Below are positions 1 to 64,000 of a DNA stretch of 64,000 nucleotides, in pieces. Made by a program: the position numbers and the translations under genes. How positions within the stretch are numbered: position 1 is the stretch's first letter; each line of letters opens with the position of its first letter. The notes under the pieces are model-generated. The model saw only the letters and a list, made by a program, of their open reading frames with translations. It searched no databases and was not told the origin of the DNA. This DNA is from an uncultured Candidatus Actinomarina sp. Lineage in GTDB: Bacteria > Actinomycetota > Acidimicrobiia > Actinomarinales > Actinomarinaceae. The stretch covers positions 1,259 through 65,258 of the forward strand of contig CABXDL010000004.1 in NCBI GenBank assembly GCA_902510995.1, given 5' to 3'.

Positions 1-42
1 TACAAAAAAATCTGTCAGTAGATAAAAGTAATATTAAAAAAA

Positions 43-2628
43 ATGTGGATAGTGAATAAAGAAAGAATAAAAACGCTTTTAAGCTATAGGGTTTCTTTTA
101 ATAATGCCTTCAAATCATTTGCCTTTCTATCAATGTTTTATTTGTTCTTAGTTTCTTTTACCTCTTCTCTTATTTACGAATATAAAGTAGAAAATGTTCA
201 ATTAAAAAATGAGCTTTCTACTACAGGTAAAGAGCTAGCTTCAACCAAAAATGCTCATGCAAATGATTTACTTTTATTGATGAACGCCTCTAAAAAAATT
301 GAAAAATTGGAGTACAACTGGAGCGACATGAATCCAGACTATAGTCCACAAGTTTCAATATCTCCATGTGTTGGAAGAGTTCCTCTAATGGAATCTGTTA
401 CCTATACCATAGGGTATAAATTTTTTGAAAAGCCACGTAAGTTTAAAATTGTCTTCACGGATTCAGTAAGTGATTTAGAGATTGATTTGCTTGAGCAAAT
501 TATATCAGAAAATCCAGATCCAATAATTGGCGTTAATGCTGAAATACCTACTTCTGGATACACAACCGTAAAAGCCTATGCAGAAGGTATGCCTGGTAAA
601 AATATGATGAAAGCAGAAATTTATGCTCAAGATATCAATGGAAACTTTATGCAACTTTCATGTGAGTATGACCTTCATACAACAAATACAAATGTTGAAG
701 GAGATTATGAAAGAGACCACATCAGAACAGCTCATGTACAAGATAATTACTACACAGAGACCCTTACCTTTGAAGGAAAAATCTGGGAACAAGAATGGGA
801 TTCTCCTACGGAATGCTCCGAAGATGAGTGGATTATTAAAGATGTTGAATATGATAATGAATATTTAGATGAGGGAGAAGATCCACAATCTCCACTGGGG
901 TATTGTTTAACTGATCTTAATGAAATACCATATCTCGCTGAAAGTCTTACGAGTACATTTCGTTACCCACAGATCAATGAAAATCCTTCTATCAATTCAC
1001 TCTATAGATTTGATGATGATATTGAAAAGATAACATGCGCAGAAGAAATAAACATGCAGTTAAAAGATTACGCAGTAGTATCGGTATCTACTTTTCAAAA
1101 GGATTTAGGTTGGGACTGGCATTGGGGAAGCTCACTTAGTGGGGACTATAGATTGGTTGGTCTTAATAACCAAAGAGATCGCAATCTAGATAAAGATGAA
1201 GATAAAGAGTACCCTCACACTTTCAGGTATGGACCATATGCAACAAGTCCTGCTCTATTTAGTTATGAAGATAAAAATTTTGATGGATTTAATGACCATG
1301 TAGGGCATTACAACAACCCTCCAGAATCAGATTTTTACCTATTTGAATATGGATTACTAGAAAATAAACCTTTAAATTATATTTCATTTATTTTTCAAAT
1401 ATATACCTTTACAGGTGGAAATCACGGTATGTATGCATATGAAACATTCAATTTTGATTTAAATACTTGTAAAAGAATATTCCTAAAAGACATAATGTCC
1501 GATAAATTACTAAAAGAACAGGGGTTTGAGTTGTCTCCTCAGTCCGATTCTTTATGGTTAGATCTATTAAGCTCTCGTCTTGGTGCTATATGGAATGCTG
1601 ATGAAGATCGAAGTACTGGATGGGAAGATCAACAAGTTGACTGGACAAAGGGAGATTGGGATAAAAGTGGAAACTGGAATGATGCAAATTGTTGCAGTTA
1701 TAGGAATATAGCTGCTGTCTCTATAAATGATGATGGGTTAACTTTTTCCTTCCAACCCTACGCTGTAAACGGATGGGCTGCTGGCTGGCCTGAGATAACA
1801 ATAAGTTGGTTGAATTTATGGGATATCTTTACCTGGGGAAACTGGAATATAGTAGAAAATACTGTTTATGAAGATACAGTAATTTTGCAAGAATTTGTTT
1901 CGTATTTAGACGAAGGAACGCCAATACCAGTTGAAGAGTTTGATCTACATGACAAAATCATTGGCGCTACTTATTTTTATACTGATTCATGGTGGAGTTC
2001 AACTTCTAAAGACCCAGACTATCTCCAAGTAGAAGTTGTAAAACAGAAAAAAGGAACTGTCTATGGCTTAGAGGGTAAGTTCACAGAAAAAGATACAGCA
2101 ATAGTTAAACGTTTTGTTAAATTTGCAAACAATATTATTGGAGAGAATTATTTTAGTTTTAGCGATAACCCAGACGAGGTAACACTCCCAGTAGAATTTG
2201 ATAATTGTTTAGGTAGGAGGCCTTTCGGTGGTTTCTGGAGCCACGCAACTGAATGCTCGAGTTATATTGGTCTATACAATTTTGATGAAAACAGCATCTG
2301 GGTAGAAAGTGATTTATATGGAAAAGAAAGAGATCACGTTTTAATTCATGAACTAGGTCACTCAATTGGATTAAACCATACTTCATGTTTTGCTTCTGGA
2401 ACCTTGAGTTTAAAAAGTAACACAGACGACATACTTGCTTTCTCAGAGTTTGAAATTGCAGTAATAGATTTTATCTATTCTCCTATTGAGTTAGTAGGCA
2501 CTATTGAGAACGGTATGACGTATGATGATGTAGTTTCTTTACTAGGTATAGATCCAAATCCTATAACTGTCGGTACGGAGTTTTGTCCAGATGAAATCCC
2601 AACATATATCCCAGAGGAGGAAGAATGA
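43..2628 (+). CDS. membrane-anchored multidomain protein: N-terminal TM helix, DUF3298/RsiV-PdaC-like domain, C-terminal metzincin-type zinc metalloprotease domain
   Basis: 861-aa ORF. Hydrophobic helix FAFLSMFYLFLVSFTSSLIY lies near the N-terminus. FTGGNHGMYAYETFNFDL..IFLKDI and FQPYAVNGWAAGWPEITISW resemble the DUF3298 signature. HELGHSIGLNH (nt 2347-2379) matches HExxHxxGxxH. Confidence 0.75.
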   Translation: MWIVNKERIKTLLSYRVSFNNAFKSFAFLSMFYLFLVSFTSSLIYEYKVENVQLKNELSTTGKELASTKNAHANDLLLLMNASKKIEKLEYNWSDMNPDYSPQVSISPCVGRVPLMESVTYTIGYKFFEKPRKFKIVFTDSVSDLEIDLLEQIISENPDPIIGVNAEIPTSGYTTVKAYAEGMPGKNMMKAEIYAQDINGNFMQLSCEYDLHTTNTNVEGDYERDHIRTAHVQDNYYTETLTFEGKIWEQEWDSPTECSEDEWIIKDVEYDNEYLDEGEDPQSPLGYCLTDLNEIPYLAESLTSTFRYPQINENPSINSLYRFDDDIEKITCAEEINMQLKDYAVVSVSTFQKDLGWDWHWGSSLSGDYRLVGLNNQRDRNLDKDEDKEYPHTFRYGPYATSPALFSYEDKNFDGFNDHVGHYNNPPESDFYLFEYGLLENKPLNYISFIFQIYTFTGGNHGMYAYETFNFDLNTCKRIFLKDIMSDKLLKEQGFELSPQSDSLWLDLLSSRLGAIWNADEDRSTGWEDQQVDWTKGDWDKSGNWNDANCCSYRNIAAVSINDDGLTFSFQPYAVNGWAAGWPEITISWLNLWDIFTWGNWNIVENTVYEDTVILQEFVSYLDEGTPIPVEEFDLHDKIIGATYFYTDSWWSSTSKDPDYLQVEVVKQKKGTVYGLEGKFTEKDTAIVKRFVKFANNIIGENYFSFSDNPDEVTLPVEFDNCLGRRPFGGFWSHATECSSYIGLYNFDENSIWVESDLYGKERDHVLIHELGHSIGLNHTSCFASGTLSLKSNTDDILAFSEFEIAVIDFIYSPIELVGTIENGMTYDDVVSLLGIDPNPITVGTEFCPDEIPTYIPEEEE

Positions 2629-3239
2629 AAAAATTTATTAAAAGTCACCAAGTTAAAATTATTAATGTTGCCTTTCTTATAGGAGGTATCTTCATAGGCA
2701 GTTTCGGATATGATGCCTACTGGGAATATAAGTTCACATCCTTAGAAAATGAAGAGTACACCTTTATAGATTCTGAAGAAAATGAATATATGTTAAGAAG
2801 GATAGAACCTTCAGATTGTGATTCTTCCAGTAATTTTATAGATCAAGCAAATAAGATTTATTCTTGCAACAACCTATTTGATACTTACTACTCCGAAGGT
2901 TGGAAAAGCGGTGGAAATGATTGCTCAAATGAGTCTATTACTTTCTACTTTGATAAAACTTACTACATAGAATTTATGACTGTCCAAAACTTCATCGATA
3001 CTTCTGAATTTAACAGTATGGATAAAATTAACGACTTTAGCCTCAGTTTTCCATATGGAGAAAATGAAAGTGTTCAAGAAACTCACTACCTTGTAAATGA
3101 TAATTTCGAACAATGGAAAGATATAAACAAAGTAGTAGATGAGATCACTTTTGAAATTATTTCATACTATGACACTCCTGGAACAAACATATGTGGATTG
3201 CAGGAGATAACATTTTTCGGAAAAGATGTAGATGAGTGA
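2625..3239 (+). CDS. membrane-anchored protein with tentative C-terminal discoidin/galactose-binding-like domain
   Basis: 204-aa ORF whose ATG overlaps the upstream stop (ATGA), with GAGGAGG 6-12 nt upstream. N-terminal TM helix VAFLIGGIFIGSFGY. The C-terminal pattern GW.SGG...ITFYFDK.YYIEF..VQN ... ICGLQEITFFG is reminiscent of F5/8 type C domains. Confidence 0.6.
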   Translation: MKKFIKSHQVKIINVAFLIGGIFIGSFGYDAYWEYKFTSLENEEYTFIDSEENEYMLRRIEPSDCDSSSNFIDQANKIYSCNNLFDTYYSEGWKSGGNDCSNESITFYFDKTYYIEFMTVQNFIDTSEFNSMDKINDFSLSFPYGENESVQETHYLVNDNFEQWKDINKVVDEITFEIISYYDTPGTNICGLQEITFFGKDVDE

Positions 3240-3393
3240 TTTAAACACAAAAAAATCTAAGATCTCTTAATATACTACCCTTTCTACTATTGAGCATTTT
3301 AGATTATTTCTGAATAATAAAGACCTTGTAAACGATAAAGAAGTCTGTTTTTTCTGTCTTAAGTCAATAAATGAAGTTAAAAGATTAAAAGGT

Positions 3394-3666
3394 TTGGATT
3401 TTGGATTTGTTGAATATTTTGATTATGACTTTAAATTTCTAGCCCAGCTTGCTGACAGTATGGGGCATGAGTACTCAGAAGATGATTTTATTCCTAGAAT
3501 TATCTTGTCTTGTGCTGAATGTAAAGAATTAATTAATGATCCAGATCGTCTTTTTTACTTAGATGAGGTAGAAAAAGAAGAAGAACAATCAAAGAGCAAC
3601 TGGGGTGTCTGGTTAGGTTTAATCTATTTGTTTTACTTTGCTCGAGCTATGGTGACCAGTCTTTAA
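3394..3666 (+). CDS. small hypothetical protein, Cys-pair (CAEC) plus C-terminal TM helix; true start may lie upstream
   Basis: 90-aa ORF from TTG. The frame is open back to 3271 and encodes a second CxxC (CFFC, nt 3346-3357). C-terminal hydrophobic tail WGVWLGLIYLFYFARAMV. A weak hairpin follows. Confidence 0.45.
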   Translation: MDFGFVEYFDYDFKFLAQLADSMGHEYSEDDFIPRIILSCAECKELINDPDRLFYLDEVEKEEEQSKSNWGVWLGLIYLFYFARAMVTSL

Positions 3667-3674
3667 AATGAAAA

Positions 3675-3700
3675 AACCCTGTAACCAAAAGGGCTTTTTC
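3675..3700 (+). terminator. weak candidate intrinsic terminator
   Basis: aaaaaCCCT gtaaccaaa AGGGcttttt: a 4-bp GC core, A/T extension and a short T-run just after the stop at 3666. Confidence 0.3.
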
Positions 3701-3835
3701 TAGTCTAAATTATGTAGCCAAAAAAGATAGTTGTATCTTTTAAAACTCAATCATCATAATTTGAAAATACTTTGTATGAATTATTGAGCTCAGGTTTACA
3801 TAAAAACAAATATGTAATGAAGGAGCTAATAATTT

Positions 3836-4060
3836 ATGTATGACGAATTGCTAAGTATAGAATTAAAAAAATCTCCAATGTGGGAAATCAATAATCCCAG
3901 AGTCAATATTTTAACAAGAGATTTACTAGCTTTTGTATTCGAGTCATCTAGCTTCAATAAAGAACAAATGGAGGAGGTTTTCTATATCTTATTATCTTTA
4001 ATAAGAATATATGGAGATCCAAGATTTGGTCATGAAAGAATGGAGGAGATAAATGAATGA
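3836..4060 (+). CDS. hypothetical small protein (74 aa)
   Basis: ATG preceded by AAGGAG 8 nt upstream. Its 3' end overlaps the next small ORF by 8 nt (ATGAATGA). I recognised no motif. Confidence 0.55.
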   Translation: MYDELLSIELKKSPMWEINNPRVNILTRDLLAFVFESSSFNKEQMEEVFYILLSLIRIYGDPRFGHERMEEINE

Positions 4061-4223
4061 ACTAGTAGAGGTTACGGAAGTAACTTTATTAAAAGAGTTA
4101 CTAACTAGAAAAACAGAGAATGGTCATTACTTATTTAAAGAAGCATCCATAACTAATAAAGATGGCAAGGTTCAGCTCTTAGGCATAATTGCTAATGTTG
4201 AGATGACGTTGTCTGTTAAATAA
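4053..4223 (+). CDS. hypothetical small protein (56 aa), not in the supplied ORF track
   Basis: Hand translation gives MNELVEVTEVTLLKELLTRKTENGHYLFKEASITNKDGKVQLLGIIANVEMTLSVK. GGAGGAG lies 4-10 nt upstream of the ATG. The stop TAA shares one base with the next ATG (TAATG). Confidence 0.45.
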   Translation: MNELVEVTEVTLLKELLTRKTENGHYLFKEASITNKDGKVQLLGIIANVEMTLSVK

Positions 4224-4567
4224 TGATTATTGTTCTAACAGTATTGTGTCTTTTTCTTATTTGGGCACTAACTAAGTCACATTTAAAAGTACACAGGCTT
4301 AATAAAACTCTAAAGATTTTCTGGAGTGATTTGAGGCACAAGAGAGTTGATTGGACTAGTACTATTTGCAACCAATGCAAACAACGCGATCTTAGTTACA
4401 ACGGCTTTGAAGAGTATCTAGAGGTTGAAGTTTGTTGGCGATGTAAAAAGAAAAAATCTTCTCACGATACAGGCAGATTTCCAACGTGTCTGGATTGTTT
4501 TGGATATCAGTATGGCCTTGAAGGTATTGAGTTCTTGGAAGAACAAGGGTTCAGTGTTATTGAGTGA
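4223..4567 (+). CDS. membrane-anchored zinc-ribbon-like protein (three CxxC pairs)
   Basis: 114 aa. N-terminal TM helix IIVLTVLCLFLIWAL, then CNQC, CWRC and CLDC pairs. Confidence 0.6.
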   Translation: MIIVLTVLCLFLIWALTKSHLKVHRLNKTLKIFWSDLRHKRVDWTSTICNQCKQRDLSYNGFEEYLEVEVCWRCKKKKSSHDTGRFPTCLDCFGYQYGLEGIEFLEEQGFSVIE

Positions 4568-4636
4568 TAATTGAAATAAATTAATGTATTGCTTGGAAAT
4601 ACCATTTCTTATGGAATTAAGCAGTATCTTTAAAGT

Positions 4637-6091
4637 ATGAATGGAAATAAAATACCAATCATATCAACTACTAAGCTTGAAAAAGTTAAAAATTGTAATG
4701 CCTCAAACGCTAAACCAGAGCCTCGAGTTAACTCAGGAACATTAACAAGGTGGGGTATTCTCAATGACGCAATAGGCGATTGGTTGAATAATGATGCCCC
4801 TGAAGAAACTGCAATAAAAAAAGCAGAGAGTGAACACTTTGGAAGCTTTGATGACCTTCAAAAGAGAATATTATCAGATATGTTTAGTGACTTCAGAGTT
4901 CTTTATCCCAAGAGGAAAGCAGAAATTGATATAGACTTTCCAAGCAAAACAGTATTTAAGGAGATTAACGGTGAAGAACATGGCATGTCTGCTTATTTTC
5001 AGTATCAAGTTAGTGATAAAAATACAATTGAAAATATAAAACTAAAAATTGGAAGGCCAGATATTAATGAAATTGATAGAGCAATCTATTCAGCTGATAA
5101 ATTAGAAAATGAAACCTTTTATGCAGGAGCAGTTGCTAATACAGAATTAATTGAGATTGAGGATATAGAAAATCATCAAACTATTATTGATGATTATTTT
5201 GATATCTATGAAGATTTTTTAGAGAATCCAAACAAAACAACTCCTGGGTCACACTGTTTAAGTAAATGTGGTCGACCTGCTGTATGTGGTGAGTTCCCTG
5301 TAATAGGAGATGAAAAAATCAACACACGCTATCGCGGGATAACTGTATCCAAAACTAACATCAGAGATGTCGAGAAGTGTGAAAGAAAAGCATCTTGGAA
5401 TTTCCAGTATTCAATACCAAGAGATAAAGAAGACTCTTTCAGTGGTGATTTTGGAATAACATTTCATAATGTCGCTCAAACAATGCTTGTGAATAATAAC
5501 AATCGAAATGATGAAGGTGAAAAAGAGCGATTGGCATCATTAATTGAGAATGAAGATGACGATACACAAAAAAAGATATTTAAAAAATACGAAGAATTAT
5601 TAGAAAAATTAAAAGGGTATGAGAATTTAGATATTACGTTATCTGAATATCCAGTAGGTTTTACGCCTATAACAGAAGGTCTAATTGCAAATAAAGACTT
5701 AACTGTTAAAGAAGGAAGGGTTGCAACCTCATTTATAGGTAAAGCAGATCTCCTAGGGCGCTTAGATGGTGTACCAATTGTTATTGAATTAAAAACCGGT
5801 AAAAAACACCCAGGAGATTTAACAGAGGCTGAGCTTTATGCTTTAGGTGTATCGAAACGCTTAAAAGCAAAAGAAGTTATTGTTTTACATATTTATGTAA
5901 ATGAAGATAAAGATGAAGCCAATGAACGTAGATTTGGAGAAGATGAGTTCATTTCTATAGAAAAGAAGTTTGAATCCTTTGCTGAAAAAATAGCTTCTTG
6001 GAATCCAAATGATGCTTTATCTCCAAGCTACGAAGTAGGAGATTGGTGTAATTATTGCGAATTTCAAGAAACATGTGCTGAATTTAGATAA
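4637..6091 (+). CDS. PD-(D/E)XK nuclease of the Cas4/AddB (RecB-like) type with Fe-S cysteine clusters; apparent tandem module
   Basis: 484 aa. GKAD371LLG and IVIE384LK386TGKK are typical D...ExK motifs. The C-terminal C471-x2-C474-x5-C480 plus C248 form the Cas4/AddB 4-Cys pattern. A second set is C20 plus C207-x3-C211-x5-C217. Confidence 0.8.
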   Translation: MNGNKIPIISTTKLEKVKNCNASNAKPEPRVNSGTLTRWGILNDAIGDWLNNDAPEETAIKKAESEHFGSFDDLQKRILSDMFSDFRVLYPKRKAEIDIDFPSKTVFKEINGEEHGMSAYFQYQVSDKNTIENIKLKIGRPDINEIDRAIYSADKLENETFYAGAVANTELIEIEDIENHQTIIDDYFDIYEDFLENPNKTTPGSHCLSKCGRPAVCGEFPVIGDEKINTRYRGITVSKTNIRDVEKCERKASWNFQYSIPRDKEDSFSGDFGITFHNVAQTMLVNNNNRNDEGEKERLASLIENEDDDTQKKIFKKYEELLEKLKGYENLDITLSEYPVGFTPITEGLIANKDLTVKEGRVATSFIGKADLLGRLDGVPIVIELKTGKKHPGDLTEAELYALGVSKRLKAKEVIVLHIYVNEDKDEANERRFGEDEFISIEKKFESFAEKIASWNPNDALSPSYEVGDWCNYCEFQETCAEFR

Positions 6092-6130
6092 GGTTATCTT
6101 TACAGTTTTTTTCTTAATATAATTATCTTG

Positions 6131-8380
6131 ATGGACTTATCAAGAACACCAATAGAGCTTGTTGAATCAGTATATAAATCATTAACTGAGAATATTGCAA
6201 CGCTAAGAGAGAGAAAAGGAACTCCCTTAACTCTTGCAGAAAAAATTTTGTTTGGCCATGCTAAAGATCCTTCATCAATTTCATTAGAGAAGGGTGAAGA
6301 TTATGGAGATTTTGCACCTGATAGAGTAGCGATGCAAGACGCAACAGCTCAGATGGCACTTTTACAATTCATGCAGGCTGGAATGGAAAAAACAGCTGTA
6401 CCATCAACTGTTCACTGTGATCACCTTATTCAAGCATATGAAGGTGCTACTAGTGATCTAGAGGTTGCAAATAAAACACATAAGGAAGTTTTTGATTTCT
6501 TACGTTCAGCATCACAAAAATATGGCATAGGTTTTTGGGGACCAGGAGCTGGAATCATACATCAAGTTGTTCTAGAACAGTATGCATTCCCAGGTGGAAT
6601 GATGATTGGTACTGATAGCCATACACCTAATGCTGGAGGTCTTGGAATGGTAGCCATTGGTGTTGGGGGAGCTGATGCAGTAGATGTTATGGCCGGAATG
6701 CCATTTAATACAAAAATTCCAAAATTAATTGGTGTAAAACTTACTGGATCCTTAAGTGGATGGACGTCTCCTAAAGATATAATTCTTAAAGTAGCTGAAA
6801 TTTTAACTGTTAAGGGTGGAACGAATGCAATAGTTGAATATTTCGGTGAAGGAACTACTTCAATTTCAACTACAGGTAAAGCAACTATTACTAATATGGG
6901 CGCAGAAATAGGAGCAACATGCTCAATTTTTCCATTTGATAGTAAAGGACAAGATTATTTAGTTTCAACTGGAAGGTCAGATATTGCAGAGCTTGCAGAA
7001 ACAAGAATGGATTTATTAACTGCAGACCAAGAAGTGTTAGATGAGCCAGAAAAGTATTTCGACCAGGTTATAGAGATAGATTTAGATACTTTAGAACCAC
7101 ATATTGTAGGTCCTCACACACCAGATTTAGCTAGATCAATTACAGATTTGAAAGAAGATGTTGAAGAAAATGAGTATCCAATAAAAATTTCAAGCGCACT
7201 AATTGGTTCATGTACAAACTCTTCTTATGAAGATATTGGTAGAGCAGCCTTTATCGCACGAGAAGCTGCAAAGCATGGTCTTAAAGCAAAAGTTCCATTG
7301 ATGGTCACTCCAGGTTCAGAACAAACAAGAGCAACTATTGAAAGAGATGGTTATTTGAAAGACCTAGAGGATATTGGGGCAACAGTATTAGCAAATGCCT
7401 GTGGTCCATGTATTGGTCAATGGAAAAGAGATGATATTAAAGAAGGAGAGAGTAACTCAATTGTTTCCTCATTTAATAGGAACTTTCCTGCACGTAATGA
7501 TGGGAATGCAGAGACGCTTTCCTTTATTGGGTCTCCAGAAACAGTCATAGGACTAGCACTAGGTGGAAGATTAGATTTTAACTTTTTAAGCGATACATTA
7601 ACTGATAAAAATGGAAATGAAATCTCATTAAGCCCACCGGTTGCTGATGAGTTACCTGATGCTGGATTTGAAACAACTCTTGAAGGATTTATTCAACCAG
7701 AAGAAGGTGAAGTAGAGGTAGTAATCGACCCTGAATCAAATAGATTACAAGCACTAGTTCCTTTCACTCCTTTTGAAAGTGATAATTACCATTCAATGAC
7801 AGTATTAATGAAAGCAAATGGGAAATGTACAACTGACCACATTTCTCCTGCAGGAAAATGGTTGCAGTACAGAGGTCATTTAGAAAATATTTCACAAAAC
7901 TTATTTATCGGTGTTAACAATGCATTTACTGAAAATGCCGGAGAAGGTATAAATCAATTAGATAATTCAGTTATGTCTTTACCAGACATTGCAAAATCAT
8001 ATCATGAAGAAGGACTCAACTGGATAGCAGTTGGAGATGAGAATTATGGCGAAGGGTCTTCAAGAGAACATGCAGCAATGGAGCCAAGATTTAGAGGGTG
8101 TAAGGTTGTTTTAGTAAAAAGCTTTGCACGAATTCATGAAGCAAATCTTAAAAAGCAAGGTATTCTTCCACTGACTTTTGAAAACAAAGAAGACTACGAC
8201 TTGATTGATCAAGAAGATAAAATAACAATTAAAAATTTAGAGGAAATTGCACCTGACGTACCAGTTGTTATATCAATAGAGAAAACTGGTGGAGAGACAA
8301 AAGATATAAAAGCTAATCACTCTCTTTCAGATGAACAAATAGAGTGGTTTAAAGCTGGTTCTGCCTTAAATTCTATATAA
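6131..8380 (+). CDS. acn: aconitate hydratase, short mitochondrial-type (~750 aa)
   Basis: [11 protein letters not shown]...[22 protein letters not shown]...[19 protein letters not shown] and [10 protein letters not shown]. The ORF track starts at TTG 6128; ATG 6131 is more likely. Confidence 0.95.
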
Positions 8381-9031
8381 ATGGAAAATATTTCAGACAA
8401 GATTCAAAAGATACGTTCAGAGTATGGAGATAAAGCTTTAGTTCCAGAAGATCTAAATAGTGACCCTATACAACAATTTGAATCTTGGTTAGCAGATGCA
8501 ATTGAGGTAGAAGCGAGTGAACCAAATGCAATGGCTATTTCTACAGTAGATACTGAAAACAAACCGAGATCACGTTATGTTTTATTTAAAAATATAGTTA
8601 ATGATTCATTGGTTTTCCATACTCATTATGAAAGCTCAAAAGCTAAAGAAATTAATAACAATCCAAATGTTTCAGGGATTTTTTTCTGGCCTGAAATTTA
8701 TAGACAAATTAGATTTGAAGGCGTCGCAAGTATTGCTGACTCAAAAGTTTCTGATGAATATTTCAAATCAAGACCAAGAGGAGGGCAGCTAAGTGCATGG
8801 GCTTCTCACCAGAGTGAAGAGATTGAAGGTAGAGAGATATTAGAGGAAAGAATAAAAGAGCTAGAAAAAGAATTTGAGGGTAAAGAAATTCCAAGACCTG
8901 AATTTTGGGGTGGGTACTTGATTGATGTTCATCATTGGGAGTTTTGGCAAGGTAGAAAAAATAGAACACATGATAGGTTTTCTTATTCTAAAGTAGATAC
9001 TGAATGGAAAACAGTAAGGCTATCACCATAA
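8381..9031 (+). CDS. pdxH: pyridoxamine 5'-phosphate oxidase
   Basis: 216 aa. The ATG directly abuts the acn stop. Motifs IRFEG, YFKSRPRGGQLSAWAS.QS and WGGY...EFWQGR.NR.HDR are present. Confidence 0.9.
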   Translation: MENISDKIQKIRSEYGDKALVPEDLNSDPIQQFESWLADAIEVEASEPNAMAISTVDTENKPRSRYVLFKNIVNDSLVFHTHYESSKAKEINNNPNVSGIFFWPEIYRQIRFEGVASIADSKVSDEYFKSRPRGGQLSAWASHQSEEIEGREILEERIKELEKEFEGKEIPRPEFWGGYLIDVHHWEFWQGRKNRTHDRFSYSKVDTEWKTVRLSP

Positions 9032-9032
9032 T

Positions 9033-9698
9033 ATGAGAAACATAAAAATTACAAAAGACTTTATAAATTCAAAAAATACATCTGTCTTATATGAGTCAGG
9101 AAACACAAAAGTATTAATAACTGTTTCTATCTCCGACAGGCTACCTGGTTGGCTTGAAAATTCAGATTCAGGATGGCTCACTGCAGAGTACAATATGTTG
9201 CCAGGTTCTTCTGGAAATAGAGTTTCAAGAAAAGCTTATGAAGGTGGAAGGTCAAAGGAAATATCTAGATTAATTGGAAGATCGCTTAGAGCAATTTGTA
9301 ATCTTAAATTACTTAATGGATATATGGTCACAGTCGATTGCGATGTTTTGGAAGCTGATGGGGGAACAAGGACCGCTTCAATTAATGGTTCCTGGATAGC
9401 TTTAAATGAAACATTTAATAAATTGGTTGAAAATGGTGAATTAGTTCAAAATCCTTTAGAGAACCAGATAGCTGCAGTTTCTGTTGGGATAGTTGATGGG
9501 GAATATATTGTTGATTTGGATTATGAAAATGATTCCCAAGCAGAAGTTGACCTAAATTTAGTGTTGAATGACAAGTATGAAATTCTAGAAATTCAAGGTA
9601 CAGCAGAAAAGAAACCATTTTCAAAAGAAGATTTAGATAAATTATTTGAAATAACAAAAAATGAAATTAATGAAATATTTGAAGTTCAAAAAAATTAA
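9033..9698 (+). CDS. rph: ribonuclease PH
   Basis: GWLTAEYNMLPGSSG.R..R....GGRSKEISRLIGRSLR and DCDVLEADGGTRTASI. Confidence 0.9.
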   Translation: MRNIKITKDFINSKNTSVLYESGNTKVLITVSISDRLPGWLENSDSGWLTAEYNMLPGSSGNRVSRKAYEGGRSKEISRLIGRSLRAICNLKLLNGYMVTVDCDVLEADGGTRTASINGSWIALNETFNKLVENGELVQNPLENQIAAVSVGIVDGEYIVDLDYENDSQAEVDLNLVLNDKYEILEIQGTAEKKPFSKEDLDKLFEITKNEINEIFEVQKN

Positions 9699-10270
9699 TG
9701 GAAATTTTATTAGCTACTAAAAATAAGAATAAATTTATAGAATTAAAAAATATTTTCGATCATTCAAATTCCCATCATGAAGTTGTTTTTTATCCAGACT
9801 TGATTGATGTTGTAGAAGATAAAGAAACTATTTTTGATAATGCAAAGAAGAAAGCAATTGAGGTATACAACCAGTATGAAAAACCTGTTATTGCTGATGA
9901 TTCAGGTTTATTTGTTGATTCTTTAAATGGCCATCCTGGAGTTAAGTCAGCACGTTATGCAGGAGATGAAGCTAATGACGAAGATAATATTCAAAAGCTA
10001 TTAAATGAAATGGCAAATGAAGAAAATAGAACAGCTTCTTTTAAAACTGTATTGTTTTTTTACGACGGAAAAAATGAATTAACAACAGAAGGAATTTTGG
10101 ATGGTCAAATTACATTTGAGACAAGAGGGGATAATGGATTTGGATATGATCCAATATTTGAATATGAAGAAAGAACCCTTGCAGAACTTTCATTAAATGA
10201 AAAAACAGAGATAAGCCATAGAAATATTGCATGCACTAAGATGGTTGAGTTGTTAAATGAAAAAATATAA
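9698..10270 (+). CDS. rdgB: non-canonical purine NTP pyrophosphatase (RdgB/HAM1 family)
   Basis: ILLATKNKNK..E, ADDSGL.VD.LNG.PGV.SARYAG, RGDNGFGYDPIF and SHR. There is a 1-nt overlap with the rph stop. Confidence 0.9.
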   Translation: MEILLATKNKNKFIELKNIFDHSNSHHEVVFYPDLIDVVEDKETIFDNAKKKAIEVYNQYEKPVIADDSGLFVDSLNGHPGVKSARYAGDEANDEDNIQKLLNEMANEENRTASFKTVLFFYDGKNELTTEGILDGQITFETRGDNGFGYDPIFEYEERTLAELSLNEKTEISHRNIACTKMVELLNEKI

Positions 10271-10937
10271 AAATCTATTAATAATCTTTTTGTGCATACT
10301 CTTTTCTTCATGTCAGGCTGAATGGATTATGGATCTTGAAATTAACGAGGATGAGTCAGGAAAGTATTCTATTTCTATTTTACTAGATCAAGAAGCACAG
10401 ATATTCGCAATAGAAACTGGCCAGACTGAAATAGGAGGTCTGGAATCAATTGTTGAATCTTTGCCTGAAGGTTTTGGTTCAACAGTTTATCAAAAAGATA
10501 AAATGTTTGGAATAATGATACGTAATTCATTTAATAGTATTGAAGAGTTTGAACAACAACTTGATATTTTGTTAAGTGGTGAAAATACTGCATTGTTGCT
10601 CTTGCCTCTTCAGGAAATCAAAATTGAGAAAGATGAAAAAGAATTTAAAGTATATGGAGAATTTTCTGCATTACTTAATGGTGAGAATATTACACCAGAA
10701 GCAGCAGAAAATTTATATTCAGGAAAATTAATGGTAAAAGCACCAGGCAGGGTAACAAAACCAAAATTAGATGAAATAAACAATAATACAATTATTTTTA
10801 CTCATGCAGGATTATTAGAGCAGTCTTTCGAAGTCCAATCTACAACATCAAAAATAAATATTGCACGTATATTGATTTTCAGCATTTTAGCTATAGCAAT
10901 CTATTTTATTGGTAGACAAGCAATAAATAATAAGTAG
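10257..10937 (+). CDS. hypothetical lipoprotein with C-terminal TM anchor
   Basis: Signal/lipobox-like MKKYKNLLIIFLCILFSSC. C-terminal helix ILIFSILAIAIYFIG. It overlaps rdgB by 14 nt. Confidence 0.6.
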   Translation: MKKYKNLLIIFLCILFSSCQAEWIMDLEINEDESGKYSISILLDQEAQIFAIETGQTEIGGLESIVESLPEGFGSTVYQKDKMFGIMIRNSFNSIEEFEQQLDILLSGENTALLLLPLQEIKIEKDEKEFKVYGEFSALLNGENITPEAAENLYSGKLMVKAPGRVTKPKLDEINNNTIIFTHAGLLEQSFEVQSTTSKINIARILIFSILAIAIYFIGRQAINNK

Positions 10938-10949
10938 TATTAATCAATA

Positions 10950-10973
10950 ATGAATATCATAATTATTATTTAA
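10950..10973 (+). promoter_or_regulatory. candidate leader peptide ORF MNIIIII (five consecutive Ile codons)
   Basis: ATG AAT ATC ATA ATT ATT ATT TAA read directly from the sequence. It lies 13 nt after the upstream stop, immediately before a hairpin and terminator in the cimA 5' region. No clear SD. Confidence 0.45.
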
Positions 10974-10974
10974 G

Positions 10975-10995
10975 AACAACGAAATAGTCGTTGTT
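10975..10995 (+). promoter_or_regulatory. leader hairpin (AACAACG / CGTTGTT)
   Basis: Perfect 7-bp stem with a 7-nt loop, starting 2 nt after the leader ORF stop. CAACG could alternatively pair with CGTTG (11003-11007) inside the terminator. Confidence 0.4.
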
Positions 10996-10996
10996 T

Positions 10997-11022
10997 CCCT
11001 TGCGTTGCAGGGGTTTTTTTTT
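10997..11022 (+). terminator. rho-independent terminator / attenuator
   Basis: CCCTTGC gtt GCAGGGG (7 bp, one G-U pair) followed by nine T residues. It ends 12 nt before the cimA ATG. Confidence 0.7.
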
Positions 11023-11034
11023 GGAAGAGAGAAA

Positions 11035-12591
11035 ATGAAGATAGACATATTTGATACAACCTTAAGGGATGGATTCCAGCAGGAAGGAATTTCACCTTCT
11101 GTTAAAGATAAGCTTGCTATTGCTAATTTACTTGATGATCTAGGTGTAGATTATATTGAAGGTGGTTGGCCTGGCGCATCTCCCAAAGAAGAAGAGTTTT
11201 TTGATAAAGCAAAAAAAGAATTAAAGCTTACAAATGCAAAATTAGTTAGTTTTGGCTCTACGAGAAAGCTAAACATAAAGGTTGAAGACGACCCTCAAGT
11301 TAAAGCTTTAGTTGATGCTGGGACAGACTATGTTTGTATTGTTGGTAAATCTTCTAGTTTACACATTACCAAGGCTATAGAAACTGACGTAGAAGAAGCA
11401 ATCAAAATGGCAACAGACACTATTGAATACTTAAAATCAAATGGTAAAAAAGTGTTTTTTGATGCTGAACATTTCTTTGATGGATATAAAGAGAACTCAG
11501 AGGTAAGTTATAAAATCCTTGATGCAGTAATAAATGAGGGTGTTGATTGCTTTATTTTTTGTGATACAAATGGTGGAACCCTTCCTCATGAGGTAACTGA
11601 GATATTAGGTGAGATAACAAAAAAATATGATAAGCAAAAATTTGGAGTGCATTTTCAAAATGACAATGGTTGTGCTGTCCCAAATTCAATGGCTGCTGTA
11701 AACCTAGGAGTAGATCATGTCCAAGGAACTATGAATGGATATGGCGAGAGAACTGGTAACGCTGATTTATGTACTTTGCTTCCAAACTTAACTTTGAAAA
11801 TGGAACATGATACCGTTCCTTTGGATTCTCTTGAAAAATTAACACCGATTGCAAATCATATTGCAGAACTAGTAAATGTAGCTATTGATTCAAGACATCC
11901 TTATGTTGGGTCATCAGCATTTACACATAAAGCTGGCCTACATGCTTCAGGTATGGCGAAAGATAGTTCACTTTATGAACATATCGATTCAAGTAAAGTT
12001 GGGAACTTTACAAGGACAACAGTTTCTGAGCTAGCTGGAAGAGCTAGCGTTATAACAAAAGCAAAAGAATTCAATATTGAACTTTCAAATGAAGATGCAA
12101 AAAAATTAATAGAAGAAGTACAGAATCTTGAACATCAAGGTTTTCAATTTGAAGCTGCTGATGGCTCTTTATATTTATTAATGAATAAGATAAAAGGTTC
12201 AAACCCGGATTATTTTGATTTTGAAAGCTTTAGAGTGTTTTCTGAAAGAAGAAATTCTGAGAATGTTGTTTCTGAAGCTGTTTGCAAGATTAACGTCAAC
12301 GATCAAAGATATGTCACTACGGGTGAAGGAGTTGGTCCTGTTGATGCATTAAGCAAAGCTTTAGTAACTGCCCTTCGTAATGACTATCCAGACATAGAAG
12401 TTGTTAAGCTAATAGACTACAAAGTTAGAATCATTGACTCAACTGATGGAACAGAAGCTACAACAAGAGTGTTAGTTGAGTTTACAGATGGAAAAAGAAA
12501 GTGGAACACTGTAGGGGTGCATCAAAATATTATCAATGCATCTTGGAATGCCCTGTGTGATGGTTTCAATTTTTATTTTATGTCTTCTTAA
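11035..12591 (+). CDS. cimA: (R)-citramalate synthase (IPMS/HCS family with LeuA-dimer C-terminal domain)
   Basis: IFDTTLRDGFQQEGISPSVKDKLAIA..LD.LGVDYIEGGWPGASPKEEEFF, with the length and N-terminus typical of CimA-type enzymes. The start is taken at the ATG preceded by GGAAGAGAG, because the ORF-track TTG 11005 lies inside the terminator. Confidence 0.8.
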   Translation: MKIDIFDTTLRDGFQQEGISPSVKDKLAIANLLDDLGVDYIEGGWPGASPKEEEFFDKAKKELKLTNAKLVSFGSTRKLNIKVEDDPQVKALVDAGTDYVCIVGKSSSLHITKAIETDVEEAIKMATDTIEYLKSNGKKVFFDAEHFFDGYKENSEVSYKILDAVINEGVDCFIFCDTNGGTLPHEVTEILGEITKKYDKQKFGVHFQNDNGCAVPNSMAAVNLGVDHVQGTMNGYGERTGNADLCTLLPNLTLKMEHDTVPLDSLEKLTPIANHIAELVNVAIDSRHPYVGSSAFTHKAGLHASGMAKDSSLYEHIDSSKVGNFTRTTVSELAGRASVITKAKEFNIELSNEDAKKLIEEVQNLEHQGFQFEAADGSLYLLMNKIKGSNPDYFDFESFRVFSERRNSENVVSEAVCKINVNDQRYVTTGEGVGPVDALSKALVTALRNDYPDIEVVKLIDYKVRIIDSTDGTEATTRVLVEFTDGKRKWNTVGVHQNIINASWNALCDGFNFYFMSS

Positions 12592-12643
12592 ATAGATTTT
12601 TTTATAACATTTTATTTATACTATTTAATGTAAGGAAAATAAT

Positions 12644-14590
12644 ATGAATGAAAAAATAGAGAATTTATTAAACGAAGATCGTTTATTTGAACCAAGTGAA
12701 GAATTAAAAAATAATGCAAATGCAACATCAGAATGGTTTAAAAATGCTGAAGAAGATAGATTAGAGTACTGGAAGCAACAAGCCCTTAATAGAATAACGT
12801 GGTTTAAAGAACCAACTGAAGTCTTAGATGACTCAAATGCACCATTTTTTAAATGGTTTAGTGATGGGGAGTTAAACCTTTCATATAATTGCCTTGATAG
12901 ACATTTAGAAACAGACGGTGATAGAGTCGCATATTACTGGGAAGGCGAACCTGGAGATACGCAAGAGATTACCTATAGAGATCTTTATGAAAGAGTATGT
13001 AAGTTATCAAATGCACTTAAAAGTTTAGGAGTGCAAAAAGGAGATAGGATAGCTATTTATCTTGGTATGACCCCTGAGATAGTAGTTTCTATGCTTGCTT
13101 GTGCAAGAATTGGAGCAGTGCACTCTGTAGTATTTGGTGGATTTTCAGCCGAAGCACTTTCTGACCGTATAAATGATGCTGAAGCAAAGGTTGTTATAAC
13201 AGCTGATGGTGCATGGAGAAGAGGGGATATTGTTCCTCTAAAAGAGAACGTGGACAATTCCTTAGAGCTAACTGAATTCATAGAAAGTGTGATTGTTGTA
13301 AAAAGAACCGGACAAGAAGTAGATATGAAAGATGGCAGGGATTATTGGTATGAGGAGATTGTTGGAGAGCAGTCTGCAGAGTGTGAGCCTGAAGTAATGA
13401 ATGCAGAAGACTTACTCTACATACTTTATACTTCTGGAACCACAGCAAAACCAAAAGGCATTGTTCACACACAGGCAGGTTATTTAACTGGTGTTACTAC
13501 AACTCATAGTGCAGTATTTGATGTCAAAGATGATGATATTTATTGGTGTGCAGCAGACTGTGGATGGGTTACTGGACATAGCTATATTGTCTATGGACCA
13601 TTAGCTAACAAAACAACAAGTGTTATGTATGAAGGAGCACCAAATGCTCCAGATGAAAAAAGGTTATGGAGCATAGTTGAGAAATATAAAGTAAATATTT
13701 TTTATACAGCACCAACTGCGATTAGAGCATTTATGAAGTGGGGAGTTGAACATCCAAAAGCTCACGATTTAAGTTCACTAAGACTCCTTGGGTCTGTTGG
13801 GGAACCAATAAATCCTGAAGCATGGATGTGGTATCACGAAAATATTGGCAATGAGCAATGCGCTATTGTTGATACATGGTGGCAGACAGAAACAGGATCA
13901 ATTATGATTTCACCTCTACCGGGAATAACAAGTACAAAACCAGGATCAGCATGTGGACCATTACCTGGGATTGATTCTGTGGTTATTGATGAAAAAGGTA
14001 ATGAAGTTGGAAAAGGTGAAGGGGGTTATCTTGCTATTAAGTCTCCTTGGCCGTCCATGTTAAGAACTGTATATGGAGACGATAAAAGATATCTCGATAC
14101 GTATTGGTCACAACACGAAGGTCTGTACTTTGCAGGTGATGGAGCTAAATATGATGATGATGGTTACGTATGGCTACTTGGAAGAGTAGATGATGTAATG
14201 AATATCTCCGGTCATAGAATCTCTACAGCTGAAGTAGAGAGCGCATTAGTTTCTCACGAATCTGTTGCTGAGGCTGCAGTAATAGGAAGGTCTGATGAGA
14301 TAAGTGGCGAAGCAATTGCTGCATTTGTTTCATTGATTGGAACAGATGAAGGAGATGAAAATTTAATATCAGAATTAAGGCAACATGTAAGTGACAAGAT
14401 TGGACCTATAGCAAAACCAAAAAGCATTGTTATTACAGCTGACCTTCCAAAAACAAGAAGTGGAAAAATTATGAGAAGGTTGCTTAAAGATATTTCAGAA
14501 GAAAGAAAATTAGGTGATGTAACAACCTTAGCTAATGCCGATATAGTTTCTGAACTACAGACTCGTTCTAAAGATTCTGACGAGGATTAA
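12644..14590 (+). CDS. acs: acetyl-CoA synthetase
   Basis: 648 aa. YTSGTTAKPKG, WWQTETG, the DD.GY.W..GR.DDV.N.SGHR pattern and PKTRSGKIMRR. Confidence 0.95.
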   Translation: MNEKIENLLNEDRLFEPSEELKNNANATSEWFKNAEEDRLEYWKQQALNRITWFKEPTEVLDDSNAPFFKWFSDGELNLSYNCLDRHLETDGDRVAYYWEGEPGDTQEITYRDLYERVCKLSNALKSLGVQKGDRIAIYLGMTPEIVVSMLACARIGAVHSVVFGGFSAEALSDRINDAEAKVVITADGAWRRGDIVPLKENVDNSLELTEFIESVIVVKRTGQEVDMKDGRDYWYEEIVGEQSAECEPEVMNAEDLLYILYTSGTTAKPKGIVHTQAGYLTGVTTTHSAVFDVKDDDIYWCAADCGWVTGHSYIVYGPLANKTTSVMYEGAPNAPDEKRLWSIVEKYKVNIFYTAPTAIRAFMKWGVEHPKAHDLSSLRLLGSVGEPINPEAWMWYHENIGNEQCAIVDTWWQTETGSIMISPLPGITSTKPGSACGPLPGIDSVVIDEKGNEVGKGEGGYLAIKSPWPSMLRTVYGDDKRYLDTYWSQHEGLYFAGDGAKYDDDGYVWLLGRVDDVMNISGHRISTAEVESALVSHESVAEAAVIGRSDEISGEAIAAFVSLIGTDEGDENLISELRQHVSDKIGPIAKPKSIVITADLPKTRSGKIMRRLLKDISEERKLGDVTTLANADIVSELQTRSKDSDED

Positions 14591-14593
14591 TTC

Positions 14594-15079
14594 TTGGGCG
14601 AAAAAACTTTTACATGGGTAGACCCAAAAGAGCTTTCTGATAGCTTTCTACACTTAGATAGTGATGATAGGAAAAAATTTGTTCTAGATCACACTATGAA
14701 ACCTCCTATAGGTGAGTTGATGAATTTTCAGGGTGTTGAAATAGATGAAGAAGGTTGTGTTACCTGGATCGCTTCTCCACAAGAGTATCATTACAACCCA
14801 CTTGGCAATGTTCATGGAGGTTTTGCTGCAACATTATTAGATTCCTGTAACAGTATTACTGCTAATTGTGCTTTAGATAAAGGTTATGGCACTATGACTG
14901 CTGAAATAAAAGTAAGTTATTTAAGAGGAATATCTTTAGACACAGGAAATATGTTTGCCAAAGGGAAAATAGAGAAACTAGGTAGAAGAGTAATTTTTGT
15001 AAGCGGTAAGTTGACTGATAGTAATGGAACTTTATATGCAACTGCTACATCTACAGAATTAGTAGTAGAAATTAAATAA
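14594..15079 (+). CDS. PaaI/4HBT-type hotdog-fold thioesterase
   Basis: 161 aa. NPLGNVHGGFAATLLDS motif. TTG start 3 nt after the acs stop, with GAGGA upstream. Confidence 0.75.
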   Translation: MGEKTFTWVDPKELSDSFLHLDSDDRKKFVLDHTMKPPIGELMNFQGVEIDEEGCVTWIASPQEYHYNPLGNVHGGFAATLLDSCNSITANCALDKGYGTMTAEIKVSYLRGISLDTGNMFAKGKIEKLGRRVIFVSGKLTDSNGTLYATATSTELVVEIK

Positions 15080-15085
15080 ACTCAG

Positions 15086-15168
15086 TGCGGATGAGAGGAC
15101 TCGAACCTCCACGAGCAAAGCTCACTAGATCCTAAATCTAGCGCGTCTACCAGTTCCGCCACATCCGC
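15086..15168 (-). tRNA. tRNA-Leu (anticodon TAG)
   Basis: Hand-folded cloverleaf: acceptor GCGGATG/CATCCGC, anticodon stem CTAGA/TCTAG with loop TTTAGGA, long variable arm, T-loop TTCGAGT. No encoded CCA. Confidence 0.9.
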
Positions 15169-15180
15169 TAAAATGTCGCG

Positions 15181-15253
15181 TGGGTCGCCGGGGACTTGAA
15201 CCCCGAACCTGCGGATTAAGAGTCCGATGCTCTACCAGTTGAGCTAGCGACCC
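15181..15253 (-). tRNA. tRNA-Lys (anticodon CTT)
   Basis: Acceptor GGGTCGC/GCGACCC, anticodon loop CTCTTAA, T-arm CGGGG TTCAAGT CCCCG. There is one mismatch at the top of the anticodon stem. Confidence 0.85.
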
Positions 15254-15349
15254 TTTCATACAGAGTAACCTATGTAATATTAGTTAACTATAATTTTTTT
15301 GATTTATTGTTTCCATAAAACCAGTATCATGGAACAATAATTAGACGTG

Positions 15350-15424
15350 CGGGCTGTGGCTCAGCTTGGCTAGAGCGCCTGCTTTGGGAGCAGGAGGTCG
15401 TGAGTTCGAATCTCACCAGCCCGA
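15350..15424 (+). tRNA. tRNA-Pro (anticodon TGG)
   Basis: Acceptor CGGGCTG/CAGCCCG, anticodon stem CCTGC/GCAGG with loop TTTGGGA, T-loop TTCGAAT. Confidence 0.9.
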
Positions 15425-15429
15425 CGCAC

Positions 15430-15500
15430 GCGGGTGTAGCTTAGTGGTAAAGCTCCAGCCTTCCAAGCTGGCTACGAGGGTTCGATTCCCTTCACCCGCT
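15430..15500 (+). tRNA. tRNA-Gly (anticodon TCC)
   Basis: Acceptor GCGGGTG/CACCCGC, anticodon stem CCAGC/GCTGG with loop CTTCCAA, T-loop TTCGATT, discriminator T. Confidence 0.85.
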
Positions 15501-15504
15501 CAAG

Positions 15505-15578
15505 GCTCTCGTAGCTCAAACGGATAGAGCAACAGACTTCTAATCTGTAGGTTATAGGTTCGAGTCCTATCGAGAGCG
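15505..15578 (+). tRNA. tRNA-Arg (anticodon TCT)
   Basis: Acceptor GCTCTCG/CGAGAGC, anticodon stem ACAGA/TCTGT with loop CTTCTAA, T-loop TTCGAGT. Confidence 0.9.
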
Positions 15579-15585
15579 CAGACGT

Positions 15586-15661
15586 GGTGATCGTAGCTCA
15601 GTCTGGTTAGAGCGCCTGGTTGTGGTCCAGGAGGTCGCGGGTTCAAATCCCGTCGGTCACC
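15586..15661 (+). tRNA. tRNA-His (anticodon GTG) with genome-encoded G-1
   Basis: An extra 5' G pairs with discriminator C. Acceptor GTGATCG/CGGTCAC, anticodon stem CCTGG/CCAGG with loop TTGTGGT, T-loop TTCAAAT. Confidence 0.9.
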
Positions 15662-15679
15662 CAAAATTTAAGGAGAATA

Positions 15680-16999
15680 GTGAAATATAAGATAAAAAAT
15701 AATTCTGATTTTGAAAAAACATTGGAAATTCAAGTTGATATAAAAGATTTAGTAGATTTTAGAGAAGAGGCAATTAAGAAAATTGGAAGTCAATTAAAAA
15801 TAAAAGGATTTAGACCTGGAAAGATTCCTGCAAACATTGTCGAAAGAGAAGTAGGAGAAGAATATATTAACGAAGAAGCTGTAGAAATGTATCTACCTGA
15901 AAATTTATTTACAATTCTTAAAGATGAAGAAATTTCACCTGCAACAAGACCAGCTATTAAAGAGATTAAGAAAAAAAAGAACTCTTTCGATGTTGAAGTA
16001 CTTATAACCTTGTGGCCTAAAATTTCTAAATTACCAAAGCTTGACCAAACTGTTGAAGTTGAGTCAATTAAGCCAACAAGTGAGGAAATTGATGATCAAA
16101 TAGAAAGAGTGAGATCACAATTTGCTGAAGCAACCAAAACGGATAGAGCAGTTAAAACTGGTGATTATGTGTTAATTAACTTAACCTGCACAAAAAATAA
16201 TAATGAGATTAAAGATTTCACTTTTAGTGATCGTTTATACGAAGTAGGAACCGGTTCTTTAATAAAAAGTCTTGATAGTAAATTAGAAGGTGTTGCTTCT
16301 GGAGCGATAATTAAATTTACAGATAATATTGAACAAATTAATGAGGAAAATGTTGATGTTACTGTTTTAGTAAAAGAAGTAAGAGAAAAGATACTTCCAG
16401 ACTTAACTGATGAATGGGTCTCTGAAACAACGGAGTTTTCAGATATTAAGGAACTAAAGTCTGAATTAGAAAAAAATATTGAGAACGTCAAAAAACAACA
16501 AGTTTCGTCTCAATATCAAGCAGGACTAACAACAAAATTAATAGAAGAAGCGGATGTAAAATTACCTGAGCAGTTAGTTGTTGCAGAAATGGATAGTATT
16601 TTGCAAAATTTCTTAGCTGAATTAGAGCAAAATAATATTAAATTAGAAGACTATTTCAAAATAACTGGATTAACTGAAGAAGCTTTGAGGGAAGACTTAA
16701 ACCAACAAGCTTCTAGGAACTTAAGCATGGTGTTGATATTAGATAAGGTTATTGAAGATTTTGAAATAAAATTAAATGACAATGATAATTCTCTAATAGA
16801 GGAACATATGGAATCTCACGATAGTGATAAAGATGAGGTTGAAAATACTACCCATAGGATGAATTTAGAGGCAGAATCATTAAGAAATAAAGCTATGTTA
16901 CATATTTTGCAACATGGTGTGTCAATTGATAAAAATGGTGAAAAAGTAAACCTACAGGATGTATACAATCAAGAGAGTGAAACAGGAGAGGAAGAATAG
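15680..16999 (+). CDS. tig: trigger factor
   Basis: FRPGK.P motif ([15 protein letters not shown]) and domain order typical of Tig. Start reassigned to GTG 15680 (AAGGAG 6 nt upstream) because the ORF-track start at 15620 lies inside tRNA-His. Confidence 0.9.
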
Positions 17000-17000
17000 T

Positions 17001-17618
17001 ATGGAAAAAGAACCTTCAAATTATGTAGTGCCTACTGTTATTGAAAATACAAACAGAGGTGAAAGAGCATTTGATATTTATTCAAGACTTTTAAAAGATA
17101 GAATTATTTTCTTAGGAACACCTATTGATGATACTGTTGCAAATTTAATTATGGCTCAATTGTTACATTTAGAGTCAGAAGATCCGGAAAAAGATATTTA
17201 TGTATATATCAATTCTCCAGGTGGTTCAATTACTTCTTTGTTTGCTATATATGACACCATGAAATATATAAAACCAGATGTTGCAACTGTATGTATGGGT
17301 CTAGCAGCTTCTGCTGGAGCAGTAATCTTAGCTGGAGGAACACCGGGTAAAAGATACTCTCTTCCACATGCAAGAATAATGCTACATCAACCTGCAGGTG
17401 GTGCAGAAGGAACATCAAAAGATATTGAGATTCAAGCAAAGCTTATAACTGATATGAGGCACCAAATTAATGGGTTATTGGCAGAATTTACGAAGAAAGA
17501 TATAGATCAGATATCTGTTGATACAGATAGGGATTTCTGGATGACTGCACAAGAAGCCTTAGAATACGGTATAGTGGATGAAGTACTAACTCAAAGGGAG
17601 TTAGTAGACAAAAAATAA
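17001..17618 (+). CDS. clpP: ATP-dependent Clp protease proteolytic subunit
   Basis: [30 protein letters not shown] (catalytic Ser) and MLHQP (His). Start taken at the ATG after GGAGAGGAAG. Confidence 0.93.
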
Positions 17619-17633
17619 CAGCAGGGTAATTAT

Positions 17634-18902
17634 ATGGCTAATAAAGAATCGTCATCAGAACCTTTAAAGTGTAGTTTTTGCGGAAAATCCCAGAAGCAAG
17701 TAATTAAATTAATCGCCGGTCCAGGTGTTTATATATGTGACGAATGTATTGAACTATGTGTAGAGATTATTGAAGAAGAAAAAGTTGAAAGCATAGATTC
17801 ATCTCCTGAAGATTATTTACCACTACCAAAAGAAATAAATCAGTCTCTCAATGAATATGTAATCGGTCAATCAGAATCTAAAAAAACTCTTGCTGTTGCA
17901 GTTTATAACCATTACAAAAGAATTTATAAAGGCGACACAATTGATGATGACTTAGAAATACAGAAATCAAACGTATTAATTTTAGGACCAACAGGGAGTG
18001 GAAAAACTTTATTAGCTCAAACATTAGCAAAAATATTACAAGTTCCTTTTGCAATAGCAGATGCTACAACATTGACAGAAGCCGGATATGTAGGTGAAGA
18101 TGTAGAGAATATTTTATTATCTCTTATACAAGCAGCAGACTTTGATATTAAGAAAGCAGAAAAAGGGATAATCTATATTGACGAAATTGACAAAATCACA
18201 AGAAAATCTGACAACCCTTCAATAACTAGAGATGTTTCAGGTGAAGGTGTTCAACAAGCTTTACTTAAAATATTAGAAGGAACGGTTGCTCAAGTACCTC
18301 CACAGGGAGGAAGAAAGCATCCTCAACAAGAATATCTACAGATAGATACTAAAAATATTTTATTTATCGTAGGAGGCGCTTTTGATGGCCTTGATGAGAT
18401 AATAAATCGTAGACTTGGTGAAAATTCAGTTGGTTTTAATACCAACTTAAAAAATAATGATAAGTTAAATTCATATGAAATATTTCAGAATGTAGAACCA
18501 AGAGATTTAATTAAATATGGTTTAATTCCTGAATTTATAGGAAGATTACCAGTTGTAACGAGTGTTGATGAGCTAGATCAAGATGCTTTGATAGAGATAT
18601 TAACTGAACCAAAGAATGCAATTACAAAACAATTTCAGAAAATATTCGCATTAGATGATATTGAATTGAAATTTACTGATGATTCTTTAGTAGCAATGTC
18701 CGAACTTGCACTTAAAAGAAAAACAGGAGCAAGAGGTCTTAGGTCTATTTTGGAGAAAATATTGCTTGATGAAATGTATGAATCTCCATCAAGAAAAGAT
18801 ATTGAACAGATAATTATTGATAAAGAAAATGTTACTGATGATATTCAGCCAAAGATGGTTTTAAAAGAGAAAAAAGAATCTAAAGATTCAAAACCAGCAT
18901 AA
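17634..18902 (+). CDS. clpX: ATP-dependent Clp protease ATP-binding subunit ClpX
   Basis: Zinc finger CSFCGK...CDEC, Walker [18 protein letters not shown] and GARGLRSI. Confidence 0.95.
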
Positions 18903-18906
18903 ATCT

Positions 18907-21501
18907 ATGCAAGACGAAACCTACGAGCCATTAGCTATTGAGAAAAAATGGCAGGAGAACTGGGATTTAGGTAATAAATTTGCACCAGTAAGTTCTGATA
19001 AAAAATTTTCAATCGTTATTCCACCACCAAATGTAACCGGATCTTTACATATGGGACATGCATTGGAGCATTCAATTATTGATGTAATTACTCGTATAAA
19101 AAGGCTTCAAGGATACGAGACTTTATGGGTTCCAGGAACAGATCATGCAGGAATCATTACTCAGTTATTAGTTGAAAATGAGTTATCTGAAAATGGGATA
19201 GATAAAGAAGACATTGGAAGAGAAAACTTTATATCAAAAGTTTGGGAATGGAAAGAAAAATCTGGCGAGAACATTTCAAGTCAAATGAGAAAACTTGGGA
19301 TGAGCTGTGACTGGTCTCGTGAAAGATTCACTATGGATGAAGGTCTTTCTACAGCCGTAAGAGAGGTATTTATAAAACTTTATGAAGATGGATTAATTTA
19401 TAAAGGTACACGAATGGTTAATTGGGACACAGAACTTATGTCTGCAGTCTCTGATCTTGAAGTCACCTTAAATCCAGAAAAAGGAAAATTATGGAGTATT
19501 AAATATAAAACAGGAGACTCTTTTTTAACTATTTCAACGACACGACCGGAGACTCTTTTAGGGGATACTGCAGTTGCTGTAAATCCTGATGATGAAAGAT
19601 ATAAAAATCTAATTGGTAAAACAGCTGTTGTACCTTTAGTAAATCGTGAAGTGCCAATAATTGCAGATGAATATGTTGATCCAGAATTTGGATCAGGATG
19701 TGTAAAGATAACACCTTCGCATGATTTCAATGATTATGAGATTGGAGAAAAACATAACTTAGAGTTTATTCAATGTATAAACCTTGATGGAACAGTAAGT
19801 GATGAAGATTTCATTCCTGAAAACTTAAGAGGGAAGGATAGATTTGAAGCTAGAAAATTAATAATAAGTGACTTACAGAAAATAGAACAGCTAGAAAAAG
19901 AAGAAGATTATGACATTCAATTACCAAAAGGAGATAGGTCAAAAAGTATTTTAGAGCCAATGATTACAGAACAATGGTTTGTAAAAACTGAAACATTAGC
20001 AAAGGAAGCAATAAAAGCTGTAGAGACAGAAGAGATTAAATTTGTACCAAAAAACTGGGAAAAAACTTATTTTGAGTGGATGTACAATATTCAAGATTGG
20101 TGTATTTCAAGGCAAATTTGGTGGGGCCACAGAATACCAGCTTGGTACGATGAAGAGAATAATATTTACGTAGGGAACTCAGAAAAGGAAATAAGGGAGA
20201 AGAATAATCTTTCTAAAGAAACTAAATTAAGACAAGATGAAGATGTATTAGATACATGGTTTTCCTCTGCTTTATGGCCTTTTTCAACTTTAGGATGGCC
20301 TGAGGAGTCTGAAGATTTAAGCTCTTACTATCCAACATCATTACTAGTAGTAGGTTTTGATATTATTTTCTTTTGGGTAGCTCGTATGATTATGATGGGC
20401 ATTAATTTCCAAAAAGCAATTCCATTTGATGACATACTTGTACACGGGTTAGTAAGGGATTCAAAAGGAAGGAAAATGTCCAAAAGTCTTGGAAACACTG
20501 TTGATCCTTTAGAGTTGTCAGACAAACATGGAGCAGATGCTTTAAGATTCTCTTTAGTTGAGAAGGCTTCTCCTGGTCAGGATGTACCATTTGACGAAGA
20601 ATGGACAGTAGCAGCAAAAAAATTTGGTAATAAGATATGGAATGCTTCCAAATTTGTTCACATATATACAGACGGTAAAGAGTCGAACGACTTAAGCACA
20701 ATAGAGTGTGAAGAAAATAAATGGATAATAACAAAGTTCGATAGTGTTCTTGACGAATTTAATTCTTTGTTTGAGAAATATAAAATTTCAGATGCTTATA
20801 AGTTACTTTATAACTTTCTTTGGTCTGATTTGTTTGATTGGTATTTTGAGTTTTCGAAAAATTTAATTGAAAACGAAAATCATAAATCAGAAACCATGGA
20901 GGTTCTTAATTCAGTATTTCTTAAATCAATAAAGATTCTTAACCCAGCAATGCCTCACATAACTGAAGAAGTATGGGAAACATTTAATGAGGAAGTATTA
21001 ATTAGTAATAAATGGCCCGAAAAATATAATACAACTCAAGAAAATACTGGAAGTGTTGAAGATTTAAAAAATTTGATTTCTAAAATACGAAACTTTAAAG
21101 CCACTTATAAAGTAAAAAATAATACTGTTTTAAAAATATATTCAGATAGAGAGACAGAAGAATGGTTTAAATATCAACTCGAATCTTTAGCAAAAGTCGA
21201 AATACAACAAGATACCTTTAGCTCGAAGCAAGGTCACGCTGTTTTACATTTTAATTCAGGAAATTATGATTTCGTTATTTCTGCTGAAGAATATATTGAT
21301 GTAGAAGTTGAAATTAAAAAATTAAATAAGAAGATTAAAGATATAGAAAAATCTATAGAGATTTCAAACAAAAGACTTGAAAATGAAAAATTTATGAAGA
21401 ATGCCAAACCAGAACTTATTGATGAAGAAAAATCTAATAAGGAAGCTTTAGAAGCAGAGCTTAGTGTTATAAAAGAAACTCTTAAAGAATTAGGTAATTG
21501 A
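18907..21501 (+). CDS. valS: valine--tRNA ligase
   Basis: 864 aa. PPPNVTGSLHMGHA (HIGH), KMSKSLGN (KMSKS) and a C-terminal coiled coil. Confidence 0.95.
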   Translation: MQDETYEPLAIEKKWQENWDLGNKFAPVSSDKKFSIVIPPPNVTGSLHMGHALEHSIIDVITRIKRLQGYETLWVPGTDHAGIITQLLVENELSENGIDKEDIGRENFISKVWEWKEKSGENISSQMRKLGMSCDWSRERFTMDEGLSTAVREVFIKLYEDGLIYKGTRMVNWDTELMSAVSDLEVTLNPEKGKLWSIKYKTGDSFLTISTTRPETLLGDTAVAVNPDDERYKNLIGKTAVVPLVNREVPIIADEYVDPEFGSGCVKITPSHDFNDYEIGEKHNLEFIQCINLDGTVSDEDFIPENLRGKDRFEARKLIISDLQKIEQLEKEEDYDIQLPKGDRSKSILEPMITEQWFVKTETLAKEAIKAVETEEIKFVPKNWEKTYFEWMYNIQDWCISRQIWWGHRIPAWYDEENNIYVGNSEKEIREKNNLSKETKLRQDEDVLDTWFSSALWPFSTLGWPEESEDLSSYYPTSLLVVGFDIIFFWVARMIMMGINFQKAIPFDDILVHGLVRDSKGRKMSKSLGNTVDPLELSDKHGADALRFSLVEKASPGQDVPFDEEWTVAAKKFGNKIWNASKFVHIYTDGKESNDLSTIECEENKWIITKFDSVLDEFNSLFEKYKISDAYKLLYNFLWSDLFDWYFEFSKNLIENENHKSETMEVLNSVFLKSIKILNPAMPHITEEVWETFNEEVLISNKWPEKYNTTQENTGSVEDLKNLISKIRNFKATYKVKNNTVLKIYSDRETEEWFKYQLESLAKVEIQQDTFSSKQGHAVLHFNSGNYDFVISAEEYIDVEVEIKKLNKKIKDIEKSIEISNKRLENEKFMKNAKPELIDEEKSNKEALEAELSVIKETLKELGN

Positions 21502-22643
21502 TAGATTTCGAAAAATTCTTAAATGATAGAATCAACAATAATAAAAATTTAGAATCCCTTACCTCGTTTTTTACTGAAGATGAACTTTCACAACTTTCAG
21601 ATAAATCTATATCAATAGTTGGAACAAATGGCAAAACATCAACAGCTAATTATATTTATCAAATATTGTCATCAATGGACATAAAAACACTTTTATTTAC
21701 TTCTCCACACATGATCTCTTATGAAGAGAGGATTCAGTCAAACCAACATAAAATTAACCATTCTCATTATGTTGAAGAAATAAAAGAATTTGAAGAGAAA
21801 AAAAGTATAAAATTAGGATATTTTGAAACGTTGTTTTTAATTGCCTGTAAAACTTTTATTGATGAAAAATTAGATATGTTTATAGTAGAGGCGGGGATAG
21901 GGGGACGTTTAGATACGACTTCTATGATAGATTATAAAAATGTAATCTTAACTAATATTGGTTATGACCATCAGGATATATTGGGTGAAACACTTGAAGA
22001 TATTCTTTATGAAAAAATAAAAATTTCAAATAAAATAGATAACTTAGTTTGTGGGGATATTTCAAGTAAACATAAAGAACTTATTTCTAATGAATTAAAA
22101 GATACTTCTATTTCCTATATAGATCAAAACAATAATTTTAAATCAAATGAAGAAGACTTTAGATTAAAGAATATTGATTTAGCTATATTTTCAATAAATA
22201 AAATATTAGGAAAAGAGATTAAACCAGAGATTATTTCAAAGATTAAAGAATATAAAGTAGAAGGAAGATTTGAAATAATAAATAATAATCCACCAAAAAT
22301 TTTGGATGGAGCTCATAATATTTCAGGATTTAAGACTCTTTTTCAAAATCTTGATCACCTGTATAAAGACATTCATTTTCGGGTTTATCTAGGCTTAAAA
22401 GAAGGTAAAGAGTATAAAAAAATACTAGATTTTTTATTAGAAAAACAAAATATCTCCATAAACATAATTGAAGATAATAGTTTCTACAATCAAATGAGTA
22501 GTAAGAATTTAACTAGCTACTTAGAAGAAAGAAAAATTAATTATGAGTTATCAACGATAGAGAAATTTCATCTATCTAAAGAGCATTGTATTTTGATAGG
22601 GAGTTTATATTTAATTGGAGAGTACAAAAAGGAATTTAAATGA
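21498..22643 (+). CDS. folC: folylpolyglutamate synthase/dihydrofolate synthase (Mur ligase family)
   Basis: [10 protein letters not shown]-loop, EAGIGGRLD and DGAHN. TTG start overlaps the valS stop (TTGA). Confidence 0.85.
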
Positions 22644-23032
22644 AAACATTTTTTATGGTTAAACCAGACGGCGTAAAAAGAAATCTTATTGGAGAAGTTA
22701 TTTCTAGAGTTGAAAAAGAAGGATTTCAGATTACAAAAATTAAGATGATGGATATTTCAGAAGAATTAGCTAAAGAACACTATGGAGAACATGCTGATAA
22801 GCCTTTTTTCAATGATCTTGTAAGTTTTATAACTAGTGGGCCTGTTGTAGCAATGGAAGTTCAAGGTGATGATGTTGTTTCAGAGATAAGACGGATAATG
22901 GGGGCTACAAACCCTTCAGATGCAGATCCAGGGACAATAAGAGCTGATTTAGCTACAAAACTTGAAGAAAATGTTGTGCATGGTTCAGATTCACCAGAGA
23001 GTGCTGAAAGAGAATTATCACTTTTTTTTTAA
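22640..23032 (+). CDS. ndk: nucleoside diphosphate kinase
   Basis: [29 protein letters not shown] (catalytic His). ATGA overlap with folC. Confidence 0.95.
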
Positions 23033-23083
23033 GAATTAAATTTTTATTTTCTTTGGCCCTGCAGTCTATTAATCTGAATATAC

Positions 23084-24127
23084 ATGGCAGGAATTAATCT
23101 TAGAAGAACTTTATTTGGCGGCAATGATATTGCAATTGATTTAGGCACAGCAAATACTTTAATTTATGTAAAAGGAGCTGGGGTTGTTGTTGACGAGCCA
23201 ACTCTTCTTGCAATCCAAAAAACTGATGGGTCTATATTCACTTATGGTGAAGAGGCAAAAAAATTAGTTGGAAGAGTTCCTGATTCAATTGAGTTAGTCA
23301 AACCATTAAGAGATGGTGTTATTTCAGAAATCGAATATGCAGAGGAGTTAGTAAAAACATTGTTGTCTAAAGCTATTGGAAGATCTTACTCTAGACCAAG
23401 AATAATTATTTGTGTACCCAATGGTGTCACTAGCGTCGAGCAGAGATCGATTGAGACCGCGGCACATGCTACAGGAGCTTCAGAAGTTTTTACTATTGAA
23501 GAACCAATGGCTGCTGCGATTGGTGCTAACTTACAAATTTTTGAACCATTTGGAAATATGGTAATTGATATTGGTGGAGGTACTACTGAAATTGCAGTTA
23601 TCTCTATGGGTGATGTTGTAAATGCTAACTCAGTAAGAGTTGGTGGAGAAGACATGACAGATAAACTAATTGAATGGCTGAGAAGTGAACATGCAATGTT
23701 AGTTGATGAAGGAATAGCAGAGTCATTAAAACATGCTGTAGGGTCTGCTTATCAATACGATAAGGAACCTCAAGTAACAGTTACAGGAAGAGATATTGTC
23801 AAGGGTGTGCCAAAGCAAGTGTTATTAGAAGCATCAGATGTTAGAAATGCTCTTGCCCCAGTAGTTAATGAAATTATTGAAGCCGTTAGAATTTCCTTAT
23901 CACAGACACCTCCGGCTTTAGTGTCTGATATTGATAAATATGGAGCATGGTTAACTGGGGGAGGTTCAATGTTAAAACAACTTGATAGAAAAATTGCAGA
24001 AGATTTAGGTATACCAATTAATATGACTGAAGATCCATTAAGTACAGTAGTTGTAGGCTCAGGGATATGTTTAGAGAGATTTGAAGACTATAAGACTGTA
24101 CTAAAATCTTCTGATAAACCAAATTAG
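23084..24127 (+). CDS. mreB: rod shape-determining protein MreB
   Basis: IAIDLGTANTLIYV, DIGGGTTEIAVIS and LTGGGSML. Confidence 0.95.
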   Translation: MAGINLRRTLFGGNDIAIDLGTANTLIYVKGAGVVVDEPTLLAIQKTDGSIFTYGEEAKKLVGRVPDSIELVKPLRDGVISEIEYAEELVKTLLSKAIGRSYSRPRIIICVPNGVTSVEQRSIETAAHATGASEVFTIEEPMAAAIGANLQIFEPFGNMVIDIGGGTTEIAVISMGDVVNANSVRVGGEDMTDKLIEWLRSEHAMLVDEGIAESLKHAVGSAYQYDKEPQVTVTGRDIVKGVPKQVLLEASDVRNALAPVVNEIIEAVRISLSQTPPALVSDIDKYGAWLTGGGSMLKQLDRKIAEDLGIPINMTEDPLSTVVVGSGICLERFEDYKTVLKSSDKPN

Positions 24128-24130
24128 TAA

Positions 24131-24925
24131 ATGTTCCAAGAACCTCAAAAAAGAAGAAATTATGTAATTTATATATTATTTATTTTCCTTTCGGGCTCCA
24201 TTTTTTTAGCAGATTTATTTTCAAATAAAAAATTCTCAGATCTTATTTCAGATAATGCAGATTTTTTATTCCCAGTTAGTCAGGAAGCTATTGATTTGTT
24301 TGACTCCTTAGATTTAAATATTATAAAAAATAAAAATACCTTAATCAATGAAAATATAAGATTAAAAAATGAGGTTATAGAACTTAGAAAACTTAAGTTA
24401 ATTAATGAGAGGTTAGTTGAAGAAATAAGGTCAAATAATGAATTAATTAAGAATGTCAACCTTGAAAATATTATTTATTACAAATCTACTATTTTAATTA
24501 AAAACACTGAAGATGAGTATCTTATTTCTGGTGGTAGAAATATTAACCTTAACAAAAATGATCTTATTTTAAATGAGGAAGGTTTTGTTGTTGCCTATAT
24601 AGTGAAGGTATTTGATGACCATTCTCTTATGAATACAATCATAAATAGTGAATTTTCTATTCCAGGAATTGACAAATATGGTAATCAATATTTGGTAACC
24701 TCAAACAGAGAAGAACTATTAATCAATTCAATTTATATTGAAGAAGAGAACTTAAATATTGATTATATTTTTACAGATGTAGCTTTTGATCATATAGGGC
24801 AATTTCCGATTGTTAAATTAACTAATGAAGAAGTGTCTAATGCTAATAATAAAATTTCAGCTGTTGTGCGTATAGATTATAAATTTAGTTTTGATTCGAA
24901 TATCTATATCGTAAAAGAAAAATGA
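24131..24925 (+). CDS. mreC: rod shape-determining protein MreC
   Basis: N-terminal TM helix, a coiled-coil region (LKNEVIELRKL) then a beta-rich domain. Positioned between mreB and mreD. Confidence 0.75.
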   Translation: MFQEPQKRRNYVIYILFIFLSGSIFLADLFSNKKFSDLISDNADFLFPVSQEAIDLFDSLDLNIIKNKNTLINENIRLKNEVIELRKLKLINERLVEEIRSNNELIKNVNLENIIYYKSTILIKNTEDEYLISGGRNINLNKNDLILNEEGFVVAYIVKVFDDHSLMNTIINSEFSIPGIDKYGNQYLVTSNREELLINSIYIEEENLNIDYIFTDVAFDHIGQFPIVKLTNEEVSNANNKISAVVRIDYKFSFDSNIYIVKEK

Positions 24926-25392
24926 AAATCTTAAGGAACATTAGTTATATATTTTTATTTGTAGCTCTGCTTGTTTTAGAATTGTTATTAGGCATTTTTT
25001 CTGAGTTTTCAGATTTAGAAATATTACCTTTTCTAATACTTTTATTTTATATTTCAATAAATAAATTTTCTAATGATTATATTCCTGCATTTTTCTTTTC
25101 TGGTATTTATTATGATCTTTTCTACACTTCTAATTACTTTGGATCTACAAGTGCTAAATTTCTTTCAATAGGAATTGTTATTAATTTTATTAATAAAAAA
25201 TTAGATGATAATTTGTTTAGTGAGTTTCTAGTTTTTTTACTTTCAGTATCCATATATAAATTTGAGTTTATTATTTTTTCATTTAGTTTTATTCAATTAA
25301 CAATTGTTTTTTTAATAAGTGTTATCAATTACTTTTTATTTAAGTTAATCAACATTACTCTTAAAAGGGATGTTTTTAAGAAATCGATATAA
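24922..25392 (+). CDS. mreD: rod shape-determining protein MreD (polytopic membrane protein)
   Basis: 156-aa, highly hydrophobic multi-TM ORF. ATGA overlap with mreC. The call is mainly positional. Confidence 0.65.
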   Translation: MKILRNISYIFLFVALLVLELLLGIFSEFSDLEILPFLILLFYISINKFSNDYIPAFFFSGIYYDLFYTSNYFGSTSAKFLSIGIVINFINKKLDDNLFSEFLVFLLSVSIYKFEFIIFSFSFIQLTIVFLISVINYFLFKLINITLKRDVFKKSI

Positions 25393-27208
25393 TTATTTAG
25401 CTTTATTATTTATTTCATATTTTTTATTTATTATTGTTAATTTTTTCTCATTACAGATATTAAATATAAATGATTCAATTGATAAAATAGATCAACAGAC
25501 GTATGATATATTTTACCTTTCAGCTCCAAGAGGTGAAATTTATGACACAAATAAAGAAAAACTAGTCACATCTTCACTTGAACCGCATTTATTTATTAAT
25601 TTGAGAAAAATTAATGCTGACAATATTGATCAATATAAACAATATTTAAAATATAATTTTGAAGAATTAAAAAATAGCGATTTTGAAGAAATTTTCAACA
25701 GTAGAGAGGCTTTATACCTAATAAGAAATATTAATGATTTAGATTATTTAGAAAGACAATCTTTATTAGAGTTAGAAGCTTTTGAAATATTTGATTATCC
25801 AATAAGACAATATAATTATGGGAACATTGCATCTCATATAATTGGTTACATTGGCAGGCCTACATTAGAAGAGTTTGAAGCATACCCTGATAGCAGAAGA
25901 AATGGGTTAGTTGGTAAGAGTGGTGTGGAGAAATATTACGAGGAAGAATTATCTGGAATAGCAGGCGAAATAGTATTTAAAGGCAATGAAATCATAGATT
26001 TTACAACACCACAACCAGGCGAAGATCTTTATTTGACAATAGATATTAGGACACAGCGCATAGCAACCGAGTCACTGTTAGAAGGTATAAAACTAGCAAA
26101 TGAAAATTTTGATTCTGAAAATATTATTCAAAAAGGTTCAATTGTTGTTATTGATATAAATTCTGGAGAAGTCATCTCTATGGTGTCTCTTCCAGATTTT
26201 GATCCGAATAAGTTCGTTAAAGGTATTTCTTCATTCGATTTTAATCAGTTAAATAGAATTGATGCATTTAATAATTTTGCAATACAAGGTTTATATCCAC
26301 CAGGATCTGTTTTTAAAATAGTAGCTTATTGGCTTGCAGAAAATGAAGGTTTATTTCCTGAAGGCATCAGTACAAGAAACAACAGGGTGAAGTGTGAAGG
26401 AAATTTATCGTTTAGTTTTACTGATGGATCACAACAAGTTTATAACGACTGGAAACAAGATGGTCATGGAAATGTTGATTTAAGTTCTGCTATACAGCAA
26501 TCTTGCAACGTTTATTTCTGGGATATAGCCTTAAAAATCTGGAGAACTTATGAAGGAAGCTCTAATGAATCAATATTACAAAAATATGCAAGAAATTTAG
26601 GGTTTGGAAAAATAACAGAAATTGACCTTCCTTATGAAAAAGCAGGTGTTGTCCCAGATAGGGAGCTTTTTGAACAATGGACAATAACCAAACCTGAATT
26701 AGTTAGACCAGAAGGCTGGCTTGGTGGAGACTTAATGAACTTGATTGTAGGTCAGGGGGCTATTACTACTACACCTATCCAAGTAGCAAATGCATATAAA
26801 ACTTTATTAACAGGATATTCTTCAGCTCCATATTTTGATAAAAATAAAGATGATATTGAAATAGTGAAAAATTATGATATTAATGATGAGTTTATAGAGT
26901 TTTTACTTAACGATTTAAATTTGGTTACAAATAAAAACGGTACAGCGTATTATGCATTTGAAGTATTAGGTAGCAAGGCCAATGATATAGGAGGTAAGAC
27001 TGGAACAGCACAAAATCCGGGTGATAAGAATAGTACCTCATGGTTTGCAGGTGTTGATTCAATATCTAATCCAAGGTATATTATTGTGACAGTTGTCGAT
27101 GAAGGTGGTTCAGGAAGTGCAGTAGCTGCACCAATATCAAGAAGGGTTATACAACATTTAATTGGAGTAGATTTAACTCCTGTAAAGTTTGGAGAAATAA
27201 CAGAATGA
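25370..27208 (+). CDS. mrdA: penicillin-binding protein 2 (elongation transpeptidase)
   Basis: SVFK (SxxK), SCN (SxN) and KTGTA motifs. N-terminal TM helix. Located between mreD and rodA. Confidence 0.9.
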   Translation: MFLRNRYNYLALLFISYFLFIIVNFFSLQILNINDSIDKIDQQTYDIFYLSAPRGEIYDTNKEKLVTSSLEPHLFINLRKINADNIDQYKQYLKYNFEELKNSDFEEIFNSREALYLIRNINDLDYLERQSLLELEAFEIFDYPIRQYNYGNIASHIIGYIGRPTLEEFEAYPDSRRNGLVGKSGVEKYYEEELSGIAGEIVFKGNEIIDFTTPQPGEDLYLTIDIRTQRIATESLLEGIKLANENFDSENIIQKGSIVVIDINSGEVISMVSLPDFDPNKFVKGISSFDFNQLNRIDAFNNFAIQGLYPPGSVFKIVAYWLAENEGLFPEGISTRNNRVKCEGNLSFSFTDGSQQVYNDWKQDGHGNVDLSSAIQQSCNVYFWDIALKIWRTYEGSSNESILQKYARNLGFGKITEIDLPYEKAGVVPDRELFEQWTITKPELVRPEGWLGGDLMNLIVGQGAITTTPIQVANAYKTLLTGYSSAPYFDKNKDDIEIVKNYDINDEFIEFLLNDLNLVTNKNGTAYYAFEVLGSKANDIGGKTGTAQNPGDKNSTSWFAGVDSISNPRYIIVTVVDEGGSGSAVAAPISRRVIQHLIGVDLTPVKFGEITE

Positions 27209-28278
27209 GAGAAAGAAAAGTTACATTACTTGGTCCTGAAGGTACAAATTTATCAATATTTTTCTTATTTCTAGTTTTTAATTTTATTTCGTGGTTTACT
27301 CTTTTTGTTCTTTCTGAAGGTATAGAACTTAATTTTAATAATATATTGATCCGACAAATAGTATTTTCGTTGATATCAATTATTGTATTTTTTTTAATAA
27401 CTTATATTTCAATCGAAAATTTGCAACAGTATACAGATTCTTTATTTGCTATTATTACAATTTTATTAGCTGTTTTACTTAGGACTTCTCCAAAAGCAGG
27501 TGTTAGGCGTTGGTTTGATTTGGGTCCTATTGATTTCCAGCCTTCAGAATTTGCAAAAGTAATTACAGTATTATTTATTGCAAACTATCTAACTAAAAGA
27601 AAATCGAAGTACCCACTATTCTTATTTTTAGGTCTAATTCTATTTCTGATATTACGACAGCCTGATTTAGGAACTTCAATAATTATTGGTTTTGTTATTT
27701 TTGCAATTATATTTGTTAGTGATATAAAAATAAGATATTTAGTACTAATAATTCTGTTAGTCTTTACTTTCTTTTTTATTTTCTTAGAATCTGGTCTTAT
27801 TAATGAAAACCAACTCAATAGGATTAATGATTTTTTTAGTACAGATGAAGATTTTCAACAATCTCAAAGTAAATTACTAATATCCAGTGGAAGTATTTTT
27901 GGTCAATATTTTGAATCAAACAAAGTAGAAAAAGTATTTGTACCTGTAGAAACAACAGATTTTATTTTTGCTGCTTATGCTTATAATTTTGGATTCATAG
28001 GTGTTCTATTTATTTTAATTATGTGGCTTTTGTTCTTTTTTAGATTAAACCAAATTTTGAATGTTTCTAATTCAGACTTTGATAAGTTTGTTATTACAGG
28101 TTTTGTGACATTATTAGCTTTTCAAATTATTGTTAATATTTCAACAATAACTGGTTTACTCCCATTAACTGGTTTACCTTTTCCTCTACTAAGCTTAGGA
28201 GGTTCTTCAATGGTTTCTACAGCTATAATTTTTGGAATTACTAACAGAATTTTTATTGAAAATAACTTAGTTATTTAA
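27205..28278 (+). CDS. rodA: SEDS-family peptidoglycan glycosyltransferase RodA
   Basis: FtsW/RodA/SpoVE-like polytopic protein with FQPSEFAKV and RQPDLGT. ATGA overlap with pbp2. Confidence 0.9.
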   Translation: MRERKVTLLGPEGTNLSIFFLFLVFNFISWFTLFVLSEGIELNFNNILIRQIVFSLISIIVFFLITYISIENLQQYTDSLFAIITILLAVLLRTSPKAGVRRWFDLGPIDFQPSEFAKVITVLFIANYLTKRKSKYPLFLFLGLILFLILRQPDLGTSIIIGFVIFAIIFVSDIKIRYLVLIILLVFTFFFIFLESGLINENQLNRINDFFSTDEDFQQSQSKLLISSGSIFGQYFESNKVEKVFVPVETTDFIFAAYAYNFGFIGVLFILIMWLLFFFRLNQILNVSNSDFDKFVITGFVTLLAFQIIVNISTITGLLPLTGLPFPLLSLGGSSMVSTAIIFGITNRIFIENNLVI

Positions 28279-28351
28279 TATTTAAATCGTATTAACCTAA
28301 ATGATATGAGTTTTTTAATATATTTTTCACATCAGTTATTTGGAGGTTTAA

Positions 28352-29824
28352 ATGTTTGGTATATTCAAGAGATCAACTGTAGTACGTAAAAGTGAAGACA
28401 GATTTGATAAATCAGAGACAAAATGGTTTAAAGGGCAAAAAGTAAAAATAAAATCTGGAACAACTAGTTCCAGTTCATTTAACAGAAATCAGAATAGGAA
28501 AGCTTCAAGGCAAACTTGGTTCAGAGAAAAACCTTTGCCAGTCCCTGTTGTTGATAAAAAGCAAATGCTTATTAGTTTTAAAGGTGGTTCTTCAAAAATT
28601 GCTATTCTAGAAGGTGCAACTCTGGTTGAGTATTACACAGCTGAGTCTAAGTCAAAGTCGTTAGTTGGAAATATTTATTTAGGAAAAGTTAAAAACATTT
28701 TACCTGGAATGGAAGCAGCATTTGTTTCATTTGGAGAAGAAAAAAATGGTGTTTTATATGTAGCTGATGTTGCAAATTCGAGAAGAGGCTCAAAGATAGA
28801 AAATATTTTAAAACAGGAACAGGAAATACTTGTACAGGTCGTAAAAGATGCAATGGGTGAAAAAGGAGCAAGGCTTACTGGCCAAATTTCATTTCCAGGA
28901 AGATATTTAGTTTTAATTCCAAACTCAAACTCAAAAGGAATTTCGAGGAGACTTCCAGACAATGAAAGAACTAGGTTAGATAAGATTATTAAAAAAATTA
29001 AACCCCAAGGTTTTGGAGTAATAGTAAGAACTGCAGCTGAAGGCGTTAATGAGGCATCTCTAAAAAGTGATATTGATAAATTAATTAATGAATGGGATAA
29101 AGTTTCTGGAAACGACTCAGGTTCAGCACCAGTTCTTATTCATGAAGAGCCAGACTTATCAGTTAAGGTTATTAGAGAACACTTAGGAACAAATTTTAAA
29201 AAGTTATTAATTCAAGGTGGAAAGCATTTTGAGGAGATTAAAGAATATATCAATGAAACCTCCCCTGAATTAAATGATATTGTTGAGTCATATAATGACG
29301 AGCTTGAATTATTTGAAAGATACCATATTGAAGATCAAATAAAAAAAGCATTGGATAGAAAGGTTTGGTTGCCTTCTGGGGGACATTTAATTATTGATAG
29401 AACAGAGGCTTTGACTGTTATTGATGTAAATACAGGAAAATTTGTCGGTAAAGATAGTTTAGAGCAAACTGTTTATGAGAATAATCTAGAAGCTTCAGAA
29501 GAGATAGCTAGACAGTTAAGATTACGTGATATTGGTGGAATAATTGTTATTGATTTTATTGATATGGAATCAGTAAAAAAGCAAGAATCATTATTACAAA
29601 AATTTAAGCAAGAGTTAGCTAAAGATAAAACTAGGACTCAGGTATTTAATGTATCAAGATTAGGTTTGGTTGAGATGACAAGAAAGAATGTTTCAGCGGG
29701 CCTTATAGAAAGTTTTTCAGAAGAATGTGAAGAATGTAATGGTAGGGGTCTTATAATAAATGATATTTTTTCAAATAATTCCGTAGAAGATAATTTACTT
29801 GAATCAGATGCCGTAGTAGAGTAG
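28352..29824 (+). CDS. ribonuclease E/G family endoribonuclease (short, 490 aa)
   Basis: S1 domain VGNIYLGKV.NILPGMEAAFVSFG, catalytic-core DFIDM, and a CEECNGRG zinc link. Basic N-terminal extension. GGAGG lies upstream of the start. Confidence 0.9.
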   Translation: MFGIFKRSTVVRKSEDRFDKSETKWFKGQKVKIKSGTTSSSSFNRNQNRKASRQTWFREKPLPVPVVDKKQMLISFKGGSSKIAILEGATLVEYYTAESKSKSLVGNIYLGKVKNILPGMEAAFVSFGEEKNGVLYVADVANSRRGSKIENILKQEQEILVQVVKDAMGEKGARLTGQISFPGRYLVLIPNSNSKGISRRLPDNERTRLDKIIKKIKPQGFGVIVRTAAEGVNEASLKSDIDKLINEWDKVSGNDSGSAPVLIHEEPDLSVKVIREHLGTNFKKLLIQGGKHFEEIKEYINETSPELNDIVESYNDELELFERYHIEDQIKKALDRKVWLPSGGHLIIDRTEALTVIDVNTGKFVGKDSLEQTVYENNLEASEEIARQLRLRDIGGIIVIDFIDMESVKKQESLLQKFKQELAKDKTRTQVFNVSRLGLVEMTRKNVSAGLIESFSEECEECNGRGLIINDIFSNNSVEDNLLESDAVVE

Positions 29825-29831
29825 TTGAGTT

Positions 29832-30158
29832 ATGAGTAAATATGCTGTTATAGAAGTTGGGGCTAAGCAAGAAAGAGTAGCTGAAGGCGATATTCTGGAA
29901 GTCCCAAAAAGTTTTTCATTAGATTCAATAAATCCTATCTTATTAAGTCCTAGGAAAGGCTCTATAGTAACTGATGAAAAGAGCTTGTTAGAATGCTCAG
30001 TTAATTTAGAGTTAATAGACGAGAAAAAATTAAAAAAATTAAACATATTTCAATACAAAAATAAGACTGGCAACAGAAGAAGAGTTGGATACAGGGATGA
30101 AGTAAAAGTTGTGAAAGTAAAATCAATATCAAACAAGACTTCAGGAGAGGAAGAATAA
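29832..30158 (+). CDS. rplU: 50S ribosomal protein L21
   Basis: YAVIEVGAKQERVAEGD...KKLNIFQYKNKTG.RRR.GYR. Confidence 0.93.
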   Translation: MSKYAVIEVGAKQERVAEGDILEVPKSFSLDSINPILLSPRKGSIVTDEKSLLECSVNLELIDEKKLKKLNIFQYKNKTGNRRRVGYRDEVKVVKVKSISNKTSGEEE

Positions 30159-30161
30159 CTA

Positions 30162-30413
30162 ATGTCAAAAACTAAAGCTGGTGGTTCAACTAGAAACGGA
30201 AGAGATTCAGAGTCCAAACGACTTGGTACAAAAGTTTTTGATGGTCAAGATATTTCAGCAGGTTCAATTGTTATTAGACAAAGAGGAACAAAGATTCATC
30301 CGGGTGAAAATGTTTCAAAAGGTGGGGATGATACATTATTTGCAAAAGTAGATGGAGTAGTCAAATATTCATCGAGGAATGGTAGAAAATTAGTAAATAT
30401 CATTCCGAAATGA
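30162..30413 (+). CDS. rpmA: 50S ribosomal protein L27
   Basis: [23 protein letters not shown]....GSIV.RQRGTK.HPG.NV. No Prp-type N-terminal propeptide. Confidence 0.95.
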
Positions 30414-30414
30414 A

Positions 30415-31611
30415 ATGTTTGTTGACAATGTCGAGCTAAGCTTGCTTTCTGGAGCAGGTGGCTCAGGATCTATAAGTTTTAAATCTAAAGGAACCAAAAG
30501 CTCTCCCAATGGTGGCACTGGTGGAGAAGGCGGTTCTATTTATTTTAAATCTGATGATAGTATTTATGACTTTAGTTCAATTTATTCAACCAGTTCATTT
30601 AAAGCTGAAAACGGAGAAGATGCTGGAAAAGATTTTCAAGATGGAAAAAATGGAAATGATCTATTTATTAATGTTCCTTTAGGAACTTCTATATTAGTTA
30701 ATAATGAAAAAGTAGCAGAGATACTTAAGGATGAGGTTACGTTTCTAATTTGTAAGGGAGGCAAGGGAGGAAGAGGGAATAAAGATTTAATTGCAAAAAG
30801 AAATCCGAACCCAAAAATTTCAGAATCAGGAGAAAAAAGAAAAAAAGTAAATGTAATGCTTCAATTAAGCTTAATAACTGACATTGCAATTTTGGGACTT
30901 CCTAATTCTGGAAAGAGTACATTAATTAAGACAATAACTAATTCAAACGCTAAAACTGGGACATATCCATTCACAACTATTACTCCAAATTTAGGGGTTT
31001 ATGAAGGTAAAGGAAAACCATTAGTAATTTGTGATTTGCCTGGATTAATAGAAGGAGCTTCTGAAGGTGTTGGTATGGGAGATTCAATTTTGAAACATTT
31101 AAAAAACTCAAAAGTTTTAATTTTATTATTAGATCCAAGTAATTCAGAATATAGCGTTGATGAGCAAGCTAAATTAATCGAAAAAGAAATGTATAAATAT
31201 AATAATAATCTAAAAAAACTTCCAATTATAAAAGTTGTTAATAAATCAGATTTAGGTATTGAAAATAATGAGTATCTCAATATATCAGCCATAAATAATA
31301 AAGGTATAAACAAATTGATTGAAAGTATAGATAAATATGACTACAGCAATCTTGATACAATAAATAAAAGCTTTGAGAAGATAAGTTTAGAAGGGGATCT
31401 TTTTTCTATAGAAAAACATGATAACAGGTGGGAAGTAACAGGAGACTTAGTAGACCGAATTACTAATTTAAATGGGAATGAGTTTGATGTATTTAATGAA
31501 ATATCACATAGATTTGAAAAGTCAGAAATACCTGCACAACTGGAAGATATGGGAATTAAAAAAGGCGACATAATAAAATTAAATAATTCTGAGTTTGAAT
31601 ATGAAAAGTAA
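30415..31611 (+). CDS. obg: GTPase Obg/CgtA
   Basis: FVDNVELSL.SG.GG.GSISF, glycine-rich Obg fold, G1 GLPNSGKST, DLPGLIEGAS, and a C-terminal OCT-like domain. Confidence 0.93.
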   Translation: MFVDNVELSLLSGAGGSGSISFKSKGTKSSPNGGTGGEGGSIYFKSDDSIYDFSSIYSTSSFKAENGEDAGKDFQDGKNGNDLFINVPLGTSILVNNEKVAEILKDEVTFLICKGGKGGRGNKDLIAKRNPNPKISESGEKRKKVNVMLQLSLITDIAILGLPNSGKSTLIKTITNSNAKTGTYPFTTITPNLGVYEGKGKPLVICDLPGLIEGASEGVGMGDSILKHLKNSKVLILLLDPSNSEYSVDEQAKLIEKEMYKYNNNLKKLPIIKVVNKSDLGIENNEYLNISAINNKGINKLIESIDKYDYSNLDTINKSFEKISLEGDLFSIEKHDNRWEVTGDLVDRITNLNGNEFDVFNEISHRFEKSEIPAQLEDMGIKKGDIIKLNNSEFEYEK

Positions 31612-32662
31612 AAAAAATATAGTTATAAAAATAGGAACAACTTCAATTATTAAAGATGGAGAGTTAAACCTAGGCTTAATGGACTCTCTTGCTTCCTCCA
31701 TAAAAGAACAAAAACAAAATGGTTTTAATTTTATTATCGTAACTTCAGGTGCTGTCCAATTAGGAGCGAATGAACTAAACCTTGACCAAAGACCTACTGA
31801 GTTAAAGTCTTTACAGGTAGCTTCTTCTGTTGGTCAAATTGCTTTAGTTAATTCTTTTAAAGAAGTATTTAAAACTAAAGATTTAAAAATAGGCCAGGTA
31901 TTAATGTCTAAGAATGTTCTTGAAGATCGAAATCAATTTGTAAACACATCTGAGGCTCTAAATGAATTAATAATACAAGACATTATTCCTGTAATAAATG
32001 AAAATGATATTGTTGCTACTGAAGAATTAAAATTTGGTGATAACGACAGACTTTCCGCAATAGTAGCAATTGTAGTGAAAGCAGAAAAATTAGTATTAAT
32101 AACGAATCAGGAAGGTTTATTTGATTCTGATCCACAAAAATCAAAAAATGCAGAAAAAATAAATTATATTGAATACGATTCAGACGAATTAGCTGACTTG
32201 ATACCAACATCATCAACAGGAGAGGGTATGGGCGGATTCTCAACAAAAATTATGGCTTCACAAATGGCTGGATTTTCTGGAATTCCTACGCAAATTATAA
32301 CCTGGTCAGATGATTGTATTAAGAAAGTAGTAAACAATGAAGATATTGGCACATTTGTTAAACCATCTTCTAAAAACGTAAAACTTAAAAAATTATGGAT
32401 AGCATACGGAATGCCAATTGTAGGGCGAATAAATATAGATGACGGTGCAAGGGATGCTTTAATTAAGGACGCTTCATTGTTGTCTAGAGGAATTAATAAA
32501 GTTAATGTACCTTTTGAAAGTAATGACGGAATTGAAATTTTTGATACTAGTAATTCATTAATTGGTAAGGGAATTTCTAAAATATCTAATAAAGAGTTTA
32601 GCTTAGATAAAGATGCTGAAAATAAAGTAGTTATTCATAAAGATAATTTATTAATTTTATAA
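31595..32662 (+). CDS. proB: glutamate 5-kinase (with PUA domain)
   Basis: IVIKIGTTS, VTSGAV..G, NENDIVAT.ELKFGDNDRLSA.VA, and a C-terminal PUA-like segment. Confidence 0.92.
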   Translation: MNMKSKKNIVIKIGTTSIIKDGELNLGLMDSLASSIKEQKQNGFNFIIVTSGAVQLGANELNLDQRPTELKSLQVASSVGQIALVNSFKEVFKTKDLKIGQVLMSKNVLEDRNQFVNTSEALNELIIQDIIPVINENDIVATEELKFGDNDRLSAIVAIVVKAEKLVLITNQEGLFDSDPQKSKNAEKINYIEYDSDELADLIPTSSTGEGMGGFSTKIMASQMAGFSGIPTQIITWSDDCIKKVVNNEDIGTFVKPSSKNVKLKKLWIAYGMPIVGRINIDDGARDALIKDASLLSRGINKVNVPFESNDGIEIFDTSNSLIGKGISKISNKEFSLDKDAENKVVIHKDNLLIL

Positions 32663-32702
32663 AACATTTTAAATATTCGTGAAATCAAATTAATCTTGAT
32701 AT

Positions 32703-33944
32703 GTGTTAAAAGAAATAGGCGAAAAAGCAATAATTGCTTCAAAACAAATAAACCAATTAGATACAGATAAAAAGAATAATCTTATTAATGATATGTCTGA
32801 GCAGCTTATTAAAGATTCTGATTTAATATTAAAAGCAAATAAAAAAGATCTTGATAATGCTAATGAACTAGACCTTTCATCATCTCTAGTTGATCGTTTA
32901 ACTTTAACTAGGGAGAGAATTGAAGGTATGAGTAATGGTTTAAAAAAGATTATTCCACTTAAGGATCCTGTAGGTGAGGTAACGAAATCATGGACAACTG
33001 ATGATGGACTTAATATTAATAAAGTAAGGTCTCCTTTTGGAGTTATTGGAATAATCTATGAAGCAAGGCCTAATGTTACCAGTGATGTTTCAGCCCTTTG
33101 CATCAAGTCTGGTAATGCAGTAATTTTAAAAGGCTCTAGTTATTGTTTAGATTCTAATTCTGAAATACTAAATTCTTTACAAAAAACATTAGAAAAAAAT
33201 AAAATTAATAAAGATGCTATCCAGCTTATTAAAAGTAAGGAAAGAGAAGATACTATAAAATTTATGAAACTTACTGAATGTATCGATTTAATTGTTCCTA
33301 GAGGAGGGAAGGGTTTAATTAATACATTAGTAGATAATGCAAAGGTTCCATTTATTTTAGACGGAGATGGCAATGTGCATCTTTATGTACATGATGACGC
33401 AAATCCCAAATATATAATCGATATAATTATTAACTCAAAAGTGCAAAGACCAGGAGTGTGTAATGCTCTTGAAACTTTGATATTAAATAAATCCATATAT
33501 CAAAATATGGGTAAAGAAATCATAAATGAACTACTTAAAAATGATGTTGAGCTTTTTGTAGATGAAATAATAACCACTGAATTCCCAGATCTAGAAATAG
33601 CTAACGATGATCATTATATGACTGAATTCCATGATTTAAAGTTAGCAATTAAAATTGTTGATGACTTGGATGAAGCAATACAGCACATAGAAAAATATTC
33701 CTCAGGCCATACTGAAGCAATAATTTCTGAATCTAATGAAGTAGCAAATATATTTTCTAAATCTATAGATTCCTCAGTTATTTTTATTAATGCTTCTACA
33801 AGGTTTACAGACGGTGAAATGTTTGGTTTTGGTGCCGAAGTAGGAATTAGCACTCAGAAATTGCACGCTAGAGGTCCAATGGGATTAGAATCTTTAACAA
33901 ACGAAAGATATGTTGTTGAAGGGTCAGGAACAGTAAGAAAATGA
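32703..33944 (+). CDS. proA: gamma-glutamyl phosphate reductase
   Basis: GVIGIIYEARPNVT, LKGS, CNALETLIL and GHTEAI.S. GTG start. Confidence 0.92.
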   Translation: MLKEIGEKAIIASKQINQLDTDKKNNLINDMSEQLIKDSDLILKANKKDLDNANELDLSSSLVDRLTLTRERIEGMSNGLKKIIPLKDPVGEVTKSWTTDDGLNINKVRSPFGVIGIIYEARPNVTSDVSALCIKSGNAVILKGSSYCLDSNSEILNSLQKTLEKNKINKDAIQLIKSKEREDTIKFMKLTECIDLIVPRGGKGLINTLVDNAKVPFILDGDGNVHLYVHDDANPKYIIDIIINSKVQRPGVCNALETLILNKSIYQNMGKEIINELLKNDVELFVDEIITTEFPDLEIANDDHYMTEFHDLKLAIKIVDDLDEAIQHIEKYSSGHTEAIISESNEVANIFSKSIDSSVIFINASTRFTDGEMFGFGAEVGISTQKLHARGPMGLESLTNERYVVEGSGTVRK

Positions 33945-34774
33945 AAATTAATGATCTAACTATAGATGGGCTAGAGCAAGAAAACTATTTTGCAACTCAG
34001 GAACTTATCGATGTTATTAACGCTGCAATATTTCTAGATAAGCCTTTATTGATTGAAGGTCCGGCAGGTACAGGAAAAACTTTTTTAGCTAAGACACTTT
34101 CTGCATTACTGAATTTAGAGCTTATAAGACTTCAATGTCATGAAGGAATTGATGAAGATAAATCGGTTTATGAATGGAATTACAAAAAGCAACTTTTATC
34201 AATACAAAAAAGTGAAGAAAATGAAAATCTTTTTGATGAAAAGTACTTAATTAAAAGACCTATTTTGACTGCTTTAACTACTGAAGAAAACTCACTTTTT
34301 TTAATCGATGAAATTGATAGATCAGATGAAGAGTTCGAAGCTTTACTATTGGAAGTTCTTGCTGAAAATCAAGTTACAATTCCAGAGTTTGGAACAATAA
34401 AAGGTAGTGAAAATAGAATTACAATTCTTACCTCTAACAGCACGAGGGAGTTGTCAGATGCTCTTAGAAGAAGATGTATATATTATTATCTAGATTTTCC
34501 GTCTATTGAAATTGAAACTAAAGTTTTCATGAACAGTATTGAAGATATAGATGAAAATGAAGCCAGAAAATATGCCTCTCTTGTATCGTTTATCAGAAGC
34601 TTAAGTCTTAATAAAATTCCTTCTTTAATTGAGTCTGTTGAGTGGGTTAAATATAATAACTCAAAAGATCAAGAATCAGTTAGATCTAATCTAGGTATAT
34701 TATTAAAAGATAAATCTGATCAAAAGAAATATGTAGAAAAACTAGAAGAGTCTAATGAGTTTAACCAAGAATGA
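33941..34774 (+). CDS. MoxR/CoxD-like AAA+ ATPase (AAA_5)
   Basis: LLIEGPAGTGKTFLAKTLS...LIRLQCHEG.DE...YEWNY, and Walker B LFLIDEIDR. ATGA overlap with proA. Confidence 0.85.
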   Translation: MKINDLTIDGLEQENYFATQELIDVINAAIFLDKPLLIEGPAGTGKTFLAKTLSALLNLELIRLQCHEGIDEDKSVYEWNYKKQLLSIQKSEENENLFDEKYLIKRPILTALTTEENSLFLIDEIDRSDEEFEALLLEVLAENQVTIPEFGTIKGSENRITILTSNSTRELSDALRRRCIYYYLDFPSIEIETKVFMNSIEDIDENEARKYASLVSFIRSLSLNKIPSLIESVEWVKYNNSKDQESVRSNLGILLKDKSDQKKYVEKLEESNEFNQE

Positions 34775-36122
34775 AATTTTAAATTTTTCTAATTTTTGTA
34801 AAAGTAACAATTATTTTATTCCAACAGACCAACTTAAAGTATTTTTCGAATATAAGAATCTCAAAAATTTAAAAAATTTAGAAAAAGAACTTCTTTATTT
34901 ATATTTTTTAATTCCTAAAAATAGAGAGGATCAGATTCATCTTAAAAATTTAATTAATAGATACTTCAATCATTCAATTGAAAATAATGACTCAACAAGT
35001 TATTCGTTATTGAGTGAATATTCTAATGACGATAGTGATCTACAGCAGATTATCTCAGATTTAAATGCTGGAAATTATGAAAATTTTGATACCCTTGTAA
35101 AAAGTGTAATTGAAAATTTTGGTGATATAGATTTTTCAAGACCAGTATCAAATGATTATTGGTTAAATCAAATAAAAAAAAGTCTTAAATATCAAGAAAC
35201 TATGATGTTATTTTCTAATTATGAATTTGATGAAGTTTCATCTATTACTAATTTAATAAATAAAAATAAATTTAATGATTTATTAGATATGAAGATACTA
35301 GAAATCTTGAGTGAGGAAAGAAATAAAGCAAAAGATTCATATCAACCATCAGAACTTGAACCAAAAACACAATTAGGAGAATTAGATTTCCTTTATACAG
35401 ATCCAAATGAAAGAAGAATTCTATTAGAACAAACTTATAAGCTAGGAAATAAATTAGCTATAAAATTTAAAAGACACATAAAACAAGCTAGTAAGGGAAA
35501 ATTGCATTTTAGAAAAACAATTAGAAAGTCTATGCAAACAGGTGGAATCTTCCACAAAATTATAATGAGACCAAAATTATTACGAAAACCCAATCTAGTT
35601 ATAGCTTGTGATATAAGTGGTTCAATGGCTTTGTATTCACTTTTTGGCATAACGCTATTGTTTGGGATGGTAAGTAGATTTAGCTCAATTAAAGCTTTTG
35701 TATTTATAGATGGTTTAACAGATGTAACAAAAACATTGAAAAAATTAAAAAAGAATGAAATTGATTCTGTTTTACATAATTGGAACAGTTATGTAAAAAG
35801 TGATGGACATTCTGATTATGAAAAATCATTTCAAGATTTAATAGATCAAAATAAAAAGCTAAATTCTACAACGAAGAGTCTTATTGTTATAGGGGATGGA
35901 AGAAATAATTATAGAAATATATCTGAAGAACTTATTAATAATTTATATAATCAATTTGAAAAAATTTATTGGATGAATCCTGAAAAGAAAAAGTATTGGG
36001 ATACAGGAGACAGTCAAATAAGTAAGTTTGAAAGAATAACTAAAACAACTTCTGAAGTTCGGAATTATAATCAATTACGTGATTTTGTGAACAATATAGA
36101 TTTTAAAAAGATGTTGAAATGA
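34755..36122 (+). CDS. VWA domain protein, CoxE-like (MIDAS DxSxS)
   Basis: Basic stretch then LVIACDISGSM (nt 35610-35627), later LIVIGDGRNNY. 20-nt overlap with the moxR-like gene. Confidence 0.8.
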   Translation: MSLTKNEILNFSNFCKSNNYFIPTDQLKVFFEYKNLKNLKNLEKELLYLYFLIPKNREDQIHLKNLINRYFNHSIENNDSTSYSLLSEYSNDDSDLQQIISDLNAGNYENFDTLVKSVIENFGDIDFSRPVSNDYWLNQIKKSLKYQETMMLFSNYEFDEVSSITNLINKNKFNDLLDMKILEILSEERNKAKDSYQPSELEPKTQLGELDFLYTDPNERRILLEQTYKLGNKLAIKFKRHIKQASKGKLHFRKTIRKSMQTGGIFHKIIMRPKLLRKPNLVIACDISGSMALYSLFGITLLFGMVSRFSSIKAFVFIDGLTDVTKTLKKLKKNEIDSVLHNWNSYVKSDGHSDYEKSFQDLIDQNKKLNSTTKSLIVIGDGRNNYRNISEELINNLYNQFEKIYWMNPEKKKYWDTGDSQISKFERITKTTSEVRNYNQLRDFVNNIDFKKMLK

Positions 36123-36685
36123 AAGTAACAGGAATTTTAGGTGGGACTTTTGACCCTCCACATAATGCACATTACGAAATAGCTCAGAGAGCTATTAATC
36201 AATACAATTTGGATAGAGTCATTTTTATACCGACAGGTAATCCTTGGCAAAAAGATATAGAAACTTCATATGATGATAGGTACATAATGACAAACTTATT
36301 GATTAACAGCAACCCCTTATTTGAAATAAGTGACATTGAAAAATCTGTAAATGAACCTTCCTATACTGTTGAGACTCTTAAAAAACTAAATATAGAAAAA
36401 GAACATATGTTTTTCATACTTGGTGCGGATGTTGCTATTTCTATAAACACTTGGAAAGATTATAAAGATTTAAATTTATTAACTAACTTTCTCATTGCGC
36501 CAAGAGAAGAAATAACTAAAGAAAAATTAGTAAGCGAATTTCCATTTGAGTTTAACTTAATTGAAGGTGATGAATTAGATATAAGTTCTACTGGAATTAG
36601 AAACAAAATAATAAGTGAAGAAAGCATTGAAGGCAAAATTCCTACAAAGATTCAAAATTATATTAAAGAAAATGAGTTATATTAA
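36119..36685 (+). CDS. nadD: nicotinate-nucleotide adenylyltransferase
   Basis: GILGGTFDPPHNAH and ISST.IR. ATGA overlap with the VWA gene. Confidence 0.92.
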   Translation: MKVTGILGGTFDPPHNAHYEIAQRAINQYNLDRVIFIPTGNPWQKDIETSYDDRYIMTNLLINSNPLFEISDIEKSVNEPSYTVETLKKLNIEKEHMFFILGADVAISINTWKDYKDLNLLTNFLIAPREEITKEKLVSEFPFEFNLIEGDELDISSTGIRNKIISEESIEGKIPTKIQNYIKENELY

Positions 36686-38133
36686 GATTTCCAAGTTTTC
36701 TTATAAAAAAGTATCGCAATAGGGAATATTTCTAATCTTCCAACAATCATTAAAAATGATAAGATCATTTTTGAGTAGCTATCAAGAAATGCATAGTTAT
36801 TTACTGGTCCAACTTCTTTTAAACCAGGTCCAATATTATTCATTGCTGATGCTACAGCACTTAAAACACCTTCAAAAGACAGGTTTAATCCAGACATATT
36901 TGTACTTATACTTAAAGCAAAACTTCCTAACACAAATATTGAAACATATAAAATAAAGAATGTTTGTACAGATTCAATCATTTTTTCGGGTAAGACTGAT
37001 TTTGACATCCTAATTTTAAATATTGCATTGGGGTAAATGATTTTTCTTATCTCGTTCCTTACAGATTTAAGCAAGGCTATAACCCTTATTGTTTTGATTC
37101 CTCCAGCTGTTGATCCTGCCATTCCACCTAAAAACATAAGTCCGAGTATAAAAATTCTAAAGTCTATATGCCAAAGCTGATAATCAACATTTGTATAACC
37201 AGTAGTTGTTATTAATGTTAACGCTGTAAAAAATGCTGTATTTATAGCTTCATTGAGCGTATCGCTTATAGATAAGCTTTTTGGAATAAAAATAACTGCT
37301 GTTGTAATCACTATAAAAAGATAAAATTTAAATTCTGTACTCTCAATCAATGCTTTAATTGTTCTAAAACTTTTTAATAGCAAAGTGAAAGAGACTCCAG
37401 CAATAAACATAAATATAATGATTATCCACTTAGCTAGAATAGAAAATTCAGAAACAGAAGAATTTAATGTACTAAACCCACCTGTCGAAAGAGTTGTAAA
37501 TGAATGATTTAAAGATGTAAATAAATCTAATCCCGAAAAATACAGAAGTAATGTTTCTATCAAAGTTATAACAGCGTAAGAAAACCAAAGTAATTTAGCT
37601 GTATCTTTAAATTTTGGAGTTAATCTATCCGTAGTTGGTCCAGGAGATTCGGCTTTGAATAAATTAATACCGCCAGAACCTAATAAAGGCAAAACAGATA
37701 TAGTTAGAACAACAATTCCCATTCCTCCTAACCACTGAGTAATTGATCTCCAAAGAAGTAGGGCTGGATTAACAGATTCTATATCAGTCAAAATAGAAGC
37801 TCCAGTAGTTGTAAAGCCTGAAATTGTTTCAAAAAGTATATCAATGAAGCTCAAATTGGTATTTGAAAAAACATATGGCAGTGTTCCAAATAAAGAAATA
37901 AATATCCATGAAATACCAACAGCTGCAAATCCTTGGATTGTTGTTAGTTGTTTTGAAGGGATGATTTTTTTCCTAACAATAAAAGTGACTAGTAAAGTAA
38001 TTAATAGTAATGATAAGAGTGAAATAGCAAATCTGTAATCCTCAAGATAAAAAGCATATAAAATAGAGGGTAAAAGAGCAATAGCTAAAACAGGGTATAT
38101 CGCCGAATTAATGAATGCAATAATTTTAAACAT
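36682..38133 (-). CDS. trkH: Trk-type potassium uptake membrane subunit
   Basis: 483-aa polytopic protein with repeated pore-loop-like TTTG/STGG/GGxxGSTAGG motifs (SGFTTTGAS, LSTGGFST, TTTGYT, MAGSTAGGIK). Confidence 0.9.
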   Translation of the reverse strand: MFKIIAFINSAIYPVLAIALLPSILYAFYLEDYRFAISLLSLLLITLLVTFIVRKKIIPSKQLTTIQGFAAVGISWIFISLFGTLPYVFSNTNLSFIDILFETISGFTTTGASILTDIESVNPALLLWRSITQWLGGMGIVVLTISVLPLLGSGGINLFKAESPGPTTDRLTPKFKDTAKLLWFSYAVITLIETLLLYFSGLDLFTSLNHSFTTLSTGGFSTLNSSVSEFSILAKWIIIIFMFIAGVSFTLLLKSFRTIKALIESTEFKFYLFIVITTAVIFIPKSLSISDTLNEAINTAFFTALTLITTTGYTNVDYQLWHIDFRIFILGLMFLGGMAGSTAGGIKTIRVIALLKSVRNEIRKIIYPNAIFKIRMSKSVLPEKMIESVQTFFILYVSIFVLGSFALSISTNMSGLNLSFEGVLSAVASAMNNIGPGLKEVGPVNNYAFLDSYSKMILSFLMIVGRLEIFPIAILFYKKTWKS

Positions 38134-38139
38134 TGTATT

Positions 38140-39471
38140 TTAGCAAAAAAGAGTTTCGACTTGCTCTATAGAGTTTGGATGGGTAAATACTACTAGCTTA
38201 TCTTTAGCAGCAAATTTCCAAGTCCCAGAAGGAATAAATGTATTTTCCCTTCTTGTAACACCAGCGATTAAACAATTATCAGGAAGGTCAATTTCTGCAA
38301 TAGTTTTTTCTATTACTGGACATTCTTTACTTAATAATATTTCAAGAGCTTCTATATCAGTATCTTCAAATAATATGTCTAACGTTACTTGACTTGAACG
38401 TACATCTTGCAATATAGAATTGGCTGCAGCAATTCTTGTTGAAATTGTTGCTTGAATAGATGTTTCTTTTAATAGTTCAATGTAATCTATCTTATTTACT
38501 CTTGTGATTATCTCAGTTGCACCTAAAGCTTTGCCAACAAGAGAGCAAACTATATTTTTTGAGTCATCTTTACTTAGTGCAACGATTGCTGATTCCTCAT
38601 CAATACCTATATCAGTTAAATTATTCGGTACTTTTGGATCATTGCAAACAACAATAATATTTGAATTATTTTCAGCAATTCTATTACAGTCAGACTCTAT
38701 ATCATCAATAACAATAACTTCATATTCTTTGTGTAGTCGCCTTGCTAAAAGTTCAGAAGCTCTAGATGCACCTACAATTACAACTTTTTTAATTCTATTT
38801 TTTTCCTTAATGCCAAGTAATGAAAGAGCAGTTTGTATATCATTATTCTTTACAATTATTTTTACATGATCTTCTTCTTGAAGAAGTGTATTACCATTTG
38901 CAATAAGTGATTCTTTTTCTCTGACATAAGCGGTAACAAGCCAATTCTCTCTTCCACCAAATTCATGTATATCCATTAACTTCTTTCCAAGTAATGGAGA
39001 ATCTTTTGTAAGTACACCGCCAATAGATAACAACTCACCATTGCCAAATTCATAAATATCATAAATACCTGCTCGAGAGAGAAGTTTTTCAATCTCATCA
39101 CAAGCTTTATCAGAAGGATCTATTATTTGATCAATTTTTAATTCTTCGAGCTCATTTTTCATTGAACCATCTTGGACCCTAGCAAATGATTTTTTTGTAC
39201 CCATATTTTTTGCAATATAACAAGAAAGCATATTTACATTTTCATTGTCTGTTACTGCAATAATTAAATCTGTATCTTCAGCACCAGCCTCAATAAGAGA
39301 AGAGGGGCTTCCTCCATTTCCCTGTATAACTAAAGCATCTAAAGACGAGTTGAGTTCTTCAACTTTACTTTGGTTTTCTTCGATTAAAGTAACATTATGC
39401 TGTTCGCTAGAAAGCTTATTAGCTAAGAAGTTTCCTACTTCACCAGCCCCGACGATTATTATTTTTTTCAA
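38140..39471 (-). CDS. trkA: Trk system NAD-binding subunit (two RCK modules)
   Basis: IIIVGAGEVG and a second VVIVGASRA Rossmann motif. Adjacent to trkH. Confidence 0.9.
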   Translation of the reverse strand: MKKIIIVGAGEVGNFLANKLSSEQHNVTLIEENQSKVEELNSSLDALVIQGNGGSPSSLIEAGAEDTDLIIAVTDNENVNMLSCYIAKNMGTKKSFARVQDGSMKNELEELKIDQIIDPSDKACDEIEKLLSRAGIYDIYEFGNGELLSIGGVLTKDSPLLGKKLMDIHEFGGRENWLVTAYVREKESLIANGNTLLQEEDHVKIIVKNNDIQTALSLLGIKEKNRIKKVVIVGASRASELLARRLHKEYEVIVIDDIESDCNRIAENNSNIIVVCNDPKVPNNLTDIGIDEESAIVALSKDDSKNIVCSLVGKALGATEIITRVNKIDYIELLKETSIQATISTRIAAANSILQDVRSSQVTLDILFEDTDIEALEILLSKECPVIEKTIAEIDLPDNCLIAGVTRRENTFIPSGTWKFAAKDKLVVFTHPNSIEQVETLFC

Positions 39472-39535
39472 ATCAAATCTATCCTCATAATTAAGAATAG
39501 TGTCATTATTTTTTACATGGTAAGATATTTATTAA

Positions 39536-39895
39536 GTGTCGAAAGAAAAGAAAAATATAAGTAAGAACAACTTTTTTCTCGATAGTGTTATTGATGTTCT
39601 TCTAATCCAAAAATGTACAGATATTAAAGTTTTTGATCTTAAAGATAATAACTATACGGATATAGCTATATTATGCAATTCTAATTCAAAAGCTCAAATG
39701 AATGCATCAGTTAAAAAACTACATTTAATTGCAAAAGAAAACAATAAAGAATTTAATTCAGAAGGATTAAATTCAACCTGGGTATTAATTGAGTTCGGTA
39801 GCACAACGATACATTTTTTTACTGAAGAAGCGAGAGAATACTATAATTTGGAAGATTTGTATTTTGATAGCAATCTAGTAGATCAATATGCCTAG
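39536..39895 (+). CDS. rsfS: ribosome silencing factor RsfS
   Basis: 119 aa with an RsfS/iojap-like pattern (DI.V.DL......D..I...G.S..Q..A; WVL.D.G...IH.F....R.YY.LE.L). GTG start. Confidence 0.8.
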   Translation: MSKEKKNISKNNFFLDSVIDVLLIQKCTDIKVFDLKDNNYTDIAILCNSNSKAQMNASVKKLHLIAKENNKEFNSEGLNSTWVLIEFGSTTIHFFTEEAREYYNLEDLYFDSNLVDQYA

Positions 39896-39908
39896 TCTTT
39901 ATAATTAT

Positions 39909-39981
39909 GGGGCTGTAGCTCAGTTGGTAGAGCACGTGCATGGCATGCACGGGGTCAGGGGTTCAAATCCCCTCAGCTCCA
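39909..39981 (+). tRNA. tRNA-Ala (anticodon GGC)
   Basis: Acceptor GGGGCTG/CAGCTCC with the G3-U70 Ala identity pair, anticodon stem CGTGC/GCACG with loop ATGGCAT, T-loop TTCAAAT. Confidence 0.9.
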
Positions 39982-39990
39982 CAGAAACTG

Positions 39991-41220
39991 GTGAAATTTT
40001 TGTATATTAAAGAAATATATTTACAAACTAAAGAACTAATAGGTTCACAATTTTTGATTGCAGTAATTTCTGTTCTTCAAGTGTCTTATGTCGTTAAACA
40101 GTTGGGTGTAGAAAATTTTGGAACTGTGACTTTAATTATTACACTGCCTAGTTTAATATTTAGAGCCACGCATTCTAGAAATAGTGATGTTACTTTACTC
40201 GCATTAAAAAAAGGTCAGAATATTTTTACTGATTCATTATTTTTTGATTTTTTTATAGGACTGTTCTCCTTTACTGTTTGTTTTTTAACTTTTTATAGTG
40301 AGCTTGGACATTATTTTGGAATACAAAAAATAACCCCTATTATTTTGTTTTATTTGTTTTCAAGAATTGTTCAAACTTTTTCTGAGACTTCAAAAGCAAT
40401 TTTAATATTTAATGGGAAAATGAAAAGTTTTTCATTTCTAGAATTTATTACAGTTCTAATAAGATTTTTATCTATATTATTTTTATTTCGAGTTGACCCA
40501 AGCATTGAGAATTATCTTATTTCCCAAACAATTTATTCTTCCACTTATGGTTTACTAGGTATTTATTTAGCTACTAAATATGCCAAAATCCAGTTAATAA
40601 ATTTTGAATCATTGTCTATATATTTTAAAAGAATTAAAAAATCTTATGGAAAACTTAGGTTTGATCAAATAGTAGGTTTAATTCCTCAGCATTTAGATGT
40701 TATTCTTTTAGGTGTTATTAGTGATATCTCATCTGTTGGGATTTATAAATTTGCTAAAAAATTGATAGAGCCAATAAATTATATAGTTGTTACATTCAAC
40801 CCATGGTTACAAAATAAGCTAAAAGATTCATCTTCAAGTTTTGAAATCAATGTTTTTTTCAAAAAAATATTACTTCCATTAAGTTGTTTAATCTCAATAA
40901 TGTATGTGGGATTTGGCAAAAAAATAATTTCAATTCTTGGTTCAGATGAATTTAGCGATTCATATATACCAATGTTAATTTTGTTAATAGGTTTTATATT
41001 CTATCTTTATACATTTTGGATTAGACAGTATTTATTATTTAACGATTTGATTACTTTCCATGCTTATGGAAGGTTAATTTATTCTGGTGTGTTTTTATTA
41101 TTAGCAATTCCATTAGCTCAAATTTATTCATCAAGGGGAATTGCCATCTCATTATCTTCTGCGATGGTCTTACAAAAGTCCTACGAATATCTCATATATA
41201 AGAAAAAATTAAAATCATAA
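39991..41220 (+). CDS. polysaccharide/oligosaccharide flippase-like polytopic membrane protein (Wzx/MOP-like)
   Basis: About 410 aa with at least 10 hydrophobic helices, in a glycan-gene context. The ORF-track start at 39940 lies inside tRNA-Ala. GTG 39991 is the first start after the tRNA; the exact start is uncertain. Confidence 0.6.
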   Translation: MKFLYIKEIYLQTKELIGSQFLIAVISVLQVSYVVKQLGVENFGTVTLIITLPSLIFRATHSRNSDVTLLALKKGQNIFTDSLFFDFFIGLFSFTVCFLTFYSELGHYFGIQKITPIILFYLFSRIVQTFSETSKAILIFNGKMKSFSFLEFITVLIRFLSILFLFRVDPSIENYLISQTIYSSTYGLLGIYLATKYAKIQLINFESLSIYFKRIKKSYGKLRFDQIVGLIPQHLDVILLGVISDISSVGIYKFAKKLIEPINYIVVTFNPWLQNKLKDSSSSFEINVFFKKILLPLSCLISIMYVGFGKKIISILGSDEFSDSYIPMLILLIGFIFYLYTFWIRQYLLFNDLITFHAYGRLIYSGVFLLLAIPLAQIYSSRGIAISLSSAMVLQKSYEYLIYKKKLKS

Positions 41221-41245
41221 ATTATTCACCATTATCATAAAGACT

Positions 41246-42616
41246 ATGAAATTAAATAAAGATACTAATTATTTAATAGTTATATTTATTTCAATTATAT
41301 TTATTTTTCTTGATGCATATGAAATATTTTCTATTCCAATTTCATGGATAGGGATGAGTTTATTACTAGCCTTGTCTTTAATTGAATACAAGAATCTTTT
41401 TACTAAAAATACAAAAGATATTTTATTATTTTTACTTTCTATTGTTTTAATTCCTCAAGTTTTTTATTTAGTATTTTTTGATTCAAGCATCTCTGACTTG
41501 GTTTATATTTTCTTAAGACTTTTTAATTTGGTATCATTTTTTACTGTACTTTTTTTCACTCTTTATTTTTTACAAAATAAAAAATTAGATTTATTTCTTA
41601 AATATACAAAATACTTAATTTATTTTTTTTCAATAACAACTATATACATATTCGTAGCTCAAATATTTGACCTGTATGAGCCTTTAAGGAATAGATCCAA
41701 TACAAATATATATGGTGAATCTATGCAGTCTATATTTTGGTTATCGGAACCTCATAGAGCTATGGGTACTTTTAGAGAACCCGTTTTTTTAGTTACTTTT
41801 TTCTTTCCTATTGTTCTTTTATATTTACATAAAACAAATAGAAAAAATTTTCTTATTCCTGTTGTTTCAGGTATAGCATTGGGTCTTACAAGAAGTAATT
41901 ATGTAAAATTATTTTGTATTATCTTTTTAGTTTTTTTATTAATTCAATATTTACTTAAAAGAGAAATAAAATTTGAGTTTATTATTTTTTTCGGTTTGAT
42001 TATTGTTTTCTCTACTTTTGGTGTATTTGAATGTAATTTGAACCCTGAAAGTATTGAGTGCTTGGAATATCAAGAGGATGTTGAGAATATGAATAGTTCT
42101 GGAGAAATAAAAATTGATTCAAATATTGACGAACCAGTTGTTGAACTAGGAAATGATAGAATCAACGTCATTAAATATTTTTTATCATCAATAAAATTTG
42201 TTAATCCTGAAAGCTTTAGCAATGTTAATTCAGATTTTCAGTCGTATTCCTCTCTAAAGGTTAATGAGGAGATGTATTTCTCTAACAGAACTTTACCCAA
42301 GTATTTACTTCAGAGATATAGTACTGAAAATTTTGGCACAGGAAATTACTCTCTAATTAAATACAAGATAAATGTACAAAACTTATTTGTATTTTACACA
42401 CAAGCTTTAGGAATTATTTTTCCTCTATTCTTATTTCTATCTATCTTTCATTTTCTTTATACAAAAAAAATTAATTTGAAGAGTATGTTTTTACTTCTTG
42501 TAATTTTATTTTTCTTCGTTAGTCCTATTGAAGAAGTTAATTCATACTACGGTTTAATTATTGGTATAACATATAATTTTCTTTTTAAAGATAGAATTAC
42601 ATATGAACAAATATAA
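41246..42616 (+). CDS. O-antigen ligase/polymerase-like (Wzy_C-type) polytopic membrane protein
   Basis: 456 aa, many TM helices, GLTRSNYVKLF (S/T-R-x motif typical of Wzy_C), and a roughly 110-aa hydrophilic loop. Confidence 0.55.
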   Translation: MKLNKDTNYLIVIFISIIFIFLDAYEIFSIPISWIGMSLLLALSLIEYKNLFTKNTKDILLFLLSIVLIPQVFYLVFFDSSISDLVYIFLRLFNLVSFFTVLFFTLYFLQNKKLDLFLKYTKYLIYFFSITTIYIFVAQIFDLYEPLRNRSNTNIYGESMQSIFWLSEPHRAMGTFREPVFLVTFFFPIVLLYLHKTNRKNFLIPVVSGIALGLTRSNYVKLFCIIFLVFLLIQYLLKREIKFEFIIFFGLIIVFSTFGVFECNLNPESIECLEYQEDVENMNSSGEIKIDSNIDEPVVELGNDRINVIKYFLSSIKFVNPESFSNVNSDFQSYSSLKVNEEMYFSNRTLPKYLLQRYSTENFGTGNYSLIKYKINVQNLFVFYTQALGIIFPLFLFLSIFHFLYTKKINLKSMFLLLVILFFFVSPIEEVNSYYGLIIGITYNFLFKDRITYEQI

Positions 42617-43670
42617 TTTTTCAGCTGGACCAGCAAGACTTCACCCTTCCGTGATAAAGAAAGCAAATGAATCAATAATTAATTATCAAGATTCAGGAAT
42701 GTCTATATTAGAAATTTCGCACAGAAGTAAAGAGTACAAAGAAATGATGGAAAAATTAAAAATAAATTTAACCAAACTATTCAATATTCCGGACAATTAT
42801 TTCATTCTATTCCTACAAGGTGGAGCGACCTATCAAAATAGTTTTTTGTCTTACAACTATGGTGTTGAAAATAATGTTGGTTGTCTTGTAACTGGAGAGT
42901 GGAGCAAAAAAACACATCAAGACTTTAGGCTAGTAAGAGAAACAGAAAGCATAAATATAGACCATTCAAAAATTGAAGAGTTATTATCAAAAGATAATAG
43001 TCAATACTTCAAAGATTTAGATTATCTACATGTAACTTCAAATGAAACAATCAACGGTATTCAAATAAGAGATTTTAAAAATATAAAACACCCATCACTT
43101 ATTGTTGATATGTCATCAGATATTGGATCTTATAAATTTGATTGGGATAATTTAAGATATATTTATGGAGGAGCTCAAAAAAATATGGGAATACCTGGTG
43201 TAACCATATGCATAGGTGACGAAACTCATTTACCTAAAATAGACAACCCTTCTTATTTAAATTTAAAGAAATTATCAGATAACGACTCTGTTTTGAATAC
43301 GCCATCAACGTTCTCTGTTTATATACTCTACCTAGTTAGTGAGTGGATGATAAAATCTGGGGGTGTAGATTTTTTTGAAACACAATCAAAAAAACATTCA
43401 AGTCTTCTTTACGAGCAACTTGAAACATACTCTGAAAAGATACTATTGCCGATTTCTAAATTTGCTAGAAGTAGGTCAAATATAATATTTAACTTTATAG
43501 ATAATTCTTTAGAAGAAGAATTTTTAAGTGAAGCTGAAAAACACAATATTGTAGGAATCCAAGGACATAGAAGTGTTGGAGGCATAAGAATAAGTCTTTA
43601 TAATGCTGTAGATTCTGAAATGGTAAATTACTTATCAGACTTTATTTCTAGATTTTTTGACAAAAAATGA
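42603..43670 (+). CDS. serC: phosphoserine aminotransferase (E. coli/Bacillus-type SerC)
   Basis: YNFSAGPARLHPSV, MSILEISHRSKEY, FLQGGAT.Q and GHRSVGGIRISLYNA. Confidence 0.88.
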   Translation: MNKYNFSAGPARLHPSVIKKANESIINYQDSGMSILEISHRSKEYKEMMEKLKINLTKLFNIPDNYFILFLQGGATYQNSFLSYNYGVENNVGCLVTGEWSKKTHQDFRLVRETESINIDHSKIEELLSKDNSQYFKDLDYLHVTSNETINGIQIRDFKNIKHPSLIVDMSSDIGSYKFDWDNLRYIYGGAQKNMGIPGVTICIGDETHLPKIDNPSYLNLKKLSDNDSVLNTPSTFSVYILYLVSEWMIKSGGVDFFETQSKKHSSLLYEQLETYSEKILLPISKFARSRSNIIFNFIDNSLEEEFLSEAEKHNIVGIQGHRSVGGIRISLYNAVDSEMVNYLSDFISRFFDKK

Positions 43671-44326
43671 AAATTAGTAAAATTTCTAGCTACGAATTTA
43701 AAGAATATAATGTTACAGGAGTTGAAGCTGAAATAAATTTTTCAAAAAAAAATAATTTAAAAATTATTTTACATGAAGAATTAGCAACCCCAATTGAAGA
43801 TCAGGACACTAAATTAATTAATGAATTCGAACCTTTGTTGTTCTCTGTTGATATGGAAACATTACAATTGCTTGAGAGTAAAGAGTTAGATATTGATTTA
43901 CTAACTCTCCTTGATGGTCATCATAGGTTTGATTTCATATCTCGGAACAACATAGACGCACCAATCAAAGTTATCATTGTTTCTTCTGAAGACGTGAACA
44001 TTGAATCTTATCTTTCTGAAATAAATATTGAAAAAGCTTACTTTATGAATATTTTAGAAAGTAAAAACTTTACAACTAATTCAAATTCAAAATTTTATTT
44101 AAAAATAGATAATGATATTTTCTCTTCAAAAGAAATATTAGATATTTATGATTTATATAACTTTAAGAGAGAATGTTTTCAAAATGGCTTTATTAGTCCT
44201 TTTGCAAACGATAACGACATAAATAGTCAAAATATCTTAAGTTTCACATCTATTAAATTAAATGAATTCTATAAAGAAAACTATCTCTTTCCTCCTAAAT
44301 CAACCTGGATAACACCTAGAATTTAA
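43667..44326 (+). CDS. hypothetical protein with DGHHR (ParB/Srx-fold-like) motif and C-terminal PPKSTWITPRI
   Basis: 219 aa. ATGA overlap with serC. LLDGHHRF at nt 43913-43927. The C-terminal KST..P(K/R) motif resembles, from memory, the DUF1015 family. Confidence 0.6.
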   Translation: MKISKISSYEFKEYNVTGVEAEINFSKKNNLKIILHEELATPIEDQDTKLINEFEPLLFSVDMETLQLLESKELDIDLLTLLDGHHRFDFISRNNIDAPIKVIIVSSEDVNIESYLSEINIEKAYFMNILESKNFTTNSNSKFYLKIDNDIFSSKEILDIYDLYNFKRECFQNGFISPFANDNDINSQNILSFTSIKLNEFYKENYLFPPKSTWITPRI

Positions 44327-44333
44327 GATTAAT

Positions 44334-45440
44334 ATGTTAATTTGTCATGTAATTAATTCGCTTAATAGGGGTGGGGCAGAGACCCATCTACTTGATTTAA
44401 TTAAAGAACAATTACAAAATGACTATTCGTTAAAAATAGTTGCTATAGGTCCAGACACTAAAAATATAATTTCAATTGAGAGTGAGTTAAAAAATTTAGG
44501 AGTAGAGATTAAAAGACTAAATGGTCCTAGAATGTTTAATGTCCTTTCTTATTTTTCACTTGCTGCTTTTATAAAAAAACAAGGTTTTGAATTAATACAT
44601 TCACATCAACCAAGAAGTGATTTTATGATATTTCTTTTAAAAAAAATTTCACGCAACATTTCTAATGTTAGATGGATCGTTAGTGTTCACGGGAAACATG
44701 ATACATATTTGGAAAAAAATATAATCAGTAATAATTTTCGAAAAATATTTATGAAAAGATTATCTAAGTGTTGGGAAAATGCTTCATCAGTAATAGCAAT
44801 TTCTGATGAAGTAAAAGAATGGATTATCAATTTAAATTCTTCTCTAAATGTTGTTGTTATTCCATATTGGGTAAATAAAAATATACCAAAAGAAATAGAC
44901 ACAAATAACTTAACACTAGGTTTCCTTGGAAGGTTAAATAAAAACAAGGGAATCGAAGATTTCCTAGAAGCTCTTAATAGTATTAATTTAAATGAAAATA
45001 ATTTAAAGGTAAATATTGGGGGCTATGGTAACAATGATTATATTAATAAGTTAGTCAGAACTATCGATGATAATAATACGACTAATATTAATTTTCTTGG
45101 GTATGTAGAAGATAGGAAGAAATTTTTTAACGAAGTAGACATTTTTGTTTTCCCATCGTATTCAGAGGGTTTAGGTTTAGTTCTGCTTGAGGCTATGAGT
45201 TATTCAAAAATATGCTTAACAAGAGATATTAAGCCCATGAATACCTATATAGATAGTGATACAGGATATTTATTTGAAAATGTAGATTCTTTAATTGATA
45301 AATTAAATTTGGCTATAAATGATTTAAAAAAAGATTATTCTGTTATTGAAAATAAGTTGTCTAATATTGATAAGAAATTAGAAAAATCAAGGGTGGAAAA
45401 AATATTTCCAAAGTTTCAGGAAGTTTATAGATATGAATAA
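44334..45440 (+). CDS. GT4-family glycosyltransferase
   Basis: RGGAETH near the N-terminus and FPS..EGLGLVLLEAMS (E-x7-E region). Confidence 0.85.
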   Translation: MLICHVINSLNRGGAETHLLDLIKEQLQNDYSLKIVAIGPDTKNIISIESELKNLGVEIKRLNGPRMFNVLSYFSLAAFIKKQGFELIHSHQPRSDFMIFLLKKISRNISNVRWIVSVHGKHDTYLEKNIISNNFRKIFMKRLSKCWENASSVIAISDEVKEWIINLNSSLNVVVIPYWVNKNIPKEIDTNNLTLGFLGRLNKNKGIEDFLEALNSINLNENNLKVNIGGYGNNDYINKLVRTIDDNNTTNINFLGYVEDRKKFFNEVDIFVFPSYSEGLGLVLLEAMSYSKICLTRDIKPMNTYIDSDTGYLFENVDSLIDKLNLAINDLKKDYSVIENKLSNIDKKLEKSRVEKIFPKFQEVYRYE

Positions 45441-47868
45441 TTTTGATTTTGAAAAAATTGAAGAGAAATGGCAGAATTACTGGTCTAGTAACAAGATTAT
45501 TGAATGCGACCTTGATTCAGAAAAACCTAAGTTCTACAACCTTTGTATGTATCCATATCCATCAGGTGATCTACACATGGGTCATGTTAGAAACTATACA
45601 ATTGGTGATGTTATTACTAGATATAAATTATTAAATGGTTTTAATGTTTTATCTCCAATGGGTTGGGATTCATTCGGTTTACCAGCTGAAAATGCAGCAA
45701 TTAAAACTGGGATTCATCCAAGAGAATTTACCGAAGAGAGAATTACAAATATGAAAGATCAAATAATTCGACTCGGGTCACTTTATGACTGGGAAAGAGA
45801 ACTAGCTGCCCACTCTGAAGATTATTACAAATGGACACAGTATCTTTTTATTAAACTGTACGAAGCTGATTTAGCTTATAAAAAAGATGCACCGGTTAAT
45901 TGGTGTAATTCATGTAAGACTGTATTAGCAAACGAACAGGTTGTAGATGGGAACTGTGAGAGATGTGAAACAGAAGTTATTCAAAAAAATCTAAATCAGT
46001 GGTTTCTAAAAATTTCAAATTATTCTGAAGAGTTGTTAACTGGATTAGAGAAAATCGGAAATTGGCCTGAAAATGTTAAAACTATGCAAAAAAATTGGAT
46101 AGGAAAGTCAGAAGGTGCACAATTCGAATTAAAAGTCAGTGGTTCTGATATTTTATTTGAAGTTTTTACCACAAGACCAGATACTCTTTTTGGCATGACA
46201 TTCGCAGTTATTTCTCCTGAACATGAACTTATGGAAAACATATTAAAAATTTCTGATAATAAAAATCAGATTAAAGAATATATAGAAAAAGCAAAGTCTA
46301 AGTCGGAATTTGAAAGGATGTCAATTACAAAAGAGAAATCAGGTGTAGATACACACTTAAAAGTTATAAACCCTATGACCAACGAAGAAGTTCCACTATG
46401 GATTGCTGATTATGTATTAATTAATTACGGAACAGGTGCAATAATGGCAGTACCAGCACATGATCAAAGAGACTATGACTTTGCAAAAAAATATAATATA
46501 GAAATTCGACAAGTAATCATGAATAAAGAGTCACAAAAAAATGTAGAGATAGAAGCCTATGTTGAAGAAGGGGTATTAATTAACTCAGGAGAATTTAATG
46601 ATCTAAATTCTCATACAGAGGCGAGTCAGAAAATCATTCAGTATTTAGAAAAAAACAAAATGGGAGATAAAAAAACTACATTTAGACTAAGAGATTGGTT
46701 GATAAGCAGACAAAGGTACTGGGGTTGCCCGATACCATTAATCAATTGCGAAGAATGTGGACTAGTAGCTGAAGATATAAAAAATCTTCCAGTTCTTCTT
46801 CCAGAAATTGAAAATTATTTAAATACAGATGGGTCTCCTCTTTCAAAGAGTGAGGAATTTGTAAATGTTGAATGTCCAAAATGTAACAAACCAGGGTTAA
46901 GGGAAACAGATACCATGGACACTTTTGTTGACTCTTCTTGGTATTTTTTGCGTTTTTTGGATCCTAAAAACTCAGAAGAGCCTTTTAAATCTAAGTTTAT
47001 AAATGATTGGCTTCCAGTTGATCAATATATAGGTGGAGTTGAACATGCTATATTACATTTACTGTATTCAAGATTTTTTGTTAAAGCTTTAAGAGATTTA
47101 AAAATGATTGACGTTGACGAACCTTTTAACAATTTATTTTCTCAGGGAATGATAAATTTTGAAGGAGCAAAAATGTCGAAATCAAAGGGTAATATTGTTG
47201 ACCCAGAAGGATATTTTAAATCACACGGAGCTGATGCTTTAAGGCTGTATATTTTATTTATGGCTCCTCCAAGTGACGGTGTAGATTGGAACGATGGTGG
47301 TATTGAAGGGACTAAACGATTTTTGAATAAATTATGGGAAAATTTGGCTCAAATAATTGACATGAAGGTTGAAGAAAACAACATTGATGAATCTGGAACA
47401 GAAATTGAAAGGCAATTGAATCAATCAATAGAGTCTATAACTAACCACCTGGAGAAGTTTGAATTTAATACTGCAGTATCAGATTTAATGATTTTAAATA
47501 ATAATCTTTCTAGTTATTTAAATAATACTGAATTGATAAGTTCCGATCTTAAAGACCAAATCATTAGGGATGTATGTTTATTGATATATCCTTTAGCCCC
47601 TCATTTTGGGTCAGAAATATACAATAACTATTTTAATGATGAAATTAGCAAAGAAGATTGGGTAAAACCTAATAAAGAGAAATTAACTAATCCAACATAT
47701 GAATTGGTGATTCAAATTAATGGAAAAAAGAAAAATGCTATTGAAGTTGATAGAGGCACTACTCAAGAACAAGCTGAAGAAATCTGTAAAACTAAATTTA
47801 ACATAGAAATTAATGACGCAAAAAAAGTCATCTTCTTGGAAGACAAGTTAATAAATATAGTAGTTTAA
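45433..47868 (+). CDS. leuS: leucine--tRNA ligase
   Basis: 811 aa. YPSGDLHMGHVRNY (HIGH) and KMSKSKGN. 8-nt overlap with the GT4 gene. Confidence 0.95.
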   Translation: MNNFDFEKIEEKWQNYWSSNKIIECDLDSEKPKFYNLCMYPYPSGDLHMGHVRNYTIGDVITRYKLLNGFNVLSPMGWDSFGLPAENAAIKTGIHPREFTEERITNMKDQIIRLGSLYDWERELAAHSEDYYKWTQYLFIKLYEADLAYKKDAPVNWCNSCKTVLANEQVVDGNCERCETEVIQKNLNQWFLKISNYSEELLTGLEKIGNWPENVKTMQKNWIGKSEGAQFELKVSGSDILFEVFTTRPDTLFGMTFAVISPEHELMENILKISDNKNQIKEYIEKAKSKSEFERMSITKEKSGVDTHLKVINPMTNEEVPLWIADYVLINYGTGAIMAVPAHDQRDYDFAKKYNIEIRQVIMNKESQKNVEIEAYVEEGVLINSGEFNDLNSHTEASQKIIQYLEKNKMGDKKTTFRLRDWLISRQRYWGCPIPLINCEECGLVAEDIKNLPVLLPEIENYLNTDGSPLSKSEEFVNVECPKCNKPGLRETDTMDTFVDSSWYFLRFLDPKNSEEPFKSKFINDWLPVDQYIGGVEHAILHLLYSRFFVKALRDLKMIDVDEPFNNLFSQGMINFEGAKMSKSKGNIVDPEGYFKSHGADALRLYILFMAPPSDGVDWNDGGIEGTKRFLNKLWENLAQIIDMKVEENNIDESGTEIERQLNQSIESITNHLEKFEFNTAVSDLMILNNNLSSYLNNTELISSDLKDQIIRDVCLLIYPLAPHFGSEIYNNYFNDEISKEDWVKPNKEKLTNPTYELVIQINGKKKNAIEVDRGTTQEQAEEICKTKFNIEINDAKKVIFLEDKLINIVV

Positions 47869-48546
47869 GTGGCTAATTTAATAGTAACTCCAAGTTTGAT
47901 AAGCGACCTTTCATTATTAAATGAAGAATTGAAAATAAAATCTAATATAGAAAAAATCTCTTTTGAAGAATTTATATCGGAAAATAGCATCACTCTTTTT
48001 GAAAATGATAATTACAAATTTATTTATGATAAGTATGTTTCATATGCAGAATTAAATAAAATAAATTTCAATTTTAATGAGAACTATATTTTCCAAATTA
48101 AAAAACAGAATTTAAGCAAATTTTCAAATGAAAATAGTGAGATTAACGTTCATTATATTGAGCAAAAAAAAGAAAAAGAAATTTTCCCATGGGATTTTAC
48201 TAAAATATTATTTTCTTCAAAAATACAATTACAATCTGAAATAGTTGATCATTTTTGTATTGATGAAAATACATTTAAACAATTTCTTTTATATTTCCAT
48301 AAAGAACTAATTAGATTAAAACTCACATTCCTATATGACGATGAAGAAATTTCAAATGTACTAGTTGAAAAAATAGATTATAAGTATCAATTAGCTAGAG
48401 AGAGAAAGTCAAAATACAATATTGATGATATTGATAAATCTCTAGAAAATATATACAAAATAGAAAAACTTATTTTAAAAAGTGGGTTTAATTCTGAAAA
48501 TGCTAAAAGATTTATAGTTTCTTCAAAAAGCTTACTTCAATTTTGA
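47869..48546 (+). CDS. hypothetical protein occupying the holA (DNA pol III delta) position; identity unverified
   Basis: 225 aa with a GTG start directly abutting the leuS stop. I recognised no motif. The positional argument comes from the actinobacterial leuS...holA-rpsT/lepA synteny. Confidence 0.4.
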   Translation: MANLIVTPSLISDLSLLNEELKIKSNIEKISFEEFISENSITLFENDNYKFIYDKYVSYAELNKINFNFNENYIFQIKKQNLSKFSNENSEINVHYIEQKKEKEIFPWDFTKILFSSKIQLQSEIVDHFCIDENTFKQFLLYFHKELIRLKLTFLYDDEEISNVLVEKIDYKYQLARERKSKYNIDDIDKSLENIYKIEKLILKSGFNSENAKRFIVSSKSLLQF

Positions 48547-48771
48547 AATTTTTGACTTATTTCTGTCTCTAAAACTTTTAGATATAACTCCATCAGAATA
48601 AGCTTTATCTAGGTTTCGTATAACTTCTGATTTATTCTCTAGAACTAAATTATTTTCATCATCATAAATAGAATTTAGTGATGTTTTAAGAGAAGTTTTA
48701 GCAGCCTTATTTCTTAAATTTCTTTTATTATTTTGCCTTATTCTCTTTTTTTGTGATTCATTATTTGCCAT
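48532..48771 (-). CDS. rpsT: 30S ribosomal protein S20
   Basis: MANNESQKKRIRQN.KRNLRNKA.K: a basic 79-aa protein divergent from lepA. Confidence 0.92.
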   Translation of the reverse strand: MANNESQKKRIRQNNKRNLRNKAAKTSLKTSLNSIYDDENNLVLENKSEVIRNLDKAYSDGVISKSFRDRNKSKISKLK

Positions 48772-48810
48772 CTAAAACCTCTTAGTATATAAGATAATAA
48801 CTTATTAAAT

Positions 48811-50589
48811 ATGTTAACTAATAAAAATATAAGAAATATCTCGATAATTGCACATGTTGATCATGGAAAATCTACCTTAGCAGATAGGTTGATTGAATAT
48901 TCTGGTTTAATCAAACCTGGAGACCATGTAGATCAAATTCTTGACACTATGGAACTGGAGAGAGAAAGAGGCATAACTATTAAATCACAACCTATCAGGT
49001 TGAAATTTCAAGATACAATAATTAATTTAATAGATACACCCGGACATGTTGACTTCTCATACGAAGTATCGAGAGCTTTAATAGCATGTGATGGGGCAAT
49101 ATTACTTGTAGATGGTACTCAAGGTGTCCAGGCTCAAACTTTTGCACATTCTTATGCAGCTATTGAAGCAGGTCTAGATATAATACCTGTCATAAATAAA
49201 ATAGATTCTGTTGATGTTGAAGTTGAGAATGTTTCAAAACAGATATATAACTTGATAGGATCTGAAGATGAAGAAATATTTAAAATATCATCAAAAGAAG
49301 GCACAGGCATTGAAGAACTGATTCAACAATTGCCAACTCTTATAAGCTCACCTAAGAAAGAAACAGAAAAAACGAATGCTTTAATATTTGATTCTTATTT
49401 TGATTCCTATAGAGGAGTAGTTGCTTCTGTAAGGATGTTTGGCGGAGAAATCAAGACAAATTCACGGTTAAAGTTAGTAAATTCAGATTATGAATTTGAA
49501 GCATCAGAAATAGGATATTTTGATTTAAACTTAGCTGAATCTAAACAGTTATCATTTGGAGAAGTAGGCTACGTTGTTACCGGGGCTAAAGATTTATCAC
49601 AAATTAGAGTAGGAGATACTTTAGTTGATGCAAATGACAATAAACCTATAATTTTATCTGGATATAAGGAACCTCAGCCTACTGTGTTTTCTAGTGTGTA
49701 TCCTTCAGACTCTGATGATTATACGAAGTTAAGAGACTCATTAGATAAGTATGTTTTAAATGATGCTAGTTTCATATATGAACCTGAAACATCATCTGCA
49801 TTTGGTTTTGGTTTTAGATGTGGATTTCTTGGATTGCTTCATTTAGAAATTGTGATTGAAAGACTCGAAAGAGAATTTGGATTATCACTAATTGTGACGC
49901 CCCCTTCTGTGGAGTTTAAAATAGTAAGAAATAATAATGAAGAGATAATTATAAGGAATCCTTCAAAAATAGATGAATTTACAGATATAAAAAAAATAGA
50001 AGAAAGAATTTGTGAATTAGACCTATTATTTCCTAAACAATATTTAGGTTCCATAATGAAGTTATTAAACGATAAAAGAGGAGTCCAATTAGACCTAGTA
50101 TATTTAAGCACTTCAATGGTAAAAGCAAAATACACGATTCCATTGTTAGAGCTCGTTTCAGGGTTTTATGATTCACTTAAATCAATATCTCAAGGTTTTG
50201 CTTCGCTAGATTATAAAATTTTAGATTTTGAGGTAGGAAAGTTAGTGAAACTAGATATTTTAGTTAATGGTTTAGCAATTGATTCTTTTAGTTCTATATT
50301 ATCTAAAGAGAATTCAGAATTTATTGGAAGAAGTAGGGTAAAAAAACTATCTAAATTAATACCAAGACAACAGTTTGATATTCCGATTCAAGCAGCAATA
50401 GGATCAAGAATCATTGCCAGGGAAACAATTAAAGCTTTAAGAAAAGATGTTACAGCGAAGCTTTATGGAGGAGACGTTACCAGAAAAAGAAAATTATTAG
50501 AAAAACAAAAAGAAGGTAAAAAGAAGATGAGAAATATAGGTAAAGTTGAAGTTCCTAAAGAAGCCTTTAGAGAATTCTTGAAGGAATAA
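48811..50589 (+). CDS. lepA: elongation factor 4 (LepA)
   Basis: IRNISIIAHVDHGKSTLADR, DTPGHVDF, NKID, and the C-terminal LepA_C-like KLYGGDVTRKRKLLEKQKEGKK. Confidence 0.95.
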   Translation: MLTNKNIRNISIIAHVDHGKSTLADRLIEYSGLIKPGDHVDQILDTMELERERGITIKSQPIRLKFQDTIINLIDTPGHVDFSYEVSRALIACDGAILLVDGTQGVQAQTFAHSYAAIEAGLDIIPVINKIDSVDVEVENVSKQIYNLIGSEDEEIFKISSKEGTGIEELIQQLPTLISSPKKETEKTNALIFDSYFDSYRGVVASVRMFGGEIKTNSRLKLVNSDYEFEASEIGYFDLNLAESKQLSFGEVGYVVTGAKDLSQIRVGDTLVDANDNKPIILSGYKEPQPTVFSSVYPSDSDDYTKLRDSLDKYVLNDASFIYEPETSSAFGFGFRCGFLGLLHLEIVIERLEREFGLSLIVTPPSVEFKIVRNNNEEIIIRNPSKIDEFTDIKKIEERICELDLLFPKQYLGSIMKLLNDKRGVQLDLVYLSTSMVKAKYTIPLLELVSGFYDSLKSISQGFASLDYKILDFEVGKLVKLDILVNGLAIDSFSSILSKENSEFIGRSRVKKLSKLIPRQQFDIPIQAAIGSRIIARETIKALRKDVTAKLYGGDVTRKRKLLEKQKEGKKKMRNIGKVEVPKEAFREFLKE

Positions 50590-51221
50590 TGCACATTCCA
50601 ACAATATACAATAAGGATATTGGGGAGAGTGATGAATCTCTAAACTTAAATGATGATAAGTTGCATCATTTAAATAAAGTTTTAAGGATCAAAAATAATT
50701 CACCAATAAAAGTAACTAACGGAAAAGGACTCATGTATTTTGGTAAATTTGAAGATAATAAAGTTAAGATAACTTCAAAAAAAGAATATCAAAGAGGAAA
50801 AAGTATAAATATTTTTATTCCTCCTATCCAGGATAAAAATAGATTTAGATTTATGATCGAGAAACTAGGTGAGTTGAATGTTGATTCAATAACAATTGCA
50901 CCTACTGATTACTCGCAGAAAGTTAATATAAATAGTGAGAAAATATTTACTTGGCTAGTTTCTTCTATTGAGCAATCTGGAACCCCATTTATTCCTGATT
51001 TAGAACTTTGTGGTGAAATTGATTTTGCTAAGTTCAACCACGCATTAGACATAAGAGGAAAAAATTTAAATGATAATCTGAGCTTTACAAATATAGCTAT
51101 TGGGCCTGAGGGTGGTTGGTCTGAAGATGAATTAGATAAATTTAGTTATACTTCTAATATTAATGAATTTACATTTAGAACTGAAACTGCAGCAATTGTT
51201 GCAGTATCCTTAATGATATAA
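50589..51221 (+). CDS. rsmE: 16S rRNA (uracil1498-N3)-methyltransferase RsmE (short)
   Basis: IGPEGGWSEDEL and RTETAA motifs. 1-nt overlap with the lepA stop. Confidence 0.8.
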   Translation: MHIPTIYNKDIGESDESLNLNDDKLHHLNKVLRIKNNSPIKVTNGKGLMYFGKFEDNKVKITSKKEYQRGKSINIFIPPIQDKNRFRFMIEKLGELNVDSITIAPTDYSQKVNINSEKIFTWLVSSIEQSGTPFIPDLELCGEIDFAKFNHALDIRGKNLNDNLSFTNIAIGPEGGWSEDELDKFSYTSNINEFTFRTETAAIVAVSLMI

Positions 51222-51230
51222 AATAAAAAT

Positions 51231-51572
51231 ATGGAAGAAAAATCAATATTTCAAATGATTCTAGATAAAGAAATAGAATCTGAAATAATTTATGAAGATG
51301 ACAAAATATTTTGTATAAAAGATATAAATCCTGCAGCAAAAATACATTTATTAATTATTCCAAAAAAGAGGATAGAAACTATAAATGACCTACAGGAAGA
51401 GGATAAAGATTTGATAGGTAGCATGGTTTTAGTTGCAAAAGAATTAGCAAAAAAATATGAAATAGATGAAAGTGGCTATAGGTTGGTTTGGAATACTAAT
51501 GAAGATGGCGGACAAACGGTCTATCATATACACCTGCACCTATTAGGTGGCCAAAAGTTAAGAGAATTCTAA
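51231..51572 (+). CDS. HIT-family (histidine triad) protein
   Basis: CIFQMI-like N-terminus, HLLIIPK and HIHLHLLGG. Confidence 0.9.
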   Translation: MEEKSIFQMILDKEIESEIIYEDDKIFCIKDINPAAKIHLLIIPKKRIETINDLQEEDKDLIGSMVLVAKELAKKYEIDESGYRLVWNTNEDGGQTVYHIHLHLLGGQKLREF

Positions 51573-52501
51573 TGGGAGTTGAAAAAGTGATACCTTCAGA
51601 ATTAGAGTTAGTTAATATTTTTGGAGTTAATGACAACAATCTAAAATATATTAAATCAATGTTTCCGCTCTTAAAGATAAATGTAAGAGGCAATATTATT
51701 TATATAGATGGAGATAAAAAAGAAGTAAATGAAGTTCTTAGAATATTAGATGAGATGGTATCAATGAGCACAAATAAAGAAGTTATTGATCCTGCAGATG
51801 TCGAATTATTGTCGAAGATAAATTCGGGAATAAAGAGGAATGGTAATAAAATCAGCTCTGTAGAGATTATTGAAAATAAATCAATAAAAGTAAAAAATAT
51901 TAACCAGTTCAAATACATGGAAACAATTTCTAATTCAACAATTACTTTTGGAATTGGCCCTGCAGGAACAGGCAAAACATTTTTAGCTGTAGCAAGCGCC
52001 GTAAAACTTTACGCCGAAAATAAGATAAGAAAAATAGTATTAACTAGACCAGCTGTAGAAGCAGGTGAGAGGTTGGGTTACTTACCAGGAGATCTTTCAC
52101 AAAAAATTGACCCCTATTTAGTACCTTTGTTTGATGCATTGGAACATTTCTTTGGAAATGAAAAATTAGGATACCTAATAGAGAAAAGAAATATCGAGAT
52201 TGTACCATTAGCTTACATGAGAGGTAGGACTTTAAATGATGCTTGTATTATTTTGGATGAAGCTCAAAATGCAACAACTAATCAAATCAAAATGTTTTTA
52301 ACAAGACTGGGAGAAAACTCAAAAGTAATAATTACTGGGGATGAAACACAGATAGATCTTTACAAGAAAGATTATTCAGGATTAAGAAAGACAAGAAAAA
52401 AGCTAGCTAATATTGATGAAATTTCAGTCATGGAATTTGAAAATAGTGATATTGTTAGAAACCCAATTGTATCAAAGATATTAGATGTATTTCCAGAATA
52501 A
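51572..52501 (+). CDS. phoH: PhoH-like ATPase
   Basis: GPAGTGKTFLAVA, RPAVEAGE.LG.LPGD, AYMRGRT and ILDEAQN. Confidence 0.92.
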   Translation: MGVEKVIPSELELVNIFGVNDNNLKYIKSMFPLLKINVRGNIIYIDGDKKEVNEVLRILDEMVSMSTNKEVIDPADVELLSKINSGIKRNGNKISSVEIIENKSIKVKNINQFKYMETISNSTITFGIGPAGTGKTFLAVASAVKLYAENKIRKIVLTRPAVEAGERLGYLPGDLSQKIDPYLVPLFDALEHFFGNEKLGYLIEKRNIEIVPLAYMRGRTLNDACIILDEAQNATTNQIKMFLTRLGENSKVIITGDETQIDLYKKDYSGLRKTRKKLANIDEISVMEFENSDIVRNPIVSKILDVFPE

Positions 52502-54690
52502 TGATTAAAGAATATATCTTTCATTTCAAAAAATTATTATACGTTGTTTTGTTTGGGTCTTTAGTTTGGTTTATTTCATTTACATTGTTTCCTGAAAACC
52601 AAATAATCAAAATTAGCATTGGAGATAGATCACCAACTACTTTTGTAGCTCCAAAATATATAGAGATTATTGATGAGGAAAAGACAGAAACAAATAAAGA
52701 AATAGCAATACAATCAGTTAGCCCAATTTATTCTATAGATAATGATTTAAACAATTCAGCTATAAACGGCATTACAGATATGTTTTTAACTGTTATTGAG
52801 GCAAGAACAGATGAAAAATTAATAGTAGGAGAGGATGAAATTGTTGAAGAAGAGTCTGAGCCTGAAGTAGAAGTTGTTAATAATTCAAAAATTAAACAAA
52901 TAGCAAATATAACTGAATCGATACTTTTCTCAACAATTTCTACTTCAACAGTTGAAGTTTTGGTAGAAATTTCAAATTATGATGCAAATAATAAAACAAG
53001 TTATCTTTCACAACTTGAATCAGAAACAAAGAAACAAGCAAATGAAATATTGTCTGATGGAATAAATAATGAAAGTTTGAATCAGTTGAGACAAACTTTA
53101 GTTTCTAGTCCACCTTATTTAGATCTCCCAAGCGAATTATATGTATTAATACCTGAAAATAGAGTTAGATCTACAGTAGCTGAATTGATTGCTGAAAATC
53201 TACTAGCTAATGAAAGATTAGAAGAAGAGTTATGGGAAGAGCAAAAATCAAAAATTGCACAATCAATTGATCCTGTAATAATTAAATATTTTGAAGGAGA
53301 TTTAGTTATAAGTGAAGGGGAAAGAATTAGTTCTGTTCAATATAAAGCATTGGATAGGTTTGGTTATTTATCTGGAGAATCTAGAACTATTCAAACAGCT
53401 GCAATTCCAATTATATTTTCTATTTTCATTTTAATTTACTTCTTATTTTGGAGATTTAAAGATTCTATTTGGTTTAATGATAAAGAATTTTTACTATTAC
53501 TAACTTTGATTCTCATTGCGTCTTTATTTTTAAGAGGCACTTCTTATTTTTCACAAAGCTTTGAAATCGATTATTTAAAATATGCTGTCCCAATATCATT
53601 TGTAGGTGTTATTTCTGCAACATTATTAAACCTTAGGGCGACCTTAGTACTCTCATTATCAAGTGCACTCCTAGCTCTTGCAGGAGGTGGGAACATAGGA
53701 CTTGTAGCCTTAGGAGGAGTACTAACAGTTTTGCCGTCAGTATTTATTTCCGAGAACGTTGACCGTAGATTGCTAAGAGGAAAAATTATTTATATTTCCT
53801 TAACACAACCTCTTGTAGCATTTGGGGTCTATTTCTTTTTAAGAGAAGATTTTAGCTTAATTGAAATTTTGGTATCTGGATTACTTGGTGGTCTTTTTGC
53901 CAATCTTGCTGCGTTTTCAATAATCAATTATATTGAATCTATTTTTGGTCTGACAACTAATTTTAGATTATCTGAGTTAGCTGACCGTAATCACCCTGGT
54001 CTTAGGTATTTAGAGGAAAATGCTTTAGGAACCTTTAACCATTCATTAGTAGTAGGCACTTTAGCAGATAGAGCAGCTCATAAAATTGGAGCTAATTCTC
54101 AGCTTGCTAGAGCAATGGCTTATTTTCATGATTTAGGAAAAACAGAAAACCCTACTATGTATATAGAGAATCAATTCGGATCTAGGAACCCACATGAAAA
54201 CCTAACACCGAAAGAGTCAACTGAAGTTATTAGATCACATGTAACTGATGGAATAAAATTAGCAAAGAAATTTAAAATACCAGAAATTGTTTATAGGGGA
54301 ATTCTTGAACATCACGGAGATGGCGTTATGAGATATTTTTATGAAATGGAAAAAAATGTTGATCCTCATGTAGAGAGAGATGAATTTAGACATTTAGGCA
54401 ATAAACCGACTACAAAAGAAACAGCAATTCTTATGTTTGCAGATTCTCTAGAAGGAGCTTGTAGGGCTAGATTCCTTAATGAAGATGCTGATGAAGCAAA
54501 AATAAAAGAAGTAGTAGATGAAATATTTAATGAAAAAATTTCTGACCACCAACTTGATGAATCTCCAATAACTTTTGCAGATTTAAGTTTAATTAAAGAA
54601 TCTTTTCAAAAAAGTCTTGAGGGTCTTTACCATCAAAGAGTTATGTACCCAGACATAACAGAGGACGTAGAAGATTTAGAAGAAGAATAA
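52501..54690 (+). CDS. pgpH: 7TM-HD membrane phosphohydrolase (PgpH/YqfF-type, likely cyclic-di-AMP phosphodiesterase)
   Basis: 729 aa. N-terminal extracellular region, seven TM helices, and an HD domain with HSL.VG, FHDLGK and HHG. Confidence 0.85.
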   Translation: MIKEYIFHFKKLLYVVLFGSLVWFISFTLFPENQIIKISIGDRSPTTFVAPKYIEIIDEEKTETNKEIAIQSVSPIYSIDNDLNNSAINGITDMFLTVIEARTDEKLIVGEDEIVEEESEPEVEVVNNSKIKQIANITESILFSTISTSTVEVLVEISNYDANNKTSYLSQLESETKKQANEILSDGINNESLNQLRQTLVSSPPYLDLPSELYVLIPENRVRSTVAELIAENLLANERLEEELWEEQKSKIAQSIDPVIIKYFEGDLVISEGERISSVQYKALDRFGYLSGESRTIQTAAIPIIFSIFILIYFLFWRFKDSIWFNDKEFLLLLTLILIASLFLRGTSYFSQSFEIDYLKYAVPISFVGVISATLLNLRATLVLSLSSALLALAGGGNIGLVALGGVLTVLPSVFISENVDRRLLRGKIIYISLTQPLVAFGVYFFLREDFSLIEILVSGLLGGLFANLAAFSIINYIESIFGLTTNFRLSELADRNHPGLRYLEENALGTFNHSLVVGTLADRAAHKIGANSQLARAMAYFHDLGKTENPTMYIENQFGSRNPHENLTPKESTEVIRSHVTDGIKLAKKFKIPEIVYRGILEHHGDGVMRYFYEMEKNVDPHVERDEFRHLGNKPTTKETAILMFADSLEGACRARFLNEDADEAKIKEVVDEIFNEKISDHQLDESPITFADLSLIKESFQKSLEGLYHQRVMYPDITEDVEDLEEE

Positions 54691-54691
54691 T

Positions 54692-55135
54692 TTGAAAATA
54701 TATTTTAATGGTTATTTCTTCAGTTATGAAAAAGAAAAATTAGTTCAAGCATCCTTGGTATTTTCTGAATGGTTTAAAATTTCAAATAATTTTTATTTCA
54801 CTATACATTCTGTTAACGAGCAGAAATCAAAATCATTAAATAATAAAAATTTTCAAAAAAATAATCCAACAGATGTATTATCTTTTCCATTATATAAAAA
54901 TCTAAGCAGAATTTTAGACTTAAATAGAGACCATGAGGAAGACTTAGGGGATATGTTCATAAATAGAAAAATTGTCAAAAAGCACGCTCAAATTTATGAA
55001 AAATCTTTTGTTGACGAACTTCAGTTTATAATTATTCATGGGCTTTTGCATCTTGTTGGTTATTCACATGAGGATGAAAAAGAATTAAGAAAGACTGAAG
55101 ATAAATTAATGGAAGTGATTTGGAATGGATCTTAA
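54692..55135 (+). CDS. ybeY: endoribonuclease YbeY
   Basis: HGLLHLVGYSHED (H3xH5xH). TTG start. Confidence 0.88.
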   Translation: MKIYFNGYFFSYEKEKLVQASLVFSEWFKISNNFYFTIHSVNEQKSKSLNNKNFQKNNPTDVLSFPLYKNLSRILDLNRDHEEDLGDMFINRKIVKKHAQIYEKSFVDELQFIIIHGLLHLVGYSHEDEKELRKTEDKLMEVIWNGS

Positions 55136-55856
55136 AGAAATAGGCATAGAACATGTTGCAATCATTATGGATGGCAACGGCAGATGGGCTACTGAAAAAG
55201 AACTGGACAGAACAGCTGGTCATGCTGCAGGAGAGCATGCACTTTCAAAGGCGATTAATTGGGCTATAGAAAATAATTTAAAATGGCTAACAGTTTACGC
55301 ATTTTCTACAGAGAATTGGACAAGGTCTTCTGAAGAAGTAGATTTTTTGATGTTCTTTAATAGAGATATATTGATAAGACGAAGAGAAGAATTCCATGAA
55401 AAAGGTGTTAAGTTTAATTTTATTGGAGACTTGAAAGATAGAAGGATCCCTGAAGAGAACAAAAAGTTAATGAAGGAAACAGAATATATTACAAAAGACA
55501 ATGAGAAACTAAATCTTGTATTCGCTTTTAACTACGGTTCTCATAAAGAGATACATAATGCTGTTCATAAAATAGCTTTTGGTCACTACTTTTATCTAAA
55601 ATTAAGCGCTTGGCTCTTTACCAAGGAACATATTGAAGAAAATTTCAAAAATTATATGTATTTACCTAAAATGCCGAATCCTGATTTGCTAATTAGAACA
55701 GCAGGCGAGAAAAGGTTAAGTAACTTTCTACTATATCAACTTAGCTACACTGAGCTTATGTTTATAGATACACTTTGGCCAGATTTTGATGAAAATGATT
55801 TTTATAATGTTGTAGAAGAATACAAACAAAGAGTAAGAAAATATGGAAACGCCTGA
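55125..55856 (+). CDS. uppS: undecaprenyl (isoprenyl) diphosphate synthase
   Basis: HVAIIMDGNGRWA, YAFSTENW.R, DLLIRTAGEKRLSNFLLYQ and WPDF. Confidence 0.93.
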   Translation: MDLKEIGIEHVAIIMDGNGRWATEKELDRTAGHAAGEHALSKAINWAIENNLKWLTVYAFSTENWTRSSEEVDFLMFFNRDILIRRREEFHEKGVKFNFIGDLKDRRIPEENKKLMKETEYITKDNEKLNLVFAFNYGSHKEIHNAVHKIAFGHYFYLKLSAWLFTKEHIEENFKNYMYLPKMPNPDLLIRTAGEKRLSNFLLYQLSYTELMFIDTLWPDFDENDFYNVVEEYKQRVRKYGNA

Positions 55857-57144
55857 TAAAGAATTATTTGATAAAGTAGTAAAAATTTCACAATCACGTG
55901 GATTTGTATTCAATGCATCATCTATTTACGGTGGTTTAAGAAGTTCTTATGATTATGGTCCTTTAGGGGCACTACTAAAACAAAATATTTCAAATCTTTG
56001 GTGGAAAAGTATCAAAAACGCTGATACTAATATTTACCCAGTAGACACTGCAATTATACAAAGTAGTGATGTTTGGAAATCCTCAGGCCATTTAGAAGAA
56101 TTTACAGATCCTATGGTTGAATGTAAAAAATGTAATAAAAGATTTAGAAGTGATAGCGAAGAAATTACTGAGTGTTGTGACAATCAAGAATTAACCGAAC
56201 CTAAGCAGTTTAATTTAATGTTTGAGACATATAGTGGACCAGTAAAAAATGAAAATTCACAAGTATTCTTAAGACCAGAGACAGCTCAGGGAATTTTTAT
56301 TAACTTTGAGAATGTTCTTAGAACAATGAGAGCCAAAATTCCTTTTGGTATTGCAAATATTGGAAAATCATTTAGAAATGAAATTACTCCTGGGCAATTT
56401 ATTTTCCGAACAAGAGAATTTGAACAAATGGAGATTGAATTTTTCTGTAAAGAATCAGAAGAAGATCAATGGATGGACTATTGGATTAAGAAAAGAATGG
56501 AATGGTATCAGTCGCTTGGGATTAAAGAGGATCATTTACAACTTAGAGAGCATGAAGAAAATGAGCTAGCACATTATGCAAAAAAGACAGTAGACATTGA
56601 ATACTTATATCCTTGGGGCTGGGGAGAGCTTGAAGGTATTGCTAACAGAGGAAGCTATGATTTATTATCTCATCAGGAAAATAGCGGAAAAGATTTAACA
56701 TATTTTGACTCTGTGAATGACGAAAAGTATATCCCAAGTGCTATTGAACCAGCAGGAGGTTTAACTAGAACCTTATTTGCTTTATTGCTTTCTGTTTATG
56801 ATGAAGAGAAACTTGAAAATGATGAAACGAGAACACTATTTAGGTTTATATTTGAATTAGCCCCTATACAGATTGGAATTCTTCCTTTAAGTAAAAAAGA
56901 TGATTTAATTGAAATTTGCAATGATATTAATAAAATTCTTAGTGAGGATTACCGAACTGAAGTTGATATCACACAATCTATTGGTAAAAGATACAGAAGA
57001 CAAGATGAGATTGGCACACCGTATTGCATAACAGTAGACTTTGAATCGCTAGAAGACAATTCGGTAACAATAAGAGATAGAGATACGATGAAACAAGAAA
57101 GAATAAGCATAGATAAATTAAGTGAGTATTTCGAGAAGCTTTAA
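55843..57144 (+). CDS. glyQS: glycine--tRNA ligase (homodimeric GlyQS type)
   Basis: YGG..S.YDYGPLG, LRPETAQGIF, FRNEI.P..FIFRTREFEQME.EFF and a C-terminal anticodon-binding domain. Confidence 0.93.
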   Translation: METPDKELFDKVVKISQSRGFVFNASSIYGGLRSSYDYGPLGALLKQNISNLWWKSIKNADTNIYPVDTAIIQSSDVWKSSGHLEEFTDPMVECKKCNKRFRSDSEEITECCDNQELTEPKQFNLMFETYSGPVKNENSQVFLRPETAQGIFINFENVLRTMRAKIPFGIANIGKSFRNEITPGQFIFRTREFEQMEIEFFCKESEEDQWMDYWIKKRMEWYQSLGIKEDHLQLREHEENELAHYAKKTVDIEYLYPWGWGELEGIANRGSYDLLSHQENSGKDLTYFDSVNDEKYIPSAIEPAGGLTRTLFALLLSVYDEEKLENDETRTLFRFIFELAPIQIGILPLSKKDDLIEICNDINKILSEDYRTEVDITQSIGKRYRRQDEIGTPYCITVDFESLEDNSVTIRDRDTMKQERISIDKLSEYFEKL

Positions 57145-58793
57145 TGGGAATATCTAAACAATCAATAGAAGATTTAAAAACTAAATCAAAAATTAGTGAT
57201 TTTATCTTAAGTTCTACCACAGGAAAAATAAGAGGAAATAAGGGAATGGCATTGTGCCCATTCCATGGAGAAAAAACAGCAAGTATGAGTTTTACTGATG
57301 AGGAAAATTTATTCCATTGTTTCGGTTGTAAAGAAGGTGGAGATATATTTAAGTACATACAATTGATAAATAATGTAGAATTTCAAGAATCAGTAGAAAT
57401 AGCTGCTGATAAGTATTCTTTTAACTTAACTTATACAGATTCTAAATTTGAAACTAATCAAAAAAAATTGATAGATCATTTAAAAAAAATATCAGATTAT
57501 TTTATAAAAAATATGAATGAAGTAAAAAGCACCGAAGCATTAGATTATTTAAAAAATAGAAAACTTGACGATGAGGATATAAAAAATTATAAAATAGGTT
57601 TTGCAGAAAAAGACGAGAAAAAGATTATTGAATTTTGTAAAAGTAACGATATTTCTGATTCAGACTTTAAAAAATTAGGACTTTTTAGTGATAAAGGTAA
57701 TTTTCTTTTTAAAAATAGAATTATGTTTCCAATAACAAATTTCCGGAGTGAAGTAGTAGGTTTTGGAGGAAGAGCATTAGAAGATTATGGACCAAAGTAT
57801 TTAAACTCATCTGAGTCATCAGTTTATAAAAAAAATAGAACCTTATATTTTCTTCCAAATTTTTTAAAAGATATAAAAAAGCACAAGTTTGTAATTATTG
57901 TTGAAGGTTATTTCGATGTAATTGCATTTAATAGATTAGGTTATAGCAATGTAGTCTCACCTTCGGGAACGGCTTTAACTATTCAACAGTTAAACCAGAT
58001 ATCAAAATATACAGATGAAATTCATTTATGTTTTGATAATGATCAAGCCGGTATTGAAGCAACAAAAAGAATTGTTGAAATAAAAAACAATATAAGTAAA
58101 GATTTAAATATATATGCTATTTTGCTTCCTAAAAAATATAAAGATATTTCTGAATTTTATGAAAGTGGTGAAATGGACAAAAGTATTGATATTTTAATGA
58201 CAAGAAAAAAAGACCTAGTTGAATTCTGTATAGATGACTTAATTGATAAAGAAGGAGAAGCTAACAAAAAGAAGATATTTTCTGCTTACAAAAAATTCTC
58301 AATATATTTAAGCCCATTAGAAAAAGACTTATCAACAGAATATTTAGGTAAAAAGCTTGGTATCAATAAAGAAACTTTAATAAGTGAGTTAAGTTTTAAA
58401 GAAGATTTAGTTACAACTACAATTTCGCATGGTGAAGAAGTTGAGACAAATAAACATATTGAGACATTTAAAGATATTTTTATAGCTAGCTTAATAAAGA
58501 ACAATTTTGATCTTGATGATAAAGCAAAAGAAGTATTAGATTTGAGTGCTGGCTTGGATGAGCAAGTAAATCAATTAAAAACCAAAAAGGATTCAATTGA
58601 AAATGATAAATATCACAATATCTCATTTTCTAAAGAACAACTTGATGAATCAATAGTCAGGTTAATTTTATTTTATTCTGAAATAAAAATCCAAGATTTA
58701 ATTAATCAAATAGATTTGTCAAAAGACACCTCTTTATTTCCAGAAGTTGAGGAATTAAAAAAGAAAATAGAATTTTATCAGAATACACTTTAA
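57144..58793 (+). CDS. dnaG: DNA primase
   Basis: CHC2 zinc finger CPFHGEKTASMSF....LFHCFGC.EGGD and Toprim VEGYFDVI...DND.AG. Confidence 0.93.
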   Translation: MGISKQSIEDLKTKSKISDFILSSTTGKIRGNKGMALCPFHGEKTASMSFTDEENLFHCFGCKEGGDIFKYIQLINNVEFQESVEIAADKYSFNLTYTDSKFETNQKKLIDHLKKISDYFIKNMNEVKSTEALDYLKNRKLDDEDIKNYKIGFAEKDEKKIIEFCKSNDISDSDFKKLGLFSDKGNFLFKNRIMFPITNFRSEVVGFGGRALEDYGPKYLNSSESSVYKKNRTLYFLPNFLKDIKKHKFVIIVEGYFDVIAFNRLGYSNVVSPSGTALTIQQLNQISKYTDEIHLCFDNDQAGIEATKRIVEIKNNISKDLNIYAILLPKKYKDISEFYESGEMDKSIDILMTRKKDLVEFCIDDLIDKEGEANKKKIFSAYKKFSIYLSPLEKDLSTEYLGKKLGINKETLISELSFKEDLVTTTISHGEEVETNKHIETFKDIFIASLIKNNFDLDDKAKEVLDLSAGLDEQVNQLKTKKDSIENDKYHNISFSKEQLDESIVRLILFYSEIKIQDLINQIDLSKDTSLFPEVEELKKKIEFYQNTL

Positions 58794-58816
58794 TTCCTAG
58801 TATTATTAATTTACTA

Positions 58817-58889
58817 TCCGAGGTAGCTCAATTGGCAGAGCAACGGACTGTTAATCCGTGGGTTGTGGGTTCAAGTCCCACCCTCGGAG
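58817..58889 (+). tRNA. tRNA-Asn (anticodon GTT)
   Basis: Acceptor TCCGAGG/CCTCGGA, anticodon stem ACGGA/TCCGT with loop CTGTTAA, T-loop TTCAAGT. Confidence 0.9.
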
Positions 58890-58951
58890 CAAATAATTAT
58901 CAACAGAATTTCAATTATGTATATAATTAACTAATAGTTAATAGGAGGAAT

Positions 58952-59242
58952 ATGTCAGAAGCATTAGATTTTGTAAAGCAAAATGCTGAGGGTAAAGACC
59001 TTAGTGCTTTACCAGGATCAATAAAGTGGGTTGTAGATTCTCAAATTGTCTTTATGAACCCTGAAAATGGTGAAATAACAGATGAAGATGCCGAAGCAGC
59101 ATGCACAATTACAACAGACATGGAAACATTTAAGGGTATGTATGACAAATCAGTAAGCCCTCAAGCAGCTTTCATGACGGGAAAAATTAAAATTGCTGGA
59201 GATATGGGAATTGCACTTAAATTGCAATCTGTCATAGGCTAA
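58952..59242 (+). CDS. SCP2 sterol/lipid-carrier-like domain protein
   Basis: 96 aa. AFMTGKIKIAGDMGIALKLQ is the characteristic SCP2 C-terminal motif. AGGAGG lies upstream of the start. Confidence 0.8.
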   Translation: MSEALDFVKQNAEGKDLSALPGSIKWVVDSQIVFMNPENGEITDEDAEAACTITTDMETFKGMYDKSVSPQAAFMTGKIKIAGDMGIALKLQSVIG

Positions 59243-59247
59243 TTTAA

Positions 59248-59322
59248 GGGCCTGTAGCTCAGTCTGGTTAGAGCAACGGACTCATAATCCGTCGGTCGCA
59301 GGTTCGAGTCCTGCCGGGCCCA
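59248..59322 (+). tRNA. tRNA with CAT anticodon (elongator Met or lysidine-modified Ile2)
   Basis: Acceptor GGGCCTG/CGGGCCC (G1-C72 paired), anticodon stem ACGGA/TCCGT with loop CTCATAA, T-loop TTCGAGT. It lacks initiator features. Confidence 0.85.
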
Positions 59323-59326
59323 CTAC

Positions 59327-61321
59327 ATGAAAGGTATTATGAATTTAACTGAAGATAGAGTTAAATTAGTTGGATACACTTTTGCAATAAGTCTTTTAAT
59401 CCCGCCAAATGTTGGATTGAATATTATGGGATTAAATTTTGAAGATTTGCCTCTCGTACTTTTATTTGTTTATCTTTTTTACTTAAAAATACACGATTTT
59501 AAAAAAAATAATTTCGATATGTTTGATGTTTACTTTTTTATGTTTCTTACAGTATTCATCCTTTATACAAATTTATTTGTTGAAAATATGGGAATATTCA
59601 ATCAAACAAATTTGAGATTTTATTTTTATTTCTTTTTGTCATATTTATTTATAAGTATTTATGAGAGGAACAAAAACAACATAATATATATTTTTGACCC
59701 TCTTTCTATAGTTATGCTTATAAATTTTTTAATTGTAGTTACACAATTTCAAATTAATGGAAATTTAAATGGTTGGATTTCAAACAATACATCAGGAAAT
59801 AATCCTTTTACTTCAGGTCGTTTAGGAGGTCTTCAAGGTGGAGGTCCTAATGTAATAGGTATTATATGTGCAATATCTGCATTAGTTTGTTTATTCAAAA
59901 TTCTAAGTTCAAATGAAAATATTAATTACATAAAAAATAACAAATTTAATTCATTTATATTGTTGACTTCATTATTTAATTTGTATCTAACTTACTCAAG
60001 GGGGTCTTATCTAGCTCTTAGTATTGGTTTTGTAATTTTACTTTTAATGACAGATAGCTTAAATAAAACAATTAAATTTTATTTATTTACTGTATTTACT
60101 ATTCTTACTTTAATTTTTATTTATTTAAATCCATCGATATTTTTAAAGCAAACGAACAGAGGTTTTCTTTCTGAACTTGGAGTAAGTAATGTCAGTTTAT
60201 TTAAAGGCACAGGTGGAGGTAATTATATCAAGAGTGTATATAAAGATTATTTAGTTACATTAGACGATGAAACCTTAATGGAAGAGTTCAATATAACTTA
60301 CTCTGATTCTGAAAAGAATAATAATAAGAAAATATTAGCAAATAGTGACGGTCCTATAACTGAAGGTTATTTAAAACTTAAATTTGATTACAAAGATGGA
60401 TATTTACCTAGGTCTGTTATTTCTTTTTACTATTCAAATGATGGAAATGAATGGGACCAAATAGGCTTTAGTCACACAAATGGTGCCGTAATTAACTTAA
60501 TAGAAAATGATTCTTATTTTGAAGTTGGAGGATGGGGAGACGGGCAGTCAAATGACGGTTCTTTTTTAGATGCAGGCATTAAAAATGTAATTATTAAAAC
60601 TAATTTAGAAACCTCTGTATATAAATTTTCAAAATTCAGAAGAGGTCTTGATTATTTTGTTTTAACTCCAAAATTAAGAAATGTTTACAGAGGAGAAGTA
60701 AAATTTAATGATTTTGGTATTTTGTTAGAAAGGCCAAGAGATTACTGGTTAGCTTTACCTAATAATATAAATATTTCGAAGAAAGATTTTGAAGTAATAG
60801 TTAATTTACAAATAGATGAGATACCTAAAGGTAATGAAACATTATTTAGCCAAAGTTCTATATTTAGATTAAATGATGAATTTAATGATCAATCATGGAA
60901 ATGGGCAATTGTAGAAGGAAGGATGTACTTCTTTTGGATTGAAAATGTAGATAATGGCTATGTTAACTATTTAGGAGGGAAAAGCTTAAGGTCTGGGAAT
61001 CTAATTTCAAATAATGGACAATTTGACACTTCTAATATTCCAGAATTTGACATTTCTCAATTTGACGAGATAACAACTTCACATAATGGATTTTTGACAA
61101 TGGCAGTAGAGTATGGCTTTCTACCAGTTCTTTTAGTTGTTTTGGCATGCTTATATGGAGTAATCAAAAATTTTCAAAAAAAATATACTCTTGAGCTCAC
61201 AATATTTTTTATGTTGATAGTGCAGAACTTGACTAACGACTTAATATATTCACCAGATGTAAGTATCTATTTTTGGATTATTCCTATGTATTTTCTTAAT
61301 AATATCATTAAGAATCGATAA
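59327..61321 (+). CDS. Wzy_C/O-antigen-ligase-like polytopic membrane protein with large extracytoplasmic beta-rich insertion
   Basis: 664 aa. About 9 N-terminal TM helices. YSRGSYLAL and SHNGFLTMAVEYGFLPVLL are typical Wzy_C landmarks, here separated by about 310 hydrophilic residues (nt ~60145-61085). Starts 5 nt after the tRNA. Confidence 0.7.
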   Translation: MKGIMNLTEDRVKLVGYTFAISLLIPPNVGLNIMGLNFEDLPLVLLFVYLFYLKIHDFKKNNFDMFDVYFFMFLTVFILYTNLFVENMGIFNQTNLRFYFYFFLSYLFISIYERNKNNIIYIFDPLSIVMLINFLIVVTQFQINGNLNGWISNNTSGNNPFTSGRLGGLQGGGPNVIGIICAISALVCLFKILSSNENINYIKNNKFNSFILLTSLFNLYLTYSRGSYLALSIGFVILLLMTDSLNKTIKFYLFTVFTILTLIFIYLNPSIFLKQTNRGFLSELGVSNVSLFKGTGGGNYIKSVYKDYLVTLDDETLMEEFNITYSDSEKNNNKKILANSDGPITEGYLKLKFDYKDGYLPRSVISFYYSNDGNEWDQIGFSHTNGAVINLIENDSYFEVGGWGDGQSNDGSFLDAGIKNVIIKTNLETSVYKFSKFRRGLDYFVLTPKLRNVYRGEVKFNDFGILLERPRDYWLALPNNINISKKDFEVIVNLQIDEIPKGNETLFSQSSIFRLNDEFNDQSWKWAIVEGRMYFFWIENVDNGYVNYLGGKSLRSGNLISNNGQFDTSNIPEFDISQFDEITTSHNGFLTMAVEYGFLPVLLVVLACLYGVIKNFQKKYTLELTIFFMLIVQNLTNDLIYSPDVSIYFWIIPMYFLNNIIKNR

Positions 61322-62432
61322 CAGAATTTTTTTCTAGAAAATCATATATATTTTCTTTTAAAATTAATACCTGTCTACCGTCATCTAAGGTTATGAAGTT
61401 GATAGGGGCTGTAAGTTTATTTACTTTAGAAATTTCTAAATCTCTAAAAGTCCATAATAAGTCAACTGCATTGTTGAGAGATAAATTTTCATCTATTACA
61501 AATGTTTCTTCAAGTGCTTTAACAAAAGTATTAAGTTCGTTAATAGAACTAAAATTAACCAGCTCCTTAATTAATTGAGTTACTACATATTGCTGTCTTT
61601 TAATTCGAGTTAGATCGCTAACACCATTCATTAATTTCCATGTAGAGTTGTCATTACCATTAGCATCAACTACTTTTTCTCCTACTAAAACTTCGGTAGA
61701 TCTAGAAACAACCCAGTTTAAAGTGGCTAATCCATTTACAATTTGGCAACCTTTCTGAAGTTCAAAGCTGTAACCTTCTTTTTGAGTAACATCAACACAA
61801 ATTTCTATACCGCCAATTGAATCAATAATTGATTCGAATCCATTAAAATTAAAGCTGGCAAAATGGTTAACCTTCAAGCCTGAAATACTGTATATTGAGG
61901 CAGCAAGATTTTCAGCATTATTTCCACAATTATTTTTTACATAAGAAGCATTTATTCTCTCCAATTTTTCAGTACAGCTATTTTTTATTAACAAATCTCT
62001 AGGTATAGAAAGCAAAGTGGTGTTCTGATTCTCCTTATTAATTAAACCTAATATTATTACATCAGCTCTTTTACCATAAACCTTACCTCTTGTTTCAATT
62101 AAATCTGCTGATCTTTCGTCAGAACCTATTAACATATATACATCAAAACCTGTAATTTCTTTTTTTATTTCATTATTTATTAATAATTTTTCAATTTCAT
62201 TTTCTTGTTCTTCTGTTGTAAAGAAATCTTCTTCAGTTATGGAGTTTTCAATAATTTCTTCAGTTTCTGCGTCATTAGCTACTGTAGTTGTTGTTATTCC
62301 ATCTATAATGTCACTAATAACATCTTGACTAAATTCTTCTCTTTGAAAATTCGGTATTATAAGTGTCATAGTTATTCCTGCTATAGCAAGCAAACCTATG
62401 AGTAAATATGTATATTTATTTAAAAATTTCAT
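61308..62432 (-). CDS. LytR-CpsA-Psr (LCP) family glycopolymer-to-cell-wall phosphotransferase
   Basis: N-terminal TM helix, then IGSDERS....R.DVIILG......T.LLSIPRDL and LNWV.SR. Confidence 0.85.
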   Translation of the reverse strand: MKFLNKYTYLLIGLLAIAGITMTLIIPNFQREEFSQDVISDIIDGITTTTVANDAETEEIIENSITEEDFFTTEEQENEIEKLLINNEIKKEITGFDVYMLIGSDERSADLIETRGKVYGKRADVIILGLINKENQNTTLLSIPRDLLIKNSCTEKLERINASYVKNNCGNNAENLAASIYSISGLKVNHFASFNFNGFESIIDSIGGIEICVDVTQKEGYSFELQKGCQIVNGLATLNWVVSRSTEVLVGEKVVDANGNDNSTWKLMNGVSDLTRIKRQQYVVTQLIKELVNFSSINELNTFVKALEETFVIDENLSLNNAVDLLWTFRDLEISKVNKLTAPINFITLDDGRQVLILKENIYDFLEKNSVIDS

Positions 62433-62473
62433 TTATAACCAAATTACATACTATAACTCTATAATCTTTAATT

Positions 62474-63196
62474 GTGGTGAAAATAAAAAGCGTTATTGCT
62501 GCAGGTGGTCTTGGAACTAGATTATTTGGTTTTCGTGATAACGACAAAACAAAAATGATGTTAGAAGTTAATGGAATTCCTATGATTATTAGACAAATTG
62601 ATCAGTTGATAAGCTGGGGACTTGATGACTTTGTAATAATTACAAATCCCGATTTCAAGGACCTAATGAAGAAAGTAGTGAAAGATAGATTTCCAGATAT
62701 GAATTTTGAATATGCTATTCAAGAAACACCTCAAGGTATATCTCATGCTTTGCTTCAAGCAAAACAGTTTTTGAATAATGTTGATACTACGGTATTTGTT
62801 TTAGGAGACAATTTTTTTGAGGAAAATCCTTTAGAGGGTATAGAAATTGATACAGAGAATTTTAAGAAGGGTTGTTCAATATTCACTTTTAATGTTGATA
62901 ATCCAAGTGATTTCGGTGTTGCTGTTTTAAACAATGAAGGGAAAGTAATTTCTATAGAAGAGAAGCCTAAGAAACCAAAAAGTAATAAAGCTATTGTTGG
63001 GCTCTATATTTATGACAATACAGTTATTCAAAAAATAGAAACATTAAAGCCATCATCAAGGGGAGAATACGAAATTACTGATTTAAATAATTTATACATA
63101 AATAATAATTCATGTAAAAATATTGAGATTAATGGATGGTGGATAGATGCAGGAACCCCGGAAAGAATAGAAGAGTTAGAATCTAAATTACCTTAA
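62474..63196 (+). CDS. sugar-1-phosphate nucleotidylyltransferase (short RmlA-like)
   Basis: AAGGLGTRL (GxGTRL), LGDNFF, EKPK.PKSN.A..G.Y and WIDAGTPE. GTG start. Confidence 0.85.
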   Translation: MVKIKSVIAAGGLGTRLFGFRDNDKTKMMLEVNGIPMIIRQIDQLISWGLDDFVIITNPDFKDLMKKVVKDRFPDMNFEYAIQETPQGISHALLQAKQFLNNVDTTVFVLGDNFFEENPLEGIEIDTENFKKGCSIFTFNVDNPSDFGVAVLNNEGKVISIEEKPKKPKSNKAIVGLYIYDNTVIQKIETLKPSSRGEYEITDLNNLYINNNSCKNIEINGWWIDAGTPERIEELESKLP

Positions 63197-64000
63197 GATT
63201 TTCATTTGTCTTATTTTAAAAAATGAAAAAATAAATAAAATAAATAATCCCATCAAAGCAATGTAAGCTAAAAAGCCATTGCTAATAATTGAAAGAAGGA
63301 TAAGAATAAAGCAAGAAATGCTATAAATAATGAAAAAAATCAATACATTAATTTCTGATACATTTTTTGCTAATAGTCTGTGAGAGATATGATCAGTTCC
63401 ACCAGTTGTTGGAGCAATTCCACTTTTTATTCTGTGAGAAGTCACTACTAGTAAATCTAATAAAGGTATTATAAAAAACAATAATAAAGGATTTATAAAA
63501 GATGTATAAATTGTAGCTTCAATAGGATTCCAATTAAATAATATACTAATAAAACCTAAACAATACCCAATAAATAAACTACCTGAATCACCAAGATACA
63601 ACTTAGCTGGTGGATAGTTAAAAATAAAAAAACCAATTATCGTTGCAAATAATAATAATGAAATATCTGTTAACTTATATTGATTTAAGTAATTTGCTAG
63701 AAAAGCAATTTGTAAGCAAATACTTCCTGATACGATAACAGCCAATCCATCCATATTATCAATAAAATTAATTGAATTAATTATTATTAATATCCAGAGT
63801 GTTGAACCGAGAAAATTTAAATAATTATTAAAATCAAAACCGAAAAAAGATTCAATATTCAAGAATAAATTTAAATAATAAAGAGGGTAAAAAACTAGTA
63901 GAGTTTGAAAAAATAATTTAATGTACCATTTTAAGTTATAAATATCATCAAAGATACCCAGTAGTGAAACAATAACAGCAAAGATTCCTATTAAAATAAA
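63188..64000 (-). CDS. polyprenyl-phosphate sugar-1-phosphate transferase (MraY/WecA family, GT4 phosphotransferase), 5'-partial at window edge
   Basis: NSINFIDNMDGL motif. The reading frame stays open upstream of the ORF-track TTG (63862) to nt 64000 and encodes GIFDDIYNL (the DD motif), so the gene continues beyond the window. Confidence 0.8.
   Translation of the reverse strand, partial: FILIGIFAVIVSLLGIFDDIYNLKWYIKLFFQTLLVFYPLYYLNLFLNIESFFGFDFNNYLNFLGSTLWILIIINSINFIDNMDGLAVIVSGSICLQIAFLANYLNQYKLTDISLLLFATIIGFFIFNYPPAKLYLGDSGSLFIGYCLGFISILFNWNPIEATIYTSFINPLLLFFIIPLLDLLVVTSHRIKSGIAPTTGGTDHISHRLLAKNVSEINVLIFFIIYSISCFILILLSIISNGFLAYIALMGLFILFIFSFFKIRQMKILR

Follow-up and report, generated by a model that had tools for sequence, protein, structure and literature searches.

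Iron-staple nucleases of the Cas4/RecB type have central roles in CRISPR adaptation, in the resection of double-strand breaks and in the processing of Argonaute guides, and the role of their Fe-S cluster is debated, the candidates being a structural staple, a wedge at the DNA end and a sensor. AdnAB and AddAB bring two RecB-type nuclease modules together in one machine that also includes inactivated paralogous domains; AddB contains a dead helicase, and RecC contains a dead nuclease-like domain. [quoted passage not shown] There is a precedent for the fold without its chemistry in the nucleocapsid protein of TTV1, which has a Cas4-like fold, has lost catalysis and plays a DNA-binding or structural role (PMC5704561). 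The literature that we searched describes no tandem Cas4-like and no two-cluster nuclease, and the Actinomarinales genome papers are silent on the nuclease gene considered here. In this study we analyse that gene, which encodes a protein whose two halves both have the Cas4-family fold. The nuclease fold is already known; what appears to be new is that two modules stand in one chain, that the first of them is, by its motifs, dead, and that this arrangement is conserved across one class.

The gene lies in a 64 kb window (the whole stretch of Candidatus Actinomarina DNA that was analysed), starts with ATG and encodes 484 residues (Table 1). A preliminary description had credited the product with only eight cysteines in two sets of one plus three, and the translation bears this out: residues 20, 207, 211 and 217 make up the first set and residues 248, 471, 474 and 480 the second, each consisting of a distal cysteine and a C-terminal triad. 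The motifs quoted in that description are present as well (C207-x3-C211-x5-C217, C471-x2-C474-x5-C480, D371, IVIELKTGKK from residue 381 and ENIKLKIGRP from residue 132). The two sets had been called identical in topology, which holds for the one-plus-three layout and not for the exact spacing, since the first triad is CX3CX5C and the second CX2CX5C; in relatives the first triad opens with CX2C or CX4C, and the second is constant. When eight cysteines were placed at random over 484 positions, two triads of the form C-x(2-4)-C-x5-C arose in about 5e-5 of 300,000 trials. A gene-fusion or frameshift artefact was ruled out, the single reading frame being intact in 50 complete loci. A scan for promoters and terminators around the gene gave no information, with 12 sites where 12.2 were expected and not one terminator.

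Table 1. Features of the tandem Cas4-like gene and its neighbour, in window positions
Feature	Positions	Strand	Basis or remark
Whole gene, tandem Cas4-like protein, 484 aa (stop codon included)	4637..6091	+	Six-frame ORF list and translation
N domain, residues 1-225, catalytically degenerate Cas4/RecB-like fold	4637..5311	+	hhalign, AlphaFold, Foldseek
C20, distal Cys of the N-domain set, end of helix 11-19	4694..4696	+	Invariant; aligns with C248
K135-L136-K137, vestigial motif III, with basic residues in place of the E-x-K of the active domain	5039..5047	+	Aligned to E384-L-K386
N-domain Cys triad, C207-x3-C211-x5-C217	5255..5287	+	Invariant; first gap 2, 3 or 4 in relatives
Inter-domain linker, about residues 218-232, conserved G218 and P221	5288..5332	+	Invariant columns; low-pLDDT segment of the full-length model
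C domain, about residues 233-484, active-type Cas4/RecB-like PD-(D/E)XK nuclease (predicted)	5333..6088	+	Pfam PDDEXK_1, profile matches
C248, distal Cys of the C-domain set, motif SKTN-x3-V-x2-C-E-R	5378..5380	+	Invariant
H277, predicted metal-ligand His	5465..5467	+	Invariant in 34/34 and in all 52 aligned sequences
D371, motif II catalytic Asp (predicted)	5747..5749	+	Invariant
E384-L385-K386, motif III	5786..5794	+	Family alignment
E397-A-E-L-Y401, in place of the RecB-family QxxxY motif	5825..5839	+	E397 invariant, Y401 in 33/34
C-domain Cys triad, C471-x2-C474-x5-C480	6047..6076	+	Invariant, constant spacing
Aconitase gene, 36 bp downstream of the nuclease gene	6128..8380	+	Pfam label; neighbour conserved in Actinomarinales, no functional partnership claimed

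By its profile matches and motifs the C half qualifies as a genuine PD-(D/E)XK nuclease of the Cas4/RecB type, with predicted activity. Pfam PDDEXK_1 (PF12705) matches residues 237-480 with an E-value of 1.6e-13 (51.6 bits against a cut-off of 22), covering positions 2-246 of the 247 in the profile, and the phrog_69 exonuclease profile matches the same domain. Cas4 models match it below their thresholds, those of PADLOC weakly, and hhalign relates it to the nuclease domains of neighbouring AdnA-like and AdnB-like proteins with probabilities of 95-97%. The fold matches of the full-length model are to Cas4, AdnA, ACE1 and AddAB. The metal-ligand role of H277 is one that we presume from the active site of Cas4 SSO0001. 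Motif III varies conservatively in an alignment of 34 family members, with E in 28 and D in six at position 384 and K in 25 and R in nine at position 386; the replacement of the catalytic lysine by arginine in these nine relatives poses the question whether the family has kept cleavage as its function throughout.

The N half is less easily recognised. Residues 1-236 of the 484-residue protein have no Pfam match, and PDDEXK_1, the only Pfam family to recur among 32 homologous N halves, matches five of them weakly (best E-value 0.003). Compared as profiles the two halves are homologous: hhalign aligns them over 216 collinear columns with a probability of 91.8% and an E-value of 7.3e-7, pairing C20 with C248, IKLKxG with IELKTG, and triad with triad. 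A convincing alignment needed the distant relatives recovered by exhaustive search, the 15 close homologues alone giving an E-value of 0.029 and a probability of 1.7%, and a direct BLASTP comparison of the halves found nothing significant (best E-value 0.24). An AlphaFold model of the N half by itself has a pLDDT of 90.7 and a pTM of 0.84, pLDDT falling to 74-86 over the cysteine triad, and its top PDB matches in Foldseek are ACE1, AdnA, Cas4 SSO0001 and Dna2, followed by AddA and RecB (E-values from 2.6e-8 to 1e-3). The match to ACE1 has an E-value of 2.6e-8 and a TM score of 0.5-0.6, and query-normalised TM scores are 0.6 against AdnA and about 0.6 against the nuclease domains of AdnA/AdnB (PDB 6ppr, 9np6) and AddA/AddB (PDB 4ceh, 3u44) in general.

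These results agree with the preliminary description on three points: that the C half is a Cas4/AddB-like nuclease, which its PDDEXK_1 match, sub-threshold Cas4 matches and fold matches support; that the N half is another such module, with a restriction-endonuclease-like fold, which follows from the profile alignment, the confident model and its Cas4-family matches; and that this first module has lost its catalytic acid. On the last point, the position equivalent to E384 is basic in 33 of the 34 aligned sequences (position 135 is K in 22 and R in 11, position 137 K in 21 and R in 12), and the equivalent of D371 is not conserved, being E, T, S, A, V or Q. The (K/R)-L-(K/R) form of motif III and the variable motif II position together indicate that the N half is catalytically degenerate.

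The full-length AlphaFold model is mediocre (pLDDT 68, pTM 0.56), with all cysteine loops below 50, and for this reason was not used for domain packing. Just beyond the linker, R233 forms another invariant alignment column. PDB sequence searches, whether run with the protein itself, with its N-half profile or with a profile of the full length, returned only chance matches, with nothing significant for either half. The domains of CidB and CinB of Wolbachia belong to eukaryote-directed toxins and are not known to carry an Fe-S cysteine staple. These proteins (PDB 7esy, 7esz) also carry two restriction-endonuclease-like domains in tandem in one chain, and Foldseek aligns them to the full model over 419-468 columns with E-values of 3e-5 to 1.5e-3, but with TM scores of only 0.15-0.17; a sequence relationship is absent.

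All eight cysteines, the first set C20/C207/C211/C217 included as the preliminary description would require, are invariant both in the 34-sequence alignment, which reaches down to about 20% identity, and across 51 genome loci from species-level genomes, one locus that is cut by a contig end being without the N half. Full-length homologues measure 465-512 residues, and every one found has the two-domain layout. An exhaustive search of 1.84 billion representatives gave 74 clusters for the family, and all 51 genome matches belong to Acidimicrobiia or unclassified Actinomycetota. The family follows the Acidimicrobiia phylogeny down to 26-28% identity, and the protein is the product of a vertically inherited chromosomal gene of this class. 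No full-length relatives were found in phage and plasmid collections; on this absence and on the fixed core-genome position described below, a mobile-element origin is rejected. Degenerate as its motifs make it appear, the N domain is conserved almost as strongly as the C domain (46% versus 49% identity within Actinomarina, 20% versus 26% across clades). Exhaustive searching with the N-half profile gave matches confined to the tandem Cas4-like family, and word-indexed homologue searches with N-half profiles returned close relatives and fragments only. The remark in the preliminary description that two modules in one small polypeptide are unusual fits with this restriction, with the absence from phage and plasmid collections and with the silence of the literature searched.

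In Candidatus Actinomarina the gene belongs to the syntenic core and sits shortly before the aconitase gene, and this position is fixed in 44 Actinomarinales loci, the island further upstream being variable. The order nuclease, aconitase, PNP oxidase, RNase PH, RdgB is found in 40-44 of 45 Actinomarinales loci; in the window these genes are accompanied by one for an M10-like secreted protein. Contexts, compared over about 6-10 kb on either side of each match, differ across clades, with no conserved operon partner to define a pathway.

We consider it probable that the protein is a duplicated iron-staple module in which the C copy is active and the N copy is a non-catalytic partner, and that it serves housekeeping DNA-end processing or repair. 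A stand-alone Cas4/RecB-family nuclease would have formed by internal duplication of a module of roughly 230 residues. The C copy would have kept a complete metal-dependent PD-(D/E)XK site (H277, D371, E384-x-K386 and E397/Y401), presumably the only active site of the protein, and is predicted by analogy with other Cas4-family enzymes to cut ssDNA ends or flaps threaded past it. The N copy would have lost its acidic catalytic residues and acquired a basic motif III while retaining the fold and the four ligand cysteines, and its most likely function is to bind DNA or serve as a scaffold without catalysis, which would make the protein a built-in pseudo-dimer. In each half the four cysteines are expected to cluster in space, and one Fe-S cluster is predicted to be held there, pinned between the N-terminal helix and the C-terminal triad; the metal could be [2Fe-2S] or Zn instead of [4Fe-4S]. 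Vertical inheritance and the fact that Candidatus Actinomarina keeps the gene in a core genome of roughly 1 Mb point to housekeeping DNA-end processing or repair and not to defence.

Set beside the Cas4 family, both halves have one N-terminal cysteine and a C-terminal CX2-4CX5C triad, and the C half alone has the His/Asp/Glu-x-Lys active site; the difference is that there are two modules per polypeptide here, the first without catalytic acids. The TTV1 nucleocapsid differs in being a separate viral protein, whereas here the dead domain is fused to a live paralogue.

The dead N domain might instead be a docking module by which the protein joins a helicase machine, AdnAB-like or HrpA-like, as an accessory nuclease subunit, a reading that we regard as unlikely. 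It would account for five related high-GC Acidimicrobiia loci in which an AdnB-like helicase-nuclease gene precedes the tandem gene on the same strand, directly in four (where an AdnA-like gene is also found) and with a transporter gene in between in the fifth, as well as for the HrpA-type DEAH helicase gene that ends 43 bp upstream in another lineage; the 484-residue protein, moreover, has no helicase domain of its own. The adnAB-linked loci, however, are closely related and count as about one observation because they are 65-78% identical to one another, the type of helicase varies between lineages, and other genomic contexts are without any helicase. No helicase domain was found in the seven large window ORFs scanned; AdnA-like and AdnB-like genes are absent from the whole 64 kb window, and the Actinomarina loci have none within 6 kb. 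The protein also departs from AddAB, AdnAB and RecBCD in having no SF1 helicase/translocase domain (no helicase family matches it), and from AdnAB and AddAB in that its modules are fused within 484 residues, whereas theirs are terminal domains of two subunits, each about 1000 residues long, and in that one of its two nuclease modules is dead.

A more speculative form of the duplicated-module reading, also unlikely in our estimation, would give the dead N domain and its own Fe-S cluster the part of a built-in end-binding or strand-separating wedge, the whole being a helicase-independent processor of broken DNA ends that replaces the large AdnAB/RecBCD machines in the streamlined, iron-limited marine Actinomarina; on this reading the two clusters might also couple nuclease activity to redox or iron status.

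A role in anti-phage or anti-plasmid defence, as a solo-Cas4 or ACE1-like nuclease working with a neighbouring immune system, seems very improbable. Such a role would suit the weak PADLOC Cas4 matches of the C domain, the rank of ACE1 as best fold match and a restriction-modification cassette upstream in a 98%-identical relative, and solo-Cas4 proteins have been linked to defence (PMC12094033; PMC5704561). The upstream island is not co-conserved with the fixed core position of the gene in the 44 Actinomarinales loci, however, and both the vertical descent of the family and its absence from phage and plasmid collections count against a defence gene. The CRISPR-associated Cas4 equivalog (TIGR00372) scores 26.4 bits against a cut-off of 65, over residues 353-480 only, and a cas1/cas2 or CRISPR neighbourhood is not seen: an Rfam gathering scan of the window gave tRNAs only, with no CRISPR RNA families, and the annotated neighbouring genes include no cas or Argonaute gene. 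With the pAgo-associated ACE1 the likeness is one of fold only, its co-encoded long-A Argonaute having no counterpart in any genomic context examined.

Least probable of all is a two-site enzyme in which both halves are active and cut both strands, like the AdnA + AdnB or AddA + AddB pairs: both halves do have the Cas4-like fold and a cysteine set, a Glu occupies the D371-aligned position in 14 of 34 sequences, many of them Actinomarina relatives, and E132 is conserved in 28 of 34, but the motif III acid is the residue replaced in nearly all of them, the residue at the motif II position is Q in the protein studied here, high-GC relatives having T, S, A or V, the N half shows no conserved counterpart of the His, and E132, three residues before K135 on what the N-half model assigns as a beta strand, should face away from the vestigial site.

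On the preferred reading, that of a live nuclease fused to its own degenerate duplicate, catalysis has been lost and four predicted cluster ligands have been kept under purifying selection across a whole bacterial class, and the layout persists even where the genome is down to about 1 Mb, in an oligotrophic marine lineage that sheds most dispensable genes. An N copy without catalysis and with cluster ligands separates the cluster-bearing fold from nuclease chemistry, so that the family would offer a tractable system for the cluster's own role. The analysis also defines a previously unannotated N-terminal domain family, of use to the annotation of Acidimicrobiia genomes, and places a candidate DNA-repair factor among the core genes of an abundant ocean bacterium.

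The tandem nuclease gene encodes a protein of 484 aa in which translation finds cysteines at residues 20, 207, 211, 217, 248, 471, 474 and 480 and nowhere else, so that the two sets of four recognized in the preliminary description are confirmed, and the strings quoted there (ENIKLKIGRP from residue 132, IVIELKTGKK from residue 381, D371 and E384-L-K386) are all present. When eight cysteines are placed at random, about 5e-5 of trials produce two C-x(2-4)-C-x5-C triads. The two sets had been called identical in topology, which holds insofar as each consists of one cysteine plus a triad, but the first triad is spaced CX3CX5C in this protein and CX2C or CX4C among relatives, whereas the second is CX2CX5C in every case.

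Scanning a single genome for each species recovered 51 loci, 45 of them in Actinomarina, Actinomarinales or unclassified Actinomycetota (43-98% identity) and six in high-GC Acidimicrobiia (26-28% identity across nearly the full length). The source of the window is Candidatus Actinomarina, of the OCS155 cluster of Acidimicrobiia, and the single-cell genomes AG-313-C18 and AG-333-G23 contain copies at 98% and 90% identity respectively. In a family alignment of 34 sequences, reaching down to about 20% identity, all eight cysteines are invariant, the first set included, as are H277, D371 and E397 of the C half; Y401 is kept in 33 of 34, position 384 is E in 28 and D in 6, and position 386 is K in 25 and R in 9. 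The same pattern is seen in all 51 loci, one of which stops at a contig edge and is missing its N half. The nine members with Arg for K386 (motif E-H-R-T), among them P0050, P0052, P0069, P0076, P0089 and that of locus L046, are all high-GC and retain D371, E/D384, H277 and every cysteine; Lys-to-Arg in motif III is an unusual change for a PD-(D/E)XK active site. Two members, P0016 (785 aa) and P0039 (804 aa), carry beyond the final triad a C-terminal extension of ~300 aa that is low-complexity, coiled-coil-like and rich in Lys, Glu and Asn.

The C half is, judged by its profile matches and catalytic residues, a standard iron-staple Cas4/RecB-type nuclease, as had been proposed. Pfam PDDEXK_1 matches residues 237-480 with E 1.6e-13 over essentially the whole profile, there are sub-threshold matches to the TIGR00372 cas4 model, the PADLOC Cas4 models and the phage exonuclease family phrog_69, and against the nuclease domains of the AdnA-like and AdnB-like proteins whose genes adjoin those of distant family members, the C-half profile reaches a probability of 95-97%.

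For the N half of the window protein, neither a Pfam search nor a PDB sequence search found any relative, and it is profile alignment, structure prediction and Pfam searches on its homologues that assign it to the fold family of the C half. With profiles built from 34 diverse sequences, hhalign aligns the two halves over 216 collinear columns (probability 91.8%, E 7.3e-7; weak, at E 0.029, from only 15 close sequences), pairing the S-x-T-x-L...C20 segment with S-K-T-N-I...C248, I-K-L-K-x-G with I-E-L-K-T-G, the (D/E)147-x-A segment with E397-A-x-L-Y, and the two cysteine triads with each other. Modelled with AlphaFold2 from 32 aligned sequences, residues 1-226 reach pLDDT 90.7 and pTM 0.84 (locally 94 around C20 and 74-86 across the triad), and Foldseek against the PDB ranks Fe4S4 Cas4-family proteins at the top: ACE1 (9iac and 9iab; E 2.6e-8 to 1.5e-7, TM 0.5-0.6) and AdnA (9np6 and 6ppr; query-normalised TM 0.57-0.61), followed by Cas4 SSO0001, Dna2, AddA, RecB, RecE and MGME1. 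When 32 homologous N halves are searched against Pfam, PDDEXK_1 alone recurs, in 5 of them and with a best E of 0.003. The full-length model is moderate (pLDDT 68, pTM 0.56, every cysteine loop below 50) and its Foldseek matches include CidB and CinB, two tandem PD-(D/E)XK proteins, with alignments of 419-468 columns but low TM.

The alignment shows a predicted loss of catalysis in this half: the counterpart of E384 is K in 22 sequences and R in 11, bearing out the earlier reading of a catalytic acid replaced by Lys, position 137 is K or R among relatives, and the counterpart of D371 is Q in the window protein but E, T, S, A or V in other members. Conservation of the N half nevertheless comes close to that of the C half (mean identity 46% versus 49% within the Actinomarina group, 20% versus 26% between groups), which indicates that the N half is under selection rather than decaying. 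Residues L36, R38 and W39 are invariant and have no C-domain counterpart; D72, in a D-x-V-Q-R motif, is nearly invariant and E132 is conserved in 28 of 34, both again specific to the N domain, and these five residues may mark a new function of the dead domain. As to its origin, the N half matches its own C half with a probability of 92% and the neighbouring AdnA/B nuclease domains with only 31-35%, and this comparison of profiles speaks for a duplication within the gene rather than the acquisition of a second one.

When the N-half profile was run exhaustively with HMMER against 1.84 billion cluster representatives, 74 clusters matched and no ordinary single-domain Cas4 did; all full-length matches are 465-512 aa with the domain N-terminal, and the match to a repeat protein of 1190 aa (E 2.9e-4) appears spurious. 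Where source databases name the members, they are a 'PD-(D/E)XK nuclease family protein' or a 'hypothetical protein'. Phage and plasmid collections yielded no full-length relative, only a weak match of Campylobacter phage RecB-family exonucleases to the last 117 residues.

Fold and motifs place the protein among the Cas4/RecB-type nucleases, but it is not ACE1, there being no Argonaute near the gene, nor an AddAB- or AdnAB-type enzyme, since it lacks a helicase domain, nor a CRISPR Cas4, since it scores below the equivalog cut-off and lacks a cas neighbourhood. A phylogenomic survey of Cas4 reports Cas4 fused to Cas1, UvrD and other helicases, type I-A systems with two separate cas4 genes and one inactivated viral derivative (PMC5704561); neither that survey nor further literature text searches yielded tandem Cas4 modules, in keeping with the earlier remark that two in one small polypeptide are unusual. 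On this absence, and on the failed fit to the three known systems, we regard the protein as a variant within this known group, a Cas4-family nuclease that is internally duplicated and half-inactivated, that presumably carries two clusters, and that these searches located in Acidimicrobiia alone.

In Actinomarinales the gene always heads a conserved block, followed by aconitase, PNP oxidase, RNase PH, RdgB, a 226-aa protein and citramalate/isopropylmalate synthase, with the block core present in 40-44 of 45 loci and the 226-aa protein in 29, while the upstream side varies. In the window the upstream island holds an M10-like secreted protein (861 aa; DUF3298 and matrixin-like HExxH motifs), a NADase_transloc-like protein of 204 aa and small orphan ORFs; the equivalent site of the 98%-identical relative (locus L001) holds a restriction-modification cassette (MvaI/BcnI-type restriction enzyme, DNA methylase and HNH protein). 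The orphan 114-aa ORF just upstream of the nuclease gene matches no Pfam family and lacks homologues throughout the 51 loci. The 64 kb window is free of AdnA-like and AdnB-like genes, seven large ORFs scanned beyond the locus contain no helicase, cas or Argonaute domains, and an Rfam scan of the window returned only tRNAs.

Among high-GC Acidimicrobiia, five related loci have an AdnB-like gene upstream in the same orientation, directly so in four, where an AdnA-like gene is also present, and with an MMPL-like transporter gene intervening in the fifth, L049; being close kin, the five amount to about one observation. The AdnA-like and AdnB-like helicase-nucleases of these loci each carry a C-terminal CX2CX5C triad. 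A different lineage has an HrpA-type helicase gene whose end is 43 bp upstream of the nuclease gene. In another lineage rph-rdgB lies 2.7 kb downstream, an echo of the Actinomarina synteny, and two more lineage contexts were uninformative.

Positions of features in the window and in related loci
Feature	Sequence	Position	Strand	Remarks
Tandem nuclease gene	window	4637-6091	+	ATG start, 484 aa
Residues 36-39	window	4742-4753		L36, R38, W39
D72	window	4850-4852
E132	window	5030-5032
K386	window	5792-5794
Variable upstream island	window	1-4600
Variable upstream island	L001	1-9900
Orphan 114-aa ORF	window	4223-4567	+	N-terminal hydrophobic segment; two CxxC pairs and CxxC-like tail (CNQC...CWRC...CLDC), zinc-ribbon-like
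Six clustered tRNA genes	window	15085-15662	both	Leu, Lys, Pro, Gly, Arg, His
GC dips	window	24000-26000; 40000-42000		about 0.24; background 0.30-0.33
GC skew flip	window	around 36-40 kb		two minus-strand genes in region
tRNA-Ala	window	39909-39982
Wzy_C-like gene	window	59327
AdnB-like genes	L047, L048, L050, L051	about 1-5400		directly upstream
AdnB-like gene	L049	63-2540
HrpA-type DEAH helicase gene	L053	6242-9958	as P0052	1238 aa; HA2_C, OB_NTP_bind, DUF3418; ends 43 bp upstream of family member P0052

Elsewhere in the window six tRNA genes are tightly clustered, and tRNAs are hot spots bordering flexible islands in Actinomarinales genomes (PMC7771536). The GC dip at 40 kb follows tRNA-Ala and contains a Polysacc_synt-like gene, and a Wzy_C-like gene lies further along the window; this agrees with the flexible island of cell-envelope genes reported for the order (PMC7771536).

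The analysis shows a duplicated Cas4-like module whose active site is complete in one copy and degenerate in the other, and two four-cysteine sets, both invariant. Each half would bind one cluster, and the C half would cleave ssDNA ends or flaps with Mg or Mn; in the N half, K135 and K137 would line a vestigial cleft that may bind DNA or position the substrate, making this half a built-in pseudo-dimer partner of the other. For AdnA it has been suggested that the cluster region serves as a wedge where the end is unwound (PMC12094033). About 80% of gene families are common across the Actinomarinales (PMC7771536), and the retention of the nuclease as a core-genome gene in a ~1 Mb lineage argues for a housekeeping role in DNA-end processing or repair, possibly alongside a helicase.

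Follow-up and report, generated by a model that had tools for sequence, protein, structure and literature searches.

Organization of the cimA leader region

We analyzed a 64,000-nucleotide stretch of DNA (the window) from a Candidatus Actinomarina-like genome with a GC content of 30.5%, in which a compact series of candidate regulatory elements precedes a citramalate synthase gene. The features of the locus, in window coordinates, are as follows.

10913-10918, + strand: -35-like hexamer TAGACA, within the 3' end of the upstream ORF, from a promoter scan and conservation
10935-10940, + strand: -10-like hexamer TAGTAT, 16-nt spacer to the -35, overlapping the TAG stop codon of the upstream ORF
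10947-10950, + strand: predicted transcription start, deduced from the position of the -10
10950-10973, + strand: leader mini-ORF MNIIIII* (ATG AAT ATC ATA ATT ATT ATT TAA)
10956-10970, + strand: run of five Ile codons (ATC ATA ATT ATT ATT), the proposed sensor
10974-10996, + strand: hairpin 1, 9 bp, loop AAUAG, with the core AACAACG/CGTTGTT at 10975-10995
10997-11013, + strand: terminator stem-loop CCCUUGC-GUU-GCAGGGG, 0-nt spacer from hairpin 1
11014-11022, + strand: U9 tract (T9 in the DNA), predicted termination point
11023-11034, + strand: cimA translation-initiation region GGAAGAGAGAAA, with a weak purine-rich Shine-Dalgarno-like stretch
11035-12591, + strand: cimA, citramalate synthase (TIGR00977 equivalog), the proposed regulated gene
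12644-14590, + strand: acs (acetate-CoA ligase)
14594-15079, + strand: hotdog thioesterase

The first-pass annotation of this DNA had assigned the gene at 11035 to cimA, and the assignment was borne out by the score of the CimA protein against the TIGR00977 citramalate synthase model (637 bits; cutoff, 450). The tblastn alignments of relatives also begin at residue 1, which corresponds to the ATG at 11035. The mini-ORF, the hairpin, the terminator with its T9 tract, and the cimA ATG were all found where the annotation had placed them. Its perfect 7-bp hairpin AACAACG/CGTTGTT is present as well, but the stem extends to 9 bp (10974-10996). Hairpin 1, with an energy of -8.5 kcal/mol (z -4.2), begins directly after the stop codon of the mini-ORF, 3 nt past the last Ile codon; this stop codon (10971-10973) sits 23 nt 5' of the terminator stem. 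The terminator stem-loop has an energy of -9.4 kcal/mol and a 7-bp GC-rich stem, and with its U9 tract it ends 12 nt before the cimA ATG. The predicted attenuated transcript would be about 73-76 nt long.

A run of at least five Ile codons occurs only once in all six frames of the 64-kb window, and the leader ORF is the only mini-ORF in it that consists of an ATG, a run of four or more Ile codons, and a stop codon (ATG..I(4+)..stop). Markov-1 simulations gave an expectation of 0.14 such mini-ORFs per window. By window statistics alone the mini-ORF is only mildly unusual, and it is conservation that carries the case beyond chance. The terminator in the cimA leader is the sole clean combination of a GC stem and a T run on the + strand of the window (approximately 50 genes), and a search of the 64 kb for further attenuators or terminators found none.

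Conservation of the leader element among Acidimicrobiia

Comparison of orthologous cimA leaders had been named beforehand as the refuting test of the proposal, and the Ile-rich mini-ORF and terminator were retained in all close relatives as well as in dozens of high-GC ones. An in-frame Ile-run mini-ORF, hairpin 1, and a terminator lie 5' of cimA in 14 of 14 Actinomarina-like loci. The leader peptides of these relatives (MMNIIIII, MINFIIII, MKKIIIII, MQKIIIIV, and MKIIGIIIM) differ by 3-nt, frame-preserving indels in the mini-ORF, for which TAA, TAG, and TGA are all used as stop codons. The T8-T9 tract is kept in every Actinomarina-like locus, and the cimA ATG of the relatives lies just 4-12 nt past the U tract. 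In L027, L082, L083, and L085 the upstream gene is a different one, and the element is still found with cimA.

Among the Acidimicrobiia with a GC content of 60-70%, whose CimA proteins are only 49-55% identical, dozens keep the Ile-rich mini-ORF, hairpin 1, and the terminator. Their peptides are Thr-rich ahead of the Ile run and end in IIII-x-stop. Since these relatives keep the element, AT-richness is not the cause of the Ile run, which removes an objection raised in the first-pass annotation itself, namely that such a run could arise by chance in an AT-rich genome. Of 80 species-representative loci searched with a covariance model, 63 contain the element, always on the cimA strand, where it precedes cimA or, in other lineages, leuB-cimA or leuB-ilvE-cimA. 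The operon-type leaders, approximately 2 kb upstream, are recovered by the covariance model and missed by a regular expression for III runs directly 5' of cimA. At least two Ile residues are present among the last six residues in 75 of 79 leader peptides, and Ile accounts for 240 of the 474 residues at these positions; the peptide is conserved solely in this C-terminal Ile-richness. A stretch of L067 (6500-6574) hints at a leader of similar architecture with codons for Val, Leu, and Ile. In the high-GC leaders, the rare codon AUU is used more often at the final two Ile positions (29%) than in the cimA coding sequence (8%).

Within the class Acidimicrobiia, the element keeps all its parts in the same order and at conserved spacings, with covariation. 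In the family alignment, double changes were observed in 19 of the 20 modelled pairs of both hairpins (10 of 10 in hairpin 1 and 9 of 10 in the terminator), counts that come with inflated covariation p-values since the sequences are phylogenetically related. Paired cells amounted to 90.8%, as compared with 74.5% in shuffles and 40-52% in slid controls, in an alignment (A2) fitted to the covariance model, which favours the structure. A plain MAFFT alignment with RNAalifold (A1) gave the terminator alone because hairpin 1 was mis-registered, and the covariance model with re-alignment recovered it. The stem and loop sequences of both hairpins vary, and pairing alone is conserved. The whole of hairpin 1 lies between the stop codon and the terminator across the family; hairpin 1 starts 3-6 nt after the last Ile codon in 59 of 67 leaders, and in 63 of 67 a spacer of 0-4 nt separates it from the terminator.

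Promoter and predicted 5' end of the transcript

Equivalents of the -35 hexamer were found at a fixed distance from the mini-ORF, as TAGACA in the Actinomarina-like loci and as TTGACN in the high-GC relatives. The -10 equivalent (TAnTAT or CATACT) ends 6-10 nt 5' of the mini-ORF start in 55 of the 62 leaders scored, and 9 nt 5' of it in the window. No Shine-Dalgarno sequence was found before the mini-ORF. The position of the -10, together with this lack, implies that the leader peptide would be translated from an mRNA that is leaderless or has a leader of up to 3 nt. With 9 nt between the -10 and the ATG in the window, the mRNA there may carry a 2-3-nt leader. In L081, the closest relative, an extra ATG is located exactly 6 nt past the -10, at a position occupied by ATA in the window.

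Since cimA starts only 4-12 nt past the U tract, it should have no promoter of its own. This agrees with the argument made earlier that cimA must be transcribed through the terminator, after which there is no room for a promoter, and a conserved promoter-like site is found just 5' of the mini-ORF.

Search for an antiterminator

A CAACG:CGTTG pairing (11003-11007) had been put forward tentatively as an antiterminator. Its energy proved to be negligible, -2.7 kcal/mol as compared with -18.1 kcal/mol for the two-hairpin fold, with a pair probability of ~1e-10, and the terminator was still preferred when the 3' arm of hairpin 1 was blocked. The 5-bp complementarity is present in the window and in relatives of the L027, L087, and L090 types, whose loop is likewise GUU, but it is broken in L081 (loop GUC) and absent in the L002, L003, L086, and L001 types. 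The fold check for mutually exclusive structures also went against the proposal: the two hairpins share no segment, and in folding constrained by ribosome footprints the terminator was part of the minimum free energy structure at every modelled ribosome position in 10 leaders. In 65 leaders we tested cross-pairings of the 3' arm of hairpin 1 with the 5' or 3' arm of the terminator, of its 5' arm with the terminator, and of the ORF tail with the terminator. Every median z was at least 0 relative to shuffles, indicating if anything depletion, whereas the hairpin 1 control gave a z of -4.3. With no mutually exclusive antiterminator, textbook attenuator logic cannot be applied to this leader.

Other candidate structures were rejected. 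Pairing over a long range between the Ile region and the Shine-Dalgarno region of cimA was seen in L016 and in none of the other leaders, and an extension of hairpin 1 into the 5' arm of the terminator through the stop-codon region amounted, by eye, to 3-4 inconsistent pairs. A consensus polymerase pause signal 10-12 nt past hairpin 1, also sought by eye, was inconsistent. Rfam searches of the window and the 14 relatives at gathering thresholds returned tRNAs only, with no T-box or other family at the leader, and the best matches in a permissive scan of 10880-11060 were 10-23 bits, far under the thresholds.

Comparison with known leader peptides

The enterobacterial leaders of ilvGMEDA (ilvL), ilvBN (ivbL), and thr (thrL) consist of a short ORF rich in codons for the end products (Ile, Val, and Leu; Thr and Ile in thrL) and an intrinsic terminator before the first biosynthetic gene, and ribosome position acts as the sensor. 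They are 140-200 nt long, are initiated at a Shine-Dalgarno sequence, and form overlapping 1:2, 2:3, and 3:4 helices. The cimA element resembles them in its Ile-rich ORF, its intrinsic terminator, and the proposed sensing by ribosome position, and the Thr-rich stretch before the Ile run in the high-GC relatives recalls thrL. Unlike them, it is approximately 75 nt long in the window, is predicted to be leaderless, has hairpins that share no segment and no detectable antiterminator, and precedes cimA, the gene for the pyruvate route to 2-oxobutyrate. Thus, the tandem-codon ORF, the terminator, and the pathway gene (cimA, or leuB-ilvE-cimA in relatives) of the classical trp, his, and ilv type are all present, and the antiterminator is the one component that was not found.

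The pyrBI attenuator of E. coli also works without an antiterminator helix, since a ribosome that closely follows the polymerase physically keeps the terminator hairpin from forming. The pyrBI leader ORF extends through the terminator, and UTP-dependent pausing of the polymerase provides the signal. The cimA leader ORF, in contrast, does not enter the terminator but stops 23 nt before it, the signal would be the Ile-codon run, and a folded hairpin would bridge the gap. For this ribosome-proximity control of pyrBI, a passage of PMC4824070 refers to its references 16 and 18.

Further counterparts are actinobacterial. In Streptomyces, leaderless leader-peptide ORFs with hairpins and a U stretch downstream are described (PMC8079986). 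For C. glutamicum ilvB, leuA, and trpE and S. lividans ilvL, trpL, and leuL, the transcript opens with a leader ORF that lacks a Shine-Dalgarno sequence, and one or two hairpins with a U stretch lie after it (PMC8079986, PMC3890552). The cimA element shares the actinobacterial host, the ORF without a Shine-Dalgarno sequence, at a predicted 5' end, and the hairpins and U-rich stretch between the leader ORF and the amino-acid gene. It differs in its occurrence in Acidimicrobiia rather than Actinomycetes, in the gene, in its pure C-terminal Ile run, and in its strict spacings (3-6 nt from Ile run to hairpin and 0-4 nt from hairpin to terminator). Seliverstov et al. (PMC1262725) described leader peptides and terminators with attenuator components missing. 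In the ilvB cases the leader ORF overlaps the terminator hairpin (PMC1262725), whereas the cimA leader ORF ends before hairpin 1. Short leaderless polycysteine ORFs of mycobacteria, described in passages of 10.1101/834739 and PMC1262725 as amino-acid-responsive attenuators of the downstream operon, likewise carry a run of codons for a single amino acid near the stop codon. They have no conserved terminator hairpin (PMC1262725), whereas the cimA element has both a canonical terminator and a second conserved hairpin as integral parts. Such-looking actinobacterial leaders are not always attenuators, since a passage of PMC1262725 reports that mutation of the putative regulatory codons in the S. 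coelicolor ilvB leader left regulation unaffected. Our search of the literature on a cimA or citramalate leader peptide, attenuator, or T-box returned nothing relevant and no description of the element.

Proposed mechanism of attenuation

The codon run, its position, and its conservation suggest that the element is, very probably, an Ile-sensing leader-peptide attenuator. It is likely to attenuate cimA transcription through the ribosome in response to Ile, and this control probably extends to acs and the thioesterase gene. Termination probably depends on whether hairpin 1 stays folded behind a stalled ribosome or is melted when a ribosome completes the ORF, and the signal would be transmitted sterically. 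Pathway logic argues for a polarity in which starvation leads to read-through. The promoter overlapping the end of the upstream gene would start a transcript 0-3 nt from the AUG of a 7-codon ORF, which ends in five Ile codons and is followed directly by hairpin 1, then by the intrinsic terminator and cimA. When Ile-tRNA is plentiful, the ribosome would reach the stop codon and unwind hairpin 1, its loop and 3' arm would become slack single strand, and the terminator could be completed inside the RNA polymerase, with transcription ending near 11022. Under a shortage of Ile-tRNA, a ribosome waiting among the Ile codons would leave hairpin 1 folded at the point where mRNA enters it, +10 to +13 from the P site. 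Because the terminator stem begins 0-4 nt past the base of the hairpin, its completion would drag the hairpin-terminator junction into the polymerase exit channel while the ribosome holds it; the lowest terminator pairs could not form, and the polymerase would read into cimA. Hairpin 1 would thus take the place of an RNA antiterminator by shortening the tether.

We offer this steric mechanism tentatively, as a possible rather than a probable answer. It is conceivable, if somewhat doubtful, that Acidimicrobiia use an antiterminator-less attenuator of this kind, in which a hairpin wedged between the ORF and the terminator turns ribosome position into a steric signal. We know of no experimental precedent for a steric role of an abutting upstream hairpin. 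A ribosome held near a terminator does repress it, with a termination efficiency that increases with distance (PMC4824070); tandem hairpins are instead described as terminators in a passage of PMC8355165.

The latter description, together with the repression of terminators by a ribosome close behind the polymerase, would also suit the opposite logic, in which hairpin 1 and the terminator form a strong tandem terminator, a finishing ribosome melts hairpin 1 and lowers termination, and cimA rises with translation capacity or Ile supply. In our models, hairpin 1 is indeed certain to be open when the ribosome is at the stop codon. Yet an Ile-codon run would then raise an Ile-biosynthetic enzyme when Ile is plentiful, and to our knowledge every characterized amino-acid leader (trp, his, ilv, and thr) works the other way. 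The 3-6 nt between the Ile run and the hairpin and the enrichment of slow AUU codons there would also be left unexplained, and we consider this logic improbable. A classical switch, in which ribosome stalling at the Ile codons would make a segment, such as that in CAACG:CGUUG, available for pairing with part of the terminator, is very improbable: beyond the folding and comparative results given above, which leave it only the 5-bp complementarity of some leaders, the ribosome can sequester the 5' arm but cannot free it.

The lack of a visible RNA switch could point to the two hairpins as the target of a trans-acting factor, such as an RNA-binding protein, or as a polymerase-modifying put-like RNA, with the mini-ORF incidental or tuning mRNA stability. 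Two stem-loops 0-4 nt apart do recall put-type RNAs, which bind the polymerase. However, since the hairpin sequences are not conserved and only pairing is, little is left for sequence-specific recognition; the frame, the C-terminal Ile run, and the distance to hairpin 1 are kept from 30% to 70% GC, and the downstream hairpin, with its U tract, is an ordinary terminator. We regard such a target as quite improbable. An ordinary end-of-operon terminator of the upstream genes beside a chance AT-rich mini-ORF is scarcely credible and already refuted by the comparative data. The upstream ORF does end 60 nt before the terminator, and the genome is AT-rich enough for simulated windows to yield an occasional mini-ORF of this form. 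However, the element stays with cimA where the upstream gene differs, occurs in 60-70% GC genomes, in which Ile-codon runs are improbable, and is preceded by a conserved promoter between the upstream gene and the mini-ORF, while cimA follows the U tract too closely for a promoter of its own. The earlier contention that the terminator is a regulatory element, and not merely the end of the upstream gene, is upheld by the same conserved promoter and by the constancy of the association with cimA.

The element provides a concrete and testable candidate for the regulation of Ile synthesis in uncultured marine Ca. Actinomarina, and the citramalate (pyruvate) route to Ile appears to be under leader-peptide control across the Acidimicrobiia loci examined. 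As the geometry is tightly conserved while an antiterminator is absent, it offers a clean natural system for how an actinobacterial leader peptide and terminator could regulate without classical alternative helices. If the steric model is true, it would represent a distinct physical mechanism of ribosome-mediated attenuation and might account for the incomplete leader-plus-terminator elements of other Actinobacteria. The length of the element, approximately 75 nt, would make it very small for an amino-acid attenuator and easy to reconstitute or engineer.

Genes downstream of cimA

The gap between cimA and acs is 52 nt long and contains no hairpin or terminator-like site, and acs and the thioesterase gene are probably co-transcribed with cimA. 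The gene order cimA-acs-thioesterase, followed by a tRNA cluster, is kept in L001, L002, and L027.

Organization of the cimA leader

The ORF at 11035-12591 was assigned to citramalate synthase, with a score of 637 bits to the equivalog TIGR00977 (cutoff 450). Among species-representative genomes, its closest CimA counterparts belong to uncultured Candidatus Actinomarina (79-81% identity), followed by Acidimicrobiia MAGs (47-55%), and one metagenome contig carries a CimA of 92% identity. A first-pass annotation had proposed an isoleucine attenuator in front of this gene, and the mini-ORF, hairpin, terminator with T9 tract and cimA ATG that it described are all present, as listed below with the promoter-like hexamers.

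10913-10918, + strand: -35-like hexamer TAGACA (promoter scan)
10935-10940, + strand: -10-like hexamer TAGTAT (promoter scan), 16-nt spacer from the -35-like hexamer
10950-10973, + strand: mini-ORF ATG AAT ATC ATA ATT ATT ATT TAA (sequence)
10975-10995, + strand: hairpin 1, between mini-ORF and terminator, core AACAACG/CGTTGTT (9 bp at 10974-10996 by RNAfold)
10997-11013, + strand: terminator stem-loop CCCTTGC-gtt-GCAGGGG (sequence)
11014-11022, + strand: T9 tract, directly 3' of the terminator stem-loop
11035, + strand: cimA start ATG (ORF 11035-12591, TIGR00977 match)

Hairpin 1 (-8.5 kcal/mol, z -4.2 against shuffles) and the terminator stem-loop (-9.4 kcal/mol, z -3.3) formed two independent folds, with a combined energy of -18.1 kcal/mol (z -5.1). 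In all six frames of the 64-kb window (30.5% GC), the leader mini-ORF alone contains a run of at least five Ile codons, and it is the one ATG..I(4+)..stop mini-ORF observed against 0.14 expected from Markov-1 simulations; as evidence of more than chance, this rarity is suggestive only. A scan of the whole + strand, with about 50 genes, for clean terminators (a GC stem plus T5 or longer) returned one, that of the cimA leader. Canonical gene-end terminators seem to be rare in this genome.

Conservation of the leader among relatives

The four leader elements were found in unchanged order in 14/14 Actinomarina-like loci: a promoter-like site, TAGACA-N16-TAnTAT; a mini-ORF (MMNIIIII, MINFIIII, MKKIIIII, MQKIIIIV, MKIIGIIIM); hairpin 1, with a CAACG/CGTTG stem and varying loops; and a terminator, CCCTTGC/GCARGGG plus T8-9, with the cimA ATG 4-12 nt further on. 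Indels in the mini-ORF came in multiples of three, as with an inserted GGA and an additional ATG codon; the stop, whether TAA, TAG or TGA, was in frame every time; and the start position moved with the frame kept. Together these mark the mini-ORF as a translated reading frame, not a DNA word conserved as such. At L027, L082, L083 and L085, four relatives' cimA loci with another upstream gene, the complete leader was still present; it therefore goes with cimA, not with the operon before it, which agrees with the earlier claim that the terminator is not merely the end of the upstream gene.

An Ile-rich mini-ORF and terminator also precede cimA in high-GC Acidimicrobiia (60-70% GC), so that the comparison of orthologues suggested in the first-pass annotation favored the proposal there as in the 14 loci. 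These mini-ORFs (MFMPVAIIIIV, MTARYDIIIIA, MTTNPTWTIIIIE, MHHFFDGIIIID) lie 70-125 nt 5' of cimA, each followed by a GC-rich hairpin and then a terminator. The objection that an Ile run may arise by chance in AT-rich DNA loses its force here, since such runs are improbable at this GC content yet present.

A covariance model that ran from the five codons before the stop through to the U tract, with hairpin 1 and the terminator at 10 bp each, matched 63/80 species loci and 102/161 sources overall, the count for metagenome loci being a lower bound because they had just 1.5 kb of flank. All matches were on the cimA strand. The single match in the window is at 10956-11025 (44 bits), and the leader there is a miniature family member of about 75 nt. 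Among 79 leaders, Ile accounted for 240/474 residues in the last six positions, with at least two Ile there in 75/79. The pairing statistics come from an alignment that was fitted to the structure and consists of related sequences, and both caveats apply to them: 90.8% of cells were paired, versus 74.5% in column shuffles and 40-52% with slid partners; 19/20 pairs had changes on both sides; and the covariation score was 0.468 versus 0.204, reached by 0/500 shuffles. Independent folding of single sequences showed 64 different hairpin 1 sequences in 65 leaders and 4-6 pair types per stem position.

In Acidimicrobiales-type loci, the leader lies 2.0-2.3 kb 5' of cimA, ahead of leuB-ilvE-cimA (L047, 747-826; also L034, L059, L064, L065, L072 and others), and in L043/L044 it lies ahead of leuB-cimA (about 1812-1887), suggesting that the family controls a small Ile operon and not cimA alone. 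The peptides of these leuB-type operons are Val/Ile mixtures, such as MRALSAPVIVIA and MGQHHRVIIIS. A second match in locus L067 (6500-6574, 40.7 bits), about 2 kb downstream of cimA, encodes MTNTPLTTVLLIT (Val/Leu/Ile) and may be a sister attenuator of another branched-chain gene; the 316-aa ORF behind it had no Pfam or NCBIfam match. Thr was the second commonest residue in high-GC leader peptides (L004-L144), at 13.8% of all residues and 19% of non-Ile residues, above Ala, and often came immediately ahead of the run of Ile residues (TTTIIIT, TTTTIIIIE). This resembles E. coli thrL, with its Thr and Ile codons, and suggests co-sensing of Thr by high-GC leaders; the window's own peptide contains no Thr.

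No Rfam family matched the leader in the window or in 14 relatives, and no description of a citramalate synthase leader peptide or attenuator was found in the literature searched, a search of limited scope. We regard the cimA leader as a leader family that spans the class, is uncurated and has a non-classical architecture.

Promoter and start of the mini-ORF

The -10-like hexamer overlaps the TAG stop of the upstream ORF (10257-10937), placing the predicted promoter inside the 3' end of that ORF; the genome is streamlined, and the overlap exemplifies how its signals are packed. High-GC relatives have TTGACN-17-CATACT (CATACT in 42/62 leaders scored), with the start codon 8-10 nt past the -10 and mostly preceded by a pyrimidine, and in Actinomarina-like loci the distance is 6-9 nt (9 nt in the window). 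No Shine-Dalgarno sequence fits in this space. The mini-ORF is accordingly predicted to be leaderless or nearly so, the usual arrangement among leader peptides of actinobacteria (PMC8079986; PMC3890552). In L081, the closest relative, an ATG lies 6 nt past the -10 where the window has ATA, so that, with the 9-nt distance, a 2-3 nt leader is possible before the predicted start in the window.

Absence of an antiterminator

The first-pass annotation had considered a CAACG:CGUUG pairing as an antiterminator. This pairing (-2.7 versus -18.1 kcal/mol) had a probability of about 1e-10, still lost when the 3' arm of hairpin 1 was blocked, was broken in the closest relative and was absent from other clades. 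The mutually exclusive folds that it implied were not found either: when ribosome footprints were moved along one codon at a time in models of the window and nine relatives, the minimum-free-energy fold kept the terminator at each position, and the sole loss as the ribosome neared the stop was hairpin 1. Duplex energies were also computed in 65 leaders for the hairpin 1 3' arm with either terminator arm, the hairpin 1 5' arm with the terminator, and the ORF tail with the terminator. None of these four pairings beat shuffles (median z 0.0 to +1.2), whereas the positive control, the hairpin 1 arms with each other, gave z -4.3. Without an antiterminator, the leader lacks a feature by which classical attenuators are defined and is not a member of that class; the same incompleteness was reported for actinobacterial ilvB leaders by Seliverstov et al. 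(PMC1262725). A pyrBI-type element was ruled out, as the leader ORF ends before hairpin 1.

Leader geometry and a possible mechanism

In 67 leaders, 0-2 codons separated the Ile run from the stop. The last Ile codon was 3-6 nt from the first paired base of hairpin 1 in 59/67 (mode 5; window 3), and the spacer from hairpin 1 to the terminator was 0-4 nt in 63/67 (window 0). With no codon after the Ile run, hairpin 1 begins just past the stop, and with one it overlaps the stop; the conserved distance is therefore that to the last Ile codon and not that to the stop. The two stem-loops were similarly stable (median -17.7 kcal/mol for hairpin 1 versus -16.5 for the terminator). Rare AUU made up 29% of Ile codons in high-GC leaders versus 8% in the adjoining cimA CDS, a difference whose p-value is inflated by relatedness, and occurred at the last two Ile positions only. 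Taken together, we consider it very probable that the leader is an Ile-sensing leader-peptide attenuator, working like the enterobacterial ilv and thr leaders and like the leaderless leader peptides known from Corynebacterium and Streptomyces.

Between the first base of the P-site codon and the helicase site of the ribosome there are about 11 nt. In starved cells, a ribosome at the last Ile codon would have the base of hairpin 1 at +10 to +13, just intact at the mRNA entrance; in replete cells, one or two translocations on, at the stop, 4-8 bp of hairpin 1 would be open. By this distance, the status of hairpin 1 would be the sole difference between the two states once the polymerase is at the U tract, and starvation is assigned to read-through because the pathway logic requires it. 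Since 0-4 nt separate the terminator from the base of hairpin 1, closing the lowest terminator pairs would draw the junction into the RNA exit channel of the polymerase. With the same junction held at the ribosome entrance, completion would be sterically impossible and the polymerase would read through, whereas a ribosome at the stop would unfold hairpin 1 to give 13-25 nt of slack RNA, letting termination go ahead. Hairpin 1 may also pause the polymerase, synchronising it with the ribosome. Measurements show that termination efficiency depends on ribosome-terminator distance (PMC4824070), which agrees with this steric proposal; the difference is that here a folded hairpin would shorten the effective distance. 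As the physical mechanism, the proposal is tentative and somewhat doubtful.

Gene neighbourhood

On the same strand, 5' of the leader, lie aconitase, pdxH, rph, rdgB and a 226-aa ORF without a family match, and 3' of cimA lie acs, a hotdog thioesterase and a tRNA cluster; no hairpin was found in the 52-nt cimA-acs gap. The cimA ATG stands 4-12 nt past the U9 tract with little or no Shine-Dalgarno sequence, e.g., UUUUUUUUUAGAUAUG (window 11014-11037, and its equivalents in the relatives L001/L002/L003/L086), and in read-through transcripts a folded terminator would fall inside the 30S binding region of cimA. The aconitase (6128-8380) matched the 'mitochondrial-type' equivalog TIGR01340 (1064 bits, cutoff 825) and not AcnA/AcnB. 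A 484-aa ORF (4637-6091) had a weak C-terminal Cas4-like (PD-(D/E)XK) match (26 bits, cutoff 65), and the Rfam scan of the whole window returned no CRISPR array. At 33941-36122, adjoining ORFs gave sub-threshold matches to a MadB-family AAA ATPase (238 bits, cutoff 475) and a MadC-family VWA protein (83 bits, cutoff 600). Of the six tRNA genes in the cluster (15086-15661), two are on the - strand and four are on the + strand. The mechanically listed TTG start (15620) of the trigger-factor ORF (15620-16999) runs into the last gene of the cluster; as the family match starts at residue 32, the true start is probably near 15710.
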